Positions 1 to 64,000 of a stretch of 64,000 nucleotides of DNA are shown here, one piece after another. Positions within the stretch are counted from its first letter, which is position 1; every line of letters starts with the position of its first letter. The stretch comes from Gammaproteobacteria bacterium. GTDB lineage: Bacteria > Pseudomonadota > Gammaproteobacteria > S012-40. The position numbers and the translations under genes are program-made. The stretch is from positions 10,511-74,510 of the forward strand of contig JAOUJM010000001.1 of assembly GCA_029883265.1 (NCBI GenBank). Direction: 5' to 3'. The notes under the pieces are model-generated. The model ran no database searches and was not told where the DNA came from. It saw nothing but the letters and a program-made list of their open reading frames with translations.

Positions 1-702
1 ATCACCAATCGAGGCCATTAAGGTGGCCGCACTGATCGGGCCAATGCCGGGTATAGTTTGTAGTCGTTGATAATCTTCGTTATTTGCGAGCAGTGATTTC
101 AATTCCGCTTCCAGCGCTTTCACATGCTGGTCATGGGCCGTTAATTCACGATAGAGGCGATGCACAAAACCTCGAGCAGTCATGGTCAACGGTTGTTGCG
201 CATCTTCTAAAATATCGGGAACACTGCTGCGTAGTTTGTTTAAACCAACCGGAACGATAACACCGTATTCTGCCATTAAGCCTCGCAACTGATGTGCGGT
301 TGCTGTGCGTTGTTTAACGAGTCGTTCTCGTATGCGTTGCAGTGATTGAATGTCCTGCTGTTCTAGCGTTTTAACTGCAACAAAGCTGGCCTTGGGGCGA
401 CGCGATGCTTCAGCAATCGCAATGGCATCGTTGTGATCATTTTTGTTTCCTACCACAAAGGGTTTTACTTGATAGGCAGGAATCAGCTTGACAGTGTGAC
501 CTAAGGCCTGAATTTCCCTACCCCAATGATGCGACGAATAGCAAGCTTCCATGATAACCTCAGTTGGTTCAAACTGCCGCATGGCATGTAATAATTGTTT
601 GCGAGAGTGTTTCTTGTTTGAAACGATTGTGTTATCTGCATTCAATGCACAGATTTGAAAAACAGTTTTTGCTAAATCGATACTAATTACGCTATGTTTC
701 AT
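1..702 (-). CDS. IS110-family transposase (partial; C-terminus lies beyond window start)
   Basis: Hand translation of the minus strand from ATG at 702..700: MKHSVISIDLAKTVFQICALN...EACYSSHHWGREI...NDHNDAIAIAEA...QTIPGIGPISAATLMASIGD. It is open through position 1 (exactly 234 codons). The DEDD-type N-terminal motifs and the C-terminal IPGIG motif are typical of IS110/IS1111-family transposases. It is absent from the ORF track because there is no stop inside the window. Confidence 0.85.
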   Translation of the reverse strand, partial: MKHSVISIDLAKTVFQICALNADNTIVSNKKHSRKQLLHAMRQFEPTEVIMEACYSSHHWGREIQALGHTVKLIPAYQVKPFVVGNKNDHNDAIAIAEASRRPKASFVAVKTLEQQDIQSLQRIRERLVKQRTATAHQLRGLMAEYGVIVPVGLNKLRSSVPDILEDAQQPLTMTARGFVHRLYRELTAHDQHVKALEAELKSLLANNEDYQRLQTIPGIGPISAATLMASIGD

Positions 703-958
703 TATGGACACCCCGTTTGCTTGATTTGATTGAACACCTTACAAGTTTGGCACATTATGATGCCGGATGCGGGGTGTCCATCTCAGCACCCATCTATCCT
801 CAACTAAAGATCACTTCGGCATCCATCATTTGTACTTTTCTCTCAAACACTTTCTCAATGATTCACTAAACATCGGATCAATCATCGTACTGACATTTAA
901 TTTAAAGCCTGACGCCGTTTGGACTTCGGTTTAGAAAACGAATATTAGGCGCTTTCCC
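1..958 (-). mobile_element. IS110-family element (partial), including a ~256-bp 5' leader up to the breakpoint with the truncated toxin-A duplicate
   Basis: Similarity between 945-1103 and 1545-1699 stops at ~958/959, and everything below is unrelated IS sequence. A 12-bp perfect inverted repeat (ATGGACACCCCG at 704-715 and CGGGGTGTCCAT at 770-781) sits in the leader. The end point is an inference because IS110 elements lack terminal IRs. Confidence 0.4.
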
Positions 959-1103
959 AAAGTCCATACTTTTAACATTCCCAAGCTCATCAATGATTGA
1001 CGCCATATCCTTGTTATAAGATCCAAGGATTGTCGTTGTTTTTCCCGGCTCGGTCTGAAGAATTACCCCGGATGATGCCTGATGGTTTAGCGTTTTGTCT
1101 GGA
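902..1103 (-). pseudogene. Truncated duplicate of the orphan toxin A N-terminus (VVPDKTLNHQASSGVILQTEPGKTTTILGSYNKDMASIIDELGNVKSMDFG, then divergent, stop at 904..902)
   Basis: 959-1103 is ~95% identical at the nucleotide level to 1549-1699 (tandem duplication). The reading frame leaves the toxin sequence at ~958 where the IS110-associated DNA begins. Confidence 0.6.
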
Positions 1104-1306
1104 ACAACTTAATCGGTTGCACCCAAATACCAGATCATAAACTCATAGAACCCATCCCATTTTGCAGGGATTTCGCCATTCACAAAACGATCTCTAGTTG
1201 CTAGCTCAAAGTCCCAGACCCTGCCTGTAATCTTGTCATACAAATAGCAACCTTCTCCCTCTGCAGTAGTGAAGCATATATAGTTTTCTGGTACTTTCCA
1301 GATGAC

Positions 1307-1699
1307 CTATACCCCAAATCCTGTCAGTTCCATTTTACCTGTTGATGTGTTTGGCCTGATCAAGACACCCAACCCTCGATTATCGATAACATCGAACCCC
1401 GGCTTAGTAGCCATGAGAATACTGTCACCTCTAGAGGTAGCAGAATTTAAGAATGGTACATTGACTTCGTTCCAAAATCCTTTTGGCCCCAGTGTTCTGA
1501 ACAACTCATCTGGCGCATTTAATACATTGAAGTTACCAGGCTTTGGACCAAAGTCCATACTTTTAACATTCCCAAGCTCATCAATGACTGACGCCATATC
1601 CTTGTTATAAGATCCAAGGATTGTCGTTGTTTTTCCCTGCTCGGTCTGAAGAATTACCCCGGATGATGCTTGATGGTTTAGCGTTTTGTTTGGAACTAC
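1307..1699 (-). CDS. Orphan polymorphic-toxin C-terminal domain A (startless; begins VVPNKTLNHQASSG at the conserved junction)
   Basis: Track ORF 1307..1597 continues in frame upstream to GTA GTT CCA AAC AAA at 1699. There is no ATG until codon 36. The junction motif is shared with the other modules. The function of the domain is unknown. Confidence 0.6.
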   Translation of the reverse strand, partial: VVPNKTLNHQASSGVILQTEQGKTTTILGSYNKDMASVIDELGNVKSMDFGPKPGNFNVLNAPDELFRTLGPKGFWNEVNVPFLNSATSRGDSILMATKPGFDVIDNRGLGVLIRPNTSTGKMELTGFGV

Positions 1700-1707
1700 C
1701 CACTAGT

Positions 1708-2172
1708 CTACTTTGACTCTCCCCAATTAAATCTCACATCAATCCAAGACTTACCTTCCAACACTGACAATAGCTCTAAATCACTAAACAAAGAGTTCAC
1801 GAATTTCATGAATTCCCTTAACTGTTGCTCAAATTCTCCGCTATAGCTAGAAAGACTAAAAGGGCTTTGCTGAGAAATAGTACCACGCTTCTGTACCCAT
1901 GAATCCAGACTAAAGTCTTTATCTGTCTTATCATCAATCACATAAATGACAATGTAGTCGCCCTTATCCCCGAATGCTGGATAGAATGTAAATTCCACAG
2001 AAACACCATTATCACCGCTTAGCAAATACTCGTAGCTATCTCCTGCTGGCCCCTTACTTGATACATGCTTAGTGTGTTTAAGCCTAAATCCAATACTAGT
2101 TAGACTGTCTAACATCACCAAGAATGATTCAACTTTTTTGGCTTTATCTTTTACTGGTGTGGAGTTTTTCAT
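1708..2172 (-). CDS. Putative immunity protein for toxin B
   Basis: 154-aa ORF. Its ATG overlaps the toxin B stop (ATGA at 2172). It sits immediately 3' of a CT module, the classical toxin-immunity arrangement. Confidence 0.55.
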   Translation of the reverse strand: MKNSTPVKDKAKKVESFLVMLDSLTSIGFRLKHTKHVSSKGPAGDSYEYLLSGDNGVSVEFTFYPAFGDKGDYIVIYVIDDKTDKDFSLDSWVQKRGTISQQSPFSLSSYSGEFEQQLREFMKFVNSLFSDLELLSVLEGKSWIDVRFNWGESK

Positions 2173-2609
2173 TACTTACTCCCTCCAAATATGGTCTGCT
2201 TCTCAACAGCATAAAATGGGCTAAAACCCTGATTATGAGGATTACCTATATCAATGATTGTGTACCCTTCAGATTCAATCTTCTGAGCCCAAGCTTTGTT
2301 CGCCTGATACATTTCAGTTTTAACAAGCTCAGGATTAGTCAACCTACGACCACCTTCGGTTAACCTCTCGAATTCTTTGCGTGCTGAACGAGGAATCATG
2401 TCACCATCAAAAAGTTCTACATCGTAGCCTTTCTTTTGGAGCACAGCAGCATAATCTCTTACACCATTGATTTTATTATTTCCCATCGCTCTACCAATCA
2501 CAGCGACTTTTCCGTTATCACCCTGAGCAATCCTCTGTGCTTTTAGGCCGTCTACTTCAAGCGATCTAATGCTACCTAAATCGAAGAGTTTCTTGTTTGG
2601 AACATCAAA
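2172..2609 (-). CDS. Orphan toxin C-terminal domain B (begins FDVPNKKLFDLGSIRSLEVDGLKAQRIAQGDNGKVAVIGRAMGNN...)
   Basis: Track ORF 2172..2501 extends in frame to the DVPNK junction at ~2606. A stop lies just upstream at 2612..2610. Confidence 0.6.
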   Translation of the reverse strand, partial: FDVPNKKLFDLGSIRSLEVDGLKAQRIAQGDNGKVAVIGRAMGNNKINGVRDYAAVLQKKGYDVELFDGDMIPRSARKEFERLTEGGRRLTNPELVKTEMYQANKAWAQKIESEGYTIIDIGNPHNQGFSPFYAVEKQTIFGGSK

Positions 2610-2880
2610 CTATTTCAGTTTTTATCCTTTTGACACACTCCGCTAAAGCTCTATAGCTTGGGGGTTGAACGCAATAGGCATCAGATACATTTCGTGAAAA
2701 ACCAAGAGCTTTGTCTGATATATCGTCGACATTCCCACTCTTCAGTGCTTCCAAAAGTGCTTCAGCTGTCGCCACGATATTCATCAATTCTTCCCGATCC
2801 TCGGAATTTGAAGTATTTATTGCGTCTCTTCTGTAGAGAGCTAAGGTCGTCTTGAGTAATTCAATAATGTCATTTTGCAT
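2605..2880 (-). CDS. Putative immunity protein for toxin C
   Basis: 91-aa ORF whose ATG overlaps the toxin C stop (TAATG at 2880). Confidence 0.5.
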   Translation of the reverse strand: MQNDIIELLKTTLALYRRDAINTSNSEDREELMNIVATAEALLEALKSGNVDDISDKALGFSRNVSDAYCVQPPSYRALAECVKRIKTEIV

Positions 2881-3320
2881 TAATTTAACTCCTCAATTAT
2901 TGCTCTCGGGCCTTGAGCATTGTAAGTTTGCTGTCCTCCTCCAATTAGGTTCGGCTTTGGCTGCGGCGCTACTGTACCTTGAAACACGGTTGTTCCGGGC
3001 TGATATTTTACAACAGCAGCCTTGGTTACCTGGTTGTTCGGTAGAGCCAAAATCCGTATTCGATCCTCAATTTTCTCAATCCATTGGGGAGTGGACCATC
3101 TACCTCCAAGTTTTGCTCCACCTTTTAACCCATCAAAGTATCGAAATTCTACTAATTCACTGTTGAGTGTTTTTACTCTAAAGGTCTCTAACTCAAAAGC
3201 CTTTATGAGTTGATTTCTTTCTGAGGGTAGTAAATCTTGCCTAGTTTCTCTAAGGATAGATCTAGCCTGTCTGATATTTGCCGCCGCTTCGGATCTGATC
3301 CCTGCACTGTCTGGAACAAC
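2880..3320 (-). CDS. Orphan toxin C-terminal domain C (startless, 146 aa; VVPDSAGIRSEAAANIRQARSILRE...AIIEELN)
   Basis: Not in the ORF track because it has no Met. Hand translation from GTT GTT CCA GAC at 3320 is open to TAA at 2882..2880. The junction codon directly follows the TAG stop (3323..3321) of immunity D. Confidence 0.55.
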   Translation of the reverse strand, partial: VVPDSAGIRSEAAANIRQARSILRETRQDLLPSERNQLIKAFELETFRVKTLNSELVEFRYFDGLKGGAKLGGRWSTPQWIEKIEDRIRILALPNNQVTKAAVVKYQPGTTVFQGTVAPQPKPNLIGGGQQTYNAQGPRAIIEELN

Positions 3321-3542
3321 CTATTTTATTTCTTCTACACGTACCCCGAGCTCCCTTAACCTAGAAAAAACTGCGTCAGCCAAGCTTTCATCAGAAATAG
3401 GCAAATCATACTCTCGGCCGTCCTCGTTCGTAAAACAAAGCATTTCAGAATAAGGAGTAACTTCGATATAAAACCGACCAATCTCAACACCAGTTTCAGC
3501 TATAAATTTATCAGCTAAATCTCTCATATCTTCATTCAGCAT
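3321..3542 (-). CDS. Putative immunity protein for toxin D
   Basis: 73-aa ORF. Its start overlaps the toxin D stop at 3542. Its stop is immediately followed by the module C junction. Confidence 0.5.
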   Translation of the reverse strand: MLNEDMRDLADKFIAETGVEIGRFYIEVTPYSEMLCFTNEDGREYDLPISDESLADAVFSRLRELGVRVEEIK

Positions 3543-4069
3543 TATTTTGCACCTCCTGTACGAGGTGCCTTGCCGAACCCTGGATAATAGATTGTATTGT
3601 CAGCATTGCCTGTACCCCAGAAAATTCTTGTTGGCTGCGGTTTAGCCAAAGGGTTTTGTTGCAACTGCCTAAAATATCTTGCATTAACTAAATCCATATC
3701 TTTTAGAGATGGCCATATTTGTGTAGCAGTTTCATTCGGATGAACATGACCAATCAATCTAGAATCACGCGGAACTGGGCTAGTCCAAGCATTGCCACTG
3801 TATAGCCTCTTAACCAATGTCCCATCGCCTAATCTTTCAGTGGTCAACGCAAACTCGACGTTTCTTCCATCAAGCCTGCCTAACTCATAGACATCGCCAA
3901 ACCGAATCGACCTATCCGTTAACGTTACACCTTGAGTTCCTGGTAGAGCTCCAGTTTGACGTAACTCAGCCATCGATATATGTGAACCCAGGCCCTCAGT
4001 ATGCCTAAAGCCATTAGAGTCTACTTTACCGGCCTGATGTAAAACATCGAAAGCACTGTCTGGAACAAT
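3542..4069 (-). CDS. Orphan toxin C-terminal domain D (begins IVPDSAFDVLHQAGKVDSNGF...)
   Basis: Track ORF 3542..3973 extends in frame to the IVPD junction (GTCTGGAAC at 4058-4066). Confidence 0.55.
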   Translation of the reverse strand: MVPDSAFDVLHQAGKVDSNGFRHTEGLGSHISMAELRQTGALPGTQGVTLTDRSIRFGDVYELGRLDGRNVEFALTTERLGDGTLVKRLYSGNAWTSPVPRDSRLIGHVHPNETATQIWPSLKDMDLVNARYFRQLQQNPLAKPQPTRIFWGTGNADNTIYYPGFGKAPRTGGAK

Positions 4070-4070
4070 A

Positions 4071-4361
4071 CTACTTGGCTTCTATGAAAGCTCTTTCTGC
4101 TTTTGCTATGTCCTCAGCTAACTTCGAATCAAATGGCCAACTATCTGCTATCGCATGTGTAAGGCCTAAGTTCCGCTGACTCTTTTCTGGTAAAGAACCC
4201 GAATTCAAAGTGTCTAACATCTTCTGAAGCTTCTGTTTAAAAGCATCCTTCTGTACTTTTGGTACGTTGGCTAGTTTAGGATCAGGAGAGCTAGATAGCT
4301 CTCGATCCAATGCCTCCATAGCAGATTTGACCAGCTTAGTTGCCTGCTCTATTGAACTCAT
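4071..4361 (-). CDS. Putative immunity protein for toxin E
   Basis: 96-aa ORF directly 3' of toxin E. Its stop TAG (4073..4071) abuts the module D junction. Confidence 0.5.
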   Translation of the reverse strand: MSSIEQATKLVKSAMEALDRELSSSPDPKLANVPKVQKDAFKQKLQKMLDTLNSGSLPEKSQRNLGLTHAIADSWPFDSKLAEDIAKAERAFIEAK

Positions 4362-4799
4362 TTATGGCTCCAATAAGTCGTTTGTATCTAATATATATTT
4401 CTGAATTTGACTGCCTTCAACACCTACTCCCATTGAAGATGCACGCCCTTCAAGAATTTTAGTATTAGGCCTAATTTGGAATTGCTTCATGTAGGTCATC
4501 TGATTCCATTCTGGTTTTAATGCTAGATTTTGTCTTGAAGCAGGGAAAGTTTCGAACAGGTAACGACCTTTCTCCCACGCTTTCACATTATCGTAATACC
4601 TGATACCAAATTCGCTATCTGTTGCTTGTCTCAAGTTGAGAGTCTTAATATCAAAACTCTCTAGAACTTGCTTCCTGATATCTCGTGGCACTCCAGCATT
4701 TTGTAAGAACTGCGATGCTTCCTTAACCCCTGCGTATCTTTGACCAAGTACGCCCTCTAATTCAGCCGTAGAGATGTTGTCGGCTTTGTTTGGAACTAC
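4362..4799 (-). CDS. Orphan toxin C-terminal domain E (begins VVPNKADNISTAELEGVLGQRYAGVKE...)
   Basis: Track ORF 4362..4691 extends in frame to GTA GTT CCA AAC AAA at 4799. The first junction codon shares one nucleotide with the TAG stop of immunity F (TAGTAGTTCCA). Confidence 0.55.
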   Translation of the reverse strand, partial: VVPNKADNISTAELEGVLGQRYAGVKEASQFLQNAGVPRDIRKQVLESFDIKTLNLRQATDSEFGIRYYDNVKAWEKGRYLFETFPASRQNLALKPEWNQMTYMKQFQIRPNTKILEGRASSMGVGVEGSQIQKYILDTNDLLEP

Positions 4800-5191
4800 T
4801 AATTAGGTAACTGCTTTACTAATGCATCGAAGTTCTGCTTAAGTTTTATCGCAATTTCACTGAGCTGTTCCTCGTCGCTCATAGGCGTGTCAGGAACTCC
4901 AGCTAGTAACTCCTCTATCGATAACTGCTCCCCGTCAGATATCAATGAGTTCAAATATGACCACTCGGCATTATCTAATTCTTCATTGCTTGCTTCGATA
5001 GTGCCGATCAAACAATTTACTTCCCCATCCCTTTCGGATTGATAAAAACATAACTTACAGAGTGGGGAAGAATAAAAAACTAGGGATTTATTACCACCAT
5101 CCAAATCTAAAGTTTCGTCTAGTTTAAAACCCTTGGCAGAAAAGAAATCTTCCAAGGCCCTACGCACTTTTCTCTGAAAATCGATAGTCAT
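4799..5191 (-). CDS. Putative immunity protein for toxin F
   Basis: 130-aa ORF. Its start overlaps the toxin F stop (5188..5191). Confidence 0.5.
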   Translation of the reverse strand: MTIDFQRKVRRALEDFFSAKGFKLDETLDLDGGNKSLVFYSSPLCKLCFYQSERDGEVNCLIGTIEASNEELDNAEWSYLNSLISDGEQLSIEELLAGVPDTPMSDEEQLSEIAIKLKQNFDALVKQLPN

Positions 5192-5664
5192 TGTTTGTCA
5201 GCCTTGATCCAAGAATTACCATCTCTCACATAACCATAATTCTTGGCGTTGGTTTCAAGATATTTAATCTCCATCGCCGTGAAGCTTTTTGGTCTATTAG
5301 TTAAAACTTCTCTGATTGTTTCGCCATGGAGATCAATTCGACCAACGCCACGCTCTAATTGACCATGAAGGAATTGTTCATTAACAGACCAAGCTTTTGC
5401 TCTACCTTCTGTCTTGCTTAAACCATTGGTGAGTTTTGAGAAAAAGCTGGAGTCCGTCTCAAACCATACTCCACCATTAGCCTTTGCCTCACCGATATAC
5501 CCACCATTGTCAACCCACTTGCCCAAAACTACACGATTTGAATTCTGATTAACATGGGTGGACATTTCTGCTATTTGTCGAGCATACTGATCCGCATTAG
5601 TGCCCGATGTATTGCGTAATCCATTAATCGCATCATTCAGAGAGAGCTTGTTTGGAACAAATAA
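5188..5664 (-). CDS. Orphan toxin C-terminal domain F (begins LFVPNKLSLNDAINGLRNTSGTNADQYARQIAEMSTHVNQNS...)
   Basis: Track ORF 5188..5565 extends in frame to the FVPNK junction (TTTGGAAC at 5651-5658). A stop lies just upstream. Confidence 0.55.
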   Translation of the reverse strand, partial: LFVPNKLSLNDAINGLRNTSGTNADQYARQIAEMSTHVNQNSNRVVLGKWVDNGGYIGEAKANGGVWFETDSSFFSKLTNGLSKTEGRAKAWSVNEQFLHGQLERGVGRIDLHGETIREVLTNRPKSFTAMEIKYLETNAKNYGYVRDGNSWIKADKQ

Positions 5665-5675
5665 TCAGCTAGTAG

Positions 5676-6059
5676 TTAGCTGTAGTACTTATACAAATCA
5701 GAATCTTCCCACTCTTTCTCATAAACCGCAAGAACCCTGCTTAATGCATCTCGAACTCTTAAATCTGAGCTATTCGACATTTCCTGCAGAACTGATAGCT
5801 TAATTTCGTCCCATTTTAGTTCTCTCATGCAAAACTCAAGAATTTCAATAGGCCATTTTTCTTCTTTTACTATCGTTTTAAAATTCTCGACAAGTTCTTC
5901 ACGACTATTAGAATTGGACTGTACAAACTGGAGTATTTGTAACAAATAGGGCTCAAGTTCATCCGTGCCGTCAGTTTTTTGCCATGCAGACTCTGCGGCT
6001 TGTACTAAGGTCCAGAATTCATCTGCAACTTTCATGATCATTAATCCTTCTTTACCCAT
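5676..6059 (-). CDS. Putative immunity protein for toxin G
   Basis: 127-aa ORF. The internal Met at 6041 would give the typical TGATG stop/start overlap with toxin G, so the true start may be 6041. Confidence 0.5.
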   Translation of the reverse strand: MGKEGLMIMKVADEFWTLVQAAESAWQKTDGTDELEPYLLQILQFVQSNSNSREELVENFKTIVKEEKWPIEILEFCMRELKWDEIKLSVLQEMSNSSDLRVRDALSRVLAVYEKEWEDSDLYKYYS

Positions 6060-6846
6060 TCACCGCCACGAGGAAGTGTTGAATCAAACCTCCAGACTTT
6101 CTCTATATATTTGTTCGTGGTATCAAATCCTAGTGCTTGAAACGCTTTCTCAGTTGCCTTTTGTGCAGATTGCCCATGGGGCTGATAATGACCCGAAGTG
6201 TTGTCGATATATTTCAACTCGCCATTTACAGCTTTGACCTCGCCGGCAGCAATTACAGGACGATTGTTGGCAATATCAATATGACCGCCACCAGGCGCTT
6301 TCCTGGATTGTTTACCAAGCAGCAAAGTGCCATCCTCGAGTACTACATAATTGGCTTTTTGGTTAATCTCAGTAAATCTATTCGGATTTATAAGGTTAGC
6401 CGGACCAACGCTATCTTCAGGAAATTTATTCGTGAACACTGAAGTTTTGTTGTCTGGAACAAATCCGTCTACCTTGCGTAGTTTACCCAACATAGAGGAC
6501 CCAGCCAAGGTTAAAGCAAAATCAACTGGAGATTCTGGGATCAACATGTCGAACAATTGCGCACCTACAAACGCTCCAGGACTTAAATTCTTGAATGCAA
6601 AATGCTCCATTGAGTTTTTAACTTGTGATTTACCACTCCTCATATCGCTGGTAAATTTGACAGAATTTTCATAGATATTTCTAAGTATTGGATCTTCTAT
6701 CAAGTCACTGAGCTTATTAATATCTTGAATATCAGTGTCAACTCGCCATATTTTTGCACCGTTTTCATCAGAGCCAATACTATCTGAAACATCAGCTCTA
6801 ACAGGACCATGTTCATTTTTCGCAAGCTGTAATCCGTCCAGTGATA
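6041..6846 (-). CDS. Orphan module G: ~130-aa pre-junction RHS-tail fragment (…VDFALTLAGSSMLGKLRKVDGF) plus VPDNK junction plus CT domain
   Basis: Track ORF 6041..6868. Its first 7 codons (MRSLGRL) are encoded inside the IS66 left end (6847-6868). The internal junction is GTCTGGAAC at 6452-6460. Confidence 0.5.
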
Positions 6847-6930
6847 GTAAGCGTCCCAAACTCCGCACCTTCCCAGTTCGCTTAAGATCCGTTAGCCTGT
6901 TTCTGTGTAAATTACCGGCAGGAGCAAGCC

Positions 6931-7290
6931 ATGAACGATCTCACTCAATCATCCATCAAAAACATTCGCACGGATAAACGCAGCAAGGGCCCTGAGTATT
7001 GGCAGGCGCATATAGAGGCCATGAAACAAAGTGGTCTATCAAAAACCGCGTACTGTAAACAAAACAATCTTTCGACGGTGACATTTTTTAAATGGGAAAA
7101 GAAACTCGCCAAGGCCTCGGCTTTGTTTGTACCTGCGAAGTTGGAGATGCCGGTGTCTCCAACCTCATCCAACGAGATGATTCGGATTGATCTACCCAAT
7201 GGCTGTGTGATTTCCTTGCCGGTATCGTGCTCACCCGCAGAGGGTTTACGTTGGATTGAGACCTTGATGCGTGTTTCATGCTCAAGCTAG
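6931..7290 (+). CDS. tnpA: IS66-family TnpA (orf1, HTH)
   Basis: 119 aa. It is the first of three overlapping same-strand ORFs after a GTAAGCG-type IR. Its paralogue at 18817 is about 85% identical. Confidence 0.7.
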   Translation: MNDLTQSSIKNIRTDKRSKGPEYWQAHIEAMKQSGLSKTAYCKQNNLSTVTFFKWEKKLAKASALFVPAKLEMPVSPTSSNEMIRIDLPNGCVISLPVSCSPAEGLRWIETLMRVSCSS

Positions 7291-7634
7291 ATCAAGAGAT
7301 TCAGATTTACTTCGCGATTAACCCGATCAACATGCTGAAAAGCTTTGACGGTTTAGCAGCCTTGGTGGTGGATGTGATTCAACAAAATCCCCTATCAGGG
7401 CATTTGTTTGTGTTTCGTAATCGAGCCGCTGATAAAATTAAACTACTGATCTGGGATCGCAATGGCTTTACCATCTACTATAAAAGACTCGAACGCGGTC
7501 GCTTTAAGTTTCCTGAGTTGGATGACTGCACTCATCTTTCGATCACTCGTCAAGAACTGGATTTATTGTTTGATGGTATTGACTTCACTCAACTCAAACG
7601 CCTACCCACACTTCACTATAAATCAGTGATTTGA
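7278..7634 (+). CDS. tnpB: IS66-family TnpB (orf2)
   Basis: 118 aa with the motifs IYFAINPINMLKSFDGL…LFVFRNRAADKIKLLIWDRNGF…YKRLE characteristic of IS66 Orf2. It overlaps the tnpA end. Confidence 0.8.
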   Translation: MLKLDQEIQIYFAINPINMLKSFDGLAALVVDVIQQNPLSGHLFVFRNRAADKIKLLIWDRNGFTIYYKRLERGRFKFPELDDCTHLSITRQELDLLFDGIDFTQLKRLPTLHYKSVI

Positions 7635-7646
7635 TCCGTCTGATAC

Positions 7647-9185
7647 TTGCATTACAATAGTGCCATGCAAGGACGCACGAAAACACATTATTCCTACTCT
7701 GAACTCAAAGCTTTAGTCGATGAACTTCAAAAAGAAGTGCAGCTGCTTCGAGAGAAAAATCGTTTGTTACTGCATCGTCAGTTTGCCGCGAAGTCCGAAC
7801 AGACTACCGATGATCAGTTGTCCTTGTTTGATGCGGATACTTCATCGTCCGAAGTAAATCAAAACAATGAAAAAAACAACAACATCGTCGTACTGGCACA
7901 TCATCGCAAGAAACGACAACGACTGACGTTTTCTGATGACCTACCCAAACGTAGAGTTGAGATTGATCTGGATGAACACGATAAGACCTGCGATTGTTGC
8001 GAAGCACCACTGACGCATATTGGTGAAGACATCACTCGAAAGATTGAATTTATCCCAGCGAAAGTCCAAGTCGTCGAATACGCTCGATTAAAATATGCGT
8101 GTAAATCCTGTGAAGACACCATTAAACGCCCACCCTTACCGAACTTTATCTTACCAAAAAGTTTCGCCACACCAAGTTTACTCGCGCATTTGATTGTGAG
8201 TAAGTTTGGTGATGGCTTACCTTTGTATCGCATTCAACAACAACTGGCCCGTCAAGGTGTGCATTTACCGCGTTCCACCATGAGTACACTGTTACTCAAA
8301 GCCGCTGATTTACTCGATCCGGTTTATAAATTAATGATCAAGCAAGTATTGTCCGGCCCGCGTATTTGGACAGATGACACGATTCTTCCCAAACAAAACG
8401 ATGATCCGAGTCGAAACAAAATCATTCAATCCAGATTATGGGTGTATATTGGTGGACCTCTTAAAGATCCACCCTTGGTCATTTTCGATTACACCAGCAC
8501 TCGATCCTCGAAATGGCCGAAGGACTTATTGTCTGATTACCAAGGCTACAAACATGCCGATGGTTATGGCGGCTATAAATCGTTGCATGATACAGGTAAA
8601 ATTCACTATGTGGCGTGCTGGAGTCATGCGCGGCGAAAGTTTTTTGAGGCCTCATTACTCACCGAGCAAACCGGTAAAGCCAAGACCATGATTAAATACA
8701 TCAAACTGCTTTATAAGATTGAAACCGCTTGTGAAAAATATGGTAATAAAAAACGTAAACGGTTTCGACGAAGATATGCCACACCCATACTCAACACCAT
8801 CAAAGCCTATGCCGATCAACATGCGCCGCATATTCCACCCAAAACCAGTTTGGGTAAAGCGTTTACTTATTTGCTTAATCAATGGCATGGACTGGTTCGT
8901 TATCTCGATGCCGGTCACCTAACCATTGACAATAACCTGGCCGAACGACACATCCGACCCATTGCCGTGGTTCGAAAAAGTTTTCTGTTTGTCGGCTCGG
9001 ATCGCGGTGGTCGTGCGGCTGCGATTTATTATTCGGTGTTGGGGTCGTGTAAAAGTTTGAGGGTGAATCCTTATAAGTATTTGATGGATTTGTTTGAGCG
9101 GTTGCCAAATTTTGAATCAAAATTGGAGTTAAGCAATTTGATGCTAACTCGCTGGACTAAACAAGATGACGAACGAAAAATCTGA
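7647..9185 (+). CDS. tnpC: IS66-family transposase TnpC (orf3)
   Basis: 512 aa. It has an N-terminal leucine-zipper-like coiled coil, a CxxC…CxxC zinc-finger region (KTCDCC…CKSCED) and a DDE-type core. It is about 88% identical to the 19554..21044 copy. Confidence 0.85.
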   Translation: MHYNSAMQGRTKTHYSYSELKALVDELQKEVQLLREKNRLLLHRQFAAKSEQTTDDQLSLFDADTSSSEVNQNNEKNNNIVVLAHHRKKRQRLTFSDDLPKRRVEIDLDEHDKTCDCCEAPLTHIGEDITRKIEFIPAKVQVVEYARLKYACKSCEDTIKRPPLPNFILPKSFATPSLLAHLIVSKFGDGLPLYRIQQQLARQGVHLPRSTMSTLLLKAADLLDPVYKLMIKQVLSGPRIWTDDTILPKQNDDPSRNKIIQSRLWVYIGGPLKDPPLVIFDYTSTRSSKWPKDLLSDYQGYKHADGYGGYKSLHDTGKIHYVACWSHARRKFFEASLLTEQTGKAKTMIKYIKLLYKIETACEKYGNKKRKRFRRRYATPILNTIKAYADQHAPHIPPKTSLGKAFTYLLNQWHGLVRYLDAGHLTIDNNLAERHIRPIAVVRKSFLFVGSDRGGRAAAIYYSVLGSCKSLRVNPYKYLMDLFERLPNFESKLELSNLMLTRWTKQDDERKI

Positions 9186-9193
9186 ACCGGCTT

Positions 9194-9748
9194 TCAATTA
9201 CTAAGTCGAAGCACTTTACCCGAGGATACTTTGAAATGACTAGTAACGATTTTTTGTTCGCCGTTTATGATATAAATATAGTTTGCAATGATAGTTTTAT
9301 TTTCTATTTTTATGTCCCTAAGATTGCTAACTATGGCGTCACCATCTAGCAACCTAAAGCTGCTATCACGAAATTGAAAAATTAGTAAATTATAAAGATT
9401 TCCGCCACTATTGTAATACACGAGCAATTCTGGAGTTGGTTCTTCATCCATGTTCTCTTGTGCAAAATCAACGGAATGACCCTCTAGCATATAAATTATC
9501 TTAGGATAGCCATTTTCAATTGTTAACAAATAAGTTTCGTTTGTGGGTAGGCAATCATCAGCATCATCAATGTAGAATATTTTTAAATCACGGATTTCCA
9601 TGCTCTTCTTTGAATGAATATGAAACTCCATTTTGTTTGAGCCAGACTCAAATTTGTTGCACTTTTCCACAGATGAAAAACAATTAGTAATTCCGGCAAT
9701 ACTTATTAAAATCACGTATAAAGCATGTCTTATATGAGCCATTTTCAC
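9194..9748 (-). CDS. Putative immunity protein for toxin H, with N-terminal signal peptide (periplasmic)
   Basis: 184 aa. Hydrophobic leader MKMAHIRHALYVILISIAGITNCFSS. Its start overlaps the toxin H stop (9745..9748). Its stop lies 8 bp from the tnpC stop, in convergent orientation. Confidence 0.55.
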   Translation of the reverse strand: MKMAHIRHALYVILISIAGITNCFSSVEKCNKFESGSNKMEFHIHSKKSMEIRDLKIFYIDDADDCLPTNETYLLTIENGYPKIIYMLEGHSVDFAQENMDEEPTPELLVYYNSGGNLYNLLIFQFRDSSFRLLDGDAIVSNLRDIKIENKTIIANYIYIINGEQKIVTSHFKVSSGKVLRLSN

Positions 9749-10509
9749 GGTTTACCTTGTGTCTTAAGATAGTTTTCAATAAATTGCACGGTGGTTCCAT
9801 GCCCCTTAGTCGTATTGTAATAGACTTTCCAGTCCTGCGCATAAGAGTGAGCACCAGGTGATTCAATGAAAGATAGTTGACTTCTATATCTCCAATATTG
9901 TAAACCAGCCATCGCTGCAGCATATTTATCATTATTTCGGAGTTCAGAATGCAAATCACCACCATTTGTGAAGCTCATTACTAACTTTGCTATTTTGGGT
10001 TTATATGCAAGGACATTTGCCCATATATCATCATGCGTATTCGGTTCCATTTGAAACAAACCTTTTGCAGGGCCATTACTAAATTGATCCCTGTATTTAA
10101 GCGAACTTTCTTGCGCAGCAGTACCAACTAGAACTTCTTGGAATTCGGTTCGGTATTTTGAAAAAGTTTTGTCTATTTTCCCGAGCTCATCAATGGCAGG
10201 TTTAATCGAGTTAGTAAGCAAAGCATCTGCTTTCTTCTTGAAATGAAGATTATTATTAAACGTATATTTCTCAAGTTCATCCAAGTCAATTTTATACCCT
10301 GATGAATCGAACAAGGACCCCTCCCCAAACGTTCCATCTTGAGGCGCTAAGCTAAGAAGATACTTCGCTACTTCAGTATTGTCACCCCAATCAACGTCGG
10401 GCAACTCGTTTTTATCAAGAACCGCGTTTTGGCCCACACTGGCCAGCATGTTTGAACCAACTGGGTTATTTTTCCTAGGGGCAGAGTTTTGGACGCTTAC
10501 TGGAACTAC
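9745..10509 (-). CDS. Toxin H: lytic transglycosylase (SLT/lysozyme-like) C-terminal domain entered through the IS66 IRR (…LFVVP-VSVQNSAP-RKNNPVGSNMLASVGQ…)
   Basis: Track ORF 9745..10449 extends in frame through 10478-10500, which is translated as VSVQNSAP, to GTA GTT CCA at 10509-10501. The motif LVGTAAQESSLKYRDQFSNGPAKGLFQMEP matches the SLT catalytic signature (E-S … GLMQ-like). Confidence 0.6.
   Translation of the reverse strand, partial: VVPVSVQNSAPRKNNPVGSNMLASVGQNAVLDKNELPDVDWGDNTEVAKYLLSLAPQDGTFGEGSLFDSSGYKIDLDELEKYTFNNNLHFKKKADALLTNSIKPAIDELGKIDKTFSKYRTEFQEVLVGTAAQESSLKYRDQFSNGPAKGLFQMEPNTHDDIWANVLAYKPKIAKLVMSFTNGGDLHSELRNNDKYAAAMAGLQYWRYRSQLSFIESPGAHSYAQDWKVYYNTTKGHGTTVQFIENYLKTQGKP
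10478..10500 (+). repeat. IS66-type right inverted-repeat-like sequence (GGGGCAGAGTTTTGGACGCTTAC), copy 1
   Basis: 20/23 complementary to the IRL at 6847. Identical to 22817-22839. Confidence 0.6.
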
Positions 10510-11168
10510 AAATAGTTAGATTTTTCCAATTCCCACCATTCCAAAAATAAACTCCAGTCATACCAGCTAACAACGGTACCATCGTAAGGCTCGCTTATCC
10601 TAGTACTACAAAATTGCTTACCAGCCAAAGAACTTATTTTTTCTAATGCTAAATCTCTAAGCTCGTAAAAATAATCGCTGTTCATCCCTTTCTCTGCAGC
10701 ATAATCATCTTGCCTAAAATGTATCAAAGGAGATATTTCTCCTTTTTTTGCATAAGTATAATAATGATACAAAGCTATCCTTCTATACCCCAAATCATCT
10801 GAAATAAGATAATCCGCCATTATTTCTCTATAATTAGGATAGTTATCCTTTAACCAAACAAATAACTCTAAAGCTTGATAACAAACATATTTACTTTCAT
10901 GCTTTAAAAGTTTTTCCAATCTACCCACTAAATATTTAAAAAAATCAGTACCGAATGTACCAGGCTTATTCTTTTCTAGAAGCGCGTTTAGAAAAAGAAA
11001 CCCTGTTGATATATCAGCTTGGTCATCAGACGATAAACAATTATGTACCCCCTGTATTACGACTGAGTTTATACCCAGCTTTTGAATATCCGAATGGGTA
11101 AGAGTACTAGTATCCACACCAGTAGCATCTGATAGCAATTTTCTCAGTTCCTCTGATGGGTTCATCAT
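10506..11168 (-). CDS. Putative immunity protein for toxin I
   Basis: 220-aa ORF. Its start overlaps the toxin I stop (11165..11168). Confidence 0.5.
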   Translation of the reverse strand: MMNPSEELRKLLSDATGVDTSTLTHSDIQKLGINSVVIQGVHNCLSSDDQADISTGFLFLNALLEKNKPGTFGTDFFKYLVGRLEKLLKHESKYVCYQALELFVWLKDNYPNYREIMADYLISDDLGYRRIALYHYYTYAKKGEISPLIHFRQDDYAAEKGMNSDYFYELRDLALEKISSLAGKQFCSTRISEPYDGTVVSWYDWSLFLEWWELEKSNYL

Positions 11169-11596
11169 GGTCTAGTTATCCATTTAAGCTCATTGACAAA
11201 TAATGATTCAGTATCAATTTGTTTCACAAAATCAGAATGAAGTTCTTTCGGAATATATGTTTGAGTACCTGATCCACCTTTCACTCCTCCCTGCCAAGCT
11301 TGAAGCCCAGGCTTGATCTCAAACACTCCAAGTTGCTCGGCATTATTTCCCCATGCTTTGATATTAAACAACTCTTCTGCATCCATTGAGTTCAATGGCT
11401 TCATATTACTAAAGAATTCTCCAGTACCGCGTTGACCTTGTCTCTGAGCTTGGAAATACAGACCTGGCTTAACTTCCCCAAACCCTTTAGTTGAAAAAGA
11501 ATCAAGCTTAGATGCACTTATATTTCCAGGTGCAATCAGGCTCGGTGATGGACCTGACTCAGGTATTACAACTGAAGATTTATTGTTTGGAACTAC
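11165..11596 (-). CDS. Orphan toxin C-terminal domain I (begins VVPNNKSSVVIPESGPSPSLIAPGNISASKLDSFSTKGFGEV...)
   Basis: Track ORF 11165..11404 extends in frame to GTA GTT CCA AAC at 11596. Confidence 0.55.
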   Translation of the reverse strand, partial: VVPNNKSSVVIPESGPSPSLIAPGNISASKLDSFSTKGFGEVKPGLYFQAQRQGQRGTGEFFSNMKPLNSMDAEELFNIKAWGNNAEQLGVFEIKPGLQAWQGGVKGGSGTQTYIPKELHSDFVKQIDTESLFVNELKWITRP

Positions 11597-12021
11597 CTTT
11601 TTATAGCAGTTCCTTTAACAATTATATCCTCACCTACTTTCTCAATTGAATCTATAGAGTTAATTACATAGTTTGCAACGTCATTATCTTCATCTAAAGC
11701 AATATCAAGAATATCGAACTTATGGTAAGCATAAAGATATTCAAATAAAGATGCGCCTTCGATATCTATGAATTCAGATAATAACGGATAATCAGTAGCC
11801 CCCGGATATGGGGGCTCAAAATCACCAGCAATCTCGTCATCTTCTCTAAGTTCTTCAACACCATCATTGTACAAAGGTGTGAGCTTTTCTATAAAAACTC
11901 CTTTAGCAAATTTAATTTCGTAGCGGAAAGTCTCAAAGCCATCCCCTTTTCCGAAGCTAAATTGGCTAAACGTTAACGCATTGGAATCAATGTTCTTACC
12001 ATCTACACTATATAAAATCAT
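11593..12021 (-). CDS. Putative immunity protein for toxin J
   Basis: 142-aa ORF immediately 3' of toxin J. Confidence 0.5.
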   Translation of the reverse strand: MILYSVDGKNIDSNALTFSQFSFGKGDGFETFRYEIKFAKGVFIEKLTPLYNDGVEELREDDEIAGDFEPPYPGATDYPLLSEFIDIEGASLFEYLYAYHKFDILDIALDEDNDVANYVINSIDSIEKVGEDIIVKGTAIKR

Positions 12022-12023
12022 CT

Positions 12024-12539
12024 TTAACTTCCCGGAGGTAGAATAATAATTTTGCCATCAGGCGTTATCGTAATTGATCCAGATGGAATATATGGTTGAC
12101 CAGCTTTCAAGTCTCCACCAGCTCTAGTCCCAGATCTTTGGAAAAATTGCTCTGGCGTTGTCATTGTTTCTATAGTTTTTGTACTTTTACCAGGAACAAT
12201 AGTAAGTTCTTCCATTTTTAAGAAATTTGGATTATCAGCTGCGGCTTTATTGACGTTTTTAATTATTCTTTGAGCTTGCTTTTCAGATAAGCTACCGAAA
12301 CCGACATCAATATCACTACCTTTGCCGAAATCGCCTCTTATTCGGCTACCACCAAATACTACTGTTGAATTTCTTTTTAGCCCCTGCTCTAAAATTAACG
12401 TAGCTTGCTCAGTTGTCAAATCAGGTACATGCTTTGATAAAAATGCAGACTGTTCTGCAATGCCTGATGTGGTTAATGTAGTTTGCTCAGGATATGCATT
12501 AAATACAGATTTATCTGTCCAGCGTGTGTTTGGAACTAC
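12024..12539 (-). CDS. Orphan toxin J with nucleotidyltransferase-fold motif (begins VVPNTRWTDKSVFNAYPEQ...)
   Basis: Track ORF 12024..12419 extends to the junction at 12539. VVFGGSRIRGDFGKGSDIDVGF fits the G-S…D-x-D signature of pol-beta-superfamily nucleotidyltransferases. Confidence 0.5.
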   Translation of the reverse strand, partial: VVPNTRWTDKSVFNAYPEQTTLTTSGIAEQSAFLSKHVPDLTTEQATLILEQGLKRNSTVVFGGSRIRGDFGKGSDIDVGFGSLSEKQAQRIIKNVNKAAADNPNFLKMEELTIVPGKSTKTIETMTTPEQFFQRSGTRAGGDLKAGQPYIPSGSITITPDGKIIILPPGS

Positions 12540-12985
12540 TTATCTGTATAATACCATTCTAGAAAATCGAAAAAACTTTTGTATATCGGTTGCAACATCC
12601 TCTTGGAGAGTTTTTCCTCTTCTCCCCAGCTCACATCAAATACTTCATCGCTAACTTTGCTATAAAAATAGCTCCCCTCACCTTCAATAGACGAAATACG
12701 TAAATAATCTTCCATTCCTGGCAGTGAGCTATATTCACCTGATTCAGCATCTTCAATAATTTTTTCCAAAGTGCTAATTTCGCTACCGTTACCCACTACT
12801 GGGATAGCCACCAAAGTATAAAAATCAATAAAGGCAGAGTCAGCATTTCTTATTCCCAACTCTTTCTCAAAATAATTCTTGTCATCTTGCGTAACTATAA
12901 ATTTTCCATCTTGTGCAGAAAAAACGCCGTCATAACACCACTTCAGGTTAGACTTATAGAAGTTTGAGACAATGTCCGGTAACAA
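12536..12985 (-). CDS. Putative immunity protein for toxin K
   Basis: 149-aa ORF. Its TAG stop overlaps the first junction codon of toxin J (GTAG). Confidence 0.5.
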   Translation of the reverse strand: MLPDIVSNFYKSNLKWCYDGVFSAQDGKFIVTQDDKNYFEKELGIRNADSAFIDFYTLVAIPVVGNGSEISTLEKIIEDAESGEYSSLPGMEDYLRISSIEGEGSYFYSKVSDEVFDVSWGEEEKLSKRMLQPIYKSFFDFLEWYYTDK

Positions 12986-12986
12986 T

Positions 12987-13544
12987 TTAACGACCTCCGC
13001 TATTCGTTATCTCGATTAGTCGCTGTTGCCAATAGATTTTTCTGTCAATATCAAAAGCTGATCTATCAACAGGATATGTTGGATGTTGACTTTGAGTTGG
13101 CCCAGATCCCGCGCCATTCATTTCACGCCCTCTATTGGTTTTGTATGGGTGCAATGCCTCACCTCCTTGGCCTGTTTTTGACCGATGCGTTAAATCACTT
13201 AGTTCAAACAGAGGACCGTTCGCATTTTGGCGACTAAGATGCAATTCAATGCGAGACTGTACACCATTCTTCAGAACATAAGGAGCATTTCCCACTTCCA
13301 ATAGCTCCCTATTTGTAGTTGTATAGGTCCTTTTGGTTTTTGGATTGGTAATTTTTACCACTAAATCGGGATCAATTTCTTGTTGAAAGACTTTGTATTT
13401 AATCCCTGTCCCATTTACTGGGGCTACCCACACAGCTTCGGTTTTAAAATAACTAGGATTCTTGGCGTTTTTCGCCCGTAGCGCAACAAAGTCTATCTTA
13501 TTCGGTTCTACTGCTCCCTCAAGTTCATATTTGTTTGGAACTAC
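12987..13544 (-). CDS. Orphan toxin C-terminal domain K (begins VVPNKYELEGAVEPNKIDFVALRAKNAKNPSYFKTEAVWVAPVNG...)
   Basis: Track ORF 12987..13433 extends in frame to the junction at 13544. Confidence 0.55.
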   Translation of the reverse strand, partial: VVPNKYELEGAVEPNKIDFVALRAKNAKNPSYFKTEAVWVAPVNGTGIKYKVFQQEIDPDLVVKITNPKTKRTYTTTNRELLEVGNAPYVLKNGVQSRIELHLSRQNANGPLFELSDLTHRSKTGQGGEALHPYKTNRGREMNGAGSGPTQSQHPTYPVDRSAFDIDRKIYWQQRLIEITNSGGR

Positions 13545-14254
13545 TTATTAAAAAGCGCCTTCCTCAAGACTTTCTGAGCTTCTGCCTCTTCACCTGTAGA
13601 CTCTTTAAAGCATTCATCCTGTACATCAAGTTTAAGTACGCTTCCTAAATCAGAGACACATTCCATAGCAAAATTATCTGCCCCTATATCCCTCAAAAGA
13701 TCCTTACTCATCCACATAGTAGAACCAACACATTCAATATACCCATTCTTCAGATCCCATCGCCCTGGGTTCCTAGAAATATCAATCACTTCACTTTCAA
13801 GAGGAAATGGCAAACCATTGCTCTTCTTCGGTAGATTCGAATGATCTCGTCCTTCGGACTCATAGTAAGCAATATCTTCCATGTTTTGCCAACGGTCATA
13901 TTCTCCATCATATAACCTAGCCTGAACAAAAAACGGGTCATTTACTATTTGAGTAACCCATTTTTCTGCATACTCTTTAGACGCAGCTAGATTCTTTATA
14001 TCTAACCTGGAGAAATCCAGATCTGCTATATATGAAAACTCAATACTCCCCCCATCAAGCTCAATAAAGAAGCTATCGGCCTTATTCTTAAGAAGAGTTT
14101 CCGAAACATCAGTAAAACCTAGTTCTTTGCCAGTGAATCCATCCGCCACTTTTTTATCGGCATATATTTGTTTAAATTCTTCGGTAAGCTTATTCCATAA
14201 CTTATAAGCTTCAGCGTAAGCTTTACCTCTAAGAACAATTTCAATTTGTACCAT
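13541..14254 (-). CDS. Putative immunity protein for toxin L
   Basis: 237-aa ORF. Its start lies 6 nt after the toxin L stop. Confidence 0.5.
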   Translation of the reverse strand: MVQIEIVLRGKAYAEAYKLWNKLTEEFKQIYADKKVADGFTGKELGFTDVSETLLKNKADSFFIELDGGSIEFSYIADLDFSRLDIKNLAASKEYAEKWVTQIVNDPFFVQARLYDGEYDRWQNMEDIAYYESEGRDHSNLPKKSNGLPFPLESEVIDISRNPGRWDLKNGYIECVGSTMWMSKDLLRDIGADNFAMECVSDLGSVLKLDVQDECFKESTGEEAEAQKVLRKALFNK

Positions 14255-14259
14255 GATAA

Positions 14260-14676
14260 TTATTCACCAAACTCTTTAATAATTACTGGAATATTTCGCT
14301 GCTTGCCATACTCAATTAAATGCTTCGCATCATTAAAACCACCTGGCTGAACCCTAATATCCAATATTTTCGTTGCCGGAACGTCGGAAACGGTAATGGT
14401 AGTCTTTTGCAAGTGGTCGATATGAGATCTCATATCATACTCCCAAGATTTACCACCAGTATTAACCGTTTTCAGACTAACAACATTGTTTCCTTGTTGG
14501 AAATCAATCGAAGGGAAGTTATTAGACTTAAATGGTTCGCCAGTTTTTGGGTTAATAGAGTTATCGGAACGAGCCCAATCTTTATAATCTGTTTCTGTAA
14601 GGTGTGACTCAATCTGTCTACCACGAACCTTCGGATCTAGATCCCAAACTTCTCTGCCTAACTTGTTTGGAACAAC
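14260..14676 (-). CDS. Orphan toxin C-terminal domain L (startless, 138 aa; VVPNKLGREVWDLDPKVRGRQIESHLTETDYKDW…MRSHIDHLQK…EFGE)
   Basis: Not in the ORF track because it lacks Met. Hand translation is open from GTT GTT CCA AAC AAG at 14676-14662 to TAA at 14262..14260. The TAA stop of the upstream ORF (14679..14677) is directly adjacent. Confidence 0.55.
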   Translation of the reverse strand, partial: VVPNKLGREVWDLDPKVRGRQIESHLTETDYKDWARSDNSINPKTGEPFKSNNFPSIDFQQGNNVVSLKTVNTGGKSWEYDMRSHIDHLQKTTITVSDVPATKILDIRVQPGGFNDAKHLIEYGKQRNIPVIIKEFGE

Positions 14677-15075
14677 TTATCGCACAGTTACACTCCAAGA
14701 AAAGTCTGGATATCCATCATTTTCTGTGACTCCTAAGACCAGCTTTTTGGCACCTATCACGCACCTAATTTCGCCTAACTCTTCACTTATCTCATTAGGA
14801 TGTAGCAGATCAACGAACTGCCTATAAAATGGCTCGGTATTTTTCGACTTCAAAATTAGAGTTAGCGCGTCTTTTAAACCAGGACTATTACTCTCCACAA
14901 CAGCATTTGGAGTATCAACAGACAGCATAACTGGATTCATGCTTGAAGACAGAACACGTCCTATAAACAACTCACACAAAGATAACGCGCTTTCTGACGC
15001 CTCATTCAATTTGGGCGGAAGAATTATATCGACGGTTTTTTTGTTTTCACCAGTATTCATAGCACCTTCTTCCAA
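14677..15075 (-). CDS. Second small ORF of module M (accessory or immunity protein)
   Basis: 132 aa. It overlaps the 3' end of the zinc-ribbon ORF and ends immediately before the module L junction. Confidence 0.4.
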   Translation of the reverse strand: MEEGAMNTGENKKTVDIILPPKLNEASESALSLCELFIGRVLSSSMNPVMLSVDTPNAVVESNSPGLKDALTLILKSKNTEPFYRQFVDLLHPNEISEELGEIRCVIGAKKLVLGVTENDGYPDFSWSVTVR

Positions 15076-15293
15076 CCCCCTCGAAAAGCTTGGTCAGGAA
15101 ACTCTAATACCCATAATTGTCCACAGTGTTTGCACTTGTATTGAATTTTTATAAATGGCCCTGAATGATCTATTTGTCCGTAACTTTTCAACTCGCCCAT
15201 TTCAACCATCTGGGCAATCCGCTGCCGAAATTCAACGAATTCCTTCTCAGAATTAAACCGTTCTTGGCACAACTCGCAGACTACACAACTCAT
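15057..15293 (-). CDS. Putative immunity protein for toxin M (CxxC…CxxC zinc ribbon)
   Basis: 78 aa with CVVCELC … CKHCGQ. Its start overlaps the toxin M stop. Confidence 0.45.
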   Translation of the reverse strand: MSCVVCELCQERFNSEKEFVEFRQRIAQMVEMGELKSYGQIDHSGPFIKIQYKCKHCGQLWVLEFPDQAFRGGWKKVL

Positions 15294-15793
15294 GGCTTCA
15301 ACCTAAAGATGTGGGTATCCTCTATGGGTACTGGATCAAGCAAGAATTGAGTCCATCCTCCCTGTCCAGCTTCTGGATAGGAATTTGTATAAACCTCCCA
15401 CCCTCGTGTTCCTTCATTTCCAAATGGCCTTGCGACACTAAATCCGCGGACCTTATCTACGGGGATCGCGACACCATAAGTTGGTTCTCCCCACTCAGGC
15501 TTGATTTGAGCACCGCGAGCAATAGCACCACTGGAGTGCGAAAATTCTGTTGTTGAGTAGCCACGAACACTTCCATAACGCAGAGACTTATCAAGACCGT
15601 CTTCAGATAGATATCTAAAAATAAAATCCTGACTTTCTATAGACTCGGAGAGACGGCGTTCGTAGTTCAACTGCGAAAGCTTGTCAATCCTACCTGCACG
15701 CTCTTGCGGGCTTAGGTGACCATACTTTTCTTTCAGTGCTAATGAGCTTGCTCTCGCATCCAGAACAACCTGCGGTGCATTGTCTGGAACAAA
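15290..15793 (-). CDS. Orphan toxin C-terminal domain M (begins FVPDNAPQVVLDARASSLALKEKYGHLSPQE...)
   Basis: Track ORF 15290..15670 extends in frame to TTT GTT CCA GAC at 15793. It is in frame with, and directly after, the TGA stop of immunity N. Confidence 0.55.
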   Translation of the reverse strand, partial: FVPDNAPQVVLDARASSLALKEKYGHLSPQERAGRIDKLSQLNYERRLSESIESQDFIFRYLSEDGLDKSLRYGSVRGYSTTEFSHSSGAIARGAQIKPEWGEPTYGVAIPVDKVRGFSVARPFGNEGTRGWEVYTNSYPEAGQGGWTQFLLDPVPIEDTHIFRLKP

Positions 15794-16264
15794 TCACAAC
15801 AAGCCAAATTTTTCACCCTTACCAATTACTTCAATCGTAACTGAGTAGTCGGACTTTTTTATAGAAACATGTTCTATCAAACCATCAGTTAAATTCTCTA
15901 CACAAAAATCAATTTTTTCCGATTCACTTTTTGGCAAGAAAACCTTATCAGAATACTTTGCCAAATAAGGTAACTTTTTAACTATTGGAATCCTCAATAA
16001 CGGTGTGAGTTCTCTAAATACATCCAGGAATTTGTCGCTATCCAGAGAAGGAGATAAAATTTTCAAAGCTCTTTGAAAACTTCCGATATTTTCGTTTGCC
16101 ACAAAATCATCAAAACTTTTACCGGAAACTATAGCAACCTTTCTAGTGGGTAGGCTTTTACCTTGCCAAATAGTAAGAAACGCTTTAGAAAACTCAATCG
16201 TTCTTAATTTCTCTGGCTCTTCTTTTAAAAAATCTTTTGCCAAATTAATGCTCATATGCGTCAC
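15794..16264 (-). CDS. Putative immunity protein for toxin N
   Basis: 156-aa ORF 3' of toxin N. Confidence 0.5.
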   Translation of the reverse strand: MTHMSINLAKDFLKEEPEKLRTIEFSKAFLTIWQGKSLPTRKVAIVSGKSFDDFVANENIGSFQRALKILSPSLDSDKFLDVFRELTPLLRIPIVKKLPYLAKYSDKVFLPKSESEKIDFCVENLTDGLIEHVSIKKSDYSVTIEVIGKGEKFGLL

Positions 16265-16267
16265 CTT

Positions 16268-16792
16268 CTATTTAAAACCATAGATGGTTTTTATTCTATC
16301 CCATGCATCAAACCGTGTAGCCAGACTACCATTTTCTCCTAATAAAACCCTATTTTCATATATGGTTCCTAGTTCTGGTTTTCCTATGCTGTCTGCAAAC
16401 TTTTGTTCAGCTAGGAATGCTCTCGCCTCAAGATAAGACTTATTAGACATATTTTTCACACCGGAAATATCATCGAAAAAGTGTTGCCCTTCATGTGCAG
16501 TAATTGTAGCAGCTCGTTTTAACCCAGTATTTCCGGTATAAATTAGATCTTGGTTTAACTCAATTTGATTTGTACCAGGAAAATACCGACCATTAAGCCC
16601 ATCTAATTTCGAATAAACAATCTCAACTTTTCCATTTTGAATAGCAGTTGCCAATTTAACTGATCTAGCATCCCCAGTTTCCAATATACGGCTAATCATT
16701 TGAGGAGAAGGCGCTTGATTTCCGTTCGCTAACCTAACTCCATCACCCCCAAACATTACTTTACTTTCTAACTGAAGGTTGTCTGGAACAAC
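16268..16792 (-). CDS. Orphan toxin N with HExxH zinc-metallopeptidase motif (begins VVPDNLQLESKVMFGGDGV...)
   Basis: Track ORF 16268..16756 extends to the junction at 16792. It contains TITAHEGQHFFDD (HExxH). Confidence 0.5.
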   Translation of the reverse strand, partial: VVPDNLQLESKVMFGGDGVRLANGNQAPSPQMISRILETGDARSVKLATAIQNGKVEIVYSKLDGLNGRYFPGTNQIELNQDLIYTGNTGLKRAATITAHEGQHFFDDISGVKNMSNKSYLEARAFLAEQKFADSIGKPELGTIYENRVLLGENGSLATRFDAWDRIKTIYGFK

Positions 16793-16814
16793 CTAATCCC
16801 AAACATCAGTCAAG

Positions 16815-17096
16815 CTAACAAACAGACTCTAGATCCTTGATTAAAACCATAACCTGATCCTGATTACATTCAACAAAGAAACTGTCGATAGTAGAAGTTG
16901 TTTGCAAAGTAATAGATTGCTTAGCTTTAAGCTTTTCTGCTAGTTCTTTTGTTACATCTTCACGATTAGAATTAGTTATATGTACCGAACACACATCCTT
17001 ACCATAAACAACCATAGCTTCGTAGGAATCTTTTAAAGACCACCATTCTCGACGATCTAAAACTCCAGCTGCCTGTTCTCTTATTAAATTAGCCAT
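16815..17096 (-). CDS. Putative immunity protein for toxin O
   Basis: 93-aa ORF. Its start overlaps the toxin O stop (17096). Confidence 0.5.
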   Translation of the reverse strand: MANLIREQAAGVLDRREWWSLKDSYEAMVVYGKDVCSVHITNSNREDVTKELAEKLKAKQSITLQTTSTIDSFFVECNQDQVMVLIKDLESVC

Positions 17097-17563
17097 CAGT
17101 CTACCCTAATATTATCTGTAGAGTTGAATATGCTGCGCTGCCCAGCACTATTCAAGATCAAACTTTGACTTTGTTGCTGCCTAAATATATCCAATACCAT
17201 ACGATCCCCGGGCCAGCCTGATGCATCTAGTTTAATGTCTGTCGTTCCGGGATGAGTATGACCAGACCACTTATAGCCTTTATCAGCCAAACCTTGTAAT
17301 TCAGATTTGGTTAATGGAACACCTCCAGCATTCCCTCTAAACACTAGGCGTTGACTACCATTAGTAAACAAAGCAAACTCATCACCTGTCTTTGCCGTAA
17401 GCGCTGCCAGATCAGTCACGCTTATTTGCTTCTTATGAAGAGTTGTACTTGATAATGTATCTGGTAATTGACCCAAAACCCGTTGTTGACGCTTTGACAA
17501 ATCGCCAAAGCCCCAAGCTATTTCGCTAGGAGAACTAGCTGAAATCGTCTTGTTTGGAACTAC
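17096..17563 (-). CDS. Orphan toxin C-terminal domain O (begins VVPNKTISASSPSEIAWGFGDLSKRQQRVLGQLPDT...)
   Basis: Track ORF 17096..17500 extends in frame to the junction at 17563. The TAG stop of immunity P overlaps the junction (GTAG). Confidence 0.55.
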   Translation of the reverse strand, partial: VVPNKTISASSPSEIAWGFGDLSKRQQRVLGQLPDTLSSTTLHKKQISVTDLAALTAKTGDEFALFTNGSQRLVFRGNAGGVPLTKSELQGLADKGYKWSGHTHPGTTDIKLDASGWPGDRMVLDIFRQQQSQSLILNSAGQRSIFNSTDNIRVD

Positions 17564-17853
17564 ATACTAAATCCGCTTTTCCAATCACTTTTAGTAGTAG
17601 GATCCGACCTCATTTCTTCTAAGAAGAACTCACACGCTGAGCTTTCATCCTCAAAACACTCTTTGCCAGTCTGCAATCCTCTCTCACTATAATAAACACA
17701 CCACCGGCCATTTTCACAACGCAAGCACAACGCCTCGTCCTTTTGTTCCTCCTCCAATGAGTAAGAGCTAGGATTAAATTTCTCCTCACTCAACTTTCTT
17801 TGAAGATCATCTTTATTCATGCAATATCCCTCATCATTTTGTAACGCGCTCAA
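17560..17853 (-). CDS. Putative immunity protein for toxin P
   Basis: 97-aa Cys-rich ORF that overlaps the toxin P 3' end. Confidence 0.45.
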   Translation of the reverse strand: MSALQNDEGYCMNKDDLQRKLSEEKFNPSSYSLEEEQKDEALCLRCENGRWCVYYSERGLQTGKECFEDESSACEFFLEEMRSDPTTKSDWKSGFSM

Positions 17854-18732
17854 GATATTGGTTTGCTGGATTCAAGAGCTCCTTTACTGATTTTGGCAAC
17901 TCGTATTGGGTACCATATCCAGGCATATCAAAAGCAGGTGCAGCTGGGCCAATGCGTGTATCCGGAATTTCTTGGAGAACGCGATACACATTCAAGTTAC
18001 TCACATCTGTGCCGGGACGAAGGGATAATGTTTCTGGAGTTGTTCCTAAGGGGCTTGCGAATGTACCGCGTTCATTCCCGAGACGGCCTATTAGCTGTCC
18101 AGGTTGCAATGAGCCAATCTCATCAGCACCATAAACAAAACCTTTATTCTTCGGCCAATCCCAGAACACATTTTCTGCACCATACTTGCTGGTCAAATAT
18201 TCATTCCATTGAGCGCCTGAAACTGCTCCAGTCTTGTTTGGAACACGATCACCGCCTTTATATTTTAATATACCGCCAGCAATAAAACCATATGTTAAAC
18301 CACCCAATAGCTCTGGATTCTCCCTGTTCTGCCACAAGTTCCTCAGACTTTGGACCTTTCTATCTGAAAATTCGGTACTAGTAGGAAAACCCAGCTTATC
18401 TAACTTAAAGAAACTATTAAAATTTAAAGAGAGGTCATTAAACTCTTCCCAGATATTTTTTCCTATATCTAGCAAAACCTCTAAAGTCTCATTTGTCAAT
18501 CTGTCACCAAGATCTTTATGAGCATTTAGGGTTCCTTTACTGAATCTCAATGCGTAATCACCCACATCTCCGTTTTGTTTCTGCTGGTTACTCCGGCCCA
18601 AAACAACCCCATTAATCTGATCAAGTTGCTGCATTGCCTCTTCTAAATTTTGTTGACTCTCAGAAACCTCTCCAACCCCCTCCTCCTTACTATGTCCCGC
18701 CAACGTCAATGGTAAATCCACTTCCTGGCCAT
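17834..18732 (-). CDS. Module P: displaced original C-terminus of the giant rhs gene (EVDLPLTLAGHSKEEG…KYKGGDR-VPNKT-GAVSGAQWNEY…LERVTK)
   Basis: Track ORF 17834..18817. The first 28 codons are IS66-encoded (18817-18733). Immediately outside the IS left end the frame continues from the TSD (HGQ) into rhs-like sequence. That sequence joins seamlessly to …TYNGYGQ of the giant ORF once the IS66 element and one TSD copy are removed. Confidence 0.65.
18725..18732 (+). repeat. 8-bp target-site duplication CTGGCCAT (left copy) of IS66 element 2
   Basis: Identical octamer at 22840-22847, directly outside the other end. IS66-family elements make 8-bp TSDs. Confidence 0.85.
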
Positions 18733-18755
18733 GTAAGCGTCCTAAACTCCGCACC
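18733..18755 (+). repeat. IS66 left terminal inverted repeat (copy 2)
   Basis: GTAAGCGTCCTAAACTCCGCACC. The canonical IS66-family end starts GTAAGCG. Confidence 0.75.
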
Positions 18756-18816
18756 TTCCCAGTCAGTTTAAGATCCGTTAGCCTGCTGCTGTGTAAATTA
18801 CCAACAGGAGCAGGCA

Positions 18817-19173
18817 ATGAACGATCTCACTCAACCGTCCATCAAAAACATTCGCACGGATAAACGCAGCAAAGGCCCTGAGTATTGGCAGGCGCATATG
18901 GATGCGTTAAAGCAAAGTGGTATGACTAAAACCGGTTATTGCATGCATCACGGACTTTCTACGGCGACGTTTTTTAAGTGGGAGAAGAAACTGGCCAAGG
19001 CCTCGGCTTTGTTTGTTCCGGCTAAGTTGGAGACAGTGCCGGTGTATCCAGCCTCATCCAATGATCTGATTCGCATTGATCTGCCCAATGGTTGTGTGAT
19101 TTCCTTGCCAGTGTCGTGTTCACCTACTGAGGGTTTACGTTGGATCGAGACCTTGATGCGTGCTTCATGCTGA
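18817..19173 (+). CDS. tnpA: IS66-family TnpA (orf1)
   Basis: 118 aa. Paralogue of 6931..7290. Confidence 0.7.
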   Translation: MNDLTQPSIKNIRTDKRSKGPEYWQAHMDALKQSGMTKTGYCMHHGLSTATFFKWEKKLAKASALFVPAKLETVPVYPASSNDLIRIDLPNGCVISLPVSCSPTEGLRWIETLMRASC

Positions 19174-19523
19174 AGCTAGATCGTGAGATTCAGATTTACT
19201 TTGCGATTAATCCGATCAATATGTTAAAAAGCTTTGATGGGTTATCCGCTTTAGTGGTGGATGTGATCGAACAAAACCCCCTATCGGGGCATTTGTTTGT
19301 GTTTCGTAATCGAGCCACTGATAAGATTAAATTGCTGATCTGGGATCGCAATGGTTTTACCATTTATTACAAAAGACTCGAACGTGGTCGCTTTAAGTTT
19401 CCTGAGCTAGATGACTGCACCCACTTGTCTATCACCCGCCAAGAGTTGGATTTGTTATTTGACGGGATTGATTTTACTAAGCTCAAACGATTACCCGCAC
19501 TGCATTACACATCCGTGACTTGA
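19140..19523 (+). CDS. tnpB: IS66-family TnpB (orf2); true start probably the internal MLKLDREIQIY at ~19167
   Basis: Same motifs as 7278..7634. Confidence 0.8.
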   Translation: MDRDLDACFMLKLDREIQIYFAINPINMLKSFDGLSALVVDVIEQNPLSGHLFVFRNRATDKIKLLIWDRNGFTIYYKRLERGRFKFPELDDCTHLSITRQELDLLFDGIDFTKLKRLPALHYTSVT

Positions 19524-19553
19524 TTCTGGATTAACCTGCATTACAATAGCGCC

Positions 19554-21044
19554 ATGCAGGCAAAGTCTCAAACACGCTATTCTTATTCTGAACTCGAAGC
19601 ACTTGTGGTTGAACTTCAAAAAGAAGTGAACCTGCTTCGAGAGAAAAACCGGTTGTTGTTGCATCGACAGTTTGCTGCTAAATCCGAACAGATGACGGAC
19701 GATCAGTTGTCTTTATTTAATGATGATTCGGTAACAGCAGAATCAACTCCTACAAAAATGAAGAACGATAACATCGTCGTACTCGCCTATCATCGCAAAA
19801 AACGGCAACGACTGACGTTTTCTGATGACCTACCTAAACGTAGAGTTGAGATTGATCTGGATGAACACGACAAGACCTGTGATTGTTGCAATACTCAACT
19901 CACGCAAATCGGTGAAGACATTACTCGAAAGATTGAATTTATCCCAGCGAAAGTCCAAGTCGTCGAATACGCTCGATTAAAATATGCGTGTAAATCCTGT
20001 GAAGACACCATTAAACGCCCACCCTTACCGAACTTTATCTTACCAAAAAGTTTCGCCACACCAAGTTTACTCGCGCATTTGATTGTGAGTAAGTTTGGTG
20101 ATGGCTTACCGTTGTATCGCATTCAACAACAACTAGCGCGACAAGGCGTGCATTTACCGCGTTCGACTATGAGCACCTTATTACTCAAAGCAGCTGATTT
20201 GCTCGTACCAATTTATAAATTAATGATCAAGCAAGTATTGTCCGGCCCGCGTATTTGGACGGATGACACGATTCTACCCAAACAAAATGATGATCCAAAT
20301 CGAAAGAAGATTATTCAATCTCGATTATGGGTATATATCGGAGGTCCACTCAAAGATCCACCCTTGGTGATTTTCGATTACACCAGCAATCGATCTTCGA
20401 AATGGCCGAAGGACTTATTAGCCCATTACCAAGGTTATAAGCATGCTGACGGGTATGGTGGATATAAATCGTTGCATGTAACCGGTAGCATTCACTATGT
20501 GGCTTGCTGGAGTCACGCACGGCGAAAGTTTTTTGAGGCTTCACAACTGACCGAACAAAGCGGTAAAGCCAAGACCATGATCAAATACATCAAACAGCTT
20601 TATCGGATTGAAACGGCTTGTGAGAAGTATGGCAACAAAAAACGTAAACGGTTTCGACGAAGATATGCCACACCCATACTCAACACCATTAAAGCCTATG
20701 CCGAGCAACATGCGCCGCTTATTCCACCCAAAACCAGTTTGGGTAAAGCGTTTACCTATTTACTCAATCAATGGCATGGCTTAGTTCGTTATCTCGATGC
20801 CGGTCACCTAACCATCGACAATAACCTGGCAGAACAACACATCCGACCCATCGCCGTTGGAAGAAAAAGTTTTTTGTTTGTCGGCTCCGATCGCGGCGGT
20901 CGTGCGGCTGCGATTTATTATTCGCTGTTGGCGTCGTGTAACAGTTTGGGGGTGAATCCTTATGCGTATTTGGTGGCGGTGTTTGAGCGTTTGCCGGAGT
21001 GTCTAAGTGACCAGGATTTTCAGAAGCTGATGCTTAAACAATAA
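19554..21044 (+). CDS. tnpC: IS66-family transposase TnpC (orf3)
   Basis: 496 aa. Coiled-coil N-terminus, zinc-finger region and DDE core. About 88% identical to copy 1 but diverges at the extreme C-terminus. Confidence 0.85.
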   Translation: MQAKSQTRYSYSELEALVVELQKEVNLLREKNRLLLHRQFAAKSEQMTDDQLSLFNDDSVTAESTPTKMKNDNIVVLAYHRKKRQRLTFSDDLPKRRVEIDLDEHDKTCDCCNTQLTQIGEDITRKIEFIPAKVQVVEYARLKYACKSCEDTIKRPPLPNFILPKSFATPSLLAHLIVSKFGDGLPLYRIQQQLARQGVHLPRSTMSTLLLKAADLLVPIYKLMIKQVLSGPRIWTDDTILPKQNDDPNRKKIIQSRLWVYIGGPLKDPPLVIFDYTSNRSSKWPKDLLAHYQGYKHADGYGGYKSLHVTGSIHYVACWSHARRKFFEASQLTEQSGKAKTMIKYIKQLYRIETACEKYGNKKRKRFRRRYATPILNTIKAYAEQHAPLIPPKTSLGKAFTYLLNQWHGLVRYLDAGHLTIDNNLAEQHIRPIAVGRKSFLFVGSDRGGRAAAIYYSLLASCNSLGVNPYAYLVAVFERLPECLSDQDFQKLMLKQ

Positions 21045-21094
21045 GTGAAAATGTAAACCATTATTGTTCACCTATTACCACACGGCCAAACATC

Positions 21095-21823
21095 TCATTT
21101 ACGAGGTTCAGGTATCTCCACACCTCGCTGCTTTAACGCGGCTAAGAGTTTTTCATACCAAATCTGTTGACTGTCGGGAACATTTACCATTACAGCAATT
21201 TGTGCCAATCTCTCTAATTCTACAGTAGTGCCCTTTTCTAAATAAAAAAGCCCTTTATCATAACGTCCCCAGACGGCAACAACGTGATCGGCTATAGTTC
21301 CGCCTTGGTTGTCAACACCATTTAAATCGGCACCATTATCCAGTAAAAAATCAATGCGTTTCCAATTGCGTCCATTAGCTATGCGTTGTAATAATGGCAT
21401 ACCATTCCAGCAAGTGATGTTGGGGTCACCGCCATGGCGTAACAATATTTTTAGATAGTCGATGTCGTCGGCTTGTGCAGCAAGTTCCATAGCTGAAAAT
21501 TCAATATCGGTTTTGTAATTCGGATTCGCACCTAGCTGTAATAGTTTTTCCAAACCTTTTTTGGCTTTCGCAGCAATCAGCCACATTAAGGGTGAGAGGC
21601 CTTCGGATCCGACCGCATTCACATTGGCACCTGCTTTTACTAATCGATCGACTTCGGCAAAATCCTCGTCAATGGCGGCATAGATCAATTGTGAATCCAA
21701 CGGCTTTGAAAACGATTGTTTCGCGGTTAAGCCACCCAGTTTTAATTCACCACAGGCGCTACACATGAAACTCATGCCGAATAAAAGAAATAAGTATTTT
21801 CGGAGTTTTATATTTTGAATCAT
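21095..21823 (-). CDS. Ankyrin-repeat lipoprotein, the cognate immunity protein for the lipase-like toxin domain (IS66 cargo)
   Basis: 242 aa with a signal/lipobox-like N-terminus (LFGMSFMCSACG). It has at least four ankyrin repeats (GANVNAVGSEGLSPLMWL…, GANPNYK…, GGDPNIT…, GADLNGV…). An RBS AAGGTGA precedes the ATG. It lies immediately 3' of the toxin domain. Confidence 0.7.
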   Translation of the reverse strand: MIQNIKLRKYLFLLFGMSFMCSACGELKLGGLTAKQSFSKPLDSQLIYAAIDEDFAEVDRLVKAGANVNAVGSEGLSPLMWLIAAKAKKGLEKLLQLGANPNYKTDIEFSAMELAAQADDIDYLKILLRHGGDPNITCWNGMPLLQRIANGRNWKRIDFLLDNGADLNGVDNQGGTIADHVVAVWGRYDKGLFYLEKGTTVELERLAQIAVMVNVPDSQQIWYEKLLAALKQRGVEIPEPRK

Positions 21824-21846
21824 GCTTCACCTTAATTGCAGATCAA

Positions 21847-24800
21847 TTATTTAAACGCGTTGATAAAATATTGCATATCGTGCAAATCCACAGGGTCCAA
21901 ATAACTTTGCCATGGCAAGGGCTGTTTCGCTTCATTTACGGCCGGTACGGCAATACGAGTGCCTGCGGCTTCTGGCATTTGTCCGGGGCCAAAACGATGC
22001 CAGCCAATGTCCCTACCATAAGATACATCATTAAGTGCCATAACAGCCGCGAGTAAATTTTTTGGGACTGTACCCCATTGGTTGAGGACGGAGTCCACCA
22101 CTGGACTAGCCTGGAGTGTGCTCAATATTTCACCCGGCGTATAGAATGCGTAAACATTTTTCTTTAAGTGATTCCGATCCATTCCATAGCGCTCAATTGT
22201 ACCATCACTGAGTCCTGCCGCGTTAAAGGTAACCGCACTGGATTTCAACCTGCCAGCTTGTGCCGAAGCAATGCCGCCACCGAGGGAGTGACCGGTAAAG
22301 GTTAGTGGTGATGAGCCTAACGCTATTTGAAGATCAATTGCAAGATTGATCCCAAATTCATATTGGGTCGAATTGAAATCGGATCCTTGAGCAATACTTG
22401 CTACTGCATCTTTAACCGCTTCATGCCGGCCCAATTTCGTATCCGTTCCTCGATTGGCGAATATAAATTCGCTTGTGCGATAATTAAAATAGAGTGCGCC
22501 TTGGTAGCCACTCTTCTTATCTACAAAATTTTCAGGTTTCATATCCAGGACATCAATAAAATCCCTACCCATGCGGTAAATATCCTCAGTGACTTTCTTT
22601 GGTTCCTTTCCGGTGTATTCTTGATAAACATCGTCAGATACCATAGCGTTTTCATACCAATCAAGGCTTCCACTAAAGTCCAGTCTGATTGGAGCGGCAC
22701 TAGCAAGCTGCGAGTTATATAGCGTTCCGTTTTCATCAACTAGCTGTCCGTTCTTGAATGTGAGTATCGGTTTGGTTTCAACGGCATCGGATGATTGTCT
22801 ATAAGGAATTTTGCCTGGGGCAGAGTTTTGGACGCTTACCTGGCCATACCCATTATACGTTTTACCGCCATTACGAATAAGATTGCGACCTGGCTGGATT
22901 CCCCCAAATAGCGGCAACTCACCCAAAGCAGATTTCCAAGCATCCTCACCAGACACGCCTTTGCGAATAGACTTGGTGTAGTGTTTCTTAATCGCCTGTC
23001 TTTGTCGGTGGTCGTTTATTTTCAACTCATCAAGTTTGTTATCAAACTTTTTGGTCGACTGCTCAGCACTAATATATCCCGACGCAGCACTACTTAGTGC
23101 CTCAACAGCAACCGTCCGCCAGTCCGGCCGGTAGTCTTTCAGAGTCATGGAGTTAACGGCTATGCGGCCAACTCCAGTTAACGCACCACGTATCGCATCG
23201 CCTGCAACACCCGCGAAACCCCATCCATCAACTTTCCCAACGTTGCTTGGTAATGAAGATGTGACTCCACCCACTAATGCGCCAACCGCTACATTCGCGA
23301 ACAGATTTCCTGCTTGGCTATTGTATTTTTTACGCTGCTCAGTTGACTCCATGGCCATCGATAAGCCAGTCGATATAAGTGCTCGTCCCGCACCTTGTAG
23401 TGCACCCTTAACAACCCCTCCTCCTGTCTGATTCAATCCAGGTATTTGTGATATGATCGCGGCGATTGTCATTGATTTAACAATTTCTTCCTCGTCAATT
23501 TCATCGATGTAACCAACATTCTTCATGTATTTCTGTATGGCATACGAGGTCATTCCGGCAGCAATAATCGCCCCTTGCGGACCAAACACTATAAAAGCAG
23601 CAATAGATATGACAACAGAAGCAACATTCATCCAAAATATTTCAGACTTCGAGGGTTGATTCCTTGCAGGCATGCTTGGGTCCGTACTTCCAATTATCTC
23701 TCCCGGACTATAAGGTTTGAAGGTATCGGCATTGTTATGAATGTTTGTGACAACATTCGGAATGATTATGGATATTCCAGGTGTTAAATCAATATTGGTG
23801 ATATTGTTTGCGTTTGCAATCACATACCAAAGACTAGCATCTCCCCATACTTTACCTGCAATCGTTTCCAAAGTGTCACCTTGCACAACGAGGTATTCAC
23901 TGGCTGTATTCGCAGGATAGTTAGCACTAATGGCTTGATAATTTTGATCAAAGTCTGCTGAAATAACTCGATTCTTCCCTCTTTTTTCGTTATCTGCAAT
24001 CTCCTTGTTTGATAGTCGCGACTGGGCAAGTATTTGTGTATAGTCGGTTTCACCGGCACCTCGGTTGGATACTTCACCAATACCCCGTCCATTAAGATAG
24101 AAATAGCGGTTTACATCGTAATTTGTATTATCGATTTCATTACGCATAATGATTCGGCCGTCGGCATCAACCGTAAACTCAACTCGGCGCTCATATTTGG
24201 TGCCATGTAGTGGTGAGTTGGAATCATCCATTCTCATCAAGTGTCCATTTTGGTCATAATAAAGGTGAGAATACCCGTCAACAAAACCACGTGAATTTAC
24301 ATCCGACCTACCAACACTCTTTTTTGCAGAATCCCAATAGCTATAGAAATAGGAATTCCTGAAATTCTTTTGTTCCTCAATGCTCTTTACTTGATATGAG
24401 ACATTCTTTTCAGCTAGATCTAAACGATCTATTTCACGATAGGTGTAATCGTTATGAATTGTTGACTGCTCTTGCAAATATAGAAATTGATCCTCAGAAT
24501 TTTCCACTCTTTTACGATACTCAATACGAGAGATACGACTATCCAGATCATAGCTATAGTCGTATTGTTGTACAGACTGGGGTGGAATTGTGGTAACAAC
24601 AGTTTCTATATCTGGGTCATATAAATGAGAGGAGCTCGTTCGACCTAGCGCATCTAGCAAGCGCCGAGACACTAAATTTTTGTCTTCAACATTATCGACT
24701 ATTTTTCCGTGTTCAACAGTTTCTAAAATACCATTTTTTGTATATCCATATCGTTCGATCATAGTCGTATTCGCGCGAATATAGTTAACGCCAATTCGCT

Positions 24801-27800
24801 CACCTGCAAGATTATACAGGACTTCATATCCTTTATTTTCTGCAATTTCGACATTGCCAGACCCACCGACATCGAGTCTACCTTGTGTAATTCTAAATCG
24901 GTTCATTGAGTCGTAGTCATACCAATGTTCCTGGACGAAATCTCCAGTCGCTTCTCTATAGTCTGCTCCTCGATGAGCGTTAAGATCAATACCACCGTGG
25001 TACTTGGATACCACATGAATGCGATTTCCCATTTCGTCGTAATCATATGTAATATTGAAAAACGGATCGTTAATCTCGACAACACGATTGTAGTCATCAT
25101 ATATCGCTATCGTATATTGATAATCTTTTCCAATATCGGCATTTGCTCCCTCTTCGTAAACCGCTTCATAGGTTTTGTTACCATTGTTGTCGTAGCCATA
25201 CCGACTAACCAATCTAACACCATCATTTCCACCGTTAAAACCATAATCTACTTTTGCCTTTAATGACCCGTTATCATTGTAGTCAAACTCAATCACTTGA
25301 TCATAATCAGAATGATTAGTCATAAAATTGTTCAGACTATAGCGATATAAATCCATGTAGTCATAAGTAAAACCATGTAGCTGTGTATCAATATTATTCC
25401 ATGCGGCATCAGTTGCAATAATTGAAGCACCCGGATCCGTATTACCGATTTGATAGCGCAACTGCCCCCTTGCATCATAAAAATAGCGATAGCTACGGTT
25501 TCCGAGATCACGGTGGTAAACGAGCTTATTGAAATAGTCATATTGGTCTGTGATGGCTCGTGTTTCATAGTGCGGAATAATAATTTGAAGTCCAGCTTTC
25601 AAATCCGCATCAGTAATGTTATTTGCTTGACCTATCGAATTTGACATGTCTTCAACATTTAGTAAGCTATAGGCTATGGACGCCAAGGTATCGCCAGTTT
25701 GGACAATATAATTTAATTTTTCCCGACGTCCATAAAGGTAGACGGTTAATGTGTTTCCGACCACCAGTGTTTCGTCAACGACACCATTATCACTTCCAAT
25801 CCGGTTCGCTACCTCAGAGACTCTCAACAACTGTCTTGCAATAGATTCTAGCGTGTCACCGGACCTGACAATATACAAATTGCCAGAATAGGTTGTTTTG
25901 CTGAACCCCCCTTCCTGACCATTAAAGGTGAGATAGTTATAATCGTAACGAGTAACTTTATCACCATAGCTGACATGTTTTACCACCCGTCCTAATGCAT
26001 CGAAATAAGTCCGCTCTCGTCCACCGCCTTGGTCATGGAGAATTTCGTCATGGGAATTTGTATCCGGGTCAGTTAGATCGAGTGATGTATCAACTAAATT
26101 GATATGTGCAATTCGGTTACCATTTTCATCATATTCGTACTTTTCAACATTGTCGTATATATTGCTAGTTTCTTCAGTAATACCACCAAAAGAGCCTAAT
26201 ACATATTTTATAACATTATGTTTTTCTTTAGTAACATAGGTAATTTGGTTATTGTGATCAAACTGATATTTTGTCACGCGATCTGAGTCAGCTGTTAGCT
26301 TCTGACGTTTTTCAATTACATTACCAAAGCCGTCATAGACATAGGTCATTCCGCCCCCATCAGGGTTGAACTCCTGCTTGAGGCCATTTTGGTCATAAGA
26401 GAATCTTTTTAAATTGTTGCGTGCATCTGTAATTCCAGTGACATTACCCAGCTTGTCATAGTAATAAATCGCATTGGCATCCTGAATAGTTTGAAGCCGA
26501 CTGTAATAACTATTTCGAATTGGATCTTTTCGCGGATTACTTTTTCTAATTAGATTACCCATCTTGTCATATTCAAAGTAGGTATAGATATCTTTGCCAT
26601 CTTTTTCTTGGACAATTTCTCCAAAAGCGTTGTAGTAGTGAGATTTGTGAATTTGTACAAACTGGTCTGGATCGCTGTTATCACTAGAATTCACGCGACG
26701 ATGTGAGTAAAGTGACGCCTCACCTGTTAAATCGATGGACAATTGTCCCTGCAATACTTTGGCATTGGGATCATTTGGTTTATAGGTATAATTAATAACA
26801 TAGTCACCGGAATAGCTTCTTGGAACTGAATATCTTTGTCTCGTGCTGTCCGTTATAGTACGGAAAATTATTTCTTTGTATGTTTCACCGCCAGATTGTC
26901 TAATTGTTGCTGACAGTGTTCCTTGTGCTGGATCAACGTTTTCAAGATATACATCCCTGATATAATACCAAGATAAGCTAGAATCCATAAATGGAAATGA
27001 AGTAACGCGAGCCTCAATCGAATTATCACCATCATCCGAGCTAAAAGCGTTGCCATCTAAGCGCAAATGACTGCCTGGTTCTACTGATGGGTTATTAGAT
27101 AAATTCAGAATTACTTTCCCTGTATGAGGCGTTAAATCTGGGTTTGTTGCTTCATTGTCATAATGATATTCATATTTCAACTCAAACTGTCCTTCGAGTC
27201 CAGCATCGCCAAAATTCCAGGTTTGCCAGGAAGGATTAAAACCACTCGGTGTATCAAAATGTTCAACAGTAACCCACTCAGTTTCACCCACCCGTCTAAT
27301 CTCTACCGTTAGGGTGCCCAGAGACTTTGGTACATTCTTTAATATAATATCTCGACCATAGTACTGGTCGACAGCAACGTAATTATTCTGGCCGTCCACG
27401 TCACGAAAGCTTCCTGATACCGACGCAATGGTATAGCCATTCTTCTTGATTGTGGCACTATATGTCCTGGAACCAATATCATGTCCTTTCGGCGTACGAT
27501 AATGCGCGTCCTTACCGCCACTCCCATATGTGATAATTTTTTCTTCTTCATTATTCGGATTAAACTCTAGCACCAGACTACCTTCACCGTAGGAATTCTT
27601 GATTGAATCCACATTCGGATCTACGGCATCCCACCAAGTCTCCGCCCAGTCTTTACCTACAGCGTCATGAACACGTAGATGTAAACCACCATAGGGGGTA
27701 ACTTCAATATCAACTTTTCTATCACTTAATGTCTGGTATAGAGTTTGTGAAATCGACTGAGTGTGCGATGGTTCGTAAATATGAACAAGTTCGTTTCTTT

Positions 27801-30800
27801 CATTGTAAACGCTTGAACGATAAACAGAAGGAGCATTGTTATCAGTGATTGATGGCAGGATCTCTTTTGTCGCATTTCCGTTACGATCATAAGCATATTC
27901 CTTGACCACACCATCGCTGTTAGTTTTAATCAGGTTGCCGTTGCTGTCATATTCAAAAAACACTTGCCTGGCTTTGTTAGCTTCTGGACGTGATAGTTGA
28001 AGTGTATTTCTTTCGTATGCGCCCTGAAACGCTGCTTTTTCATAGCCATTGTATTCAGTGTATTTGTTCTCAAAGTAAGCATAGACAGAAGAATTTTTCT
28101 CTGTCCTTTTTCCACTGACTATGTTCCTATTTAGTCTATCATAAATGTATTCCGCGATATCTGTAAAAAGGTTTCCATCTGCATCATGTCTATTTAGGCT
28201 TTGGGTTCTAACATTACCAACAGCGTCGTAAGTATACTTGTTATTGGCACCATATTCTTCACTAACATTGGCATTGAAGTTTGCATCCCAATCCTCCAAC
28301 AACCTCCCATCAACTCCGTATGAGAATTTTTGTATTTGATCAAGGTTCGCAAGAGAGGGAGCACCATTAAGAGGAATATTTCTAGACTCACTGTCTTTCT
28401 CAGATGCAATATTTCGCGCCTCGATCACATTCCCATGTGCATCATATATATTTTTTGTAGATTTAAGACCTGATTTTTTTGTTAAGAGGCGACCTAAAAC
28501 ATCGAAACTATAATTTGTAGTATTTGACTCCGCGTCTACTATAGTGGTTATATTTCCCATTACGTCATAGACATATGCAGTAACACTATCTTCAAGCACT
28601 CCAGATTGCATGTTACCGTTACTAAAAGAGTATGTTTGAAAATTTTCCAAAGAATCCGTTTTCAGCCTATTTAATTTGTCGAATGAATAATTTTTAATTC
28701 TCGAATCAGAATATTGATTATCTCTTAAATCAACACTTTCTATCACAAAATTGTAACCACCATTCGTTGCAACGTTCACATTAGACAAATTAATCGAACC
28801 GCTTTTTATTACTCGATCGTTATCTTGCAGAATATATGATACCGTTGCTCTTCCACTAATGTTACCGACATCAAAAAATGCTTCGCCATTTTCATTCACC
28901 ATAACATCTACTGGTGTAGCAGTCGTTTCACCTTCTCGCAGCAGGCTCGCGCTCCAGACTCCACCAACATAATCAACGTCACTAATCTTCAAACGATTGA
29001 CATCAAATGCTGAGTATCCGGAATGCCAGCCTTGTGATCCAAGCATAAGATTCGTATCCACTCTTGCAATTTCAAAAGAGTCTGAATTGCTTATAAGTGT
29101 GATAACAAACTCTTTGATTTCACCAGTATTATATGAACGAAGAGGTATTGTCCCTTTGGTAAGGATTGTCGTAGTAGGAAAAGTTGTGTGATAAGTGCCA
29201 TCCGCTCTCGCAGCTCGAATAACGTAATAGTCGCCTTGTTTTAAGGTGGGAAGATTTATTTTTACGTACATCACAGAAGGCATCCCATCGCCTACCTGCC
29301 AAAAGTAAGGATAAAAGTAACCTTCCTCCAAATTGACTTGAACGATTCGATCCTCGTAACCGTTTGTTTCAAACTTCTCAAGCACTTCTAATAAAGAAGT
29401 ATTTTCATCCACCACATCTCTTAAACGTATCGAAGCCTTCTCTTCTCTAATCGCATTATTGAATGCATCGTAATTCCACTGGGTTGCATATCTTAGTGCA
29501 TCAACTGTGACTCTTTTATTACCTTTTTTATCATAATAATGAAAAATAGAATTTTCGTTTCCATCTACTTCTCTTACTAAGCGGCCTTTATGGTCATAGT
29601 ATTTCCGAATCACCGTTTCGCTGACATAATTTTCTTCCTTAATAAATTGATCATCACCAGGATCACCAATGGGCACCATTCTATCTTTTTCATAACGATG
29701 CTCTGCCGGAAGTTTTGTCTCCACAATTTGATTAAATGCATCATAACGATGTGTTAGTTGCATGTAGACATTTGAGACTGTAAATTTGTAAATCGAGTCT
29801 GCGAAGGTTGCAGTATCACGATATTTTCGCTCTTCAATAATATTACTCACAGAATCATAGGCAAACGTTTTCAAGAACCCTTCCGCATCGTGGGTGGCTA
29901 TCCGTCGTCCTAAATTATCATAATAATGCTGAGTTATGTTTAGATTTGCATCAATTTCACGGACCAAATTGCCAACAACATTGTATTTTTGTTCGATTGT
30001 GGTCGTTATACCCACGCTATCACCGGCACTCAATTTTATTCTATGGTTTTCCGTTTTAACCAGTAAGTTTAATTTGTTATAGGTATAGCTTCGACTTCGC
30101 TCTTCCTCCATGCCCGCTGCTTCTCGTGAAATGCGCCGGTTTCCGAATGCATCGTAACTGAACTCATTTGTTTGTCTTTCAAAACCTGTAGTTTCAAAAT
30201 CGATAAAAGGCAGCAAGAATCGCCCATCCATGCCTACCTCAATGGATTCACGATCGCTGATTCCACCTTTGTTAGCAATCGGCAAATACTCACTCGTCAA
30301 ATTTCCTTTGCGATCATAATTGTAGTGGTATTGATAACCAAGCGAGCGTTGGTAGTCTGGGTCTAGAACATTTGTTATAGGTTGATGACCTAGTAATTTT
30401 CCAATCTGATTTCCAAACGCATCATAATCATATTTTTCTTTTACCGATTCTGCATTGGTTAATTCAGTTTTGCGGTTCAGTTGATCGTAGTTCAGTAAGG
30501 TCTTTTGATCTTTATCAGTATTAATCTCCAAAAAGGTTTCGAGAATCTGACTTTCCGTGGTGTTGTCATCAACAGTATGAGCGGCCGCAATTGCGGTTGC
30601 ATATTGCATCGTACCCGTTAGATTACCCATTCCATCATAGGCTTTGGTTGTCACATAACGCTCAGGATCAACCACCAAAGTATTGCGATCAAGCTTATCG
30701 TAGTAAAAATAACTTATTGTGTCATAGGGTTCAGTAATTTTAGTAATATTACCAAACGCATCATAATCGGTTTTCTTCAATTCAAAAATATTGACGGTGC

Positions 30801-33800
30801 TACCAGCGCCTTCCTTAATCACTGATGCCGTCTTACGATTTAGCTGATCAAATGTCTGATACGTTGAATAGTAGTTTAGTAATGTATCTTTTTGATCCTG
30901 TGTTAACTGGATATAACTTAAGTTTGTAGTTGCCGTTAAACCGAGAATTAATTTACGTTCATTATCAGCCCAATCAGAATCAGTTTCTGTAAGCTCAATA
31001 CCGCGTGGATCAATAATCTTTGTCTGATTACCAAACGCGTCATAACCGAACTCACTTGAATAGGCCATTTGAGTTTGTGGATGTGCGGTATCAAGATTAG
31101 CTACAACACTGGCAGCCTCGAGATAAACTGTACGGCGTGTTAACAGACCACGCTGACTAAATTCTTGCGTGGTGCGTTGCAATTCATCACCACTGATATT
31201 GAGTCGCTTAACAATCGACGTTGTATTACCAAATGCATCGTAGCCATACTCCGTTACCAAGTCTCCATTCTCATCAGTTGAATGCGTCGTATACGACACA
31301 TTCTCAAGTATCTCTTGATATAATCGCCCGGCATCATCGTATACATAACGGGTACTGCGATCACCACTTGTTGTATCACTATTTCTATACAATAGGTTCG
31401 TACCACTAACTAGTAGTTGAATATCTCCCTCATTTCGAACATCAAATCGTTGTGTTGCCAAGGTGGCGACACCACTTTCTGGAAAACCTTCCGCTGTTGT
31501 ATCGTTAACAACCTGTAGTTGGTTAGCGTATTGAGTTACCCGAGATAGAAGATCACCTGTATATTCTCGTCCAGTGACATAACCCTCTGCATCGACACTG
31601 AAACTCACTCTACCTGCAGCGTCGTACTGTTGAAAACTAACACGGTCTTTACCACTCGTCGCCGTAACAAGTGGCGTTGTTTCAGTGACATCCACCACTT
31701 GTCTGTTCAGAGTATTAATACGCGTTTCTAAGTAGGTGTTCCACTCAGCGGCTGTAGGAGTAGAGTCTTGATAGGAATTAATAGTGAGTGCCTGATAGAA
31801 ACGCGAAGCAACAATTGCCTGTCCCAATGCATCGTAGCTTGTCTGATTAACATACCCCAAGGCGTCTATCGAGTAAATCTTGCGTCCGGCATTATCATAA
31901 AAATAATGATTAATCTGATCAGTAGACGAATTACCCGCTAGGTTTCCTCGAATAGTCGCCTCTTTATAATCCGCAAATGTAGTTTCTTTTGAGGCATAAC
32001 GCATGCTAAGAATAACTTGGCCACTAGCGTCATAACGTTTTTCATTGACGTAGCCCATGGCATCCACGCTATAACGCAAACGGTTTAGCTTGTCGTAAGC
32101 AAAGTGATCGCCCTGATCATTTGCAATAACATCGGGACGTTTCTGGAGAATTGTTTGCGCGAGTAATTCAGTGTTAGTGCTATTTATCGTAGCAAGATCG
32201 GTGGTAGATACTGAATTAGCCAGCCTAGATTGACGAATCACATTACCATTGTCGTCATACTCGTACACAGTATAGTTGCCCACTGCATTTACCGTTACAG
32301 TCAGGCGACCATCGTCATCAAAAACTGAATAATCAACGATATCTTTTGCAAGGTCCGCTGATGCCGAGACTAAACTCAGAATGTCGGCTTCCGTTGAATG
32401 ATCATCAAGAGTAGTTGTGGATATGGGCAAGGCATACTGAATTGTCTTAACCTTGTCCCCTCTGTCGTTATACACCGACTCAACCACTACTGCTAGCTGA
32501 CCTGTTGGAATAGGATCCAATTCCATGTATTCAAAATCAAGAACGTCAGCATTCTTGATGGAATAACGTAACCGATTAACATCATCATAAACATATCTCA
32601 TGGAGTGTGAGGTATCTTCCGCGCTCAAATCGGTAGCGAAAGCAACTTCTGAGGTTTCACTAAATGCACCAAGGGCCGGGGTAAATGGTAGAACTGTAGC
32701 AACACTTAACTCTAAACCATTACGCAATAGAACTAACTCATATGTAAAGCCGGATCGACCTCGCCTGTAACGCCCAAAATCAGAGTCAGCTGGAGAATCA
32801 TAAACCGTAGTTCCATTCTCTTTTAACAGAATCCGGTCGGTTGCTAAAGAAGTTACATTTGACCACATCACATAGTAACTTGAGGTTAGCGTTTGATCAT
32901 CAAAAGCATAATTCAATGTTAACGAGCCACTCAATCCGCTAACATCTACTCGTCTGTAACCCTCCACCTTACGCACCATATTATCCGCAGCATCATAATA
33001 ATATTTAGTAGTAATATTTAACCCACCCGGATCAACAATCGTATCTGTGCGTCGACCTAAGTGATCGTAAATGTATTGTGTTTCCCTGGCTTGTGTACTA
33101 TTGGCGCCTTCGGTAACCGTTAATTGACGACCTTCTGCATCATACGTATATTCGGTCCGCAGATTTAAACCACCATTGACGGCATCAACAACGACGGCTA
33201 ATACATTACCCGCACGATCATATTCGGTATCCGTATGTACACCGTTGGCATCAATGGTTGTAACTTTGCGACCCAGACCATCAAAGACATACTGGGTTTG
33301 AATATTCAGTCCAGTCTCATTGTCACCCGTAGTGTGAATCGTCATGGGATCAACGGTACGGGTCATCACCCGATTGGCGGCATCATATTCAAACTTGGAA
33401 TAGACACCATTTTTATCCACGGTGTGGGTTAATCTTCCCGCCTTGTCATACTCACTAGTTATTGTGTTATTGAGCATGTCAACCACTTTAACCAGCTTGC
33501 CATTGGTATCATAATGATACTCTGTACCATCATTTGAATTTGCTGCCGACTGATTGCCGTCAATGATTTTAATCGTTTGACCATTGCGATCCGTAATGGT
33601 CTGTGTCTGAATCAATTCAGGCGTCGTCACCGTCAAGGTATGCGTCGCATCATCATACGCATAAGTGGTTACATTCAAAAATGCATCGGTCATGGTCAAC
33701 ACTCGACCAAAGGCATCATAAGTTTGTGAACGTGATACGTCTAATGCATTCCTTGTTTGTACCTGTCGCCCCAGACGATCATATCCAAACTGAGTGATGT

Positions 33801-36800
33801 TGCTATTACCATCGGTTGATTGAATCACACGACCAAACGCGTCATAGGTTCGCTTGGTTTCGATTTCGAGTCCAGTATGACCCGCGACAGACACGTCTTT
33901 AAGGGTTGAGGTTGAAAGACCGCGACGATCATAAACATACGTGTCGCTACGACTCGTTTGCCCGGTAAGTGCTTGACTGACAGGTATCAGCGTAGGATCT
34001 TGCTGCTGCACCGATGAACTTATTTGACCGAACGCATTGTATGCATATTCGGTGCGTTGGCCTTCGCCATTGATGGCCCGCCATATGGCACCGCGAAGAT
34101 TGTAAGAAGACTGAGTTCGACTATCGACCATCGTATTTCCACTAAGCCTATCAAGAAAAGATGGAGTTACCAAGCCACCGGTCAACGTATTACTATTAGT
34201 GATGCGGGTGGAGTACGCAACGGTTTCTTTCACTTCACCGAATTGGTTATAGCTCAATTCGTTGACTTCGGCGACATTACTCAAAACCTTACCACTTTCA
34301 TCCAGAGTACCGCTGACGTCCTGTGCAGTAAAACGCAAACGACCATTATCATCATAATAGAACCAAGTTCGATGATCGTTTTGATCTTTGGTCGACGTTC
34401 TTAATCCTTGCTCGTTATAGGTATGAGTAACTCCATAGATTTCCCAAAGTAAATCTAATTCAGATTCACTAGGATTTATTAATGTGTCAAGCTTGGCGAT
34501 ACCTTGTGCATTAAGTTGCTCACCAATTAAGCGTCCTTGAATATCATAACGTAACAACGACGACCGCTGGTTATGAGTATAAGAAAAACGACCCGGCAAA
34601 TTCAGCATTTCCCCAACCGTTGGGGAAGCGGCACCCATGAGTTCCGCAAACGCCACAAAAGCATTGGCATTCGCTGTGTGATAAACCGATCGAACAATGC
34701 TTTCCCACGTATCACCTGATTGTACGGTATAACCATTTTCTGGGGCTAAACTGACATCAAGATCGGCAAACTCAAGCAGAGCATTGAGGTAGGAATCTGT
34801 TTGTCGAATCAGATTACCCACGTCATCGTACGCATAACTCGTCACTAACCCATCAACAGAATTAGTCACTGTTTCCATCTGATTTAATTCAGTGTAAGTC
34901 TTAACAATCGTTTTATCATTCACATGCGCCAATCGTTTCTGAATCAAACCATGCGCAACACTAACGGAATATGTATCTGGTGTTGCAACAACTTGCTGAT
35001 GTTCGCCTGTGGTAATGGATTGTATTTGCAGATCACGGCTCGTAAGATCATTATTCACAAACGTTAAATCAATCGTGTACGTATCCCGCTGATCAAACAA
35101 TGCATTAATCTGGTAGTCTTTAAAGTTTTCGCTGTCGACAACAATACTGTCAACCAGTACTCCATCGACGCGTACTTCCATGATCGGATATGTTCCATCG
35201 GCCGGAATGCCTTTCGCGCTTATGATTAATGCTTTGTTGTTGTAACGTATGCTTTCTGTCTCGTTGCCGTTTAGGTCATAGGAAAATGTACTTAGGTAGC
35301 CTTCTGCATCATGATTGGCAATCAACTGGCCTTTGGCATTGTAGAAATTGTAGCTATATTGATCTTTGGCTAAATTTCTTACGATAGCATCCTTCAATTG
35401 CTGTAAACTTGCACTGGCTAAATTCGCAGTACTGCGATTCGCATAGGCGCTGGTTTTCACCACTTGCCCTGCCGCATTATATTCTGTCTCGGTTAAGTAA
35501 CCTTCCGCATCAAGCGTCGCAACAAGTTGTCCATCATTGTTATAGAAAAACCGAGTGCGTCGATCGTTATTCGCATCTTCGTTTACATAAGTACCTGTTG
35601 TTGAATCGAGAAAATATTCTGCTCTGGGGTTATTCGGCATCCCAGTGATAACAAAAGGATTCGCATAAGCAATACTGTGAGTGAGTTGATTACTTCCATC
35701 ATAGAAATGTTGAGTAACTGCAACCCGTGTCACATCATTGTCATACGGCGTTAATTGCATCACCAATCGATCTGCATCGTCGTAGATAAAATAGTTGATT
35801 CGGTCGCTGGGGCTGCTATTGGGTTTGATTGCGCTTAACTCATAGAAATTGCTGCCTGCAACATAGGGATAATTGACGATCGACTGGAGGACTGGCGTCG
35901 AATATTCAATGGTTTTTATTACCCGTCCCGCATCGTCATAAACGGTTTCAGTCAACCCGCCTTCTTTATCCACCGTCGCCACTAAACGATTTGTAGCATC
36001 GTAGTAATTTTGGGAATAGTTGCCGGTTTGATCTATAGTCAGGCGCAGGTTGCCGGAGGAATCATACTTGTATTCAATTGTTCCCAACGGATTCAACTGA
36101 CCATCCTGCTGAGATTGTGATATGGCATAACCGTGTGAATCGTACACAGTGGTTGTCTGCAATTCATTTGCATCGGTTCGAACAATTTGATTTCCGACAT
36201 CATCATAGAAATAAGTCGTCGTATGATTCAGTGGTTTGTTTGATGCCAGTAATCGTCCTAATCCATCATAGGTGAACGTTGTAATAAAGTCTCTTGTTTC
36301 ACCCGTTGCTGCTGCTTGAGCCTCAATCGTTTCAATGAGAATGCCTTGGGCGTCATAAACAAAATGTGTGGTACTGGCAGTGGTAGTGACGCCCGCACCG
36401 GTCGTTGGATTAATCGAATCAAAGGTGGTCACCGTGCTTATATTGCCGCGGAAATCATACGTCGTATCACTGCGCTGTAAAATATTGCCCACGTTAACAA
36501 CCGAGTTGTAGGGCGCTTGATTCAATAATGTTGCGGATATAGGTGTAGCGGGATCTAAAGCACTGGTATCAATATGCCCCTTATAAAGGATTTGGCTGAT
36601 TTGTCTCCCTTGCGTATCATATACATATTCATTGACGACACCCTCGGAACTAACTGTAAATACCAAATGTTGCTCTGCGTCATAGATATAAAAACTACTT
36701 TGTGCATCTGAGGCACCGACACCACCGGTCCCAGTGTTATTGATATCCGCACCATCGGGGTCATTCACGCGATAACGGGTTTCGGAAATAATTTGATTAA

Positions 36801-39800
36801 CATCATTATATTCATAATCAACACGCACGCCTTCACTATCAATCATTGACGTACGATTGCCCTGATCGTCATAAGCAAAACGCGTTATATTGCCATTTTG
36901 ATCGGTAATGGACGTTATGTTATCGCTGCTGCGACCATCCTCATCATAACCATAAACCATCCGATTTTGATTTTGGTCATAGAACTCATGTAATCGATTC
37001 TGCTCATCAAGAAAATAATTCGTCTGTGTATTGCGAGTCAGATCCTCAACCATCGTCCGGGTGGATGTTGTTTCATTTTTCACATAATAGAAATTGAGTG
37101 GCATGATTAAATCCATGCCTTCGACGAGTGAGGTGACGCCCTGCGAGGCAAAATATTCCTGCAAACTCACAGCGAGTTGTTCGTCGCCATAAATCGCAAA
37201 CGCAATGTTTTCCCAAGTGTCACTCGCACTAACCGTGTGAAAGGGTGGGAGCGTAAACTCTTGATAAGTGGGTGAAAAGAAATTGAAGGTATGACTACTC
37301 AGATTATTTTCAATCAGGCCACCACCCACACTGCTCCAGTCATTCCATAGATAAAAGGCCTGTCCTTGCTCGTCCAGTGATAAATCGACCAGAACTTTAT
37401 TACCAGTTCCCACACCATCTTGAGCAACTTCGTCACTCCAGCCACGACCGGGAACATAGTATCTGCTTTTAACAACTGCGGCGCCCGACGCACCATCTTC
37501 CCAAAGTGCGACGATACGCCCTTGTTTGTCCTGCTCAATTCGGTAATCAAAATAATTCGAATTACCTCTGGATGTAGCGCCGAGTAATTTAGTGTCACTC
37601 AAACCGTTAACAGAATCAAAAACTCGCGTATAAAGATTGCCGCCATTCTTCCACGTCACCAACCATTGATCACCATCCAACTTGAAGATTTCTGGATTGA
37701 TATTCGTGTTATATAAAGTGCTTGAAATCGTATCGACAACAAAACCCGTTGACCAAGCAGCGCCGCCTTCTGAATACCATAGATTGATTTTTGGACTGGA
37801 GGCCTGTACAAAAACCATAAGTCGATTACCCAAGCCATCACTTTCTAACTTAATATTGTTGCCACCATCTAGTACACCAAAACCCGGAATACTTAACTTT
37901 TGTGATGCAGCCCATCCTGTAGCTACCGAATAGCGCATGGTGCGAACTGCTCGGGAAATTTCCCAAACCACTTCCAAACCACCATCGGGGAGAACAGTGG
38001 CATTAAAATCGGCGTTGTAGGTGCCACCCAGATAGGTTTCACCAATCCAACCCGATCCCAAAACATAACGATCGGCTTTAATGGGTTGTGGATTGGTGGA
38101 GGTATTACCTTCAGTCCATACTAGATAAACATCACCATTATGGCCTTGATGTAATTGAAATGGTTTCCATTCGGGAAAGCTCACCGGTGCTTTAACAGTG
38201 GGTGCGCTCCAACTATTCGTTGATGCATCATAAAACATCACCATTAAATTGCCGGAGGTATTGGCAAGATTCATTTCATAATATGCAACGGTAATATTGC
38301 CCGCGTCATCAATTAATACCTGGGGCGCTTCCATACGCGTGGACATTGCTTGCCCATCCACCAATGTTATTGCAGCTTGCCAATTTACATTAGTACCGCT
38401 TTGTTGATAGCGACTGATATATAGACTTTTAGATTGTGCAATACTTTGATCGGCCAAGACATCATTATCAATCCAAACTGCCACACCCTGCCCGCTGGTG
38501 TTAGACGCTACATCGATACTTTCTTCCGCTTGCGCCGATGTGCTATACACGGTGTTGGTTGCGACGGCGTGTTCCGCATTGCTTAGCCAACCAGGATAGA
38601 AATCACCGGCATAAACAATCTTTGTAGTCTGTAATTGTTCTGGAAGGGCGATAGCAGAGGCAACTTTATTTAAGTCGAGATTAATGCTTTTGTTTACAAA
38701 TTCACCACTAACTATTTCCGACCAACTCAGTAATCCGAAACCTAGCTCATTCACACTTAGATAAGGACCATAAATACTACTGTCACTTGCGGCCACCTGA
38801 CTCGGACTTGTCCAATTTGCACCATCAAGTGAATAACGCACGAAAAGCGTGCTCGGACCATTTTGTTCACGCCACACCAGTGCCATTCGACCTTGATCAT
38901 CTTGATGAACCTCATAATCAAAATAAAGATAATGACTGGTGAAGCTTTGCTGGGTCGCCACGGATGTTGTTGTCGACCAGCCCGTTGCTGAATCAAATCG
39001 CTTGGAAAACACTTCCTGGTTATCCTTCCAAAACAACACCCAATTGCCTTCCCCTTGATTGAGCAGTTTTAGATCCTTATTGCGATAGGTGCTTGAAGTT
39101 AATACGCTATCGATATTTTCAGTGGTTGTGGTATCACTCATCGCATCATAATACGATGTACCTAAAACACCGGCGTTGTACCACACCATGAGGCGGTTTC
39201 CTACAGTGTCGCTATCGTGGGCGATATTTGCATAGGTATTTGTAATGAACTGATTCTGGGTTGGTTGAACACCGACGCCTGCAATGTAGTCAGTAACTTT
39301 AACAAGATTGCCTCGCGACCAGGCAACGCTCGCATTACCCGACTCGGTGACATCTAATACCGGATACAAATTGAAAGTGGTACCATAGAGACGATCATTG
39401 ATAAATTGCGCGCCCGTCCAACCGGATCCCGCGACAAATCTATCCAAAACAATATCATTGTATTCCGGCGAGGGACTGTCTTGGTTGTACATCAGATAAA
39501 AAGCCCCGGTTCCACCGGTTTTCAGCTCAAAAAGCCGTTTTGAGTCGTAATTTGCAGCCATGTTCTGAATGGTATGTTGCTGCTCGGATTGCCACGTTTG
39601 TGTTGCCGCATCGTAAAAACGTGTCATCAAATAGTAATTACTAGACGTCAGCTCAGCACCATCATTCTCCTGCCACGCAATCATGGCATTACCTGCATCA
39701 TCAATGGCGACCTTAAGATCATAGAAAGTGACGGTGGGTGTGGTTTGTCCTATGGCAGGTTCGGCGCCAACAGTAATGCTTTTTGGTTCACCCCAGGAGC

Positions 39801-41001
39801 CACCAAACTCATTCATGGTGTAGTGTGAAACAAAAATGCTTTTGGAATAACCACGGCTGAAATCGCTCGTGGTGTTATCCTCGATCCATGCGGCAACACC
39901 AGAACCATTTGCACTCATAGCGACATGAGGATTGATCGCTGCGTATTGAGTGGTTTGGGGTAGTGTTTGCAAGGTTCCCGTAGACACAACTCGTTCACCC
40001 GGATAGGTGTAACGTGTCTCATTCCCCAACACATCGCTTACCGTTTGTAACTGACCGGCTGCATTATAGGTAAAAGAAATACTAACCCCATCACCACTGG
40101 TAATGTTACTGATTAAATGGCTCACATCATCCCGATAGGTATAAGTCGTTACATAACGTTGGCCATTAATCGTAGAATTGGTTGTACCGCTAATAGCACT
40201 GATGAGCGAATCGGGTGATAAATCAACAATCACCTGAGTTAAACGATTCAATGCATCATAAGTGTAATGGGTGCGTGCACGGGATTCGACAGCTTGAGTT
40301 TTAGTATCTCGAACCGTACTGGCGATTTTTGTTAAATTTCCTTTAGGGTCATAAACAAGATTAACTGTTTCGACAATACCTTCTGCTTGTAGTAGTTCAA
40401 TTTTTGAAACAAATTGACTGGGCGTGGATCCCCCACCGTAATTATATTTAATTTCATTCTGATCAGAATCAACAACACGACTAACACCCCAAATCGCGCT
40501 ACCATCTGTTGCGGTACCAATTTGCGTATATTCTTCGGTAAAGCTTGAGTTGCCATCCCAAAATGTCCAGTTAGTACCATCAAAAGTTAATATATCATGA
40601 GCGCCATCACCGTCAGTGCTAATGTAATGGTTGTTGGCTTGATCATAAGTAAAGAGTGCTTCAAATCCATCCTTATACGATTTGATCACACTGGAACCAT
40701 CTTGGTTGACCGTTCCCGACAAGCTATGAACACGACGATTTACTCCTAGTCGCCAGTTATCACCATTGTCATCATTTTTCTGACCCAGACTGTTATAAGT
40801 ACGAACCAGATTGAAATCGAGTCCCAAACCAGAGATAAATTCATCCTGGGCTTGCACCACCAAATTACCCGTTTGGGTATTCACATAAACATTGTCGCCA
40901 TTGCGGCCCAATCGAGCTTTGCCTTGGCCGGCATCATTGCCGATGAGATTAAGTGAGGTGTTGTATAAACCCAGTCCTTCACCATTGGTTATCGCAACCA
41001 T
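21847..41001 (-). CDS. Giant RHS/YD-repeat polymorphic toxin (6,384 aa) with a C-terminal class-3-lipase-like (GHSLGGGIA) toxin domain
   Basis: Single uninterrupted 19,155-nt ORF. N-terminus GRNGDNVYVN…LVRTYNS (RHS N-terminal motif). About 16 W-containing Asp-box-like repeats (S-x-D-G-x-x-W-T) in two groups. Dozens of YD repeats (YxYDxxGNL/R). Five LysM-like segments (Y-x-V-x-x-GDTL-x-x-IA). A Gly-rich hydrophobic segment (FWMNVASVVISIAAFIVFG…). Then the IRR-encoded VSVQNSAP and a GHSLGG serine-hydrolase domain. RBS GGAGA at 41007-41011. Confidence 0.9.
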   Translation of the reverse strand: MVAITNGEGLGLYNTSLNLIGNDAGQGKARLGRNGDNVYVNTQTGNLVVQAQDEFISGLGLDFNLVRTYNSLGQKNDDNGDNWRLGVNRRVHSLSGTVNQDGSSVIKSYKDGFEALFTYDQANNHYISTDGDGAHDILTFDGTNWTFWDGNSSFTEEYTQIGTATDGSAIWGVSRVVDSDQNEIKYNYGGGSTPSQFVSKIELLQAEGIVETVNLVYDPKGNLTKIASTVRDTKTQAVESRARTHYTYDALNRLTQVIVDLSPDSLISAISGTTNSTINGQRYVTTYTYRDDVSHLISNITSGDGVSISFTYNAAGQLQTVSDVLGNETRYTYPGERVVSTGTLQTLPQTTQYAAINPHVAMSANGSGVAAWIEDNTTSDFSRGYSKSIFVSHYTMNEFGGSWGEPKSITVGAEPAIGQTTPTVTFYDLKVAIDDAGNAMIAWQENDGAELTSSNYYLMTRFYDAATQTWQSEQQHTIQNMAANYDSKRLFELKTGGTGAFYLMYNQDSPSPEYNDIVLDRFVAGSGWTGAQFINDRLYGTTFNLYPVLDVTESGNASVAWSRGNLVKVTDYIAGVGVQPTQNQFITNTYANIAHDSDTVGNRLMVWYNAGVLGTSYYDAMSDTTTTENIDSVLTSSTYRNKDLKLLNQGEGNWVLFWKDNQEVFSKRFDSATGWSTTTSVATQQSFTSHYLYFDYEVHQDDQGRMALVWREQNGPSTLFVRYSLDGANWTSPSQVAASDSSIYGPYLSVNELGFGLLSWSEIVSGEFVNKSINLDLNKVASAIALPEQLQTTKIVYAGDFYPGWLSNAEHAVATNTVYSTSAQAEESIDVASNTSGQGVAVWIDNDVLADQSIAQSKSLYISRYQQSGTNVNWQAAITLVDGQAMSTRMEAPQVLIDDAGNITVAYYEMNLANTSGNLMVMFYDASTNSWSAPTVKAPVSFPEWKPFQLHQGHNGDVYLVWTEGNTSTNPQPIKADRYVLGSGWIGETYLGGTYNADFNATVLPDGGLEVVWEISRAVRTMRYSVATGWAASQKLSIPGFGVLDGGNNIKLESDGLGNRLMVFVQASSPKINLWYSEGGAAWSTGFVVDTISSTLYNTNINPEIFKLDGDQWLVTWKNGGNLYTRVFDSVNGLSDTKLLGATSRGNSNYFDYRIEQDKQGRIVALWEDGASGAAVVKSRYYVPGRGWSDEVAQDGVGTGNKVLVDLSLDEQGQAFYLWNDWSSVGGGLIENNLSSHTFNFFSPTYQEFTLPPFHTVSASDTWENIAFAIYGDEQLAVSLQEYFASQGVTSLVEGMDLIMPLNFYYVKNETTSTRTMVEDLTRNTQTNYFLDEQNRLHEFYDQNQNRMVYGYDEDGRSSDNITSITDQNGNITRFAYDDQGNRTSMIDSEGVRVDYEYNDVNQIISETRYRVNDPDGADINNTGTGGVGASDAQSSFYIYDAEQHLVFTVSSEGVVNEYVYDTQGRQISQILYKGHIDTSALDPATPISATLLNQAPYNSVVNVGNILQRSDTTYDFRGNISTVTTFDSINPTTGAGVTTTASTTHFVYDAQGILIETIEAQAAATGETRDFITTFTYDGLGRLLASNKPLNHTTTYFYDDVGNQIVRTDANELQTTTVYDSHGYAISQSQQDGQLNPLGTIEYKYDSSGNLRLTIDQTGNYSQNYYDATNRLVATVDKEGGLTETVYDDAGRVIKTIEYSTPVLQSIVNYPYVAGSNFYELSAIKPNSSPSDRINYFIYDDADRLVMQLTPYDNDVTRVAVTQHFYDGSNQLTHSIAYANPFVITGMPNNPRAEYFLDSTTGTYVNEDANNDRRTRFFYNNDGQLVATLDAEGYLTETEYNAAGQVVKTSAYANRSTANLASASLQQLKDAIVRNLAKDQYSYNFYNAKGQLIANHDAEGYLSTFSYDLNGNETESIRYNNKALIISAKGIPADGTYPIMEVRVDGVLVDSIVVDSENFKDYQINALFDQRDTYTIDLTFVNNDLTSRDLQIQSITTGEHQQVVATPDTYSVSVAHGLIQKRLAHVNDKTIVKTYTELNQMETVTNSVDGLVTSYAYDDVGNLIRQTDSYLNALLEFADLDVSLAPENGYTVQSGDTWESIVRSVYHTANANAFVAFAELMGAASPTVGEMLNLPGRFSYTHNQRSSLLRYDIQGRLIGEQLNAQGIAKLDTLINPSESELDLLWEIYGVTHTYNEQGLRTSTKDQNDHRTWFYYDDNGRLRFTAQDVSGTLDESGKVLSNVAEVNELSYNQFGEVKETVAYSTRITNSNTLTGGLVTPSFLDRLSGNTMVDSRTQSSYNLRGAIWRAINGEGQRTEYAYNAFGQISSSVQQQDPTLIPVSQALTGQTSRSDTYVYDRRGLSTSTLKDVSVAGHTGLEIETKRTYDAFGRVIQSTDGNSNITQFGYDRLGRQVQTRNALDVSRSQTYDAFGRVLTMTDAFLNVTTYAYDDATHTLTVTTPELIQTQTITDRNGQTIKIIDGNQSAANSNDGTEYHYDTNGKLVKVVDMLNNTITSEYDKAGRLTHTVDKNGVYSKFEYDAANRVMTRTVDPMTIHTTGDNETGLNIQTQYVFDGLGRKVTTIDANGVHTDTEYDRAGNVLAVVVDAVNGGLNLRTEYTYDAEGRQLTVTEGANSTQARETQYIYDHLGRRTDTIVDPGGLNITTKYYYDAADNMVRKVEGYRRVDVSGLSGSLTLNYAFDDQTLTSSYYVMWSNVTSLATDRILLKENGTTVYDSPADSDFGRYRRGRSGFTYELVLLRNGLELSVATVLPFTPALGAFSETSEVAFATDLSAEDTSHSMRYVYDDVNRLRYSIKNADVLDFEYMELDPIPTGQLAVVVESVYNDRGDKVKTIQYALPISTTTLDDHSTEADILSLVSASADLAKDIVDYSVFDDDGRLTVTVNAVGNYTVYEYDDNGNVIRQSRLANSVSTTDLATINSTNTELLAQTILQKRPDVIANDQGDHFAYDKLNRLRYSVDAMGYVNEKRYDASGQVILSMRYASKETTFADYKEATIRGNLAGNSSTDQINHYFYDNAGRKIYSIDALGYVNQTSYDALGQAIVASRFYQALTINSYQDSTPTAAEWNTYLETRINTLNRQVVDVTETTPLVTATSGKDRVSFQQYDAAGRVSFSVDAEGYVTGREYTGDLLSRVTQYANQLQVVNDTTAEGFPESGVATLATQRFDVRNEGDIQLLVSGTNLLYRNSDTTSGDRSTRYVYDDAGRLYQEILENVSYTTHSTDENGDLVTEYGYDAFGNTTSIVKRLNISGDELQRTTQEFSQRGLLTRRTVYLEAASVVANLDTAHPQTQMAYSSEFGYDAFGNQTKIIDPRGIELTETDSDWADNERKLILGLTATTNLSYIQLTQDQKDTLLNYYSTYQTFDQLNRKTASVIKEGAGSTVNIFELKKTDYDAFGNITKITEPYDTISYFYYDKLDRNTLVVDPERYVTTKAYDGMGNLTGTMQYATAIAAAHTVDDNTTESQILETFLEINTDKDQKTLLNYDQLNRKTELTNAESVKEKYDYDAFGNQIGKLLGHQPITNVLDPDYQRSLGYQYHYNYDRKGNLTSEYLPIANKGGISDRESIEVGMDGRFLLPFIDFETTGFERQTNEFSYDAFGNRRISREAAGMEEERSRSYTYNKLNLLVKTENHRIKLSAGDSVGITTTIEQKYNVVGNLVREIDANLNITQHYYDNLGRRIATHDAEGFLKTFAYDSVSNIIEERKYRDTATFADSIYKFTVSNVYMQLTHRYDAFNQIVETKLPAEHRYEKDRMVPIGDPGDDQFIKEENYVSETVIRKYYDHKGRLVREVDGNENSIFHYYDKKGNKRVTVDALRYATQWNYDAFNNAIREEKASIRLRDVVDENTSLLEVLEKFETNGYEDRIVQVNLEEGYFYPYFWQVGDGMPSVMYVKINLPTLKQGDYYVIRAARADGTYHTTFPTTTILTKGTIPLRSYNTGEIKEFVITLISNSDSFEIARVDTNLMLGSQGWHSGYSAFDVNRLKISDVDYVGGVWSASLLREGETTATPVDVMVNENGEAFFDVGNISGRATVSYILQDNDRVIKSGSINLSNVNVATNGGYNFVIESVDLRDNQYSDSRIKNYSFDKLNRLKTDSLENFQTYSFSNGNMQSGVLEDSVTAYVYDVMGNITTIVDAESNTTNYSFDVLGRLLTKKSGLKSTKNIYDAHGNVIEARNIASEKDSESRNIPLNGAPSLANLDQIQKFSYGVDGRLLEDWDANFNANVSEEYGANNKYTYDAVGNVRTQSLNRHDADGNLFTDIAEYIYDRLNRNIVSGKRTEKNSSVYAYFENKYTEYNGYEKAAFQGAYERNTLQLSRPEANKARQVFFEYDSNGNLIKTNSDGVVKEYAYDRNGNATKEILPSITDNNAPSVYRSSVYNERNELVHIYEPSHTQSISQTLYQTLSDRKVDIEVTPYGGLHLRVHDAVGKDWAETWWDAVDPNVDSIKNSYGEGSLVLEFNPNNEEEKIITYGSGGKDAHYRTPKGHDIGSRTYSATIKKNGYTIASVSGSFRDVDGQNNYVAVDQYYGRDIILKNVPKSLGTLTVEIRRVGETEWVTVEHFDTPSGFNPSWQTWNFGDAGLEGQFELKYEYHYDNEATNPDLTPHTGKVILNLSNNPSVEPGSHLRLDGNAFSSDDGDNSIEARVTSFPFMDSSLSWYYIRDVYLENVDPAQGTLSATIRQSGGETYKEIIFRTITDSTRQRYSVPRSYSGDYVINYTYKPNDPNAKVLQGQLSIDLTGEASLYSHRRVNSSDNSDPDQFVQIHKSHYYNAFGEIVQEKDGKDIYTYFEYDKMGNLIRKSNPRKDPIRNSYYSRLQTIQDANAIYYYDKLGNVTGITDARNNLKRFSYDQNGLKQEFNPDGGGMTYVYDGFGNVIEKRQKLTADSDRVTKYQFDHNNQITYVTKEKHNVIKYVLGSFGGITEETSNIYDNVEKYEYDENGNRIAHINLVDTSLDLTDPDTNSHDEILHDQGGGRERTYFDALGRVVKHVSYGDKVTRYDYNYLTFNGQEGGFSKTTYSGNLYIVRSGDTLESIARQLLRVSEVANRIGSDNGVVDETLVVGNTLTVYLYGRREKLNYIVQTGDTLASIAYSLLNVEDMSNSIGQANNITDADLKAGLQIIIPHYETRAITDQYDYFNKLVYHRDLGNRSYRYFYDARGQLRYQIGNTDPGASIIATDAAWNNIDTQLHGFTYDYMDLYRYSLNNFMTNHSDYDQVIEFDYNDNGSLKAKVDYGFNGGNDGVRLVSRYGYDNNGNKTYEAVYEEGANADIGKDYQYTIAIYDDYNRVVEINDPFFNITYDYDEMGNRIHVVSKYHGGIDLNAHRGADYREATGDFVQEHWYDYDSMNRFRITQGRLDVGGSGNVEIAENKGYEVLYNLAGERIGVNYIRANTTMIERYGYTKNGILETVEHGKIVDNVEDKNLVSRRLLDALGRTSSSHLYDPDIETVVTTIPPQSVQQYDYSYDLDSRISRIEYRKRVENSEDQFLYLQEQSTIHNDYTYREIDRLDLAEKNVSYQVKSIEEQKNFRNSYFYSYWDSAKKSVGRSDVNSRGFVDGYSHLYYDQNGHLMRMDDSNSPLHGTKYERRVEFTVDADGRIIMRNEIDNTNYDVNRYFYLNGRGIGEVSNRGAGETDYTQILAQSRLSNKEIADNEKRGKNRVISADFDQNYQAISANYPANTASEYLVVQGDTLETIAGKVWGDASLWYVIANANNITNIDLTPGISIIIPNVVTNIHNNADTFKPYSPGEIIGSTDPSMPARNQPSKSEIFWMNVASVVISIAAFIVFGPQGAIIAAGMTSYAIQKYMKNVGYIDEIDEEEIVKSMTIAAIISQIPGLNQTGGGVVKGALQGAGRALISTGLSMAMESTEQRKKYNSQAGNLFANVAVGALVGGVTSSLPSNVGKVDGWGFAGVAGDAIRGALTGVGRIAVNSMTLKDYRPDWRTVAVEALSSAASGYISAEQSTKKFDNKLDELKINDHRQRQAIKKHYTKSIRKGVSGEDAWKSALGELPLFGGIQPGRNLIRNGGKTYNGYGQVSVQNSAPGKIPYRQSSDAVETKPILTFKNGQLVDENGTLYNSQLASAAPIRLDFSGSLDWYENAMVSDDVYQEYTGKEPKKVTEDIYRMGRDFIDVLDMKPENFVDKKSGYQGALYFNYRTSEFIFANRGTDTKLGRHEAVKDAVASIAQGSDFNSTQYEFGINLAIDLQIALGSSPLTFTGHSLGGGIASAQAGRLKSSAVTFNAAGLSDGTIERYGMDRNHLKKNVYAFYTPGEILSTLQASPVVDSVLNQWGTVPKNLLAAVMALNDVSYGRDIGWHRFGPGQMPEAAGTRIAVPAVNEAKQPLPWQSYLDPVDLHDMQYFINAFK
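22817..22839 (+). repeat. IS66 right terminal inverted repeat (copy 2), translated on the minus strand as VSVQNSAP inside the giant ORF
   Basis: GGGGCAGAGTTTTGGACGCTTAC, directly followed by the TSD. Confidence 0.75.
22840..22847 (+). repeat. 8-bp target-site duplication CTGGCCAT (right copy)
   Basis: Matches 18725-18732 exactly. On the minus strand it encodes (Y)GQ of the giant protein. Confidence 0.85.
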
Positions 41002-41006
41002 GAGAG

Positions 41007-41011
41007 TCTCC
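41007..41011 (-). promoter_or_regulatory. Shine-Dalgarno sequence (GGAGA) of the giant rhs gene
   Basis: GGAGACTCTC precedes the ATG (41001..40999) on the minus strand. Confidence 0.5.
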
Positions 41012-41063
41012 CTAGAATCAGTACTTATAATTTATCGTCTACAAGTTATATCCAGGGTTTAAT

Positions 41064-41514
41064 GAAGATGTTCAGTCGGATTGCACAAAAAAATGTTTGT
41101 TTGACTATTCTTTATACGATTTTAATTTTTTAGTCTATTTTTGCCTAGCCATATGAGATGTCATGTCAATTTAAAGCGCTGAAGATCAAGCTTTTTCAAA
41201 AAAACTCATAACGCTCTGAATGATTTTTTCCGGTGTATCAAGATTGTCTCCTGCTGCGAGAATAGTTTTACATAGGAGTACGAGCGGAGAATTTGGCTGC
41301 ATGGCTTCCGCTTTTAGCAATACTTCGCTGGCTTGATTGTCATTGCCTTCAAACAATGCCACCAAAGCCAAACTTGCGAGTGTTTCCGCACTTTGTCCAT
41401 CAAGTATTAATGCTTGCTGCAAGTTGCTTTTTGCTACTGGGATTTGATTACTGGCTATTTGCGCCCAGGCCAATGCAACCAGGTTCGCAGTGTCGTTTGG
41501 CATGAGGTTTGTGG
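41064..41514. repeat. ~450-bp direct repeat, left copy (duplicate of the 3' end of TPR gene 47101..48189 plus its downstream region)
   Basis: About 98% identical to 46980-47429. Similarity begins at AGATGTT(C/T)AGTCGGATTGCAC and ends at CATGAGGTTTGTGG. It contains the region immediately upstream of the giant gene start. Confidence 0.8.
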
Positions 41515-41545
41515 GTTGAGCTGAGCTAAAAAACAAGTCGATCAT
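41186..41545 (-). pseudogene. Truncated copy of the TPR protein C-terminus (110 aa nearly identical to the end of 47101..48189)
   Basis: ORF MIDLFFSSAQPTNLMPNDTANLVALAWAQIASNQIPVAK… matches …NLMPNDTANLVALAWAQIASNQISVAK… of the full gene. The N-terminal 9 aa come from unrelated flanking DNA. Confidence 0.7.
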
Positions 41546-41877
41546 CCACCATAGATTATGAGCATAAAGCCCTTGACGAACGTATACTGTACTTGATTTG
41601 TTTTCGAGTAATGCATTGTTTTCAGTTGCAAGCTTGATTAGAAAATCACCTTCATCACCGAGTGTGCCTACTCATACATTTTCGTCTGAGAAAATATTTG
41701 GTAGGTGTAGTAATTGGAATAAGCATTCAACGATGTCTCAATATCGTAGAAGGACAATAAACTCCCATTTTCCACACTCAAGCGCACAACGAATTCTCTG
41801 TCACTACCCGCGCTCATAGTCAGTGAAACTGATAGCCCATAAATTATCTGAGTGCGACTTTAACATTGAAATACTCC

Positions 41878-42330
41878 TTAATGTGAATGACTCACCAAGA
41901 TCAACACTTTCATTTGATCATTGTTCACGGAAATTTCCAAACGATCAAAATTTAATTGTAATGGTGGGGAGTTTTGCACGGTTACATAGCTGTATCCGAC
42001 GTAGGTGGCAATTTCTTCTAACCTGTAGTGCCCACTTAGATAAGCTTGGGGCATGGCTTCACTGCGAGTGCTCGTATTTTTTTCATAGTACGCGATTGGT
42101 TTGGGGGGCGTTTGTCTTTGAGGCTTGGGGATATCTTTCAACGAAAAGATCGGGTTGAATGTTCGATTGCATTTCTTCAACAAATTCGCGAAGTGCTTTT
42201 TTAGCTAGTTTTCTGGACGAATGAGCCTTTGACGACGCGCTAACAAACTTATTGATAGTGTATATTTGGATTGCAAGTGCCGGGGCTTCAACTATGACTC
42301 ATTTCCGGACAACTTAAATCAGAAATGGTG
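41878..42330 (-). pseudogene. Degenerate HTH/transposase-like remnant (frameshifted)
   Basis: There are two adjacent frames. One reads …SSKAHSSRKLAKKALREFVEEMQSNIQPDLF… and the other reads MLKKCNRTFNPIFSL…YRLEEIATYVGYSYVTV… (IS3-OrfA-like RTF-P-F motif plus an HTH). There is no intact ORF, so the assignment is weak. Confidence 0.3.
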
Positions 42331-42369
42331 TTGCAGCAGGATTTCCCACATTTTCCCTTGCCAACGGTA

Positions 42370-43845
42370 TTAGAAGCTTATCAATACTCCCATCTTCATC
42401 GATGATAGGCTGATTTGTCGTAATTTATGAAAGTGAGTATTTTTCAATTCAAGTTGGGGCAGATGATGCTGGTATCGTATAAAAATATTCATCGCAGATT
42501 GACTAAGGACTGGATACTGAATTCCCATAAGCGCAAACCAAGCGTTATGTATTTTCTCTTGCACTTGCATAGTCCCTTTTTGGGCCAGATAACTTTTTGC
42601 CTGAGAGTCGATTGTATTCCTGTTTAGAGAGTACCCCGAACCAATATTAAAGCCAATTTTGCGAAATGGTCTTATATCAAACATCACATAAAATGGGATG
42701 CTAGTAAATGTGCCACGACTCAACTCGCCTACTTGATTACTGCCCTGCTCATATGCCATACCTATAGTTAATTTTTGATAACCAAATTCCAGTTGCGGGT
42801 CGAAATGATTCTTTCGGTTTTTAGCATATAACGAATAGGCTATGCCAAACTTTGCATTTAGTGTTGAAATATTTCTTCGTTTCGTTATAAAACGGGAAGT
42901 ATGCATGGAAGTATGTGCAGAAATACCCAATAACACAATAGAGTTGCGTGCAGAAAATGTTTGGTCCAGTTTGGCGAGAAATGACAAATTAGGACTGCTT
43001 GTATCATATAAATACTGTGTTTGTTTTCCTTGGCTATCAATTTGCTCATATTGATACTGAACAAAGCCAAACAATCTTTGAGATAGAGGATAAGTGAGTG
43101 TAAAAGTATAGGCAATCATGCTGCCTTTAAGGCTTCCACGTGAAAGTTTTTTCCTTATTAAGTGATCGTCCTCATCCTTCAAGCGAAGTCGTGGTGCCTT
43201 AATCAAATTAAATTCGAAAATGAGTTGACGAAAAATACTTTCTACTGAAACACTCCAGTAAGGAATTTGCAAAAAAGTATTGTAGTGCAACACGGGACCA
43301 GAATGTGTATTAGCTGCGCGTGTGGAATCAGCATAAAATTGGTTTAGGTTACTGGCTACAAAATAGCGTTGACTGCTTCGATAACCTAGCGAAAATTTAT
43401 AAATCGTCTTAACTCCGCTGCTCCAGTGCTGAGTTTGTAAAGTTGAGACTCCTTTAACATTATTGGTTTTTTGGTTTAATACTAAATCACTTATTGAATA
43501 AACATCCGGTGTAGATATATTCCCCGATAACCAATCGCCATCTTTAAGTTGTCCACTTTTCTGTGTCGTACTTCGATTTGAGTTTAATTCGATCGATAAT
43601 CGATTACTTAATGCAGCTGCAATGGAAATTGAAGGGGATATGTTATTAATTGGAAAGTGCAATTCACTTACCGGGAAATGTAATTGAGCGTTTCTTTGCG
43701 CTAATTCCGTTTCCCCCCCAATACGATATTGATTATAGCCTTGGTAGAGACCTATTCCCGGCTGCAAAAAAAGTAGTTTAGCGCCAAAAACGCTTACCGC
43801 GTTCAACGTCAATCCCATGAAGATGATAATATTGCATGTGCGCAT
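42370..43845 (-). CDS. Putative outer-membrane beta-barrel protein
   Basis: 491 aa. N-terminal signal peptide. Alternating hydrophobic beta-strand pattern rich in Y/G/S/N. C-terminal …GVLISF ending in Phe. Confidence 0.5.
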   Translation of the reverse strand: MRTCNIIIFMGLTLNAVSVFGAKLLFLQPGIGLYQGYNQYRIGGETELAQRNAQLHFPVSELHFPINNISPSISIAAALSNRLSIELNSNRSTTQKSGQLKDGDWLSGNISTPDVYSISDLVLNQKTNNVKGVSTLQTQHWSSGVKTIYKFSLGYRSSQRYFVASNLNQFYADSTRAANTHSGPVLHYNTFLQIPYWSVSVESIFRQLIFEFNLIKAPRLRLKDEDDHLIRKKLSRGSLKGSMIAYTFTLTYPLSQRLFGFVQYQYEQIDSQGKQTQYLYDTSSPNLSFLAKLDQTFSARNSIVLLGISAHTSMHTSRFITKRRNISTLNAKFGIAYSLYAKNRKNHFDPQLEFGYQKLTIGMAYEQGSNQVGELSRGTFTSIPFYVMFDIRPFRKIGFNIGSGYSLNRNTIDSQAKSYLAQKGTMQVQEKIHNAWFALMGIQYPVLSQSAMNIFIRYQHHLPQLELKNTHFHKLRQISLSSMKMGVLISF

Positions 43846-43876
43846 TTTACAATAGCCGCAACCACACGATAAAATA

Positions 43877-44809
43877 CTAAATATCAGTTGTTTCTTGATA
43901 ATTAAGAAGATACGGAGTAATTGTTTGCTCGGTTCGGTTCAATAAATAAAAACCGTGTTGATCGACAAGCGCGCCTCTTAATAAAATTAAATCACCATCG
44001 GTAGAAACAGAATATGATTGTATAACTCCACTGTATTCAAAATTAGCTGGGACAAAATCCAATGAATCGACAGTTGTCGTTTTTGGCTGAACATCCAGAA
44101 TATGAAGATCATTATCGGTGATGCCATATAGTTGATCTAGCAAAGAGTTGTATTGCCGAGGTTTGAAGGAAATGCCTTGTTCCGTATAAAAAGACAACTG
44201 TAGATCCAAAATTACTAAGGAATCAGTTGTTGGATGATAGAGAAAAGCTTCTGCATCCGTTTTCCATACGAAGAATCCGTATTGATCACTACTTTCTACG
44301 ACTGTACCAAAATCGTTGACGATCTTAAAGCTGTTGGCCGTGGAAACTGCGATTAAGCTACCATCGGGTGAAGTGTCTAAATTAATAGGTGGTTCTTCCA
44401 GGAGCATTCGAGTTATCTCTACTCCTGAGGCATCGTAAGCAATCAGTCCGTATTCTTGAGTTAGGCGATTTTCCGTGACAAAGAAGGTTGTATTATTTGT
44501 TAAACGAGCTGCGTATAGTTCTGCAATCGAATCTGCTTTGTGATCGTTCAGTTGCATAATTTTCACAGGAGTTTGAATCGATGTTGCTGCTGTAAACACG
44601 GTTTTAGTGTTACTCACCTGGTTATGGGAAGACTGAGGCCCCCAGGTTTTTTGAAGATCCTCGAGAAACAGAACACTGTTATCTGTATCAAAACTCGCGG
44701 CAAAGTAAGAAATGTGTCTTGTTTCCGTTTCTGTCTCGTTTGGCAACAGATCACATCCTAATAAAGTCACGGCAATGTAAGCCGTGACAAATCTAAACAA
44801 TATTTTCAT
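43877..44809 (-). CDS. Lipoprotein, possibly beta-propeller-like
   Basis: 310 aa. Lipobox VTLLGC. Repeated D/S/G-rich strand segments. It is in an operon with the flanking genes (gaps of 5 and 31 bp). Confidence 0.45.
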   Translation of the reverse strand: MKILFRFVTAYIAVTLLGCDLLPNETETETRHISYFAASFDTDNSVLFLEDLQKTWGPQSSHNQVSNTKTVFTAATSIQTPVKIMQLNDHKADSIAELYAARLTNNTTFFVTENRLTQEYGLIAYDASGVEITRMLLEEPPINLDTSPDGSLIAVSTANSFKIVNDFGTVVESSDQYGFFVWKTDAEAFLYHPTTDSLVILDLQLSFYTEQGISFKPRQYNSLLDQLYGITDNDLHILDVQPKTTTVDSLDFVPANFEYSGVIQSYSVSTDGDLILLRGALVDQHGFYLLNRTEQTITPYLLNYQETTDI

Positions 44810-44814
44810 AAACC

Positions 44815-46089
44815 TTAGAATCCAGAACTCGAAAGATCGCAGTTATTGCTGCTTGATCCATCGTTGCTTGAACTATTCGAGCTACTACAGTGCTCATTCC
44901 CATTTTCTGCAATGAATAGTAATTTACTTTTGGTTTCCGCTTCAACTTCTGCGGTAAATCGAGTGCCAGTCCATTTTTCTGGTAACCCCGTATTTACATA
45001 AATCGCTTCGAGTGCTTTAGTATGAAGGTTAGCAATAATTGATACAATAGGCGATTTATAGGTATAACCTACCCATATTTTAAGAGTACCCAACCATGTT
45101 TTAATGTAAATATAATTGCTACTCCAATGAGCGTAGGCTGCATAAACGTCTCGGCCCACTTTATTGTTATGCAAATCCATTTGGCCTGCCTTTGAGTCCC
45201 AGTTTTCACCCTTTTGTTCATGCGCGTTGGTAAATACCTCGGCCCACCATAAACCGCGACTTTCACTGGATGGCAAAATTAAAGTTGAAGAAGCAAAATG
45301 TGCAAGGTATGCATTCCATGCCGAATGCTGAAAGGAATTTGCTGAGGTACTATCAGCCGTGGTATTGAAAAGACTTTTAGTTGAGCTTTTAGCGTTGTTG
45401 GATGCATTGAAGGTGTCTAACCAATGTTCGGGGTGATTTACCAACAAATAGATTTCACCGGCACTCAATTTACTACCAAATAAATTCTCCAAGTCGTCGT
45501 AAATTGATTGAGAAACCGCCGCTGTATCTATAATTGCATTTTGCAGTTCAGCAATGGAAGCGGCAATTTGCATTTGTACCTGCGGCGTCGCAAGTTCGGA
45601 TATGACTATATAGTTTTTCTCTGCACCGATTTTTTTAAGTTCATTACGAATTTCTGCGACCACATAATCTTCAATATCTTGCTCCGTCATGACTTGATCC
45701 GGGGTCCCTGTTTGAGGATTAACTAAGTTTTGTACTTTCTCATTTGCAAAAGCCTCAACATTGAATGCAGGATAGCTTGTTCCTAGCGCTTGGATGATAG
45801 GTTCGACTGCGTCGAAAGTAGCTAGAAATTCAAGCCCTACACCATCCAAGGATTGAACCACGTGAGGTGTCAACATATCCACGAAATCATCATCGCTCAT
45901 TTCCAAAAGATTAGGAGGAAAGCTGGTTTTATATTTTTCGTAAAGCGGTTGCTCACTAGTGCCATACTGATGACTTACAAGTGAATCTCTATCGGAGTGA
46001 CTACACGCATGCAAAAATGTAGTCAATGATAAAACTATCAAGCAGGAAAATAACTTCCGATTATAAAAATTGTTTTCTAAAATTACCAT
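44815..46089 (-). CDS. Lipoprotein of unknown function with a Ser-rich C-terminal tail
   Basis: 424 aa. Signal peptide with lipobox FLHAC. C-terminus CSSSNSSSNDGSSSNNC. Confidence 0.45.
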   Translation of the reverse strand: MVILENNFYNRKLFSCLIVLSLTTFLHACSHSDRDSLVSHQYGTSEQPLYEKYKTSFPPNLLEMSDDDFVDMLTPHVVQSLDGVGLEFLATFDAVEPIIQALGTSYPAFNVEAFANEKVQNLVNPQTGTPDQVMTEQDIEDYVVAEIRNELKKIGAEKNYIVISELATPQVQMQIAASIAELQNAIIDTAAVSQSIYDDLENLFGSKLSAGEIYLLVNHPEHWLDTFNASNNAKSSTKSLFNTTADSTSANSFQHSAWNAYLAHFASSTLILPSSESRGLWWAEVFTNAHEQKGENWDSKAGQMDLHNNKVGRDVYAAYAHWSSNYIYIKTWLGTLKIWVGYTYKSPIVSIIANLHTKALEAIYVNTGLPEKWTGTRFTAEVEAETKSKLLFIAENGNEHCSSSNSSSNDGSSSNNCDLSSSGF

Positions 46090-46776
46090 AATATTTTTCT
46101 CAACTGTCTATTACCAAAAACAAGATCTTGCAGCAGGCTTCCTCAAGCTACACCTTGCGATGTTAACCATGCCTTTCTACTAACCTTCAGCTTTGCGAAC
46201 ATCTTGTAAAAGTAGGAAATGGGTGTCTTACAATTTACCCATTTAGAAATCATATGAGTCAATTTGACTGACGTAAAAGGTTGCGTCCCATTTTTCCAAC
46301 GGCCTACAGTAGAATTCGGCTAATAATAATTGGGAATCGGTACTCGAAAGAAATAAGTGTCGTTTTTTAATCGAGCAGCGATTAATTGAACCAATCGAAC
46401 TAATTTACCATTATTATTTTTGCGCATATTACATTACGCATGCAACTTGTCAATTACTTTTGGTTGCTTTAGTTTATTGAGGGATTGCAAACGGGTTAAT
46501 TGTCGGGCTTAGGATTGTGGCTGATAGAGTTTCACACTAGCTGATTTTGTTCGTGGTGCGAATTCGAGTCTTAACGCATTCTCAACTAATAATCTCCATC
46601 AAAGTTGGCCTAAACATTTTCAGGCTGAATCAAATTCAAAGGACACTACTGCGCAATCTTTATTTCCACGACCTTGGCGCTCCAACTCGTTATATACAAA
46701 CTGTTGAAGCTGCGATGAAACGCCGTTTTCCTCACACGCCGGCACATTGTTAACTTTCTTGAAAAAGATATAGGCT

Positions 46777-46944
46777 TCAAAAGAATTCATCCTTGGCCAT
46801 AATATGAGAATCATGAGCCTTAACGGGACAAATATTCTTAAAATACCCGCGAAATGCATCGTTGACATGATCCATATTTCGATCACGCTCTTTCATGCGT
46901 CTCTTTGCTCTGGCAAATGCTTCGTCACTTGGTATTTTACTCAT
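46777..46944 (-). CDS. Small ORF (55 aa, MSKIPSDEAFARAKRRMKERDRNMDHVNDAFRG…) with a strong RBS
   Basis: AGGAAGG lies 8 nt upstream of the ATG (46944..46942). The ORF is below the ORF-track size cutoff. It conflicts with the overlapping track ORF 46620..46886. Confidence 0.3.
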   Translation of the reverse strand: MSKIPSDEAFARAKRRMKERDRNMDHVNDAFRGYFKNICPVKAHDSHIMAKDEFF

Positions 46945-46979
46945 CTATTTTCGCCTTCCTGACCTAGTGATCTTGCTCA

Positions 46980-47429
46980 AAGATGTTTAGTCGGATTGCA
47001 CAAAAAAATGTTCGTTTGACTATTCTTTATACGATTTTAATTTTTTAGTCTATTTTTGCCTAGCCATATGAGATGTCATGTCAATTTAAAGCGCTGAAGA
47101 TCAAGCTTTTTCAAAAAAACTTATAACGCTCTGAATGATTTTTTCCGGTGTATCAAGATTGTCTCCTGCTGCGAGAATAGTTTTACATAGGAGTACGAGC
47201 GGAGAATTTGGCTGCATGGCTTCCGCTTTTAGCAATACTTCGCTGGCCTGATTGTCATTGCCTTCAAACAATGCCACCAAAGCCAAACTTGCGAGTGTTT
47301 CCGCACTTTGTCCATCAAGTATTAATGCTTGCTGCAAGTTGCTTTTTGCTACTGAGATTTGATTACTGGCTATTTGCGCCCAGGCCAATGCAACCAGGTT
47401 CGCAGTGTCGTTTGGCATGAGGTTTGTGG
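46980..47429. repeat. ~450-bp direct repeat, right copy
   Basis: Pairs with 41064-41514. Confidence 0.8.
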
Positions 47430-48189
47430 CCTGTTGCAAATAGTCACAAGCGGAGGAAAAATCCTGTTGCTGTAATGCAATCATGCCCAGCCCAGACAAG
47501 GACCGTGCATTTTTTGCATCACGCTTCAACGCATGATGGTAATATTGTTTGGCATGATTCAAATCAGATCGATCAAAACTTATCGTCCCCAACACTACAT
47601 GGGCTTCAAGCGAATCAGCATCTAATTCCAAAGCTGTTGTGGCATACTCTAAGGCCCTGTCTTGTTGTTGCGCATCCAAAGAAATAATCGCTAGTTGTCC
47701 GAGTGCTGTCACATCCTGAGGATGCCGCACAAGATATTTTTCGAGATTAGACTGCGCTTCATCAAGTTTATTGAGGTGATGCTGTGCTCGCGCAAGTACA
47801 ACCGCTACATTGGGTACTTGTTGAGACTGTAGATCAATTGCACGAAGCACCTCTTCGGCTTGCTCATACTCTCCTGTATATAAGTAGGCATAACCAAGAT
47901 TGTAACGCAGCACATCATTATCCACGCCTTGTCGCTGCATATCCAACAAAGTAGCAATCGCTTGCTTATAATCACCACTGGCGATGCTGAATGTTGCTAA
48001 ACGAAAAAGCAAACCCGGGTCAGCTCCTAAGCGTTGGATGGCAGATTTAATCTGTTGTTCTGCGTTATCAAACTGCGCAAGCTGCGTTTGTAAATCAATC
48101 ACACGATACAAAAGATGCAAATTGTTTTCGTCTTGTGACAAATAACCTAAAAACTTGTTGAGCTCTGTTTGCAGTTGATCCGTATCCAT
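47101..48189 (-). CDS. TPR-repeat protein
   Basis: 362 aa containing multiple 34-residue TPR-like repeats. It is the last gene of the flagellar array. Confidence 0.6.
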   Translation of the reverse strand: MDTDQLQTELNKFLGYLSQDENNLHLLYRVIDLQTQLAQFDNAEQQIKSAIQRLGADPGLLFRLATFSIASGDYKQAIATLLDMQRQGVDNDVLRYNLGYAYLYTGEYEQAEEVLRAIDLQSQQVPNVAVVLARAQHHLNKLDEAQSNLEKYLVRHPQDVTALGQLAIISLDAQQQDRALEYATTALELDADSLEAHVVLGTISFDRSDLNHAKQYYHHALKRDAKNARSLSGLGMIALQQQDFSSACDYLQQATNLMPNDTANLVALAWAQIASNQISVAKSNLQQALILDGQSAETLASLALVALFEGNDNQASEVLLKAEAMQPNSPLVLLCKTILAAGDNLDTPEKIIQSVISFFEKA

Positions 48190-48205
48190 GCAGGTTCCTG
48201 TTGGC

Positions 48206-48763
48206 TTAGTTTATCGTCTTATACGCGTTTTTTGCTAATTGAAGATTATTATTAACATCCTCATTGCTTTGATCTTGATTGAGCTGTGTTAACAATTCCT
48301 TGGCCTTGCCAAAATATAAATTATCGGCAGGTGCAGACTGCATCAGTCGATTCAAACACTCACGAGATTTCTCGAATTCTCCTTTTTGCGCATGGGCAAG
48401 TCCCTTATAAAACAGTGTCGGCGGACTCAAAGGCTCAACCTCTAACACTTCTGCCCATATTTGTAGCGCGTCATCAATCTGGTTTGAGTCAAAGTGTAAC
48501 ATACCGTACTCAAATTTTTCGATGGTTGCTTGATGACTGTTTTTTAGGTATTGCTGATAAAATTGTTTGGCTTTGTCATACAAATGCAATTGCGCGAACA
48601 ACTTTCCTCCCATAATTAATGCCTCGCTATTATCCGCATCGACTTTCAGCACTTGTTTGATTTTTAATAAAGCGTGATCGACCCGATTTTGCTCGATATC
48701 TAAACGTGCTAAGGCCACTAGCTCCCTATTATCAAATTCATTCAACATGGATTGAATATCCAT
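48206..48763 (-). CDS. TPR-repeat protein (small, chaperone-like)
   Basis: 185 aa with 3-4 TPR repeats. It lies directly downstream of fliA. Confidence 0.5.
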   Translation of the reverse strand: MDIQSMLNEFDNRELVALARLDIEQNRVDHALLKIKQVLKVDADNSEALIMGGKLFAQLHLYDKAKQFYQQYLKNSHQATIEKFEYGMLHFDSNQIDDALQIWAEVLEVEPLSPPTLFYKGLAHAQKGEFEKSRECLNRLMQSAPADNLYFGKAKELLTQLNQDQSNEDVNNNLQLAKNAYKTIN

Positions 48764-48803
48764 TATTACTTCTCCTCAATTATTTTCAATTCATTCAAAC
48801 CTG

Positions 48804-49538
48804 TTAGTAACTAACATCCATTGTTTCCGAATGATCCATAAGTTTTCGTAGATTGTCCAAACCACTTTTGTGGAGTTGGGATACGCGCGCTTTTGATAAA
48901 CTCATTAACTTGGCTATGGACTCAAAGCTTAGATGATAAAAATAGTGACAGCGTAACACTTCTTGCTCGTTTTCTTTCAATCTGCCGACTAAATCCCGCA
49001 TTTGAGATTTCAAGCGCCGTAGTTCGTCACTGTTATATGGATTACCATCAATTGCCACTGGGTGATCTTCACTGTCAAGTATATAACTGATCGCAAAGTT
49101 TACCGTGGTCTCAACCATTCGCGCAAACACCGACTGTTTAAAAGCCTCCGAGTCCACAGAGGTAATCGATGTTACACGATCGGCCTGGGCCTGCTTGGCG
49201 AAACTATATTGTTTTCGTTTTTCAGTAAAGTTTTGAATACCATTAAGAATGGCTCCTTTGATTCGATAGCTTGCGAAGCTTGAAAATCGTATATTCTTCT
49301 GCCAATCAAAACGATCAATTGACTCAATAAGACCGACGGTTCCCAATTGAATATAATCGTCTAGGTCAATATCATGCTGATTCTGTTTTAAATAAACATG
49401 GGTTGCAGTTTGCCGGACCAAGCCGAGATAGTGACAGATAATTTTATCTCTAACTTTGCCGCATGAATCCGAATCAAGCTGCTGCCACAAATCCAGTTCA
49501 TCATTGATTATCGGTTCTTCCGCTGAAATTGTCATCAT
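48804..49538 (-). CDS. fliA: Flagellar sigma factor FliA (sigma-28 type)
   Basis: 244 aa. Region 2 motif LGTVGLIESIDRFDWQKNIRFSSFASYRIKGAI. Region 4 HTH LSFESIAKLMSLSKARVSQLHKSGLDNLRK. Confidence 0.8.
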   Translation of the reverse strand: MMTISAEEPIINDELDLWQQLDSDSCGKVRDKIICHYLGLVRQTATHVYLKQNQHDIDLDDYIQLGTVGLIESIDRFDWQKNIRFSSFASYRIKGAILNGIQNFTEKRKQYSFAKQAQADRVTSITSVDSEAFKQSVFARMVETTVNFAISYILDSEDHPVAIDGNPYNSDELRRLKSQMRDLVGRLKENEQEVLRCHYFYHLSFESIAKLMSLSKARVSQLHKSGLDNLRKLMDHSETMDVSY

Positions 49539-49550
49539 CCATACAACAGC

Positions 49551-50300
49551 TTATAGAAAACTTCCCATTAATGCTTCAATCACCAAGTTCCAACCGTCAA
49601 TTAACACAAACATCATAATTTTGATGGGCAGAGAAATCATCATGGGCGGTACCATTAACATGCCCATGGACATTAGGATACTCGCCACCACCAAATCGAT
49701 AAGCAAAAAGGGCAAAAAAATAACAAATCCAATTTGAAAAGCGGTTTTTAATTCACTAATCATAAATGCCGGAATCAAAGTGAAATTACTTATTTCTTCT
49801 ACGGTGCCAGGCATTTCTTCTCCCGCCAAATCAATCATCAGTGCAATATCTTTTTCTCGCGATTGCTTAATCATAAATTCCCGGAGTGGTGACATTGCCA
49901 AATCAAAGGCGTGCCCCGGTTGCATTTGATCGTTCATGAAGGGCTGAAACGCTTGCTGGTTAATCTGTTTAAATACGGGCGCCATATTAAACACCGTCAG
50001 AAACAATGCAAGACTAATCAAAACCGTATTCGGTGGTGTTTGCTGCATACCAAACGCATGGCGCAATATGGCTAATACTACGATAATTCGCGTAAACGAT
50101 GTCATAACTACTAGAATGGCTGGTACCAGACTGAGTACAGTCAACCCCAATAATACTTTAAGCGCTGCCGCGATTTCAGTTTTGTCTTCAGCTTTATCAG
50201 CAAATGAAACACTAATGCCGGGCAACTCGATATCGGCCGCTTGAATTTGTCCTGACCAAACAAAAACCGCTAATCCTAGAAATAAAAGCAAAAACTTCAT
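49551..50300 (-). CDS. fliP: Flagellar export apparatus protein FliP
   Basis: 249 aa. Cleavable signal peptide followed by four TM helices. Conserved motifs …PPxxV/I…GF…IPFL. Confidence 0.9.
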   Translation of the reverse strand: MKFLLLFLGLAVFVWSGQIQAADIELPGISVSFADKAEDKTEIAAALKVLLGLTVLSLVPAILVVMTSFTRIIVVLAILRHAFGMQQTPPNTVLISLALFLTVFNMAPVFKQINQQAFQPFMNDQMQPGHAFDLAMSPLREFMIKQSREKDIALMIDLAGEEMPGTVEEISNFTLIPAFMISELKTAFQIGFVIFLPFLLIDLVVASILMSMGMLMVPPMMISLPIKIMMFVLIDGWNLVIEALMGSFL

Positions 50301-50314
50301 GCTTAGGTCTACCT

Positions 50315-50728
50315 TTATAATTCTTGTTTTGCACTTGCTATGGCTGTGACATTAACATGATCACCGGCTTGCGATAATAAAAATGTCTGCTGATCGATTT
50401 CAACCAAGAACACGGTGGTCTTGGTTGATAAACGCTGCGTCTCCAATAATCGTATCCGTCGCCCTCCTGGCGATTGTGCCGATGGTACAAAATTAAAACG
50501 GCGCATTATATAAATTGAAAATACCGCCAACGTAATCGCAATCACTAATCCTACAAACACTTTTGAAACCAATGCAACGGTTATAACCTCGTCTTGCTTA
50601 AAAGGAATTGCTGACGATTCTGTGCGTAACTCGATGCGCTCGTTCTTTTGCAGAGTGCCCGCGGGATCATCAGCAGCCAAACTTAACATCGGCATCAATA
50701 GCAGTAACAACAAAATAGTTTTTTTCAT
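50315..50728 (-). CDS. fliO: Flagellar protein FliO
   Basis: 137 aa with a single TM segment. It sits between fliN and fliP. Confidence 0.6.
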   Translation of the reverse strand: MKKTILLLLLLMPMLSLAADDPAGTLQKNERIELRTESSAIPFKQDEVITVALVSKVFVGLVIAITLAVFSIYIMRRFNFVPSAQSPGGRRIRLLETQRLSTKTTVFLVEIDQQTFLLSQAGDHVNVTAIASAKQEL

Positions 50729-51027
50729 TATTTTTGGATATCAGTCACTTGAACACCATAATTATTATCCACTGCCACGAGATTGCCCCGAGCCACTACT
50801 TTACCATCTAAAATAATATCCACCGGCGCATTAATTTCCTGATTGAGCTGCAATACTTCATTTTCTTTTAAATCATACAATTCACCAACCGTCATCTCAG
50901 AATCACCCAATCTGACTTCAAGCGATACCTTTACATTACGAATCAGTTCCATATCGTTATCTAGCAACTTTTTTCCTTGGTCTTCTTCAATAAAAAACTC
51001 ACCAAGTTCTACATTCTTTACCACCAT
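50728..51027 (-). CDS. fliN: Flagellar motor switch protein FliN
   Basis: 99 aa SpoA-domain protein (…VSLEVRLGDSEMTVGELYDLKENEVLQLNQ…DIILDGKVVARGNLVAVDNNYGVQVTDI). Confidence 0.8.
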   Translation of the reverse strand: MVVKNVELGEFFIEEDQGKKLLDNDMELIRNVKVSLEVRLGDSEMTVGELYDLKENEVLQLNQEINAPVDIILDGKVVARGNLVAVDNNYGVQVTDIQK

Positions 51028-51051
51028 TTTACCATCCTCATTGATTTCTAA

Positions 51052-51852
51052 TTACTTATTTAGTGAAACAACTTTTAATGATTTGCGTTTATTCTGCTGT
51101 CCCAAGTAGGCTTTGCATTGAATTGTTTTGCCATGAATAACTATATTTACAGAATCATTCAACGATTGATCCAAGCGCAACACATCCCCGATTTTTAGAT
51201 TACGCAAATCATTAACACTGACTTCCGTCTGGCCAATCTCCACACTATACTGAATGCGTTTGGACCGCAGGGACTCATGAATACTGTTTAATTTTGCTTT
51301 TTCTTTTCTTGATTGATTATCTGCGACTAACAGGCTGCTGACCATTGTAGGCGCCATTACAACGCGTAGTTCTGCGAGCCCGAGACGAATCGACACCTGT
51401 ATCGCAGCTGAACCTTTGTAGAAATAATTGCTTGGCACAGTGGTGTCACTGGTTTGGTCAAAGGGCGCAACACGCACTTGCTCAATTTCTTTTTCACAAA
51501 GTCCGGCCCCCAAGTGTCGTAATGCGTCACGCAACACATGCGACATCAATTGACTATTTGAAAGATCAATTGATGTCGTCTTTGGTTCTGGAAACATTAA
51601 CGTTGTATAAAAATCTTTTTTAAAGCTTGCGCCCGTGCGAAACTCACACATAAACTCATTGTTCTCATCCATAAATGCATAGGCAATGGATGCATCGAGT
51701 GGTGGCAACGGATGATCAACATGTACAATGGCTATTTGACTATTAAGCATCCAGTCTTTTGCCCATTGCTCAAGTCTATTTTGTAGCTTTGTTTTAATAA
51801 CTTGTGCTCGTTTGGGACTGATCAGCACAAAAGAAGATATGTTTTTCATCAT
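51052..51852 (-). CDS. fliM: FliM-like switch protein (short; lacks the N-terminal CheY-binding peptide)
   Basis: 266 aa. C-terminal SpoA-like segment EVSVNDLRNLKIGDVLRLDQ…VNIVIHGKTIQCKAYLG. Position immediately before fliN. Confidence 0.55.
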   Translation of the reverse strand: MMKNISSFVLISPKRAQVIKTKLQNRLEQWAKDWMLNSQIAIVHVDHPLPPLDASIAYAFMDENNEFMCEFRTGASFKKDFYTTLMFPEPKTTSIDLSNSQLMSHVLRDALRHLGAGLCEKEIEQVRVAPFDQTSDTTVPSNYFYKGSAAIQVSIRLGLAELRVVMAPTMVSSLLVADNQSRKEKAKLNSIHESLRSKRIQYSVEIGQTEVSVNDLRNLKIGDVLRLDQSLNDSVNIVIHGKTIQCKAYLGQQNKRKSLKVVSLNK

Positions 51853-53078
51853 TTCCTCATTGACTCAATGAGTTCTTGCATCATTTCATTTGCCGTGGTC
51901 AAAATTTGCGATGAGGCTTGAAATCCACGTTGCGTGATAATTAGATTGGCAAATTGAGTACTAATCTCAACATTAGACAATTCAATTTTTCCACTCACTA
52001 TTTCGCCCATGCCATCCTGTGTTGCTGATGAAATTGTTTTCTTCATACCGTCATCCGCTGAAAATATTCCACGTCCCAACTGTCTTAACGATTGCAAATC
52101 ATCAAACCAAGCAATAGCCAACTGGTTCAATTTCAGCTCCTCACCATTGGCGTAAGTGATGGTGAATACGCCTTCCCGGTCAAATGCCATATCGCGAATT
52201 GCCGACGCGGTTGAACCATTTTGTGATTTCACCGCCAAATCTGATCGGGTGCCGGCAGAAAACGAAGTTGCATTGGCAAAACTACCCGGTTCACCAAAAA
52301 ACAATTTAACAGACATTGTTTCTTGCCCTTCGGGTTGAAACTCAAATTCATATTGGTTAAATCCCTCCTCCGGCGTTCCATTGCTTTGAAATCGAATCTG
52401 TCCACCGGTGTTTATGGTTATTCCTTTACTATTTTGCACCTCTAGATTCCATTGATGGAGAAACGGCGTGGATTTGTCCTCAACCAGGATTAACTTCAAT
52501 TTATGTTCAGTCCCGGCCTTATCAAGAATGACAACGTCACTAACTTCATGACGGTTTGGTGTTGAACTCTCTGTTGATCGAGATAAGTTATTTGAAAACT
52601 TTATTTCTGTTGTTGCTCGGGGTGCAAGTGTGCGATAGGCATCAATATTAATTGTCTCGAGATTGTTTTTTGAATTTAGACTTAGGAGTTGGTAATTGCT
52701 TCCTAAACTAACAACATAACCATCTTTGTCGACTGAAAATTGTCCAGATCGACTATAATATTGTTGCCCCCCATCACTAACGATAAAAAAACCATTTCCT
52801 CTAACCGCAGCATCCAAGGAATTACCCGTATCGCGCAGTTCACCTTGACTAAATTGAATTGATGTCGAATGAGTCGCTACACCTTGACCAATTTGAGTGT
52901 GCGTTTTTCCCGAGTTTTGTTCATCGTTAAGTTGATACTGATAAAACAAATCCCTAAAAACCAAATCTGAGCCTTTAAAACCCGGCGTGTTGAGATTTGA
53001 AATATTATTACTAATGGAATCTAAACCTTTCGAATAAGCGCTTAATCCAGACATTCCGGTATACATGGCTCCAATCAT
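51849..53078 (-). CDS. flgE: Flagellar hook protein FlgE
   Basis: 409 aa. N-terminal rod/hook motif SGLSA…ISNNISNLNTPGFK. C-terminal GFQASSQILTTANEMMQELI. Confidence 0.8.
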   Translation of the reverse strand: MIGAMYTGMSGLSAYSKGLDSISNNISNLNTPGFKGSDLVFRDLFYQYQLNDEQNSGKTHTQIGQGVATHSTSIQFSQGELRDTGNSLDAAVRGNGFFIVSDGGQQYYSRSGQFSVDKDGYVVSLGSNYQLLSLNSKNNLETINIDAYRTLAPRATTEIKFSNNLSRSTESSTPNRHEVSDVVILDKAGTEHKLKLILVEDKSTPFLHQWNLEVQNSKGITINTGGQIRFQSNGTPEEGFNQYEFEFQPEGQETMSVKLFFGEPGSFANATSFSAGTRSDLAVKSQNGSTASAIRDMAFDREGVFTITYANGEELKLNQLAIAWFDDLQSLRQLGRGIFSADDGMKKTISSATQDGMGEIVSGKIELSNVEISTQFANLIITQRGFQASSQILTTANEMMQELIESMRK

Positions 53079-53515
53079 GGTGCATCTCCTGTCGTTGCCT
53101 GAGTGACAAGTGAAATTTGTGAAAGACTGACATTAATATCCACTTGTTGGCTGGCATCACTTTTCACTGACAATCGTGGAACACCTTGTTCAAATCGAAT
53201 AGCAATGACATCACCAGTTTCTTTCCGTCCATCCGAGTAACCAACATCGACTTTTTTACCGATCAAACCGATGGCTTGATCCGATGATTGAATGGTTAGT
53301 GCCGCATCCAATTTTTCATTGAGTTGGCGCGATTGCTCTAAATTAGTAAACTGAGCAAGCTGTGCAATAAACTCTTGATTGTCCATTGGCTTAAGTGGAT
53401 CCTGGTAGGTCAATTGGTTGATCAAGATTTTGAACAAATCCTCTTGTCCTACACCAGCATTCTGTAATTGTGCTAGCGGGGTTGATATCACACCACCGAC
53501 AGTTTCGACAGCCAT
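53075..53515 (-). CDS. flgD: Hook capping protein FlgD
   Basis: 146 aa. LFKILINQLTYQDPLKPMDNQEF matches the FlgD signature. Confidence 0.75.
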   Translation of the reverse strand: MAVETVGGVISTPLAQLQNAGVGQEDLFKILINQLTYQDPLKPMDNQEFIAQLAQFTNLEQSRQLNEKLDAALTIQSSDQAIGLIGKKVDVGYSDGRKETGDVIAIRFEQGVPRLSVKSDASQQVDINVSLSQISLVTQATTGDAP

Positions 53516-53527
53516 AAGTTTGCCTCC

Positions 53528-54208
53528 TTAATACAAAATATTAACCGAGCCATCGTTATTGACTGGCTCCGTTTGATGTTTTGATGGTTGATGAAAAACC
53601 AGTTGTTGGTTAACCTTCAGTCCTACCAATTTTTGATTGCTCCGTTGTAATTGTAATTGTGTCCATTGGAGCAAACGCTGAATATGATGTGTTTCAAGTG
53701 TAAGGTCATTAATGGCAACCAAGACACCTCCCTCCACTTTGGTCAATACGACCGGGTTTTTCTCACGCGACAATGGTTTATGTTGATTGTCGCTAGTGGG
53801 TTCCACCGGCTTTGCTTGTGGTCTTGCATTATTGACCACGAGCGAACGCATAGCTTGAGGAAAATCGGTGGTAGGCTTACTGGTTTGTGAAACAAATTCC
53901 TGTTGAATAGCGACCGAGACTGTTTTATTGGAAGCAACCTGATTGACACCTGAATTCGCGGTCTGTATGGCAATTGATGCGCTATCAATTGCGTCATAAG
54001 GTGAAGCACTGACTATTTGATTTACCACAACATGTTCGGTGGAAGGATTGGTATCGGGCGAGTTTTTTATTTGTGCATCAAATTGTCGTTGTTCATCAAA
54101 CCAGGCCTTTTCCCATTGATTCATCGCCTTGGATTTCTCGTTCTGATAGGAAATTATATTTTTCATTGCCAGTAATGGCATTGGATTTGTTTTCACAGAA
54201 TCAGTCAT
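53528..54208 (-). CDS. fliK: Putative hook-length control protein FliK
   Basis: 226 aa Q/P/S-rich protein between fliJ and flgD. The assignment is positional. Confidence 0.4.
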   Translation of the reverse strand: MTDSVKTNPMPLLAMKNIISYQNEKSKAMNQWEKAWFDEQRQFDAQIKNSPDTNPSTEHVVVNQIVSASPYDAIDSASIAIQTANSGVNQVASNKTVSVAIQQEFVSQTSKPTTDFPQAMRSLVVNNARPQAKPVEPTSDNQHKPLSREKNPVVLTKVEGGVLVAINDLTLETHHIQRLLQWTQLQLQRSNQKLVGLKVNQQLVFHQPSKHQTEPVNNDGSVNILY

Positions 54209-54657
54209 TAGTGCGTGCCTCCATGTTTGAGTAACTGGAATTCGTCAGCTTGGCATTGTTCACTTTTTGAAGTCCGTTCTGAAATAGATTGCTGTTTTTT
54301 CTCGGCCAAATGATTGAGTGCACGTTCTTCTGACGAAATGCGCTTGCACTGTTGTTCGATCATTTGCAGTTTCTCTAGCTCATAGTCAAATAGTCGCTTG
54401 AGTTGATCGTAGCGATGACGTTGTGCGCGTATGAATTGCGGATAACTAAGCATGCTAGTCAATGCCAATTGTTGTTTGCTTTGCAAGCAATCTCGATAAT
54501 CGGACTCACTTTGTTTGATGATGTGTAAACATTGATCCATTGCACCTTCAATATTTTGAGTTTTTACACGCTGTTGATTACGCTGCTGAACTTGCTTCTG
54601 TAGCTCAAAGGATCGAATCATAGCAAGGCGAATGAATATTTGTTTTTGTCTATTCAT
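54208..54657 (-). CDS. fliJ: Flagellar export chaperone FliJ
   Basis: 149-aa Q/R/E-rich coiled-coil protein immediately after fliI (overlapping starts). Confidence 0.55.
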   Translation of the reverse strand: MNRQKQIFIRLAMIRSFELQKQVQQRNQQRVKTQNIEGAMDQCLHIIKQSESDYRDCLQSKQQLALTSMLSYPQFIRAQRHRYDQLKRLFDYELEKLQMIEQQCKRISSEERALNHLAEKKQQSISERTSKSEQCQADEFQLLKHGGTH

Positions 54658-55993
54658 TGGGAATCCTTGCCGACGCTTGTGAATCCTTAAGTAACTGCTT
54701 TAAGTCCTTGTATCCATCAGCTAGGCTACAGTGGTCGCTGGTTTTTTGCTGTGCAAATTGGTCAAACTCCGCTTTAAAGCGAATCGCACGATCCAAAACT
54801 GCATTCCCACCCGCTTGATACACGCCAAGTTCGACCATGTCGCGGGACTTTTCGTAGCTGGCTAACAACTTCATAACATCGTTACAAATACTGGCCTGTT
54901 CTTCGGTATGCAAACTCGAACTCAGACGACTATGACTTTGCAACACGTCAATTGCAGGAAAGTGTCGTTTATTCGCATAATCACGCGATAACACTATATG
55001 TCCATCCAAAATCGCTCGCACACTGTCACTGACGGGCTCATTCAAATCATCACCTTCGACTAGCACCGTATAAATCCCGGTAATCGAGCCTTTGCCTTTT
55101 ATGCCACCGCAACGTTCCAGTAATCGGGGCAAATGTGTGAACACCGTGGGTGTATATCCTCTTGCGGTGGGAGGCTCTCCGATGGATAGACCGATTTCCC
55201 GCTGCGCCATTGCAAACCGGGTAATAGAATCCATGGTCAACAAAACGTGTAAACCCTGCTCACGATAATATTCCGCAATCCGTGTCGCCGTGTATGCGGC
55301 ATGCACACGTTCGAGCGGTGATTGGTCTGAGGTTGAAACAATGACAACTGATTTTTTTAGAGTGTCTGCGTCGAGATTTTCTTCAACAAACTCCATGGCC
55401 TCACGACCGCGTTCACCCACTAGTGCAATTATATTGACGTCGGCATCCGAGCAGCGGGAAATCATACCTAACAAAGAACTTTTCCCTATTCCGCTGCCGG
55501 AAAATATGCCAATGCGCTGACCTCGACCAATACTTAACAAGGTATCAATCACCGCTACACCGGTGTGTATTTGTGTGTCAATACGCGAACGCGCAAGTGG
55601 GTTGATCTCAGGCTGATACAATTCTATTCGTTGATTACAATCGTGAAGATCTTCACCGTCTAAGGGTTCACCGAATGCATTAAGTACGCGCCCCAAAAGA
55701 CCTCTACCCACATTAAGTTGAGTTGTACGGCCCAACGCGATCACCTCTGCACCCAGGCGAATACCACGAATATCGCCATGGGGCATGAGTAAAACACGAT
55801 TGTTTTTTATACCCACAACCTCTGCCATCACTTGATGTCGCTGTGAGGAATGGATTTGACAGAGCTCTCCGAGAAAGACTTCTGGACCGACGGATTCAAT
55901 AATCAAACCAAAAAACTGCGTCACTTTGCCAACCGACTTAACCAGGCGTTTGTCTTTAATCGCTTGTTTTAAGCTATGCAACTGAGCATTCAA
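54650..55993 (-). CDS. fliI: Flagellum-specific ATPase FliI
   Basis: 447 aa. Walker A GSGIGKS. Overall T3SS ATPase layout. Confidence 0.9.
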   Translation of the reverse strand: MNAQLHSLKQAIKDKRLVKSVGKVTQFFGLIIESVGPEVFLGELCQIHSSQRHQVMAEVVGIKNNRVLLMPHGDIRGIRLGAEVIALGRTTQLNVGRGLLGRVLNAFGEPLDGEDLHDCNQRIELYQPEINPLARSRIDTQIHTGVAVIDTLLSIGRGQRIGIFSGSGIGKSSLLGMISRCSDADVNIIALVGERGREAMEFVEENLDADTLKKSVVIVSTSDQSPLERVHAAYTATRIAEYYREQGLHVLLTMDSITRFAMAQREIGLSIGEPPTARGYTPTVFTHLPRLLERCGGIKGKGSITGIYTVLVEGDDLNEPVSDSVRAILDGHIVLSRDYANKRHFPAIDVLQSHSRLSSSLHTEEQASICNDVMKLLASYEKSRDMVELGVYQAGGNAVLDRAIRFKAEFDQFAQQKTSDHCSLADGYKDLKQLLKDSQASARIPNE

Positions 55994-56745
55994 ACGTCTT
56001 GTCCCTCTTGTTGGTTTTCCAACAATACCTTTTTCAATTCTTCGAGTTGTTGTTCTAATCGAGCATCTAAACTACCTTGATCAAGCTGAATAATGCAGCC
56101 ACCGTATCTAACCCGTTCATCGGCTACTAGTGGGTACGTCAAGGAAAGGCATGGTGAATCACTTGTCTCATGCACCAACATCTCGTAATCCTGAGGAGAC
56201 ACCAGCACCTCAATGACCTGTTGATTAGTCACTTGCTGGATAGCGTGATTAATAGCCGCGCGACTGAACGTTTTATTAGCGAGTGATTCACCAACTATTT
56301 TACTGATGCTCACCATAACTACATCGAGCAATTCATCACTCATGGCCTGCAAATAACGTTGTTTCTCATCATTGATAGTACCCAATAGTGTTTCTAACGA
56401 GACTAATTTTGAGTTCATCTCTTTGGTTGCATCTTCTAACCCGCGGGCATACGCTTCATCGTAAGCTTTTTTGCAAGCTTCTTCCTGGTCTAGTCTCAAT
56501 CCGTCATTCAAAACATCGACTTGTTGTTTTAACTCCACGTTGTCTAGTTTAAGCTGCGTATTTTGTGCTACCACTAATTGGTAGTCGTCCTGCGAAATAG
56601 TAGATTTGGGGGCGAAGTCTATTGCTTCCACTAGCGTGGAAGTGGTGTGAGATAACACAGTAGGTTTATTGAATGTCCTACCCAAAATGACTTTGTTGCA
56701 CTCATCAAATACGGGTGAAGTAATTACTTTTTTTAATTCCGTCAT
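55990..56745 (-). CDS. fliH: Flagellar assembly protein FliH
   Basis: 251 aa in the fliG-fliH-fliI position. Coiled-coil middle region. Confidence 0.55.
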   Translation of the reverse strand: MTELKKVITSPVFDECNKVILGRTFNKPTVLSHTTSTLVEAIDFAPKSTISQDDYQLVVAQNTQLKLDNVELKQQVDVLNDGLRLDQEEACKKAYDEAYARGLEDATKEMNSKLVSLETLLGTINDEKQRYLQAMSDELLDVVMVSISKIVGESLANKTFSRAAINHAIQQVTNQQVIEVLVSPQDYEMLVHETSDSPCLSLTYPLVADERVRYGGCIIQLDQGSLDARLEQQLEELKKVLLENQQEGQDV

Positions 56746-56778
56746 GGTTTGTACGCGCCTATTCTTTTTACCACAGGG

Positions 56779-57270
56779 TTAATTGATAGTAGAAATTGAA
56801 TTTGGATCCGACTCTAGTACCAACGCCCTTATTAATGATGCTTGTAATTTTCCTGGAAGGCGTGGTAACACGTCATCACCGTTCGTCAATACTTTCAGTT
56901 GTCTCCGTCGCTTTGATTGATTGATATATTCCGCCTTCCAAGGCCATTCTTTCATATTTACCACTTGGGCACTCACATGTATGGATTCACTATCCAGAAT
57001 TGCCTGCACATCAAGCAATTTAACTTTTGCAAGGATTTCTTCTTCTAAACTCGTCGCCGAAAAGGCCTTCTTTTGCAGAGAGGTATCACATGTTTGCAAT
57101 ACTTGTTGCAATAATAATTCGTCTTTTGGAATCCCAATACTTTCTAATTCTTCCAAGGCTGTTTCAATCGCCGGCTGATACAAATCGGGTATCGACTCCA
57201 ATAGCCACTGCTGATCTTTAGGATCAAGTGAATACAAAACCATCGCTATTCTTTTCGTTACTTGCATCAA
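56779..57270 (-). CDS. fliG: FliG-like protein, N-terminal domain only (163 aa)
   Basis: KRIAMVLYSLDPKDQQWLLESIP resembles the FliG N-terminal (FliF-binding) domain. The protein is about half the usual FliG length and lacks the C-terminal torque-generating domain. It sits in the fliF-fliG-fliH position. Confidence 0.45.
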   Translation of the reverse strand: MMQVTKRIAMVLYSLDPKDQQWLLESIPDLYQPAIETALEELESIGIPKDELLLQQVLQTCDTSLQKKAFSATSLEEEILAKVKLLDVQAILDSESIHVSAQVVNMKEWPWKAEYINQSKRRRQLKVLTNGDDVLPRLPGKLQASLIRALVLESDPNSISTIN

Positions 57271-58751
57271 CGTGCTTCCCTCAAAACACCATTTTCATCT
57301 GCTTCCAACCAATGATTAATTTGTAACAACAGTTTATTTCGTTCTGATTCACTCAAGCGTTTTCGTTGGTTAATTAATTTGAACGCCAACAAAATGATGA
57401 TTAGCACAAGAAAAAAAAGACCGGCAAACACAGCCACAATTTGGTTTCGACTCGTTGTCCAATAGTGCTGCACACGTGCTTTGATCTGCTCAAGTAACCA
57501 ACTGTCGCTCGCGTCTGCGTCGACTGGTTGAATGGGTTGTGACAGCGTGTTCTGGACGAGTGGTTGTGGAGGTACTGGTTCCGCAATAGCAACAGGTACT
57601 TCTAGTTGATCGTCATGATCCGTAAAAAATCCATATTCAATTGCATGAACCACCACCTTGTCGCCACGGGCATCATCAAGACCCGCTGCCATTGCCACCA
57701 GCTCTTGTATTTTCTTGATTTGGCGCGAGCTGGTATCTTCAGGCACTGATACGCCGATGCTTATATTTTTAATGGAGCCAGGCTCGCTGATTATCAGATC
57801 CACTTTTTTGCCGAATTGGTATTCTATTTCTGTAATTGATTGAGGCTCAGCATTCTCCGAGTTATTGTTGTCGCTTCGCTTGATTTCTTTCCTTCGGATC
57901 ACTCCACGATTTTTTGAATCAACCGGTATGTAGTCTTCGCGAGTGGTTTTGGTTTGGCGGTAATCCAGATTGACATTAACCCCCACAACACTTTGGTTAG
58001 GTCCTAGCGATTGCTCGAGCACTTTTTCTATTTTCCTTGTAAGATAATTCTCTAGCTCCTGTTTTCGTTTTAGTCGGGAACTAATGTTTACCACTGCTTG
58101 ATCGGTTTCAATATTATTGCTGATTGTATTTCCATCCTGGTCAATGACAACAACATTGTGCTCACTCATATGATCCACAGCATTTGCAACTAGTTTTTGG
58201 ATCCCTATAATTTGCCGTTCAGCAAGACGGGATCCTGATTTTAGAAATACTGTCACCGACGCGCTTGATTCCGTTTTCTTCTTTGAAAATAGTTTGGTTT
58301 GCGGAATCATTAGATGAACACGCGCATGTCGTATTTCTTCAATTGAGGAAATAGTACGCGCAAGCTCACCCTGCATAGCGCGTTGGTAATTAATTTTTTG
58401 TACAAATTCAGTCATTCCAAAATCGGACTTGTCAAATAATTCCAAACCTACCCCACCACCAAAGGTCACATTAGCGCCTGCCAGTTTTAGCCGTGTTTCA
58501 TGAACCTTGTCTTGGGGTATTAATAACGCGGTGCCATTCTGGCTGATTCGATAAGGAACTTTTTGATTCTCTAGTTCAGCGATGACTTTTGCCGCATCCT
58601 GAGGTGCTAACTCGGAAAAGAGTAAGCCGTATTCTGTTTTAAGCAGCCAAAATAGAGACGAAACAATTACTCCCACAATAATTACGCCGCCCAGAATGAG
58701 TATTAGGTTCTTAGTCGTTGGTTGTTGATCTGTTTTTAATATGCTTGGCAT
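57267..58751 (-). CDS. fliF: Flagellar MS-ring protein FliF
   Basis: 494 aa. N-terminal TM segment, YscJ/FliF-type periplasmic domains and a C-terminal TM segment. Confidence 0.85.
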   Translation of the reverse strand: MPSILKTDQQPTTKNLILILGGVIIVGVIVSSLFWLLKTEYGLLFSELAPQDAAKVIAELENQKVPYRISQNGTALLIPQDKVHETRLKLAGANVTFGGGVGLELFDKSDFGMTEFVQKINYQRAMQGELARTISSIEEIRHARVHLMIPQTKLFSKKKTESSASVTVFLKSGSRLAERQIIGIQKLVANAVDHMSEHNVVVIDQDGNTISNNIETDQAVVNISSRLKRKQELENYLTRKIEKVLEQSLGPNQSVVGVNVNLDYRQTKTTREDYIPVDSKNRGVIRRKEIKRSDNNNSENAEPQSITEIEYQFGKKVDLIISEPGSIKNISIGVSVPEDTSSRQIKKIQELVAMAAGLDDARGDKVVVHAIEYGFFTDHDDQLEVPVAIAEPVPPQPLVQNTLSQPIQPVDADASDSWLLEQIKARVQHYWTTSRNQIVAVFAGLFFLVLIIILLAFKLINQRKRLSESERNKLLLQINHWLEADENGVLREAR

Positions 58752-58760
58752 GATAATCCT

Positions 58761-59081
58761 CTACACTTGCATGCGCATAATTTCCTGATAACCTTCAAGC
58801 AATTTGTTTCGAACTTGAATGGCCAGTTGTAATTCAGTTTTAGCTTTCTCTAGCGACAACATGACGTGATGTAAGTTGTTTGTTTCGCCTGTTGCCAGTG
58901 CCATAAGCTGAGACTCGGCTTGTTGTATATTTTGATTTAAATGGCCCGTACCCTGATTAAGCCATATCGCAAAATCACTATTCGGCTGCGAGACATTTGC
59001 AGTCATCCCATTTCCCTCAAGACTGGGTAACAACATTTGCGAATTGATACTGGTTAGGTTGATCGGTTCTACTGCCATCAC
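58761..59081 (-). CDS. fliE: Flagellar hook-basal body protein FliE
   Basis: 106 aa with C-terminal …VRNKLLEGYQEIMRMQV. Confidence 0.8.
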   Translation of the reverse strand: MMAVEPINLTSINSQMLLPSLEGNGMTANVSQPNSDFAIWLNQGTGHLNQNIQQAESQLMALATGETNNLHHVMLSLEKAKTELQLAIQVRNKLLEGYQEIMRMQV

Positions 59082-59512
59082 TATCTCCCAATTTCTAGTG
59101 CGCGGTTCGCCATGGATTTTGCAGCATTCATCGCCGCCACGTTTGCATCATAGGTTCTTAATGCCTGTAACATCGTGACCATTTCCGATACGGTATTAAT
59201 ATTTGGATAGGCAACATAACCCTTATCATCCGCATGAGGGTGACTTGGATCATAAACCAACTTCGGTTCGACATTGTCCGGTTGTACACTAAACGCAGTA
59301 ACACCTTGTGGATTGATCTGCTGTTTTAACAGTATTTTATTAAACGTTGAATCAATCGGTACGTTGGAGATAACGCGTAATGGTCGATATGTTTCACTCG
59401 CATTCTTTGCACTCACATTGGCATTTGCTAGATTCATGGCCACCGTGTCCAATCGAAGTTTTTCTAGTGCCATGCCTGATGCGCTAATTTGAAAAGCGGA
59501 TAAATAATCCAT
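59081..59512 (-). CDS. flgC: Flagellar basal-body rod protein FlgC
   Basis: 143 aa. N-terminal …SASGMALEKLRLDTVAMNLANANV. Confidence 0.85.
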   Translation of the reverse strand: MDYLSAFQISASGMALEKLRLDTVAMNLANANVSAKNASETYRPLRVISNVPIDSTFNKILLKQQINPQGVTAFSVQPDNVEPKLVYDPSHPHADDKGYVAYPNINTVSEMVTMLQALRTYDANVAAMNAAKSMANRALEIGR

Positions 59513-59514
59513 AA

Positions 59515-59910
59515 CTAACTCCTGACATCTTCTTTAATAGCCATTTTTAACAAGGAACCGTATTTGCTCAACCCCTCTAATAGTGCTTTATAGTGCAAGG
59601 TGTTGTCTGCCAGTTTTGCCATTTCCATATCAAGCTGTACTTTTTGCTCACCGGTTTGAAGCAAGCCTTCTCCATTATTTAATTGATTGCGCAGAGAACT
59701 AATATGTTCATCGATAGATTGTTCCGCGCCATCGCCTGCGATGTGTTCACTCAACTGTCTCAGATAGGGCTCGAACGCCAGGGTTTGTGGTTTGAACCCA
59801 TCGGTATTTGCATTAGCAATATTATTAGCGATGACCTTATGTTGCATAACCGAGGCATCAAGCGCCAGTTTGACCACCTCAGCGGTGATACTAGAAATTC
59901 CTTCAGTCAT
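59515..59910 (-). CDS. flgB: Flagellar basal-body rod protein FlgB
   Basis: 131 aa with IANNIANANTDGFK. Confidence 0.85.
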   Translation of the reverse strand: MTEGISSITAEVVKLALDASVMQHKVIANNIANANTDGFKPQTLAFEPYLRQLSEHIAGDGAEQSIDEHISSLRNQLNNGEGLLQTGEQKVQLDMEMAKLADNTLHYKALLEGLSKYGSLLKMAIKEDVRS

Positions 59911-59959
59911 TTATTTTCCTTCTACTGTTGTTTCAAACATTGACAGAATCTGCCTGTGG

Positions 59960-61108
59960 CTATTGAATAATAATTTCTGCATGTAAACTGCCTGCTCGTT
60001 TAATGGATTGTAATATTGTAATGATATCCCGACTTGATGCTTTTACTTGATACAACGCGGTGACTAAATCCATGACCGTGGAATGACCGGACAAAGACAC
60101 GAGCAATGGATCATCCTCTTTCACTTCAAGCGTGGATTTGGGCACAATTGCAGTTCTAACATCACTGCCGCTTTGACGAACGAACATGGGTTGTGAAACA
60201 CTGTAATCAGTACTAATGGATACATTCAAATCACCGTGAGTGATACTCACTGGCGATATTTTTACATTCCCACCGGCAACCACCGTACCCGTACGTTCAT
60301 TGACCACAACTTTTGCGCTTACATCTGGTTGAACTTTTGTATTTTCAATCTTGGTGATGAATCCAACCACATTATTTCGATCTTGACGAGGCACACGAAT
60401 TTGAATTCGTCCGGCATTGCTTGCTTTAGCTAACGATTGACCAAACGCTTGTTGTAAGGCTTCAACAATACGGCTAGACGTTGTGAAATCCGGATTTGCC
60501 AGAACAAACTCGATAAAACCTTCGTCATTGACCAATGTGGTTTGCGCAGATTGCTCAACGATAGCGCCATTGGGAACATAACCAGCGGTAGGATGATTTT
60601 TTTGAACAAGATTTCCGTTTAGGTCATAACTAAAACCACCGACCGATATTTGGCCTTGCGCTAACGCAAAGATTCGCCCACCTGGGCCAATGAGGTGTGC
60701 ACGCAACAAGGTACCACCCACTAAACTACGCGCATCTCCCATCGACGTAATATTAACATCCAGTTTATCACCCGATCCTGCAAAAGGAGGTAAGATCGCG
60801 GTAACCATTACGGAAGCCACATTACGTCCCCGCACTTGTTTGGGCACAACATTTACGCCAAACGCTTTCAAAACATTGGCAACTGATTGGTAAGTGGCAG
60901 CACTTCGGGTGGAATCACCGGTGCCAGCGAGACCAGTGACTAAACCATAGCCCACCAACATATTGTCTCGTGCTTCGGCAATGCGTCCGAGTTCTTTTAT
61001 ACGTATTGTTAAATCTATTTCACCATTGTCTTCGGCATGAGTAACCGTGCCTGCAAAACAACACAAGAGCACGAGAATGATTTGAATAATTTTTCTAGTC
61101 TGTTTCAT
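59960..61108 (-). CDS. flgI: Flagellar P-ring protein FlgI
   Basis: 382 aa. Signal peptide. LVGYGLVTGLAGTGDS. Confidence 0.9.
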   Translation of the reverse strand: MKQTRKIIQIILVLLCCFAGTVTHAEDNGEIDLTIRIKELGRIAEARDNMLVGYGLVTGLAGTGDSTRSAATYQSVANVLKAFGVNVVPKQVRGRNVASVMVTAILPPFAGSGDKLDVNITSMGDARSLVGGTLLRAHLIGPGGRIFALAQGQISVGGFSYDLNGNLVQKNHPTAGYVPNGAIVEQSAQTTLVNDEGFIEFVLANPDFTTSSRIVEALQQAFGQSLAKASNAGRIQIRVPRQDRNNVVGFITKIENTKVQPDVSAKVVVNERTGTVVAGGNVKISPVSITHGDLNVSISTDYSVSQPMFVRQSGSDVRTAIVPKSTLEVKEDDPLLVSLSGHSTVMDLVTALYQVKASSRDIITILQSIKRAGSLHAEIIIQ

Positions 61109-61109
61109 G

Positions 61110-61676
61110 TTAAAACAACCAATTAAATATGCGAGTTATAATGCCTGGTTTACCGCGAGAGCTAATGAGCCCCTCACCACTAAATTCAATTTCTGCATCT
61201 GCCATTCGACTGGACAATATGGTGTTATCACTGGCGATATCCTGGGGTCTTACTCGACCATACACACTTATTTTTTGGGTATCGTTGTTAAAATCAATAT
61301 ACTGCTCACCTTCGACAATTAATTCACCGTTGTTTAATTTTTCACTAACGGACACGGAAACGGTTGCAACCAGCTTTCCCGCTTGTTTACTACTACCACT
61401 CCCGCCAAAATCATTTGATATATCCAAACCTGCCCCAAGATTCGAAATCTTATCAAACGCCGATATACCAACATCACTGGATTTTTTTGTATCCGTTTGT
61501 GTTGATGTCGTCGCGGAAGCCACTTCATAAATCATGACTGTTAATAAATCGCCAACCTTGTAGCTGCGGTGATCGCCGGTTAAGGACTTGTAACTTGATT
61601 CACTATATAAACTGCCCGCTAGGGCTGTGTTTTGAATAAGCAATAAAAGTAAAACAACATTAACTATTGTCTTCAT
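61110..61676 (-). CDS. flgH: Flagellar L-ring lipoprotein FlgH
   Basis: 188 aa. Signal peptide. GDLLTVMIYEVASATTSTQTDTKKSS. Confidence 0.85.
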   Translation of the reverse strand: MKTIVNVVLLLLLIQNTALAGSLYSESSYKSLTGDHRSYKVGDLLTVMIYEVASATTSTQTDTKKSSDVGISAFDKISNLGAGLDISNDFGGSGSSKQAGKLVATVSVSVSEKLNNGELIVEGEQYIDFNNDTQKISVYGRVRPQDIASDNTILSSRMADAEIEFSGEGLISSRGKPGIITRIFNWLF

Positions 61677-62652
61677 TTCGGCCTCCCACCACAGCCAACT
61701 GATCGCCAGTCACTCTCACTTGATAAATTAAACCGCTGCGAATGTTTTTTACATCAATGTAATCACCCACCTGTCCATCAGACAATGCTTCAGCATCCGC
61801 ATGGATGACAACTGCTCCTTGAGAGACCATGACTTTTAACTTTTCACCTTTGCTTACGGCAGGCAAGACTTCTATACTTCGCCTTGTTAACACATCGCCT
61901 TGTTTCACTGACAAACGCAAACGATTACCTTCAAGTAGGGAAGCTTTATTCAAATGCTCCGGAAACAAGGTAATGTCTTTTTGCTCCAGCAAAAACTGTT
62001 GTGTTGACAGGTGTTGACCGCGATCTAGGTCATGTCGAGCGACATAAACCCAATCCTTAATTTTGACTTCAAACCAAATCGGCACAGACTGATACAATAC
62101 ACTTTGGCTGTGGATATCAACCCAAACACACATACGTCGATGTGGATTCAAGGGCTCAGCTAATCTCACTCGTAAATCATAGGGTGCATCGGGAATCAAT
62201 AAATCTTTTAACAAACTTTTTTCATTGATATTCACTATTGAATATTCTTCACTGAGTGTTTTGTATAGCGCATCATAAGCAGGTTTCAAAATGGTCGTTC
62301 TTGTCAATTTGGTAGCCTTTGTTTTCACTTTTACACTCAACGGGCCCTGCCAATGTATGGATTCGTTATGTAGAACATTAGCTTTCTCCAATTGCGCTTG
62401 GATTTGCAAACGTGCAATAGTCTTGCTTTGCCCAGCAAGCGGTGCCTCGGAGATCATTAATTGTTGCAACAATGCTTTCTCGCTAGTATCAGTGGTTAAA
62501 ACTTCCACAAGTTGTCCTAACATGATCACTGGTGTATTGACTTGCGTATTCGTTAACAACTGTAACTCCACAGCCGCATTGGCAATGCTATGCAGCAGAC
62601 CGAGGAATGCTGTCAATATCAAAACCATTAATTGTCGCTGGTAAAATCTCAT
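61660..62652 (-). CDS. flgA: Flagellar P-ring assembly chaperone FlgA (long form)
   Basis: 330 aa. Signal peptide. C-terminal GDYIDVKNIRSGLIYQVRVTGDQLAVV matches the FlgA SAF-domain end. Confidence 0.6.
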   Translation of the reverse strand: MRFYQRQLMVLILTAFLGLLHSIANAAVELQLLTNTQVNTPVIMLGQLVEVLTTDTSEKALLQQLMISEAPLAGQSKTIARLQIQAQLEKANVLHNESIHWQGPLSVKVKTKATKLTRTTILKPAYDALYKTLSEEYSIVNINEKSLLKDLLIPDAPYDLRVRLAEPLNPHRRMCVWVDIHSQSVLYQSVPIWFEVKIKDWVYVARHDLDRGQHLSTQQFLLEQKDITLFPEHLNKASLLEGNRLRLSVKQGDVLTRRSIEVLPAVSKGEKLKVMVSQGAVVIHADAEALSDGQVGDYIDVKNIRSGLIYQVRVTGDQLAVVGGRNEDNS

Positions 62653-63428
62653 CGTTTTAAATTATTCACAATTCCCATTAATTCATCAGCGGCTTGTATT
62701 ACTTTTGAATTTATTTCATATGCCCGTTGTGCCAACATCAAGCTTGAGAGTTCTTCGACTAGCTTCACATTGGATGATTCAAGAAATCCTTGTGCGAGCG
62801 TACCACTACCGTTTTCCCCAGGTGTATTATAAATGGCATCACCGCTTTGACGATTTTTAAGATAAAGATTATTACCGATCGGTTCCAATGCTGTTTGATT
62901 GACAAAACTTGCCAACTCCAACTCGCCGAGCTCCATGAGCTCTTGTTCACCCGCAAGTTGTGCCAGCACTTTTCCATTGGGTTTTACCAGTAGCTGTTCA
63001 GTATCACTAGGTACTGAAATCATCGGATTTATCATATGACCATCTGCATTCACCAAGTAATTATCCTGGTTGACACTAAATGCGCCCGTACGTGTATAAG
63101 CAAAACTGCCATCCGGCAAAACCACTTCAAAAAAGCCATCACCATTGATCGCAAAATCATATGGACTTTCGGTCTGTTTCATATCACCGGTTGAAAATAT
63201 TTTTGAGGTGCCAGTAATTGCCGAGCCCAATCCTGAAAATTTTTGTGATTCTACTTGCGTTAGTGGAATAGCGGCCAGGTCATTACTCGATCGGTACATC
63301 AAGTCTTCGAAATCAACCCGGCTCTTTTTAAACCCAGGGGTATTCACATTTGCCAAATTGTTTGCGATCACGTCGATTGCGGTTTGTTGGGTTTGCATGC
63401 CTGTTGCGGCAATAAATAACGAATCCAT
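62649..63428 (-). CDS. flgG: Flagellar distal rod protein FlgG
   Basis: 259 aa. ATGMQTQQTAIDVIANNLANVNTPGFK. Confidence 0.8.
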   Translation of the reverse strand: MDSLFIAATGMQTQQTAIDVIANNLANVNTPGFKKSRVDFEDLMYRSSNDLAAIPLTQVESQKFSGLGSAITGTSKIFSTGDMKQTESPYDFAINGDGFFEVVLPDGSFAYTRTGAFSVNQDNYLVNADGHMINPMISVPSDTEQLLVKPNGKVLAQLAGEQELMELGELELASFVNQTALEPIGNNLYLKNRQSGDAIYNTPGENGSGTLAQGFLESSNVKLVEELSSLMLAQRAYEINSKVIQAADELMGIVNNLKR

Positions 63429-63439
63429 AATGTTTACTC

Positions 63440-64000
63440 CTATAAATTGCTGCCTAGACTACGAATAGCCGAGTCCATCATTTCGTCATACGTTTTCATG
63501 ACACGTTGCGCTGATTCAAAGTGTCTTGTAGTTGCGATCATGTTAACCATTGCCTGCATGGTATTGACATTTGAGTTTTCCAAATAGCCAGGACGTAGGG
63601 TTAGCGAATCGTCATTGACCGGATGTGGCTCGGCCCCATTGAACCTAAATATCCCCCCGCCTGCTTTTTCCAAGGATGAAACTTCTCCCGTGCTATATAA
63701 CTGCAACTGTGCCACAAGATTATCGCCGTCCCATATGCGCCCTTGCGAATCAATTCTAGGACTGGAGGTGTTTAGCATGATGTCTCCGCTTGTTCCTTGC
63801 ACCGCGTATCCATGCTGGCTGACTAAACGTCCGCTTTGATCAATTGAAAAATTCCCTTGACGGGTAAAAAATGATTGACCGTTTGAATATAATTTGAAAA
63901 ACGCATTTGTTTCAATGGCCACATCGAGAGGATTACCGGTGAACTTGAAAGTGCCGGGCTGCATATCTACCTGTGTAACAAGGCTTTGATTGTCTGGTAA
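63440..64000 (-). CDS. flgF: Flagellar proximal rod protein FlgF (partial; N-terminus beyond window end)
   Basis: Track ORF 63440..63964. The frame stays open to position 64000 (…LPDNQSLVTQVDMQPG…). C-terminal rod-protein motif …ENSNVNTMQAMVNMIATTRHFESAQRVMKTYDEM. Confidence 0.7.
   Translation of the reverse strand, partial: LPDNQSLVTQVDMQPGTFKFTGNPLDVAIETNAFFKLYSNGQSFFTRQGNFSIDQSGRLVSQHGYAVQGTSGDIMLNTSSPRIDSQGRIWDGDNLVAQLQLYSTGEVSSLEKAGGGIFRFNGAEPHPVNDDSLTLRPGYLENSNVNTMQAMVNMIATTRHFESAQRVMKTYDEMMDSAIRSLGSNL

Follow-up and report, generated by a model that had tools for sequence, protein, structure and literature searches.

A probable Rhs toxin tip with a predicted peptidoglycan glycosidase domain and its exported partner, carried by an IS66-family element

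The stretch of DNA analyzed here (64,000 nt, referred to below as the window) contains on its minus strand a gene for a giant Rhs/YD-repeat protein, followed downstream by an array of about 16 cassettes that includes toxin H. Toxin H is encoded by a 234-aa ORF (9745–10449, minus strand), named 'hypothetical protein' by NCBI. The ORF of immunity H (9194–9748, minus strand, 184 aa) begins with GTG, or alternatively with an ATG two codons further on, and overlaps the stop codon of toxin H by 4 nt, an arrangement consistent with translational coupling. Both genes are located inside an element of the IS66 family, IS-A (6847–10500), bounded there by tnpC on one side and by the right inverted repeat (IRR) on the other. 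The initial annotation had called toxin H a cargo toxin, a term that is apt in physical terms, as the pair lies within a transposon.

The reading frame of toxin H is longer than the ORF counted from its first ATG at 10449. It is open from the stop codon (9745–9747) to the IRR (9745–10500, minus strand) and remains open beyond it as far as 10515; no start codon precedes that ATG, and the translation in this region is LFVVP-VSVQNSAPRKNNPVGSN-M. The IRR, GTAAGCGTCCAAAACTCTGCCCCT (10477–10500, minus strand), matches the left repeat (IRL) in 21 of 24 positions and is read as VSVQNSAP in the toxin frame, which thus exits IS-A through the repeat. The adjacent nonamer, GTAGTTCCA (10501–10509, minus strand), encodes VVP in the same frame and corresponds to the first half of the junction motif of the orphan cassettes, GT(A/T)GTTCCA(A/G)ACAA, which is cut at this point by the end of IS-A. 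Since the frame is open to 10515 and reads LFVVP, we take position 10509, the end coordinate given in the initial annotation, as the point at the VVP junction motif where the cassette truly starts. Neither a ribosome-binding site nor a promoter is convincing for toxin H; in a scan for promoters and terminators covering 9000–11300, promoter-like sites were rarer than in shuffled sequences and nothing usable was seen. The first 74 residues (10228–10449, minus strand), delimited by the pLDDT of the model and by the alignment of homologs, form a linker that is modeled with low confidence over residues 1–55, followed by a long helix that enters the domain. Only one of 90 homologs, P0001, which is 99% identical, aligns with the linker, and MAFFT places the truncated toxin of another locus (L018) partially over it.

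Residues 75–234 (9748–10227, minus strand) comprise a predicted glycosidase domain of the lysozyme superfamily (GH23/SLT-like), with the motifs GTAAQES, GPAKGLFQMEPNTHDDIW, YAAAM, and WKVYYNT..G. The peptide in which the initial annotation recognized E-S and GLMQ-like motifs, LVGTAAQESSLKYRDQFSNGPAKGLFQMEP, is found at residues 107–136, and both motifs, E-S and G130-L-F-Q133, are invariant or nearly so among 54 homologs, beyond what chance would give. Glu114 (codon GAA, 10108–10110, minus strand) is the predicted catalytic acid, and together with Ser115 it is invariant in both alignments of homologs (A3 and A5). Ser115, Gln133, and Glu135 are, like Glu114, invariant across the toxins and the phage enzymes described below, and Asp141 is nearly so. 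In family-1 lytic transglycosylases, motif II is G-L-M-Q and motif III is A-Y-N-x-G; the segment Y211-N212-T-T-K-G216 of toxin H resembles motif III, with different spacing.

The AlphaFold model of toxin H has a mean pLDDT of 85.6, with per-block values of 85–99 over residues 71–234, and its predicted lysozyme-like fold can be superimposed on those of solved lytic transglycosylases, although the Foldseek matches have weak E-values. A direct sequence search of the PDB with toxin H matched no solved structure. The best match of the domain profile in the PDB is gp144 of phage phiKZ (E = 0.03), with the E-S motif aligned to Glu115-Ser116, the former of which we take to be the catalytic residue of gp144. 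Troponin I, matched in the PDB by a full-length profile, was rejected as spurious, since the match was driven by the N-terminal linker, and the profile trimmed to the domain was used instead.

Neither Pfam nor NCBIfam searches of toxin H returned a lysozyme or SLT match. For the Pfam SLT family (PF01464), a match to which the initial annotation had made the test of its reading, no match was found at E ≤ 0.1, nor at E ≤ 10 with the domain alone. Weak matches do occur among the 54 relatives, to Phage_lysozyme2 in 25 of them and to SLT in 12, the latter with a best E-value of 0.0019; gp33 of Pseudoalteromonas phage RIO-1 scores 12 bits. The gathering score of 21.3 bits is reached by no member of the toxin H family, which together with the lack of an SLT match for the query places toxin H outside PF01464. 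The proposal of a lytic transglycosylase of the SLT family is thus upheld as regards the catalytic Glu, sought in the alignment and found there, invariant and opposite Glu115 of gp144, and falls as regards PF01464 membership. Residues 75–230 match positions 4–155 (of 160) of the phrog_3108 profile with E = 1e-27, and by these sequence comparisons the toxin H family is a separate family of the lysozyme superfamily, phrog_3108, lacking a Pfam model. The PHROG annotation of phrog_3108 is 'unknown function'. With no significant match in Pfam or the PDB, the enzymatic assignment rests on the predicted structure and on sub-threshold profile matches, from which both the activity and the bond specificity of toxin H are predicted.

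Toxin H shares with family-1 lytic transglycosylases of GH23 (MltE and Slt70 of E. coli, Cj0843 of Campylobacter, gp144 of phiKZ) the E-S motif, with GLxQ and YN..G-like motifs following in the same order, the last with different spacing, whereas it differs from them in an additional invariant block, QMEPxTHDD, which contains a second Glu, in the low identity in structural alignments (~13–16%), and in having no SLT match at threshold. The second Glu bears on the type of reaction. In a hydrolytic muramidase (goose-type or GH23-like), a second carboxylate, either Glu135 or Asp141, would position a water molecule, and the products would carry reducing MurNAc ends rather than 1,6-anhydro-MurNAc; the toxin tip, the immunity protein, and the carrier would be unchanged. 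The two residues follow Glu114 by 21 and 27 positions, and secondary acidic residues are present at similar spacing in g-type lysozyme and in the Ralstonia GH23 chitinase, while we know of no such second Glu in the motifs of family-1 lytic transglycosylases. The invariance of Glu135 makes hydrolysis a serious contender, which we consider somewhat less likely than not; against it, all three motifs resembling those of family-1 lytic transglycosylases (E-S, G-L-F-Q, and Y-N-T-x-x-G) are present in order, and the sole sequence-level match in the PDB, gp144, is itself a lytic transglycosylase.

The leader that had been ascribed to the partner ORF is readily identified. About 26 residues at the N terminus of immunity H (9671–9748, minus strand), delimited by hydrophobicity and by comparison within the family, resemble a signal peptide; the sequence, which begins MKMAHIRHALYVILISIAGITNCFSS, includes a basic n-region, a 14-residue hydrophobic core (residues 9–22), and the c-region TNCFSS, with the Kyte-Doolittle mean over 11 residues reaching 2.65. 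A lipoprotein was considered and ruled out, since ITNC is not a canonical lipobox. Among ten presumed immunity ORFs of the array that were tested, a strong leader (mean above 2) is present in two, immunity H and an ankyrin ORF (21095–21823, minus strand); a weaker hydrophobic peak, 1.73, is found in ORF 1708–2172. The protein initially appeared to be ORFan-like, as a word-indexed search returned only immunity H itself, whereas exhaustive HMMER searches yielded 43 remote homologs; a profile run against the word index recovered only four. An N-terminal hydrophobic leader is present in 32 of the 41 aligned family members. The model of immunity H (pLDDT 92.3) is all-beta, and its fold matches are generic β-propeller blades that are not diagnostic. 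Pfam has no model for either immunity H or toxin H.

The backbone of IS-A (6847–9185, plus strand) consists of the IRL (6847–6870), tnpA (6931–7290), tnpB (7278–7634), and tnpC (7647–9185). A sister element, IS-B (18733–22839, plus strand), was identified from its repeats, duplication, and Pfam matches and has the same layout, with a different toxin–immunity cargo: IRL, tnpABC, the ankyrin ORF with its hydrophobic leader, a lipase-like toxin tip (21847–22839, minus strand), and IRR. Pfam matches in IS-A and IS-B are to TnpB_IS66 (9e-34 and 3e-33) and DDE_Tnp_IS66 (2e-84 and 5e-85), as well as to zf-IS66 and LZ_Tnp_IS66. The repeats of IS-B (18733–18756 and 22839–22816) agree in 20 of 24 positions, and chance matches of inverted repeats were found in none of 100 shuffles. 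The two backbones are 86% identical up to about position 9140, where the homology stops within the 3′ end of tnpC.

The Rhs/YD-repeat gene itself (21847–41001, minus strand; RHS_repeat matches with E = 2.6e-75 and 1.9e-39) encodes 6384 residues with LysM domains, the final ~330 of which are the cargo of IS-B, with the lipase-like tip fused in frame to the giant protein. In the array, the junction motif [VF]VP[ND]K corresponds to a position ~170 residues past the end of the Rhs repeats. A perfect 8-bp duplication, CTGGCCAT, flanks IS-B (18725–18732 and 22840–22847), and beyond it lies the displaced original tip of the Rhs protein (17837–18732, minus strand), composed of a linker, an RVPNK motif, and a TNT NADase-like domain. 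Removal in silico of IS-B and of one copy of the duplication restores a 6350-aa ORF that ends in the TNT tip. The perfect duplication and the restored ORF establish that IS-B moved as one unit. The giant is the presumed delivery vehicle. It lacks a signal sequence and has flagellar-type export genes next to it, whereas no T6SS, PAAR, or VgrG genes are present within the 64,000-nt window.

IS-A lacks a target-site duplication, its flanks being CAGTGATA and TGGAACTA, and its present position therefore reflects rearrangement rather than simple insertion. Together with the failure of searches of public genomes to recover further cargo-carrying copies and with the 5′ flank of toxin H, which is the normal orphan junction VVP, this is what would be expected if toxin H were an ordinary orphan Rhs cassette flanked by chance by a truncated IS66 (6847–9185) and an unrelated solo IRR (10477–10500). 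We consider such a coincidence unlikely, since IS-B, which did move as a unit, has an identical order of tnpC, convergent immunity gene, toxin, and IRR; since VSVQNSAP[GR]K, encoded from the very end of the repeat, opens both cargo toxins; since neither copy contains another right repeat between tnpC and the IRR (the best alternative matches in 13 of 24 positions); and since, in IS-A as in IS-B, it is within the 3′ end of tnpC that the homology of the backbones stops. IS-A, read as the true carrier of the toxin H pair, may still be mobile.

Most homologs of toxin H are free-standing phage proteins of ~160 residues in lysis cassettes, and some are chromosomal, placed beside other cell-wall enzymes, such as a Peptidase_M23 gene in locus L015. 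Homologs are present in 141 phage records; they sit between holin-like and spanin-like genes, and the annotation of some is endolysin or, in other cases, lytic murein transglycosylase. The phrog_3108 endolysins, such as gp33 of RIO-1 ('putative endolysin') and the protein of Pantoea phage Nufs112, are direct homologs (26–36% identity) that share the invariant residues of toxin H. They are free-standing proteins of about 150–185 residues encoded in holin/spanin cassettes, whereas toxin H has an N-terminal linker, no holin, an exported immunity partner, and an Rhs array as its surroundings. In five independent contigs (L011, L012, L018, L019, and L020), a toxin-H-like domain ends an ORF that is followed by a homolog of immunity H; in four of them the order is a canonical Rhs core end (..NPL(A/S)xxDPxG(Y/F)), linker, toxin-H-like domain, and immunity homolog, while in L018 the upstream part is lost at the contig end. 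BLASTP E-values for Rhs-fused domains are 2e-28 and 2e-21, and in five of the six loci with an immunity homolog that were examined, the toxin-H-like ORF ends 1–40 nt upstream of it. A remnant prophage endolysin or housekeeping cell-wall enzyme, with an unrelated exported protein encoded downstream, would agree with the phage and chromosomal homologs but is very improbable, given that a toxin–immunity array rather than holin, spanin, or other phage genes surrounds toxin H, that it has a 74-residue N-terminal extension and a frame that stays open as far as the junction motif, and that the domain recurs with a homolog of the partner in the five contigs, behind an Rhs core end in four. The functional reading proposed initially, of a peptidoglycan-degrading effector acting in the target periplasm and countered by an exported immunity protein, holds up as a prediction, given the invariant Glu114 aligned with Glu115 of gp144 and this recurrent pairing.

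We propose that toxin H is a detachable C-terminal tip of an Rhs protein, predicted from its sequence and model to be a GH23/SLT-like peptidoglycan glycosidase, with a cognate exported immunity protein, and that the pair is cargo of an IS66-family element; we assign to this explanation as a whole a probability of slightly below 0.8. The last 160 residues of the toxin would cleave the glycan strands of peptidoglycan in the periplasm of the target cell, with Glu114 serving as the general acid. Immunity H would be exported to the periplasm of the producer through its Sec-type leader and presumably blocks the toxin by binding to it. The pair would at present be parked in the orphan array, with no delivery protein attached. 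As the frame of the toxin runs through the repeat with neither a start codon nor a promoter upstream, the tip would become functional when the element inserts, in frame, in the 3′ portion of an Rhs gene, and the in-frame insertion of IS-B into the Rhs gene, with displacement of the TNT tip, is a precedent in the same window. More broadly, we lean, by a modest margin, toward a lineage of IS66 elements that would carry promoter-less tip–immunity cassettes between tnpC and the IRR. Since the right repeat is itself coding (VSVQNSAP), an element of this kind that landed in the 3′ region of a giant Rhs gene would replace the tip by in-frame fusion and bring the matching immunity gene with it. This route to diversification of polymorphic toxins, part of the same slightly favored reading, would differ from the model in which orphan cassettes are exchanged through homologous recombination.

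Lysozyme-fold T6SS toxins are said, in work by Russell (2011) and Whitney (2013), to act on the peptidoglycan of target cells and to have periplasmic immunity proteins encoded directly downstream. Tge2–Tgi2 of P. protegens (PDB 4kt3) and Tse3–Tsi3 of P. aeruginosa (PDB 4luq) follow the same effector–immunity logic as toxin H, whereas there is no detectable sequence relationship, the immunity family is different, and the window has no T6SS genes. Those effectors are free cargo of Hcp/VgrG, while toxin H is a swappable C-terminal tip of Rhs. Membership in the Tge/Tgi families of T6SS effectors found no support in either a sequence match or linkage to Hcp, VgrG, or PAAR in the window. The immunity protein X-Tfi XAC2610 of the Xanthomonas T4SS (PDB 4qtq) and the lysozyme inhibitor PliI (PDB 3od9) are also among the closest known systems. 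The orphan Rhs arrays of E. coli, Salmonella, and Dickeya likewise consist of promoter-less toxin fragments with immunity genes and a short conserved junction, located after a full-length Rhs gene. The array described here differs from them in its junction, which is [VF]VP[ND]K rather than the PxxxxDPxGL core end, in the 6384-aa length and LysM domains of its Rhs protein, and in having two tips carried on IS66 elements, in place of exchange through homologous recombination.

Members of the IS66 family in ISfinder are about 2.5 kb long, with the genes tnpA-tnpB-tnpC, ends that start with GTAAGCG, and 8-bp duplications. Both IS-A and IS-B share with them TnpB_IS66, DDE_Tnp_IS66, and 24-bp GTAAGCG ends, with the 8-bp duplication present in IS-B only, whereas they are longer (3.65 and 4.1 kb, respectively), include a convergent toxin–immunity pair before the right repeat, and have in that repeat an open frame continuous with the toxin, through which insertion can fuse two proteins in frame. 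A search of the literature for IS66 in connection with Rhs, toxins, passenger genes, or T6SS effectors found no precedent.

Effectors that cleave peptidoglycan and are paired with a periplasmic immunity protein are already well known, so toxin H itself adds only a new, currently unannotated family, one that connects Rhs toxins with a widespread group of phage endolysins. The IS66 carrier is the more consequential point. If IS66 elements do install tips by read-through of the terminal repeat, toxin repertoires could be rewired by transposition, and tips could spread together with their antidotes between unrelated delivery proteins and genomes. Such a process would provide a concrete and testable mechanism by which the tips of polymorphic toxins turn over rapidly, and a new functional role for insertion sequences that carry passengers.

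As to the distribution of the elements, exact and degenerate patterns of the inverted repeats had no matches in 185,579 species-representative genomes, plasmid sequences searched by blastn with the IS backbone yielded nothing, and exact look-up of TnpB found solely the same locus from other samples. A scan of metagenomes for the inverted repeats returned two ends, both uninformative. One of these lies beside a CRISPR-Cas-like locus, judged by ORF sizes only, and the other belongs to a decayed IS.

The reading frame of toxin H occupies positions 9745–10449 on the minus strand (234 residues counted from the first ATG) and is annotated at NCBI as a "hypothetical protein" (MDH5228457.1, from a Gammaproteobacteria metagenome-assembled genome). 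The peptide in which the initial annotation had recognized the E-S and GLMQ-like motifs of a family-1 lytic transglycosylase is indeed present, as residues 107–136. Upstream, the frame remains open as far as 10515 without a start codon (LFVVP-VSVQNSAPRKNNPVGSN-M...), and thus 10509, where the initial annotation had ended the cassette, is its real 5' edge.

Assignment to the SLT family was not borne out, as a Pfam search of toxin H gave no SLT match at E ≤ 0.1. A scan of NCBIfam returned nothing, and phmmer against the PDB sequences nothing meaningful; the sole significant library match was phrog_3108 ("unknown function"; E = 1e-27, residues 75–230). Nearly all of the 90 homologs are free-standing proteins of ~160 residues with no Pfam annotation. 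When 54 relatives were scanned singly, weak matches below the curated thresholds appeared to Phage_lysozyme2 in 25 of them and to SLT in 12. The aligned family contains the strongly conserved blocks GTAAQES, GGGPAxGLFQMEPxTHDDIW, YAAAM, and YWKxxYNTxxGxG, with E114, S115, Q133, and E135 invariant or nearly so. The fold matches, with their scores, are the GH23-like muramidases 8b2e and 8b2h (10.6 and 10.4), MltE (10.4), Cj0843 (10.1), Slt70 (9.7), phiKZ gp144 (9.5), and the T6SS effectors Tse3 (8.2) and Tge2 (8.0); Foldseek retrieved the same families with weak E-values. The best match of a domain-only profile among the PDB sequences is gp144 (E = 0.03), and this alignment places the E-S of the family on E115-S116 of gp144, in which E115 is the catalytic residue. 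The fold and the catalytic Glu of toxin H are therefore supported, while membership in Pfam SLT is not. The enzyme may be either a lytic transglycosylase or a hydrolytic muramidase, since the best matches include both kinds and the family has a second invariant Glu, E135, located 21 residues past E114; a Glu in that position is not known to belong to the motifs of family-1 lytic transglycosylases.

The domain was found by tblastn in 141 phage genomes, mostly of Vibrio and Pseudoalteromonas phages. In a lambda-like Vibrio phage, the homolog is flanked by a membrane protein and Rz/Rz1-like ORFs, with the terminase directly downstream, and in podophages of Pantoea and Edwardsiella, where it is labeled endolysin or lytic murein transglycosylase, it adjoins the holin and spanin genes. 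Another relative has a Peptidase_M23 gene as its neighbor, and the annotators of phage RIO-1 recorded a remote similarity to SLT. From the gene context of these relatives, we infer that the family consists of cell-wall glycosidases, typically phage endolysins. A homologous metagenomic protein of 334 residues (P0010) carries a C-terminal extension of ~160 residues with a weak match to Peptidase_M15_3 below threshold (E = 0.15). This protein could be a cell-wall lysin of two domains, in keeping with peptidoglycan as the substrate of the family.

The partner, immunity H (9194–9748, minus strand, 184 residues), overlaps the stop codon of toxin H by 4 nt. The leader claimed for it is present, with basic residues followed by a hydrophobic core of 14 residues (KD 11-residue mean up to 2.65). 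A lipobox was considered and ruled out, the end of the leader (TNCFSS) not being canonical. Strong leaders (KD mean >2) are found in two of ten presumed immunity ORFs of the array, immunity H and the ankyrin ORF 21095–21823, and ORF 1708–2172 of the same set shows a weaker peak of 1.73. The first impression that immunity H is an ORFan was overturned by an exhaustive HMMER search, which yielded 43 relatives of ~180–190 residues; N-terminal hydrophobic leaders are present in 32 of the 41 aligned members, making this an exported family. The neighborhoods of six relatives on other contigs were inspected, and in five of them (L011, L012, L018, L019, and L020) the gene directly upstream of the immunity homolog ends in a toxin-H-like domain that retains E-S and Q-x-E, its stop codon lying 1–40 nt away. 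BLASTP supports these domains with E-values of 2e-28 and 2e-21. The canonical end of an Rhs core (...YDxxLGRF...NPLxxxDPxG[FY]), followed by a linker, is visible in the paired ORFs of four of these five contigs, the end of the contig cutting off the upstream part of the ORF in L018. At the sixth locus, in the complete genome of Shewanella cyperi (CP071501.1, 8001–8555), the immunity homolog P0131 stands alone with no adjacent toxin and may be an orphan immunity gene. Recurrence of the pairing in five contigs is the strongest evidence for use of the toxin H domain as the tip of an Rhs toxin, with the exported partner as the corresponding immunity protein. The original reading is partly supported: its function and topology hold, membership in Pfam SLT does not, and a lytic transglycosylase is one of two candidate chemistries.

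A potential carrier of such tips, an Rhs/YD-repeat protein of 6384 residues with LysM domains, is encoded at 21847–41001 and followed by ~16 cassettes (1108–18247, ~16 sites), including recognizable toxins such as TNT, an LHH nuclease, and a nucleotidyltransferase. Each cassette opens with the DNA motif GT(A/T)GTTCCA(A/G)ACAA, encoding [VF]VP[ND]K, a family-specific counterpart of the VENN or DPxGL junctions; in several cassettes, this motif starts no more than a few nt from the stop codon that ends the immunity gene before it, or overlaps that codon. The Rhs giant has no signal peptide, and no T6SS genes were seen within the 64-kb window. A complete-looking, co-directional flagellar-type export cluster (48206–63964, minus strand) lies directly upstream, encoding FlgG, FlgA, FlgH, FlgI, FlgB/C, FliE, FliF, FliH, FliI, FlgD, FlgE, FliN, FliO, FliP, a sigma factor, and TPR proteins; ORFs of no assigned role, one with DUF6973, occupy the region between it and the Rhs gene (42370–46089).

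Toxin H itself is the cargo of an insertion sequence. The 24 nt at 10500–10477 on the minus strand, GTAAGCGTCCAAAACTCTGCCCCT, recur with one mismatch at 22839–22816, and inverted copies with three mismatches are present at 6847–6870 and 18733–18756; none of 100 shuffled controls reached four matches to this repeat. The four sites form the terminal inverted repeats of two elements of the IS66 family, IS-A (6847–10500) and IS-B (18733–22839), both encoding TnpB_IS66 and DDE_Tnp_IS66 proteins. As the repeats flank both regions, and no other right repeat (best 13/24) exists between tnpC and 10477–10500 or 22816–22839, each element encloses an immunity gene and a toxin, in the order tnpC, convergent immunity gene, toxin. 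The right repeat is also the exact starting point of both toxin frames (VSVQNSAP[GR]K), and both cargos are predicted envelope-acting toxins whose partners have leaders. The backbones are 86% identical up to ~9140, whereas a tract of 188 bp inside tnpC (~8034–8221 in IS-A, ~19920–20110 in IS-B) is perfectly identical, a difference that suggests gene conversion between the copies.

A perfect 8-bp duplication, CTGGCCAT, borders IS-B on both sides (18725–22847 with the duplications). When IS-B is deleted in silico together with one of the two duplicates, an uninterrupted ORF of 6350 residues is regained, ending in an RVPNK motif and a TNT domain (17837–18732); IS-B thus transposed as a single unit. 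The junction motif of this original tip lies ~170 residues downstream of the insertion point. The C-terminal ~330 residues of the giant Rhs protein, a lipase-like tip with GHSLGG, are IS-B cargo fused in frame, and the ankyrin-repeat partner ORF with its hydrophobic leader belongs to the same cargo.

IS-A has no target duplication at its flanks. On the right, it borders in frame on GTAGTTCCA, which encodes VVP and is the opening half of an orphan junction motif; on the left, it borders on another displaced tip (6041–6846). The latter belongs to an ORF of 275 residues (6041–6868, minus strand), which starts inside the left inverted repeat and runs on through a linker and the motif GFVPDNK into a toxin domain of no known family. 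It resembles a further Rhs tip that an IS66 insertion has displaced, but the sequence flanking it differs from that at the opposite end of IS-A. Lack of a duplication, with one end at a junction motif and the other at a displaced tip, points to a later rearrangement of IS-A, for example by recombination between IS copies.

We can propose that toxin H would cut the glycan strands of peptidoglycan in the target periplasm via E114, and that immunity H would bind and block it in the periplasm of the producer. In its present location the tip is presumably silent, since the repeat is not preceded by a start codon and there is no convincing ribosome-binding site or promoter signal; in-frame insertion into an Rhs gene would activate it. 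As a toxin, it adds a new representative to a well-known class. What is unusual, and merits further study, is the IS66 carrier, whose terminal repeat is coding. No further copies of either element were found in public genomes, plasmids, or metagenomes, and the searchable literature yielded no description of an IS66 carrier with toxin cargo.

Near the start of the window, the cassette starts at 1108–1140 and 1699–1731 (minus strand) have their first residues in common (VVP[DN]KTLNHQASSG), suggesting that part of a cassette was recently duplicated. To judge from the annotation of locus L013, ORF 1–738 (minus strand), which extends past the window start, probably encodes a transposase of the IS110 family. 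The same IS66 terminal repeat is also present at the end of a metagenomic contig (Ga0224506_10003679, 77–99), probably that of the same organism or of a relative, beside a locus that appears CRISPR-Cas-like, judged by the sizes of its ORFs and by a translated array resembling repeats.

Follow-up and report, generated by a model that had tools for sequence, protein, structure and literature searches.

An orphan cassette in an Rhs-type array with a predicted minimal MNT-type nucleotidyltransferase toxin domain and a presumed immunity gene downstream

Minimal nucleotidyltransferases (NTases) of the MNT/MntA type are antitoxins, not toxins, of type VII HEPN-MNT toxin-antitoxin (TA) systems; MntA adenylylates a tyrosine of HepT. 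The effectors known from Rhs and T6SS systems are nucleases, deaminases, ADP-ribosyltransferases, NADases, (p)ppApp synthetases and Fic AMPylators. The 2012 polymorphic-toxin survey of Zhang et al. lists more than 150 toxin domains, with only RelA/SpoT-like enzymes under nucleotidyltransferases (PMC3482391), and the corresponding entry in a 2025 review of T6SS effectors is likewise RelA/SpoT-like only (PMC11925235). Two effectors illustrate nucleotide chemistry: Tas1, a RelA/SpoT-like T6SS toxin that synthesizes (p)ppApp (PMC11925235), and CccR, a Fic-domain T6SS effector that AMPylates a target (PMC9755527). MenT is an NTase toxin modifying the tRNA 3′ end; it is intracellular, TA-encoded and not secreted, and its antitoxins neutralise by different mechanisms (PMC11375011). 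No account of a pol-beta/MNT-type toxin from an Rhs, T6SS or other polymorphic system turned up in the full-text literature that is open without subscription.

The locus described here lies in a 64,000-nucleotide stretch of a gammaproteobacterial contig ("the window"; all coordinates refer to it, unless given for another locus). We read cassette J, at a probability of roughly 0.7 and on the grounds of sequence, as an intact, silent orphan module of a polymorphic toxin, arrayed downstream of a giant RHS-repeat gene and composed of an immunity gene and a C-terminal toxin domain predicted to be an enzymatically competent, minimal MNT-type pol-beta NTase. We rate the Rhs-type toxin/immunity/orphan system and the MNT-like NTase fold as known, and their combination, the target and the immunity family as uncharacterised.

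Cassette J and its array

The cassette and its surroundings comprise the following features:

12024..12539, minus strand, orphan toxin cassette J frame, 171 codons plus TAA, with a predicted MNT-like pol-beta nucleotidyltransferase domain
12528..12539, minus strand, cassette junction GTAGTTCCAAAC (V-V-P-N), overlapping the TAG stop (12536..12538) of the preceding immunity gene
11593..12021, minus strand, presumed cognate immunity gene, 142 aa, pI 4.1, its ATG 2 nt past the toxin stop
12987..13544, LHH nuclease orphan, from Pfam
17834..18826, minus strand, TNT NADase toxin frame with a pre-toxin region and an internal VP(N/D)K junction
6041..6940, minus strand, frame with a pre-toxin region and an internal VP(N/D)K junction
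6847..9106 and 18733..20995, two IS66-family elements, with transposases of 512 and 496 aa on the plus strand
21847..41001, minus strand, giant RHS-repeat gene, 6384 aa, with DUF6531, a weak CBM60-like match, two LysM domains and a glycine-rich membrane-like segment
21095..21823, minus strand, ankyrin-repeat gene after the giant RHS gene and likely its immunity gene
44815..46089, minus strand, 424-aa protein with DUF6973 (E 4.6e-21), between the RHS gene and the flagellar cluster
47101..64000, minus strand, flagellar cluster with FliP, FliN-like and FlgE/F/G-type rod and hook proteins

The cassette J frame, read on the minus strand from 12539 to 12024, translates as VVPNTRWTDKSVFNAYPEQTTLTTSGIAEQSAFLSKHVPDLTTEQATLILEQGLKRNSTVVFGGSRIRGDFGKGSDIDVGFGSLSEKQAQRIIKNVNKAAADNPNFLKMEELTIVPGKSTKTIETMTTPEQFFQRSGTRAGGDLKAGQPYIPSGSITITPDGKIIILPPGS. 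It contains neither ATG nor GTG and the codon preceding it is a stop; the sole start-like codon is a TTG at 12419, the use of which would cost the first 40 residues. Compared with its relatives the frame is full-length, reaching the C-terminal PPG, and retains every invariant residue. Since it has neither a start codon nor a carrier, this copy is probably untranslated, and its sequence suggests that it is probably an intact but silent reserve. A promoter and terminator scan of 11400..13700 gave counts at or below the chance level, with no promoter-like excess.

Cassette J is one of about 20 start-less modules that follow one another between about 900 and 18826, the LHH nuclease and the TNT NADase among them. 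The initial annotation had called it an orphan toxin in an Rhs cassette array, and this description holds: the neighbour is a 6384-aa RHS-repeat protein, LHH and TNT orphans lie alongside, and homologues of the domain end full-length Rhs proteins (see below). The giant RHS protein itself ends in a GHSLGG lipase/thioesterase (hydrolase)-like domain. No PAAR, VgrG or other T6SS genes were found in the 64-kb window. The 424-aa DUF6973 protein also scored 22.8 bits against the eukaryotic "wnt family" Pfam model, just over the gathering score of 20.3. The flagellar region, which has no relation to the toxin array, also encodes TPR proteins and a sigma factor of the sigma-70 family with regions 2 and 4.

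The two IS66-family elements are 86.8% identical over 2.27 kb, and each sits just upstream, in the minus-strand sense, of one of the partial carrier frames at 6041..6940 and 17834..18826, so that the elements seem to have decapitated two carrier genes. No homology between the pre-toxin regions of these two frames and the main RHS protein was found.

The junction at the start of the cassette is repeated throughout the array. The motif GTTCCARAC occurs 16 times in the window, against 0.82 copies expected by chance, always on the minus strand and always at a module start, at sites spanning 1097..18244 (for example 12528..12536, 11585..11593 and 13533..13541); nearly all of the orphan modules open with it. 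Its extended form, TAR-GTWGTTCCARACAA, encodes (V/F)VP(N/D)K and mostly lies 0–2 codons past a stop, often that of the preceding immunity gene. Two copies are found inside longer frames that start in the ends of the two IS66-family elements, and the main RHS gene has none. Similar junctions occur elsewhere: in Zooshikella harenae TGA-GTTGTTCCAAACAAA is present in three copies within 8 kb (at 770, 1646 and 2591 of locus L009), a Vibrio vulnificus Rhs protein carries GKGVVPDSK ahead of its own toxin, and in a fragment of a LysM carrier, a homologue of the C-terminal part of the giant protein in the window, APKLVPNK stands 55 residues before the GGS of the NTase. Across the family, a VVPN-like junction is found in only 2 of 89 proteins with the NTase domain, which in others begins, for example, about 35 residues past the Rhs DPxGL site. 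The motif may serve cassette exchange as a recombination site, or be no more than a conserved junction peptide. Unlike Rhs orphans that keep a stretch of the Rhs core, the orphans of the window lineage are trimmed exactly to the 12–14-nt VVPN junction. From about toxin codon 20 to the immunity stop, cassette J shares about 87% DNA identity with a copy in V. vulnificus; the cassette therefore moves between distant Gammaproteobacteria.

The predicted nucleotidyltransferase domain

Three conserved elements of the domain are referred to below:

12297..12353, minus strand, NTase signature GGSRIRGDFGKGSDIDVGF, residues 63–81, with the G-S turn, R66/R68 and the predicted catalytic D76 and D78
12210..12212, minus strand, E110, candidate third catalytic carboxylate (hEh), from conservation
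12078..12155, minus strand, C-terminal motif PE(E/Q)FFxRxGxR...PSG, residues 129–154, family-specific, with near-invariant F132, F133, R135, G137, R139, S153 and G154

The turn and strand pattern of cassette J, F62-G63-G64-S65 followed by D76-I-D78-V, fits hG[GS] with [DE]h[DE]h 9–13 residues on. The bare pattern GS-x(9-13)-D-x-D is found eight times in the six-frame translation of the window, seven of these in unrelated frames, while the longer signature of minimal nucleotidyltransferases, GS-[RKFY]-x-[RK]-G ... SD-[IVL]-D-h, is found in cassette J only. The Pfam model NTP_transf_2 (PF01909) matches residues 54–111 with E 6.7e-5 and 23.6 bits, which for this single sequence is only 2.6 bits over the gathering score of 21; 9 of 18 relatives match the same model at E ≤ 0.01. 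The pol-beta-like signature proposed for 12024–12539 in the initial annotation, which was to fall if profile searches gave the motif no support, is thus present and backed by a profile, and the predicted fold and the conservation of G-S, D-x-D and E agree with it. Its further lead, to the Fic and DUF4433 families, came to nothing: at E ≤ 1 the Pfam scan returned NTP_transf_2, Polbeta and a spurious MscS match alone, with no Fic, DUF4433, RelA_SpoT or AbiEii among them. The NCBIfam equivalog model for MntA (NF047752) gave a faint match (E 0.009, 15.9 bits), which does not reach its cut-off of 60.

Among 116 representatives with a near-complete domain, G64, S65 and D76 are conserved in 100% and D78 in 98%, with R66 at 97% and R68 at 93%. 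Position 110 is acidic in 91% (E in 87%, D in 4%), and an invariant glutamate in the 18-sequence alignment (A1). The predicted catalytic set of G-S, D-x-D and the candidate E, as in an active NTase, is thus under purifying selection. The C-terminal block is conserved to a similar degree, with F132 and G137 at 100%, G154 at 99%, F133 at 98% and R135, R139 and S153 at 97%; we presume that it forms an acceptor- or substrate-binding part.

An AlphaFold2 model of the domain, built from alignment A1 without templates, has a mean pLDDT of 90.9 and a pTM of 0.87. The α-β-α-β-α-β core of the NTase fold is recognised in this predicted structure, the core superposes on MNT over 94 of 104 MNT residues, and E110 adjoins a short β bridge at residue 109. 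The Foldseek matches of the model are weak (E ≥ 0.04) and include MNT-type entries as well as 7bxo and 6m6u; MenT is not among the top structural matches and there is no RSH protein among them. PDB entry 8xeh_E is MNT, 1no5 is HI0073, and 7bxo and 6m6u are MntA-HepT. Searches of the PDB sequences with the single cassette J sequence and with a profile found nothing significant: the profile search aligns only the 22-residue signature VvfGGSRiRgdf..gSDiDvgF to minimal nucleotidyltransferases of the MNT type, at a non-significant E of about 0.1–0.25, the partners being GSRARGDYLDTSDIDILF in 2rff, GSRAKGTYHQGSDIDM in MNT entry 8xeo_A, and 8xeh. Because the fold of the model and the aligned signature point the same way, we assign the core to the MNT-like pol-beta NTases.

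With MNT/MntA the domain shares the signature hFGSRxRGD-x(4-9)-SD[IL]Dh and a small, single-domain size class (MNT has about 100–140 aa), and by analogy the chemistry is likely common to both, namely transfer of an NMP from an NTP by two or three carboxylates and Mg2+. The differences are equally clear. About 25 N-terminal and 45 C-terminal conserved residues are family-specific additions to the core: unlike MNT, the cassette J family has an N-terminal helical hairpin, EQxxFLxxxhPGLxxxQA, and a C-terminal extension of roughly 45 residues bearing PEEFFxRxGxR...PSG. Its score against the MntA equivalog is far under the cut-off, it lacks the adjacent HEPN partner of HEPN-MNT systems, and it occupies the position of a secreted toxin, whereas MNT/MntA are intracellular antitoxins.

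Membership of the other nucleotide-transferring families was rejected in each case. For MenT, there is no Pfam AbiEii/DUF1814 match, MenT is about twice as large, and it is missing from the top structural matches; MenT/AbiEii (type IV TA) share with cassette J an NTase fold in a growth-arresting toxin, and may be functional analogues. RelA/SpoT is rejected in the absence of any Pfam or RSH structural match, and Fic/DUF4433 in the absence of a Pfam match at E ≤ 1. Cassette J thus differs from Tas1 and CccR in fold or clade, with no RelA_SpoT or Fic match at E ≤ 1, and would resemble them as an interbacterial effector with nucleotide chemistry that, here presumably, is delivered to the cytoplasm (PMC11925235, PMC9755527).

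Family, carriers and the presumed immunity partner

A word-indexed search found 21 close relatives of the cassette J toxin, all of at most 268 aa, in Vibrio vulnificus (91% identical), Zooshikella harenae and one JGI entry (100%), among others; the copies in Vibrio, Zooshikella and Thiodiazotropha are 87–94% identical to it. The family as a whole is far larger. A HMMER profile search of 1.84 billion cluster representatives returned 168 (clusters at 50% identity) at E ≤ 1e-3 and 88 at E ≤ 1e-30, so that the view in the initial annotation of NTase-fold toxins as uncommon in Rhs cassettes stands for the searchable literature, while in sequence space the family is not tiny. Database names of family members are "nucleotidyltransferase domain-containing protein" or "hypothetical", and this MNT-type toxin family has no dedicated Pfam model, many members falling under the threshold of the generic one.

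Of 151 representatives, 135 have at most 15 residues between the end of the domain and their own C-terminus, and the longest of the proteins has 2105 aa. By Pfam, the carriers bear RHS_repeat, DUF6531, RHS core, VgrG-type Phage_base_V, PT-HINT, LysM or Annexin domains. Full-length Rhs proteins that end in the NTase domain are found in Pseudomonas chlororaphis PCL1601 (1608 aa) and Pseudomonas sp. PDM15 (1753 aa), and the Gram-positive Brevibacillus formosus has an RHS-repeat protein with the domain at its end. Where residues follow the domain, one representative (P0056) is a read-through fusion of toxin and immunity protein, and the others have no Pfam domains there. The closest full-length carrier, with a 90% identical domain, is a 1015-aa protein of a Candidatus Thiodiazotropha MAG (locus L008, 3469..6513), which has annexin rather than RHS repeats and GIGPSERW at the junction in place of VVPNTRW. 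Two other versions (P0112 and P0119), unlike the Rhs-borne forms, have a hydrophobic, signal-like N-terminal segment and numerous cysteines, with a C-terminal extension that is itself cysteine-rich, and may represent a differently exported lineage. The homologue of Moraxella lacunata CCUG 4441 (L037, 6001..6508) has a frameshift inside the NTase and is therefore a decayed copy.

In V. vulnificus the order is ClpV-Hcp-VgrG-PAAR-(302 aa)-Rhs(1448 aa)-immunity and then the 91% identical NTase, an out-of-frame orphan joined to an Rhs core fragment, after which come Ntox15/Tdi1 and Endonuclease_NS_2 orphans; in a metagenomic locus (L007), Ntox46 and Tsi6 are immediately upstream of the NTase. Start-less orphan modules with the NTase occur in arrays in the window, in V. 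vulnificus (L001–L003), in L007 and in Zooshikella (L009). The family thus resembles Rhs polymorphic toxins in its C-terminal place on RHS-repeat and PT-HINT carriers with the immunity gene immediately downstream, and Rhs orphan arrays in its start-less tandem cassettes beside LHH, TNT, Ntox15 and Ntox46 modules (PMC3482391). Taken together, the sequence comparisons support a role of the cassette J domain as an Rhs-type polymorphic toxin.

The presumed immunity protein has a net charge of about −18, its homologues have pIs of 4.1–4.9, and its family shares the invariant motifs PPYP and YLYAYHKFDIL. It has no Pfam or NCBIfam match, HEPN included, and its structure model is of moderate quality (pLDDT 66.6), the fold search giving no usable match. 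In 28 of 33 genome loci a family HMM matches the ORF that comes right after the NTase; the loci are distributed over Gammaproteobacteria, Desulfobacterales, Myxococcota, Bacteriovoracaceae, Planctomycetes, Acidobacteriota, Bacteroidota, Verrucomicrobia, Firmicutes and Actinobacteria. Hhalign pairs the 142-aa protein, with a probability of 90%, to the ORF behind a Pseudomonas-like copy whose toxin is 53% identical. A pairing kept up in so many phyla is characteristic of a toxin and the immunity protein that belongs to it. Within the cassette shared with V. vulnificus (11593..12539 against 9980..10941 of L001; about 87% identical DNA, as above), the toxins are 91% but the ORFs that follow them only 65% identical as proteins, and the immunity gene is therefore diverging much faster. 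On one metagenome contig (L006, 6001..6991), an NTase of 157 aa with its own ATG and a partner of 162 aa lie between aspS and argH, with no carrier or array, in a layout like that of a free-standing toxin-antitoxin pair.

Possible mode of action and competing explanations

In the mechanism that we propose, recombination would attach the cassette J domain to a carrier, either here, at the VVPN junction, or elsewhere, past the Rhs DPxGL core, and the carrier-joined NTase would be delivered into the cytoplasm of a neighbouring bacterium, a destination suggested by the need of an NTP-using enzyme for cytoplasm. There, with NTP and Mg2+, it would modify a hydroxyl group of some essential macromolecule by transfer of an NMP and so arrest growth, while the acidic 142-aa protein would bind and block the toxin, shielding the producer. 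The window has no T6SS genes and its main RHS gene no junction motif, so that any delivery route of this copy would be conjectural. As to the target, we tentatively favour AMPylation of a protein, by analogy, because the closest relatives, MNT/MntA, adenylylate a tyrosine of HepT.

A close rival, to which we give somewhat less weight, is that the toxin is an RNA nucleotidyltransferase extending the 3′ ends of tRNA or other RNA, in the manner of MenT or of CCA-adding and poly(A) polymerases, and thereby blocking aminoacylation and translation. GLD-2, mtPAP and TUTases are among the Foldseek matches, one family member weakly matches the Pfam MTPAP-like palm model, the family-specific, invariant R135 and R139 could contact a phosphate backbone, and MenT is a precedent for NTase toxins acting on RNA (PMC11375011). 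The best sequence and fold matches are nevertheless of the MNT type, with protein tyrosine as known substrate, and the domain, of about 140 aa, lacks the RNA-binding body and tail domains of the CCA and PAP enzymes. Charge is ambiguous here: the strong acidity of the immunity protein is usual among inhibitors of nucleic-acid-binding toxins, but the toxin is not consistently basic (median pI 8.3, with 30% of the domains below 6), and an analysis of the charge of toxins and of the uniformly acidic immunity proteins did not discriminate between a protein and an RNA target.

We give little credence to action on a small molecule, by which the NTase would make a toxic or signalling nucleotide, cyclise or consume NTP, or nucleotidylate a metabolite, and so poison the nucleotide pool or a second-messenger system. 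The cyclic-dinucleotide synthase CdnE and aminoglycoside NTases do appear among the Foldseek matches, and the RelA/SpoT-like Tas1 is a T6SS precedent for attack on the nucleotide pool (PMC11925235); however, these matches score under MNT and belong to much larger proteins with extra activator or substrate domains, the RelA_SpoT model does not match, and no cyclase- or CD-NTase-specific feature was found.

Very improbable, and rejected here, is the reverse assignment, in which the NTase is an MNT-like antitoxin or immunity protein and the 142-aa protein the toxin, or in which the pair is an ordinary type VII-like TA module in an array. The closest solved relatives are indeed the MNT antitoxins of HEPN-MNT systems, the MntA model gives its faint match, and the pair between aspS and argH stands alone. 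Against this, dozens of proteins carry the NTase at the very end of an Rhs, PT-HINT or LysM carrier, which is the position of a toxin, and in the array of the window the NTase comes after the junction that also precedes the established toxin domains LHH and TNT; its partner is small, acidic and downstream, as an immunity protein would be, with no HEPN match in Pfam and no structural match, and the MntA score is 15.9 where 60 is the cut-off. The carrier fusions and the lack of HEPN contradict the reverse assignment. Finally, a chance motif or a decayed, functionless pseudogene remnant, for which one might cite the eight chance occurrences of the bare motif, the missing start codon and the frameshifted Moraxella homologue, has next to no probability given a full-length frame with all invariant residues, copies 87–94% identical in other genera, an intact immunity gene downstream and concordant Pfam, fold and family evidence; the chance motif is rejected.

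Returning to the secreted NTase with its immunity protein, the most far-reaching form of this proposal is that an NTase with the fold of MNT-type antitoxins has been turned into a secreted interbacterial weapon that AMPylates or otherwise NMPylates an essential protein, or caps RNA, together with a new immunity family and in a range from Proteobacteria to Firmicutes and Actinobacteria; we place this somewhat below an even chance. If true, this biochemistry would be without a described precedent among Rhs, T6SS or other polymorphic toxins, and a pol-beta/MNT-type NTase would add direct nucleotidylation to the Rhs/T6SS effector repertoire. Polymorphic toxins regularly yield new enzyme activities and growth-stopping targets, and this family is readily testable, having a small domain, clear predicted catalytic residues and an immunity protein at hand, with full-length copies in the culturable Pseudomonas chlororaphis and orphan copies in Vibrio vulnificus. 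Discovery of the target could expose a new vulnerable step in bacterial physiology, and the family could show how an antitoxin-type enzyme evolved into a toxin. Although no new principle is involved, the cassette J family offers a clean candidate, with a wide distribution, for an interbacterial toxin chemistry that would be new.

Follow-up and report, generated by a model that had tools for sequence, protein, structure and literature searches.

Transposon E1, a cargo-bearing IS66-family element read in frame with a giant YD-repeat/LysM gene of a gammaproteobacterium

Element E1 and its host gene

A giant gene encoding a protein with YD repeats and LysM domains was identified in a 64,000-nucleotide stretch of DNA from a gammaproteobacterium (GCA_029883265.1, JAOUJM010000001.1:10511-74510), which is referred to as the window. 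The present open reading frame (21847..41001, minus strand) is about 19 kb long, encodes 6,384 aa and continues past the right end of a transposable element, E1. The RHS/YD repeats of the host protein match PF05593 (E=2.7e-68 and 9e-46) and TIGR01643. The protein does not match TIGR03696 and scores 118 bits against NF041261, for which the cutoff is 2000. The PxxxxDPxGL core-end cleavage motif is absent from it, as is any PxxxxDP, and DPxG[LI] occurs just twice, each time mid-protein. In place of a canonical Rhs core end, the protein has LysM domains as well as a hydrophobic segment rich in glycine. The genes upstream of the giant gene include TPR, DUF6973 and flagellar genes. No T6SS genes, including those encoding PAAR or VgrG, were found within the 64-kb window.

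The boundaries of E1, its target-site duplication (TSD), the in-frame read-through, the cargo and the identity of the displaced tail were established from the features listed in Table 1.

Table 1. Features of the window, with positions counted from its first nucleotide
Feature	Position	Strand	Evidence or remark
Host-encoded part of giant toxin gene, residues 1-6054	22840..41001	-	RHS_repeat, YD_repeat and LysM matches
E1, cargo-bearing IS66-family transposon, 4,107 bp	18733..22839	+	Inverted repeats, TSD, tnpB/tnpC Pfam domains
Left TSD copy, CTGGCCAT	18725..18732	.	Abuts E1
Right TSD copy, CTGGCCAT	22840..22847	.	Minus-strand end is codon CAG (Q6054)
IRL of E1, GTAAGCGTCCTAAACTCCGCACC	18733..18755	+
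IRR of E1, GTAAGCGTCCAAAACTCTGCCCC	22817..22839	-	Read as VSVQNSAP in the host-gene frame
tnpA-position ORF, 118 aa	18817..19173	+	No Pfam match; assigned by place 5' of tnpB, as in IS66 elements
tnpB (IS66 Orf2-like)	19140..19523	+	PF05717, E=2.8e-33
tnpC, IS66 DDE transposase, 496 aa	19554..21044	+	PF03050, E=5e-85; zf-IS66, LZ and C-terminal domains
Ankyrin-repeat protein, 242 aa, Tli-like putative immunity	21095..21823	-	Ankyrin Pfam and PDB ankyrin matches
Lipase cargo module, 330 codons, now C-terminus of giant protein	21847..22839	-	GHSLGG motif
Displaced tail: 160-aa linker, VPNK, TNT NADase; 296 aa and stop	17834..18724	-	In-silico excision, TNT match
Junction core GTTCCAAACAA (VPNK) in ancestral tail	18234..18244	-
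Putative TNT immunity ORF, 97 aa	17560..17853	-	Mainly position; overlaps TNT stop codon
Orphan toxin/immunity cassette array	1095..17560	-	Each cassette begins GTTCCARACAA
E2, second cargo-bearing IS66 element, 3,654 bp	6847..10500	+	Inverted-repeat matches; tnpABC 6931-9185
E2 toxin-like cargo ORF, 251 codons	9745..10500	-	Open through IRR, VVP followed by VSVQNSAPRKNN…
E2 putative immunity ORF, 184 aa	9194..9748	-	Hydrophobic N-terminus; overlaps toxin-like ORF stop
E2 left flank, another displaced tail	6041..6846	-	At least 129 linker codons, VPDNK, toxin domain

The two terminal repeats of E1, IRL and IRR, agree at 20 of 23 positions, and the flanking 8-bp repeat is identical on both sides, the chance of an 8-base match being about 1 in 65,536. 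The border between host and element at 22840 coincides with a codon boundary (minus strand, after Q6054); the giant ORF crosses IRR in frame and then runs through 330 element-encoded codons. A scan of the whole window for the terminal motif matched both ends of E1, both ends of the second element E2 and, weakly, a site at 41969, with nothing just 3' of tnpC in either element. The region between tnpC and IRR of E1 (21045-22839, about 1.8 kb) is occupied by toxin/immunity cargo.

A simple IS66 element is about 2.4-2.7 kb long, carries transposition genes only and ends on the right shortly after tnpC. In ISfinder usage, an IS that also carries passenger genes is termed a 'transporter IS'. E1 resembles IS66 in its tnpA/tnpB/tnpC trio, IS66 Pfam domains, GTAAGCG… inverted repeats and 8-bp target duplication, whereas the cargo-bearing elements described here are 3.7-5.6 kb long, contain toxin/immunity cargo between tnpC and IRR and have a translated IRR. 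The term IS66-derived transposon with passenger genes suits E1 better than simple IS. The earlier note had reported an rhs gene interrupted by IS66 and had placed the element together with one TSD copy at 18733-22847. The inverted repeats and the duplication show these coordinates to be exact and the insertion stands, but the element is not a plain IS66, as its cargo of about 1.8 kb forms an in-frame fusion with the host gene.

The cargo of E1 consists of a lipase module of the Tle6 type and, after it, a gene for a putative ankyrin-repeat immunity protein. The lipase module points inward from IRR, and its 5' end lacks a start codon. The module matches PDB 7ubz_B, 'T6SS lipase effector', over residues 144-259 (E=5e-11), and its homologues carry PF26363, some of them being annotated as RHS-associated, PAAR or VgrG. 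The ankyrin-repeat protein has a hydrophobic N-terminus (MIQNIKLRKYLFLLFGMSFMCSAC, read from the sequence). An ankyrin-repeat immunity protein is reported to accompany Tle6 lipases without exception (PMC11470151). The cargo resembles the Tle6-Tli pair of Enterobacter cloacae (PDB 7UBZ; PMC11470151) in having a lipase with the GHSLGG nucleophile motif and an adjacent ankyrin-repeat gene, but only the catalytic core and its surroundings, about 115 residues, are matched, and instead of standing alone as a T6SS effector, the lipase is borne by a transposon as a start-less C-terminal module joined to a YD-repeat protein.

The displaced tail and the orphan cassettes

In-silico removal of 18733-22847 produced one open frame of 6,350 codons encoding a YD-repeat/LysM protein. 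The joint, …GGKTYNGYGQ followed by EVDLPLTLAGHSKEEG…, falls on a codon boundary, and the sequence following it in the restored frame is EVDLPLTLAGHS…. VPNK begins at residue 161 of the tail, the last 136 aa of which consist of VPNK and 132 further residues. The displaced tail contains a TNT domain (PF14021, E=1.9e-20) and matches NADases in the PDB with E values of about 1e-7 (AfNADase, 1.2e-7). The 97-aa ORF next to it has a weak match to Imm59 (E=6e-4), which is under the curated cutoff. The sole detectable relative of the linker is a protein with RHS repeats, LysM and a C-terminal deaminase (P0222). It aligns over query residues 40-291 without gaps across the joint (264/265) and does not contain VPNK. 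No empty-site allele was found among the protein collections searched. The perfect TSD, the in-frame joint at a codon boundary and a TNT domain followed by a small immunity-like ORF support the view that the ancestral protein ended in the linker, VPNK and the TNT toxin that is now stranded downstream.

A core sequence, GTTCCARACAA, is common to the ancestral tail and 12 downstream cassettes, and one more copy is truncated. The window contains 13 matches, none of them on the plus strand, where 0.08 would be expected by chance. The cassettes start at 17560, 16789, 15790, 14673, 13541, 11593, 6460, 5658, 4796, 2603, 1696 and 1105, the match at 11593 beginning one codon ahead of the core. An in-frame stop is located 1-3 codons ahead of the VP residues in 11 of the 12 orphans; the exception is the cassette at 6460, ahead of which 160 codons stay open, as they do in the ancestral tail. 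The toxin domain of one orphan cassette is an LHH nuclease. No conservation was detected upstream of the core past 1-3 nt. Because the core is unchanged at synonymous positions and the similarity of TNT homologues of other organisms starts only just after VPNK, VPNK marks a genuine boundary between modules and also a site at the DNA level. An integron-like cassette array, which would have an integrase gene and attC-type sites with GTTRRRY/RYYYAAC cores, was considered and rejected, as GTTCCAAACAA does not fit GTTRRRY and neither an integrase nor a recombinase was found among the ORFs scanned in 1-18.7 kb, which are a subset of the ORFs there.

Orphan toxin-immunity modules of Rhs and CdiA systems are exchanged with the main gene by homologous recombination. 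The locus resembles these systems in its large repeat-rich delivery protein, variable C-terminal toxin, immunity gene and downstream start-less modules. It differs from them in that the host protein has no canonical Rhs core end and in that 11 of the 12 orphans are essentially without an upstream homology arm, having only an invariant core of 11-14 nt, which is too short for ordinary homologous recombination. The documented change of tip is also due to transposition, not recombination: no rearrangement other than the insertion of E1 is documented, and this insertion occurred 160 codons ahead of VPNK without using it.

These results bear on the reconstruction offered in the earlier note. The in-frame joining after excision was borne out, with neither shift nor stop, and the segment ahead of the junction has one detectable relative, P0222. 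The proposed ancestral end of a tail of about 165 aa, VPNK and a toxin domain was correct in architecture, but the linker is 160 aa long. VPNK had also been regarded as the recombination junction of all orphan cassettes; the shared DNA core and the module boundary hold, whereas recombination at VPNK would be conjecture. P0222 lacks the motif, and the E1 insertion did not use it.

Related elements with other cargos

Two further elements share the layout of E1 and carry different toxin/immunity cargos. The backbone of E2 is 86.8% identical to that of E1 over 2,263 bp, and the cargos are unrelated. The first 23 nt of IRR are identical in E1 and E2, and about 32 bp of the right ends are similar. 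E2 has no target-site duplication. Its toxin-like ORF matches phrog_3108 (E=1e-27), has no Pfam match and crosses IRR in the same VSVQNSAP frame as in E1. Upstream of this cargo there is a stop followed by the five codons LFVVP, and the fusion is limited to VVP of a start-less orphan. The correct orientation and frame in two insertions would be expected by chance in about 1 of 36 cases, which is suggestive, not decisive.

The third element, found in metagenomes (L001/L006), has a backbone that is 68% identical and a right end that is identical over the first 22 nt. A 290-aa ORF of its cargo uses the same IRR frame; this ORF contains an HNH-like motif, matches GmrSD_C weakly and abuts a 239-aa ORF with a weak SUKH-like match. 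A stop codon is present 35 codons past IRR, and the element adjoins a CRISPR array, outside any toxin locus. In another contig (L002), a 99-bp cargo-plus-IRR end identical to that of E1 is joined to a CRISPR-array flank; it has 5 open codons upstream and is fused to no ORF. An element with a TnpC that is 47% identical (L009) is an ordinary IS66 of about 2.5 kb with the right end directly after tnpC. The best match in the plasmid collection was 41%, with nothing nearer. Of the three or four elements, only E1 forms a simple live in-frame fusion.

Origin of the fusion

The interpretation that we favour, with a probability of about 80%, is that a YD-repeat/LysM gene received a new toxin tip from a cargo-bearing IS66 transposon in place of its old one. 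E1 would have transposed into the 3' linker region of the 19-kb toxin gene, duplicating the 8-bp target. The ORF of the cargo toxin extends without a stop as far as the final base of IRR, so that the inverted repeat would be translated. As the insertion is at a codon boundary and in matching frame and orientation, the host protein would now end in the 330-aa lipase instead of the original 296-aa end. The former end, together with the small immunity-like gene that goes with it, would have been shifted 4.1 kb downstream, to the front of an array of 12 or more orphans without start codons. On this sequence evidence, the gene was not truncated, and E1 appears to have swapped its toxin tip without disrupting it. 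The fusion protein would presumably be made, exported and toxic, the displaced TNT module is probably silent now, and selection may have kept the frame of IRR open, enabling elements of this kind to exchange toxin tips. Points against the favoured interpretation are the lack of an empty-site allele in the protein collections searched, the missing core-end cleavage motif of the host protein and the finding that E1 alone is a simple live fusion.

It is unlikely that the read-through is a functionless accident, in which E1 has the structure described, the TNT-tipped toxin was inactivated and the lipase and ankyrin genes are passengers that are used elsewhere or decaying. The right frame and orientation are expected in 1 of 6 insertions, and none of the other copies forms a productive fusion (E2 is preceded by a stop and LFVVP, L001/L006 meets a stop and L002 has 5 open codons). 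Since 160 codons separate the insertion point of E1 from the usual module boundary downstream, the fusion may also be non-functional. Against an accident, three different cargo ORFs use one frame relative to IRR, and the cargo toxin class is normally delivered as a C-terminal fusion. The first in-frame ATG of the E1 cargo ORF is about 70 codons in, whereas that of E2 is codon 18, with no Shine-Dalgarno-like sequence at a usable distance (both read from the sequence). In addition, the 19-kb ORF is still unbroken over 6,384 codons, and the fusion was found in three independent assemblies. Promoter-like and terminator-like enrichment neither favoured nor opposed a functionless read-through.

An origin of the lipase and ankyrin genes within the rhs gene itself is very improbable. 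IS66 would then comprise only about 18733-21060 downstream, and the IRR-like sequence and the 8-bp repeat would be coincidental. The giant ORF is indeed unbroken through 22839, and base composition does not change across the boundary. This origin is, however, already contradicted by the 23-nt right end shared with E2 and the perfect 8-bp duplication abutting both ends, by the lack of a right-end-like sequence 3' of tnpC and by the 296-codon open frame finishing in a toxin that excision recovers. The tnpC-cargo-IRR layout also recurs with other cargos in E2 and in the non-toxin context of L001/L006, and the 99-bp end is repeated at the CRISPR-array flank of L002. Chimeric assembly at repeated IS copies can practically be dismissed: the source is a contig of a metagenome-assembled genome, and related contigs often end at these IS copies (L005, L014), but E1 and both flanks were recovered on a single 4,361-bp contig of an independent ENA assembly (L012, 99.98% identity) and the right junction was found again in a different sample, on a JGI contig (L014). 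The presence of E1 in independent ENA and JGI data shows that it is not an assembly artefact, and a chimera would yield neither a perfect TSD nor in-frame restoration.

No description of transposon-borne replacement of a toxin tip was found in the literature. The CDI-encoding mobile element of Burkholderia thailandensis is reported to be a new class of transposon that moves the genes of a whole CDI system (PMC6350997). It resembles E1 in carrying polymorphic-toxin genes on a transposable element, whereas E1 carries just a toxin tip and an immunity gene, which would be expressed only via in-frame fusion to a resident delivery gene.

A broader proposal, which is tentative and on balance doubtful, is that this IS66 sub-lineage is a dedicated vehicle for swapping toxin tips, in which IRR doubles as a translated linker (VSVQNSAP) ahead of an exchangeable start-less toxin and its immunity gene. 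If this were true, an in-frame landing in any large secreted toxin gene would re-arm that gene in one step, matching immunity included, and polymorphic toxins would be diversified by transposition, a route distinct from recombination with orphan cassettes.

Insertion of E1 into the host gene and the restored tail

E1, a cargo-bearing IS66-family element, lies in the host gene, a giant YD-repeat/LysM toxin ORF. The two ends of E1 (GTAAGCGTCCTAAACTCCGCACC and GTAAGCGTCCAAAACTCTGCCCC) are identical at 20 of 23 positions, and the 8-bp sequence CTGGCCAT immediately adjoins each end (18725-18732 and 22840-22847). IS66-family elements generate target duplications of 8 bp. In-silico excision of 18733-22847 joins …GGKTYNGYGQ to EVDLPLTLAGHSKEEG… in a 6,350-aa protein, which confirms the in-frame restoration of the rhs C-terminus proposed in an earlier note. 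The DNA across the restored (empty-site) joint reads …TATGGCCAG followed by GAAGTGGAT…. The final 296 aa of the restored protein comprise a 160-aa linker, VPNK and a 132-aa domain matching TNT (Pfam E = 1.9e-20; solved NADases E = 1e-7). The tail of ~165 aa that the note had placed before VPNK exists, but measures 160 aa. A 97-aa ORF with a weak likeness to Imm59 (E = 6e-4) overlaps the TNT stop codon.

Features of the window, with coordinates
Feature	Positions	Strand	Description
Giant ORF	21847..41001	minus	19,155 bp, 6,384 aa
E1, IS66-like element	18733..22839		4,107 bp; inverted repeats and 8-bp duplication
E2	6847-10500		without target-site duplication
DUF6973 protein	44815-46089	minus	weak wnt-like match; upstream of giant gene
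Flagellar cluster	47101-63964	minus	FlgE/F/G-like rod or hook protein, FliI-type ATPase, FliF, FlgI, FlgA

The window is part of a contig of 82 kb in the metagenome-assembled genome (MAG) of an uncultured gammaproteobacterium; source samples include JGI 3300022221 and 3300022223. The E1 insertion with both flanks is repeated at 99.98% identity in an independent ENA contig (L012), and the E1 right junction is also present in a JGI contig from another sample (L014). The empty-site allele was not found in a HMMER search of 1.84 billion protein representatives, and enrichment was not seen in a promoter and terminator scan of 17.5-23.2 kb.

The host protein contains RHS/YD repeats to about residue 5650 with interspersed LysM, then a glycine-rich hydrophobic stretch and the linker. 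The canonical Rhs core end is absent from this protein (no TIGR03696 match, no PxxxxDPxGL motif), no T6SS genes are present in the 64-kb window, and the upstream neighbours of the gene are TPR, DUF6973 and flagellar genes. The gene can be labelled "rhs" only if the term is taken broadly, for YD-repeat genes. T5SS or Tc-toxin genes that, like T6SS genes, might explain export of the giant protein are likewise not visible in the window.

A word-indexed search with the reconstructed 560-aa end recovered, outside this organism, TNT domains only, whose similarity begins exactly past VPNK (…TGAQWNE…). When the 428 pre-toxin residues were compared by HMMER with the 1.84 billion representatives, the matches were the protein itself and one weak relative, P0222 (HMMER E = 2.7e-4; pairwise BLASTP 1e-11). 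P0222, from a similar sample type, is 2,163 aa long and combines RHS repeats and LysM with a YwqJ deaminase. The alignment spans query residues 40-291 and is ungapped at the joint (264/265), which modestly favours natural contiguity across the joint. VPNK is absent from P0222. The P0222 locus (L015:2-13272) is a two-ORF giant RHS locus (2,204 and 2,163 aa) with the YwqJ deaminase at its end. Small ORFs and an IS3-type (rve) transposase come next, and GTTCCARACAA motifs are absent from the locus.

No paralogue of the 160-aa linker was found within the window. On the minus strand, VDLPLTLAGHS (18690-18724), from the start of the TNT tail that was displaced, resembles VDFALTLAGSS (6480-6520) of the tail at 6460, where VPDNK follows 14 residues later. 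The two linkers are otherwise unrelated, and the likeness was considered too weak for paralogy; at the DNA level there is no conservation.

Cargo of E1 and related elements

The host codon CAG (Q6054) ends at 22840, and E1 starts at 22839 with GTA. The host frame stays open for 330 codons into E1 (VSVQNSAPGKIPYRQ…GHSLGG…FK, then stop), with …YNGYGQVSVQNSAPGK… as the predicted peptide across the junction; the transposon therefore encodes the C-terminal 330 residues of the protein as it now stands. This segment matches PDB 7ubz_B, "T6SS lipase effector" (E = 5e-11). Its lipase homologues carry PF26363, and some are annotated as RHS-associated, PAAR or VgrG; the peptide encoded by the right inverted repeat (IRR) is absent from all ~95 of them. 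A 242-aa ankyrin-repeat protein with a hydrophobic N-terminus is encoded 23 bases downstream of the lipase ORF. The 7UBZ lipase has been assigned to a group named Tle6, whose members reportedly always have an ankyrin-repeat immunity partner (PMC11470151), and the lipase match, the ankyrin neighbour and this assignment together make the cargo of E1 a recognisable effector/immunity pair. The insertion swapped the TNT tip for a lipase tip; the protein was not truncated.

The cargo belongs to the E1 element. Within the window, the terminal motif occurs only at both ends of E1, both ends of E2 (a second cargo-bearing IS66-family element) and one weak site, and a scan for it found no right-end-like sequence after tnpC. 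Over their first 2,263 bp (left inverted repeat (IRL), tnpA, tnpB and most of tnpC), E1 and E2 share 86.8% identity. Their right ends are identical for the first 23 nt and similar over ~32 bp, and the sequence in between is unrelated. The weak site (41969-41985, minus strand) is an IR-like GTAACCGTGCAAAACTC with 2 mismatches to IRR. It falls within a small ORF, upstream of the rhs start by ~970 bp, and would read VTVQNSPP there against VSVQNSAP of the IRR; a relic end and a chance match are both conceivable.

The E2 cargo ORF (251 codons) is open through the IRR in the same frame as in E1 (…VVP followed by VSVQNSAPRKNN…). It matches phrog_3108, a family without assigned function (E = 1e-27), and is without a Pfam family; a single-sequence AlphaFold2 model was unusable (pLDDT 35). 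An E-S…GLFQM motif prompts the guess that it might be a lytic-transglycosylase-like enzyme. Overlapping the stop codon of this cargo ORF is a second ORF, of 184 aa, whose N-terminus is hydrophobic. The IRR of E2 adjoins an orphan start cut after GTAGTTCCA, within the VPNK core, and its IRL adjoins the middle of a different linker-plus-VPDNK tail. These flanks suggest IS-mediated adjacent deletion, and one such deletion would explain the missing target-site duplication.

A metagenome scan with an IRR 20-mer gave four loci, including a third element (L001), which the ENA contig L006 contains without interruption. Identity is 68% for the backbone and 66% for TnpC, and complete for the first 22 nt of the right end. 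The cargo ORF, 290 aa in the VSVQNSA frame, has an HNH-like motif (DHIFP…N…N), a weak GmrSD_C match (E = 0.012) and no match in a PDB search; one stop, 35 codons past the IRR, is present in both assemblies. A 239-aa ORF with a weak SUKH match directly abuts it, and the element additionally encodes a signal peptidase of the S26 family and has two small ORFs. This element lies outside any toxin locus; it is next to a type I-F CRISPR array, whose first repeat is 23 nt away. Another locus, L002, starts with 99 bp identical to the cargo-plus-IRR end of E1, joined to the same CRISPR flank; the E1-type end is thus present in a second genomic context.

The array (L001:11681-11873, L002:100-1350, L006:5517-6710) has a 28-nt repeat, TTTCTAAACCGCGTACTCAGCGGATAAC, and lies beside csy genes; none of its spacers matches the window or the elements. 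L002, with the E1-type cargo end, and L006, with the HNH-type end, have an identical junction and differ only in the 1-2 spacers nearest to the IS, which could reflect in-place cargo replacement, repeated same-site insertion or an assembly-graph effect.

In more distant relatives (L008, L009 and L010), TnpC is 47-49% identical. In L009 (47%), an ordinary IS66 of ~2.5 kb, tnpC is immediately followed by the right end, and the layout with cargo therefore characterises a small IS66 sub-lineage; a matching right end was not found in L008. In L009 (495-6480) and L010, the ordinary IS66 is directly downstream of another toxin-like locus. This locus encodes proteins of 1,350 aa and 290 aa, the latter with a TEN_YD-shell match, and has small ORFs including an RraB-like one. 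IS66 beside YD-type toxin loci may be a recurring association. In L007 and L011 (TnpC 61% identical), same-strand genes follow tnpC, and a recognisable right end is absent within the contig; a 411-aa DUF6973 protein is encoded just downstream of tnpC (L007:2234-3469 and L011:4086-5321).

In the genome collection, the 21-nt IRR had no match, and no relative could be confirmed from TnpC patterns. The TnpC of the window had no record in exact look-ups, a TnpC scan of viral contigs found nothing, and the best TnpC identity in the plasmid collection (41%) was uninformative. Three matches were treated as chance: L003 and L004, found with the IRR 20-mer within an ABC-permease gene with no IS nearby, and L013, on a viral contig inside a 607-aa ORF without IS66 similarity to the window.

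VPNK core and orphan cassettes

The VPNK core, GTTCCARACAA (also written GTTCCAAACAA), is present in 13 copies in the window against 0.08 expected, all on the minus strand between 1095 and 18244; a 14th copy is severed after GTTCCA by E2. The core codons (GTT CCA AAC/GAC) do not vary even at synonymous positions. Beyond 1-3 nt upstream of the core the sequences are unrelated, and an in-frame stop precedes the VP residues by 1-3 codons in 11 of 12 orphans. The exception is the cassette at 6460, which retains a linker of at least 129 codons. E2 interrupts it in the way that E1 interrupts the TNT tail, which suggests an earlier event similar to the E1 insertion. The cassettes at 1696 and 1105 (902-1696, minus strand) are near-duplicates (VPNKTLNHQASSGVIL… and VPDKTLNHQASSGVIL…), and the latter looks like a decaying duplicate because it has only a 67-codon ORF.

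VPNK had been regarded as the native recombination junction of all the orphan cassettes. It is indeed a DNA-level site and a true module boundary; its role in exchange is putative. As read from the sequences, the core pattern would fit repeated insertion at a short site and not homology-arm displacement. No recombinase match was obtained among the ORFs scanned, and an integron analogy was rejected as the core does not fit integron sites.

Probable replacement of a toxin tip by transposition

The preferred reading, with a probability of about 0.8, is that IS66 transposition exchanged the toxin tip, the new one being fused in frame by way of a translated inverted repeat. A cargo-bearing IS66 element would have transposed into the host toxin gene, the fusion would have supplied a new tip, and the old tip would have been turned into an orphan. 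The structural reading of E1 is strongly supported; support for a function of the fusion is indirect. The main rival accepts the same structure and takes the fusion to be accidental and inert. The right frame and orientation would arise by chance in 1/6 of insertions (1/36 for two), E1 alone is a live fusion, and its insertion lies 160 codons upstream of the usual module boundary; an inert fusion is nevertheless judged unlikely. A native lipase end with a shorter IS is very improbable and an assembly chimera even more so, both being contradicted by the target duplication, the shared right end, the other genomic contexts and the independent assemblies.

Polymorphic toxins are thought to gain tips by recombination with silent orphan cassettes or incoming DNA. 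IS66 elements, passenger-gene IS elements, Rhs/CdiA orphan arrays and Tle6-Tli pairs are all already known, whereas a full-text literature search found no description of an IS with a terminal repeat read in frame into a start-less toxin module. In contrast to the usual tip recombination, the transposon here carries both tip and immunity gene, and the fusion is made via the translated inverted repeat. The usual homology-arm exchange of orphans is also a poor fit, since 11 of 12 orphans are trimmed to a DNA core of 11-14 nt, which points to a putative short-site mechanism. If the fusion is functional, tips could move among unrelated delivery proteins and genomes without sequence homology. This would help to account for the clustering of transposases around toxin loci, and would represent a simple natural design to re-arm a delivery protein.
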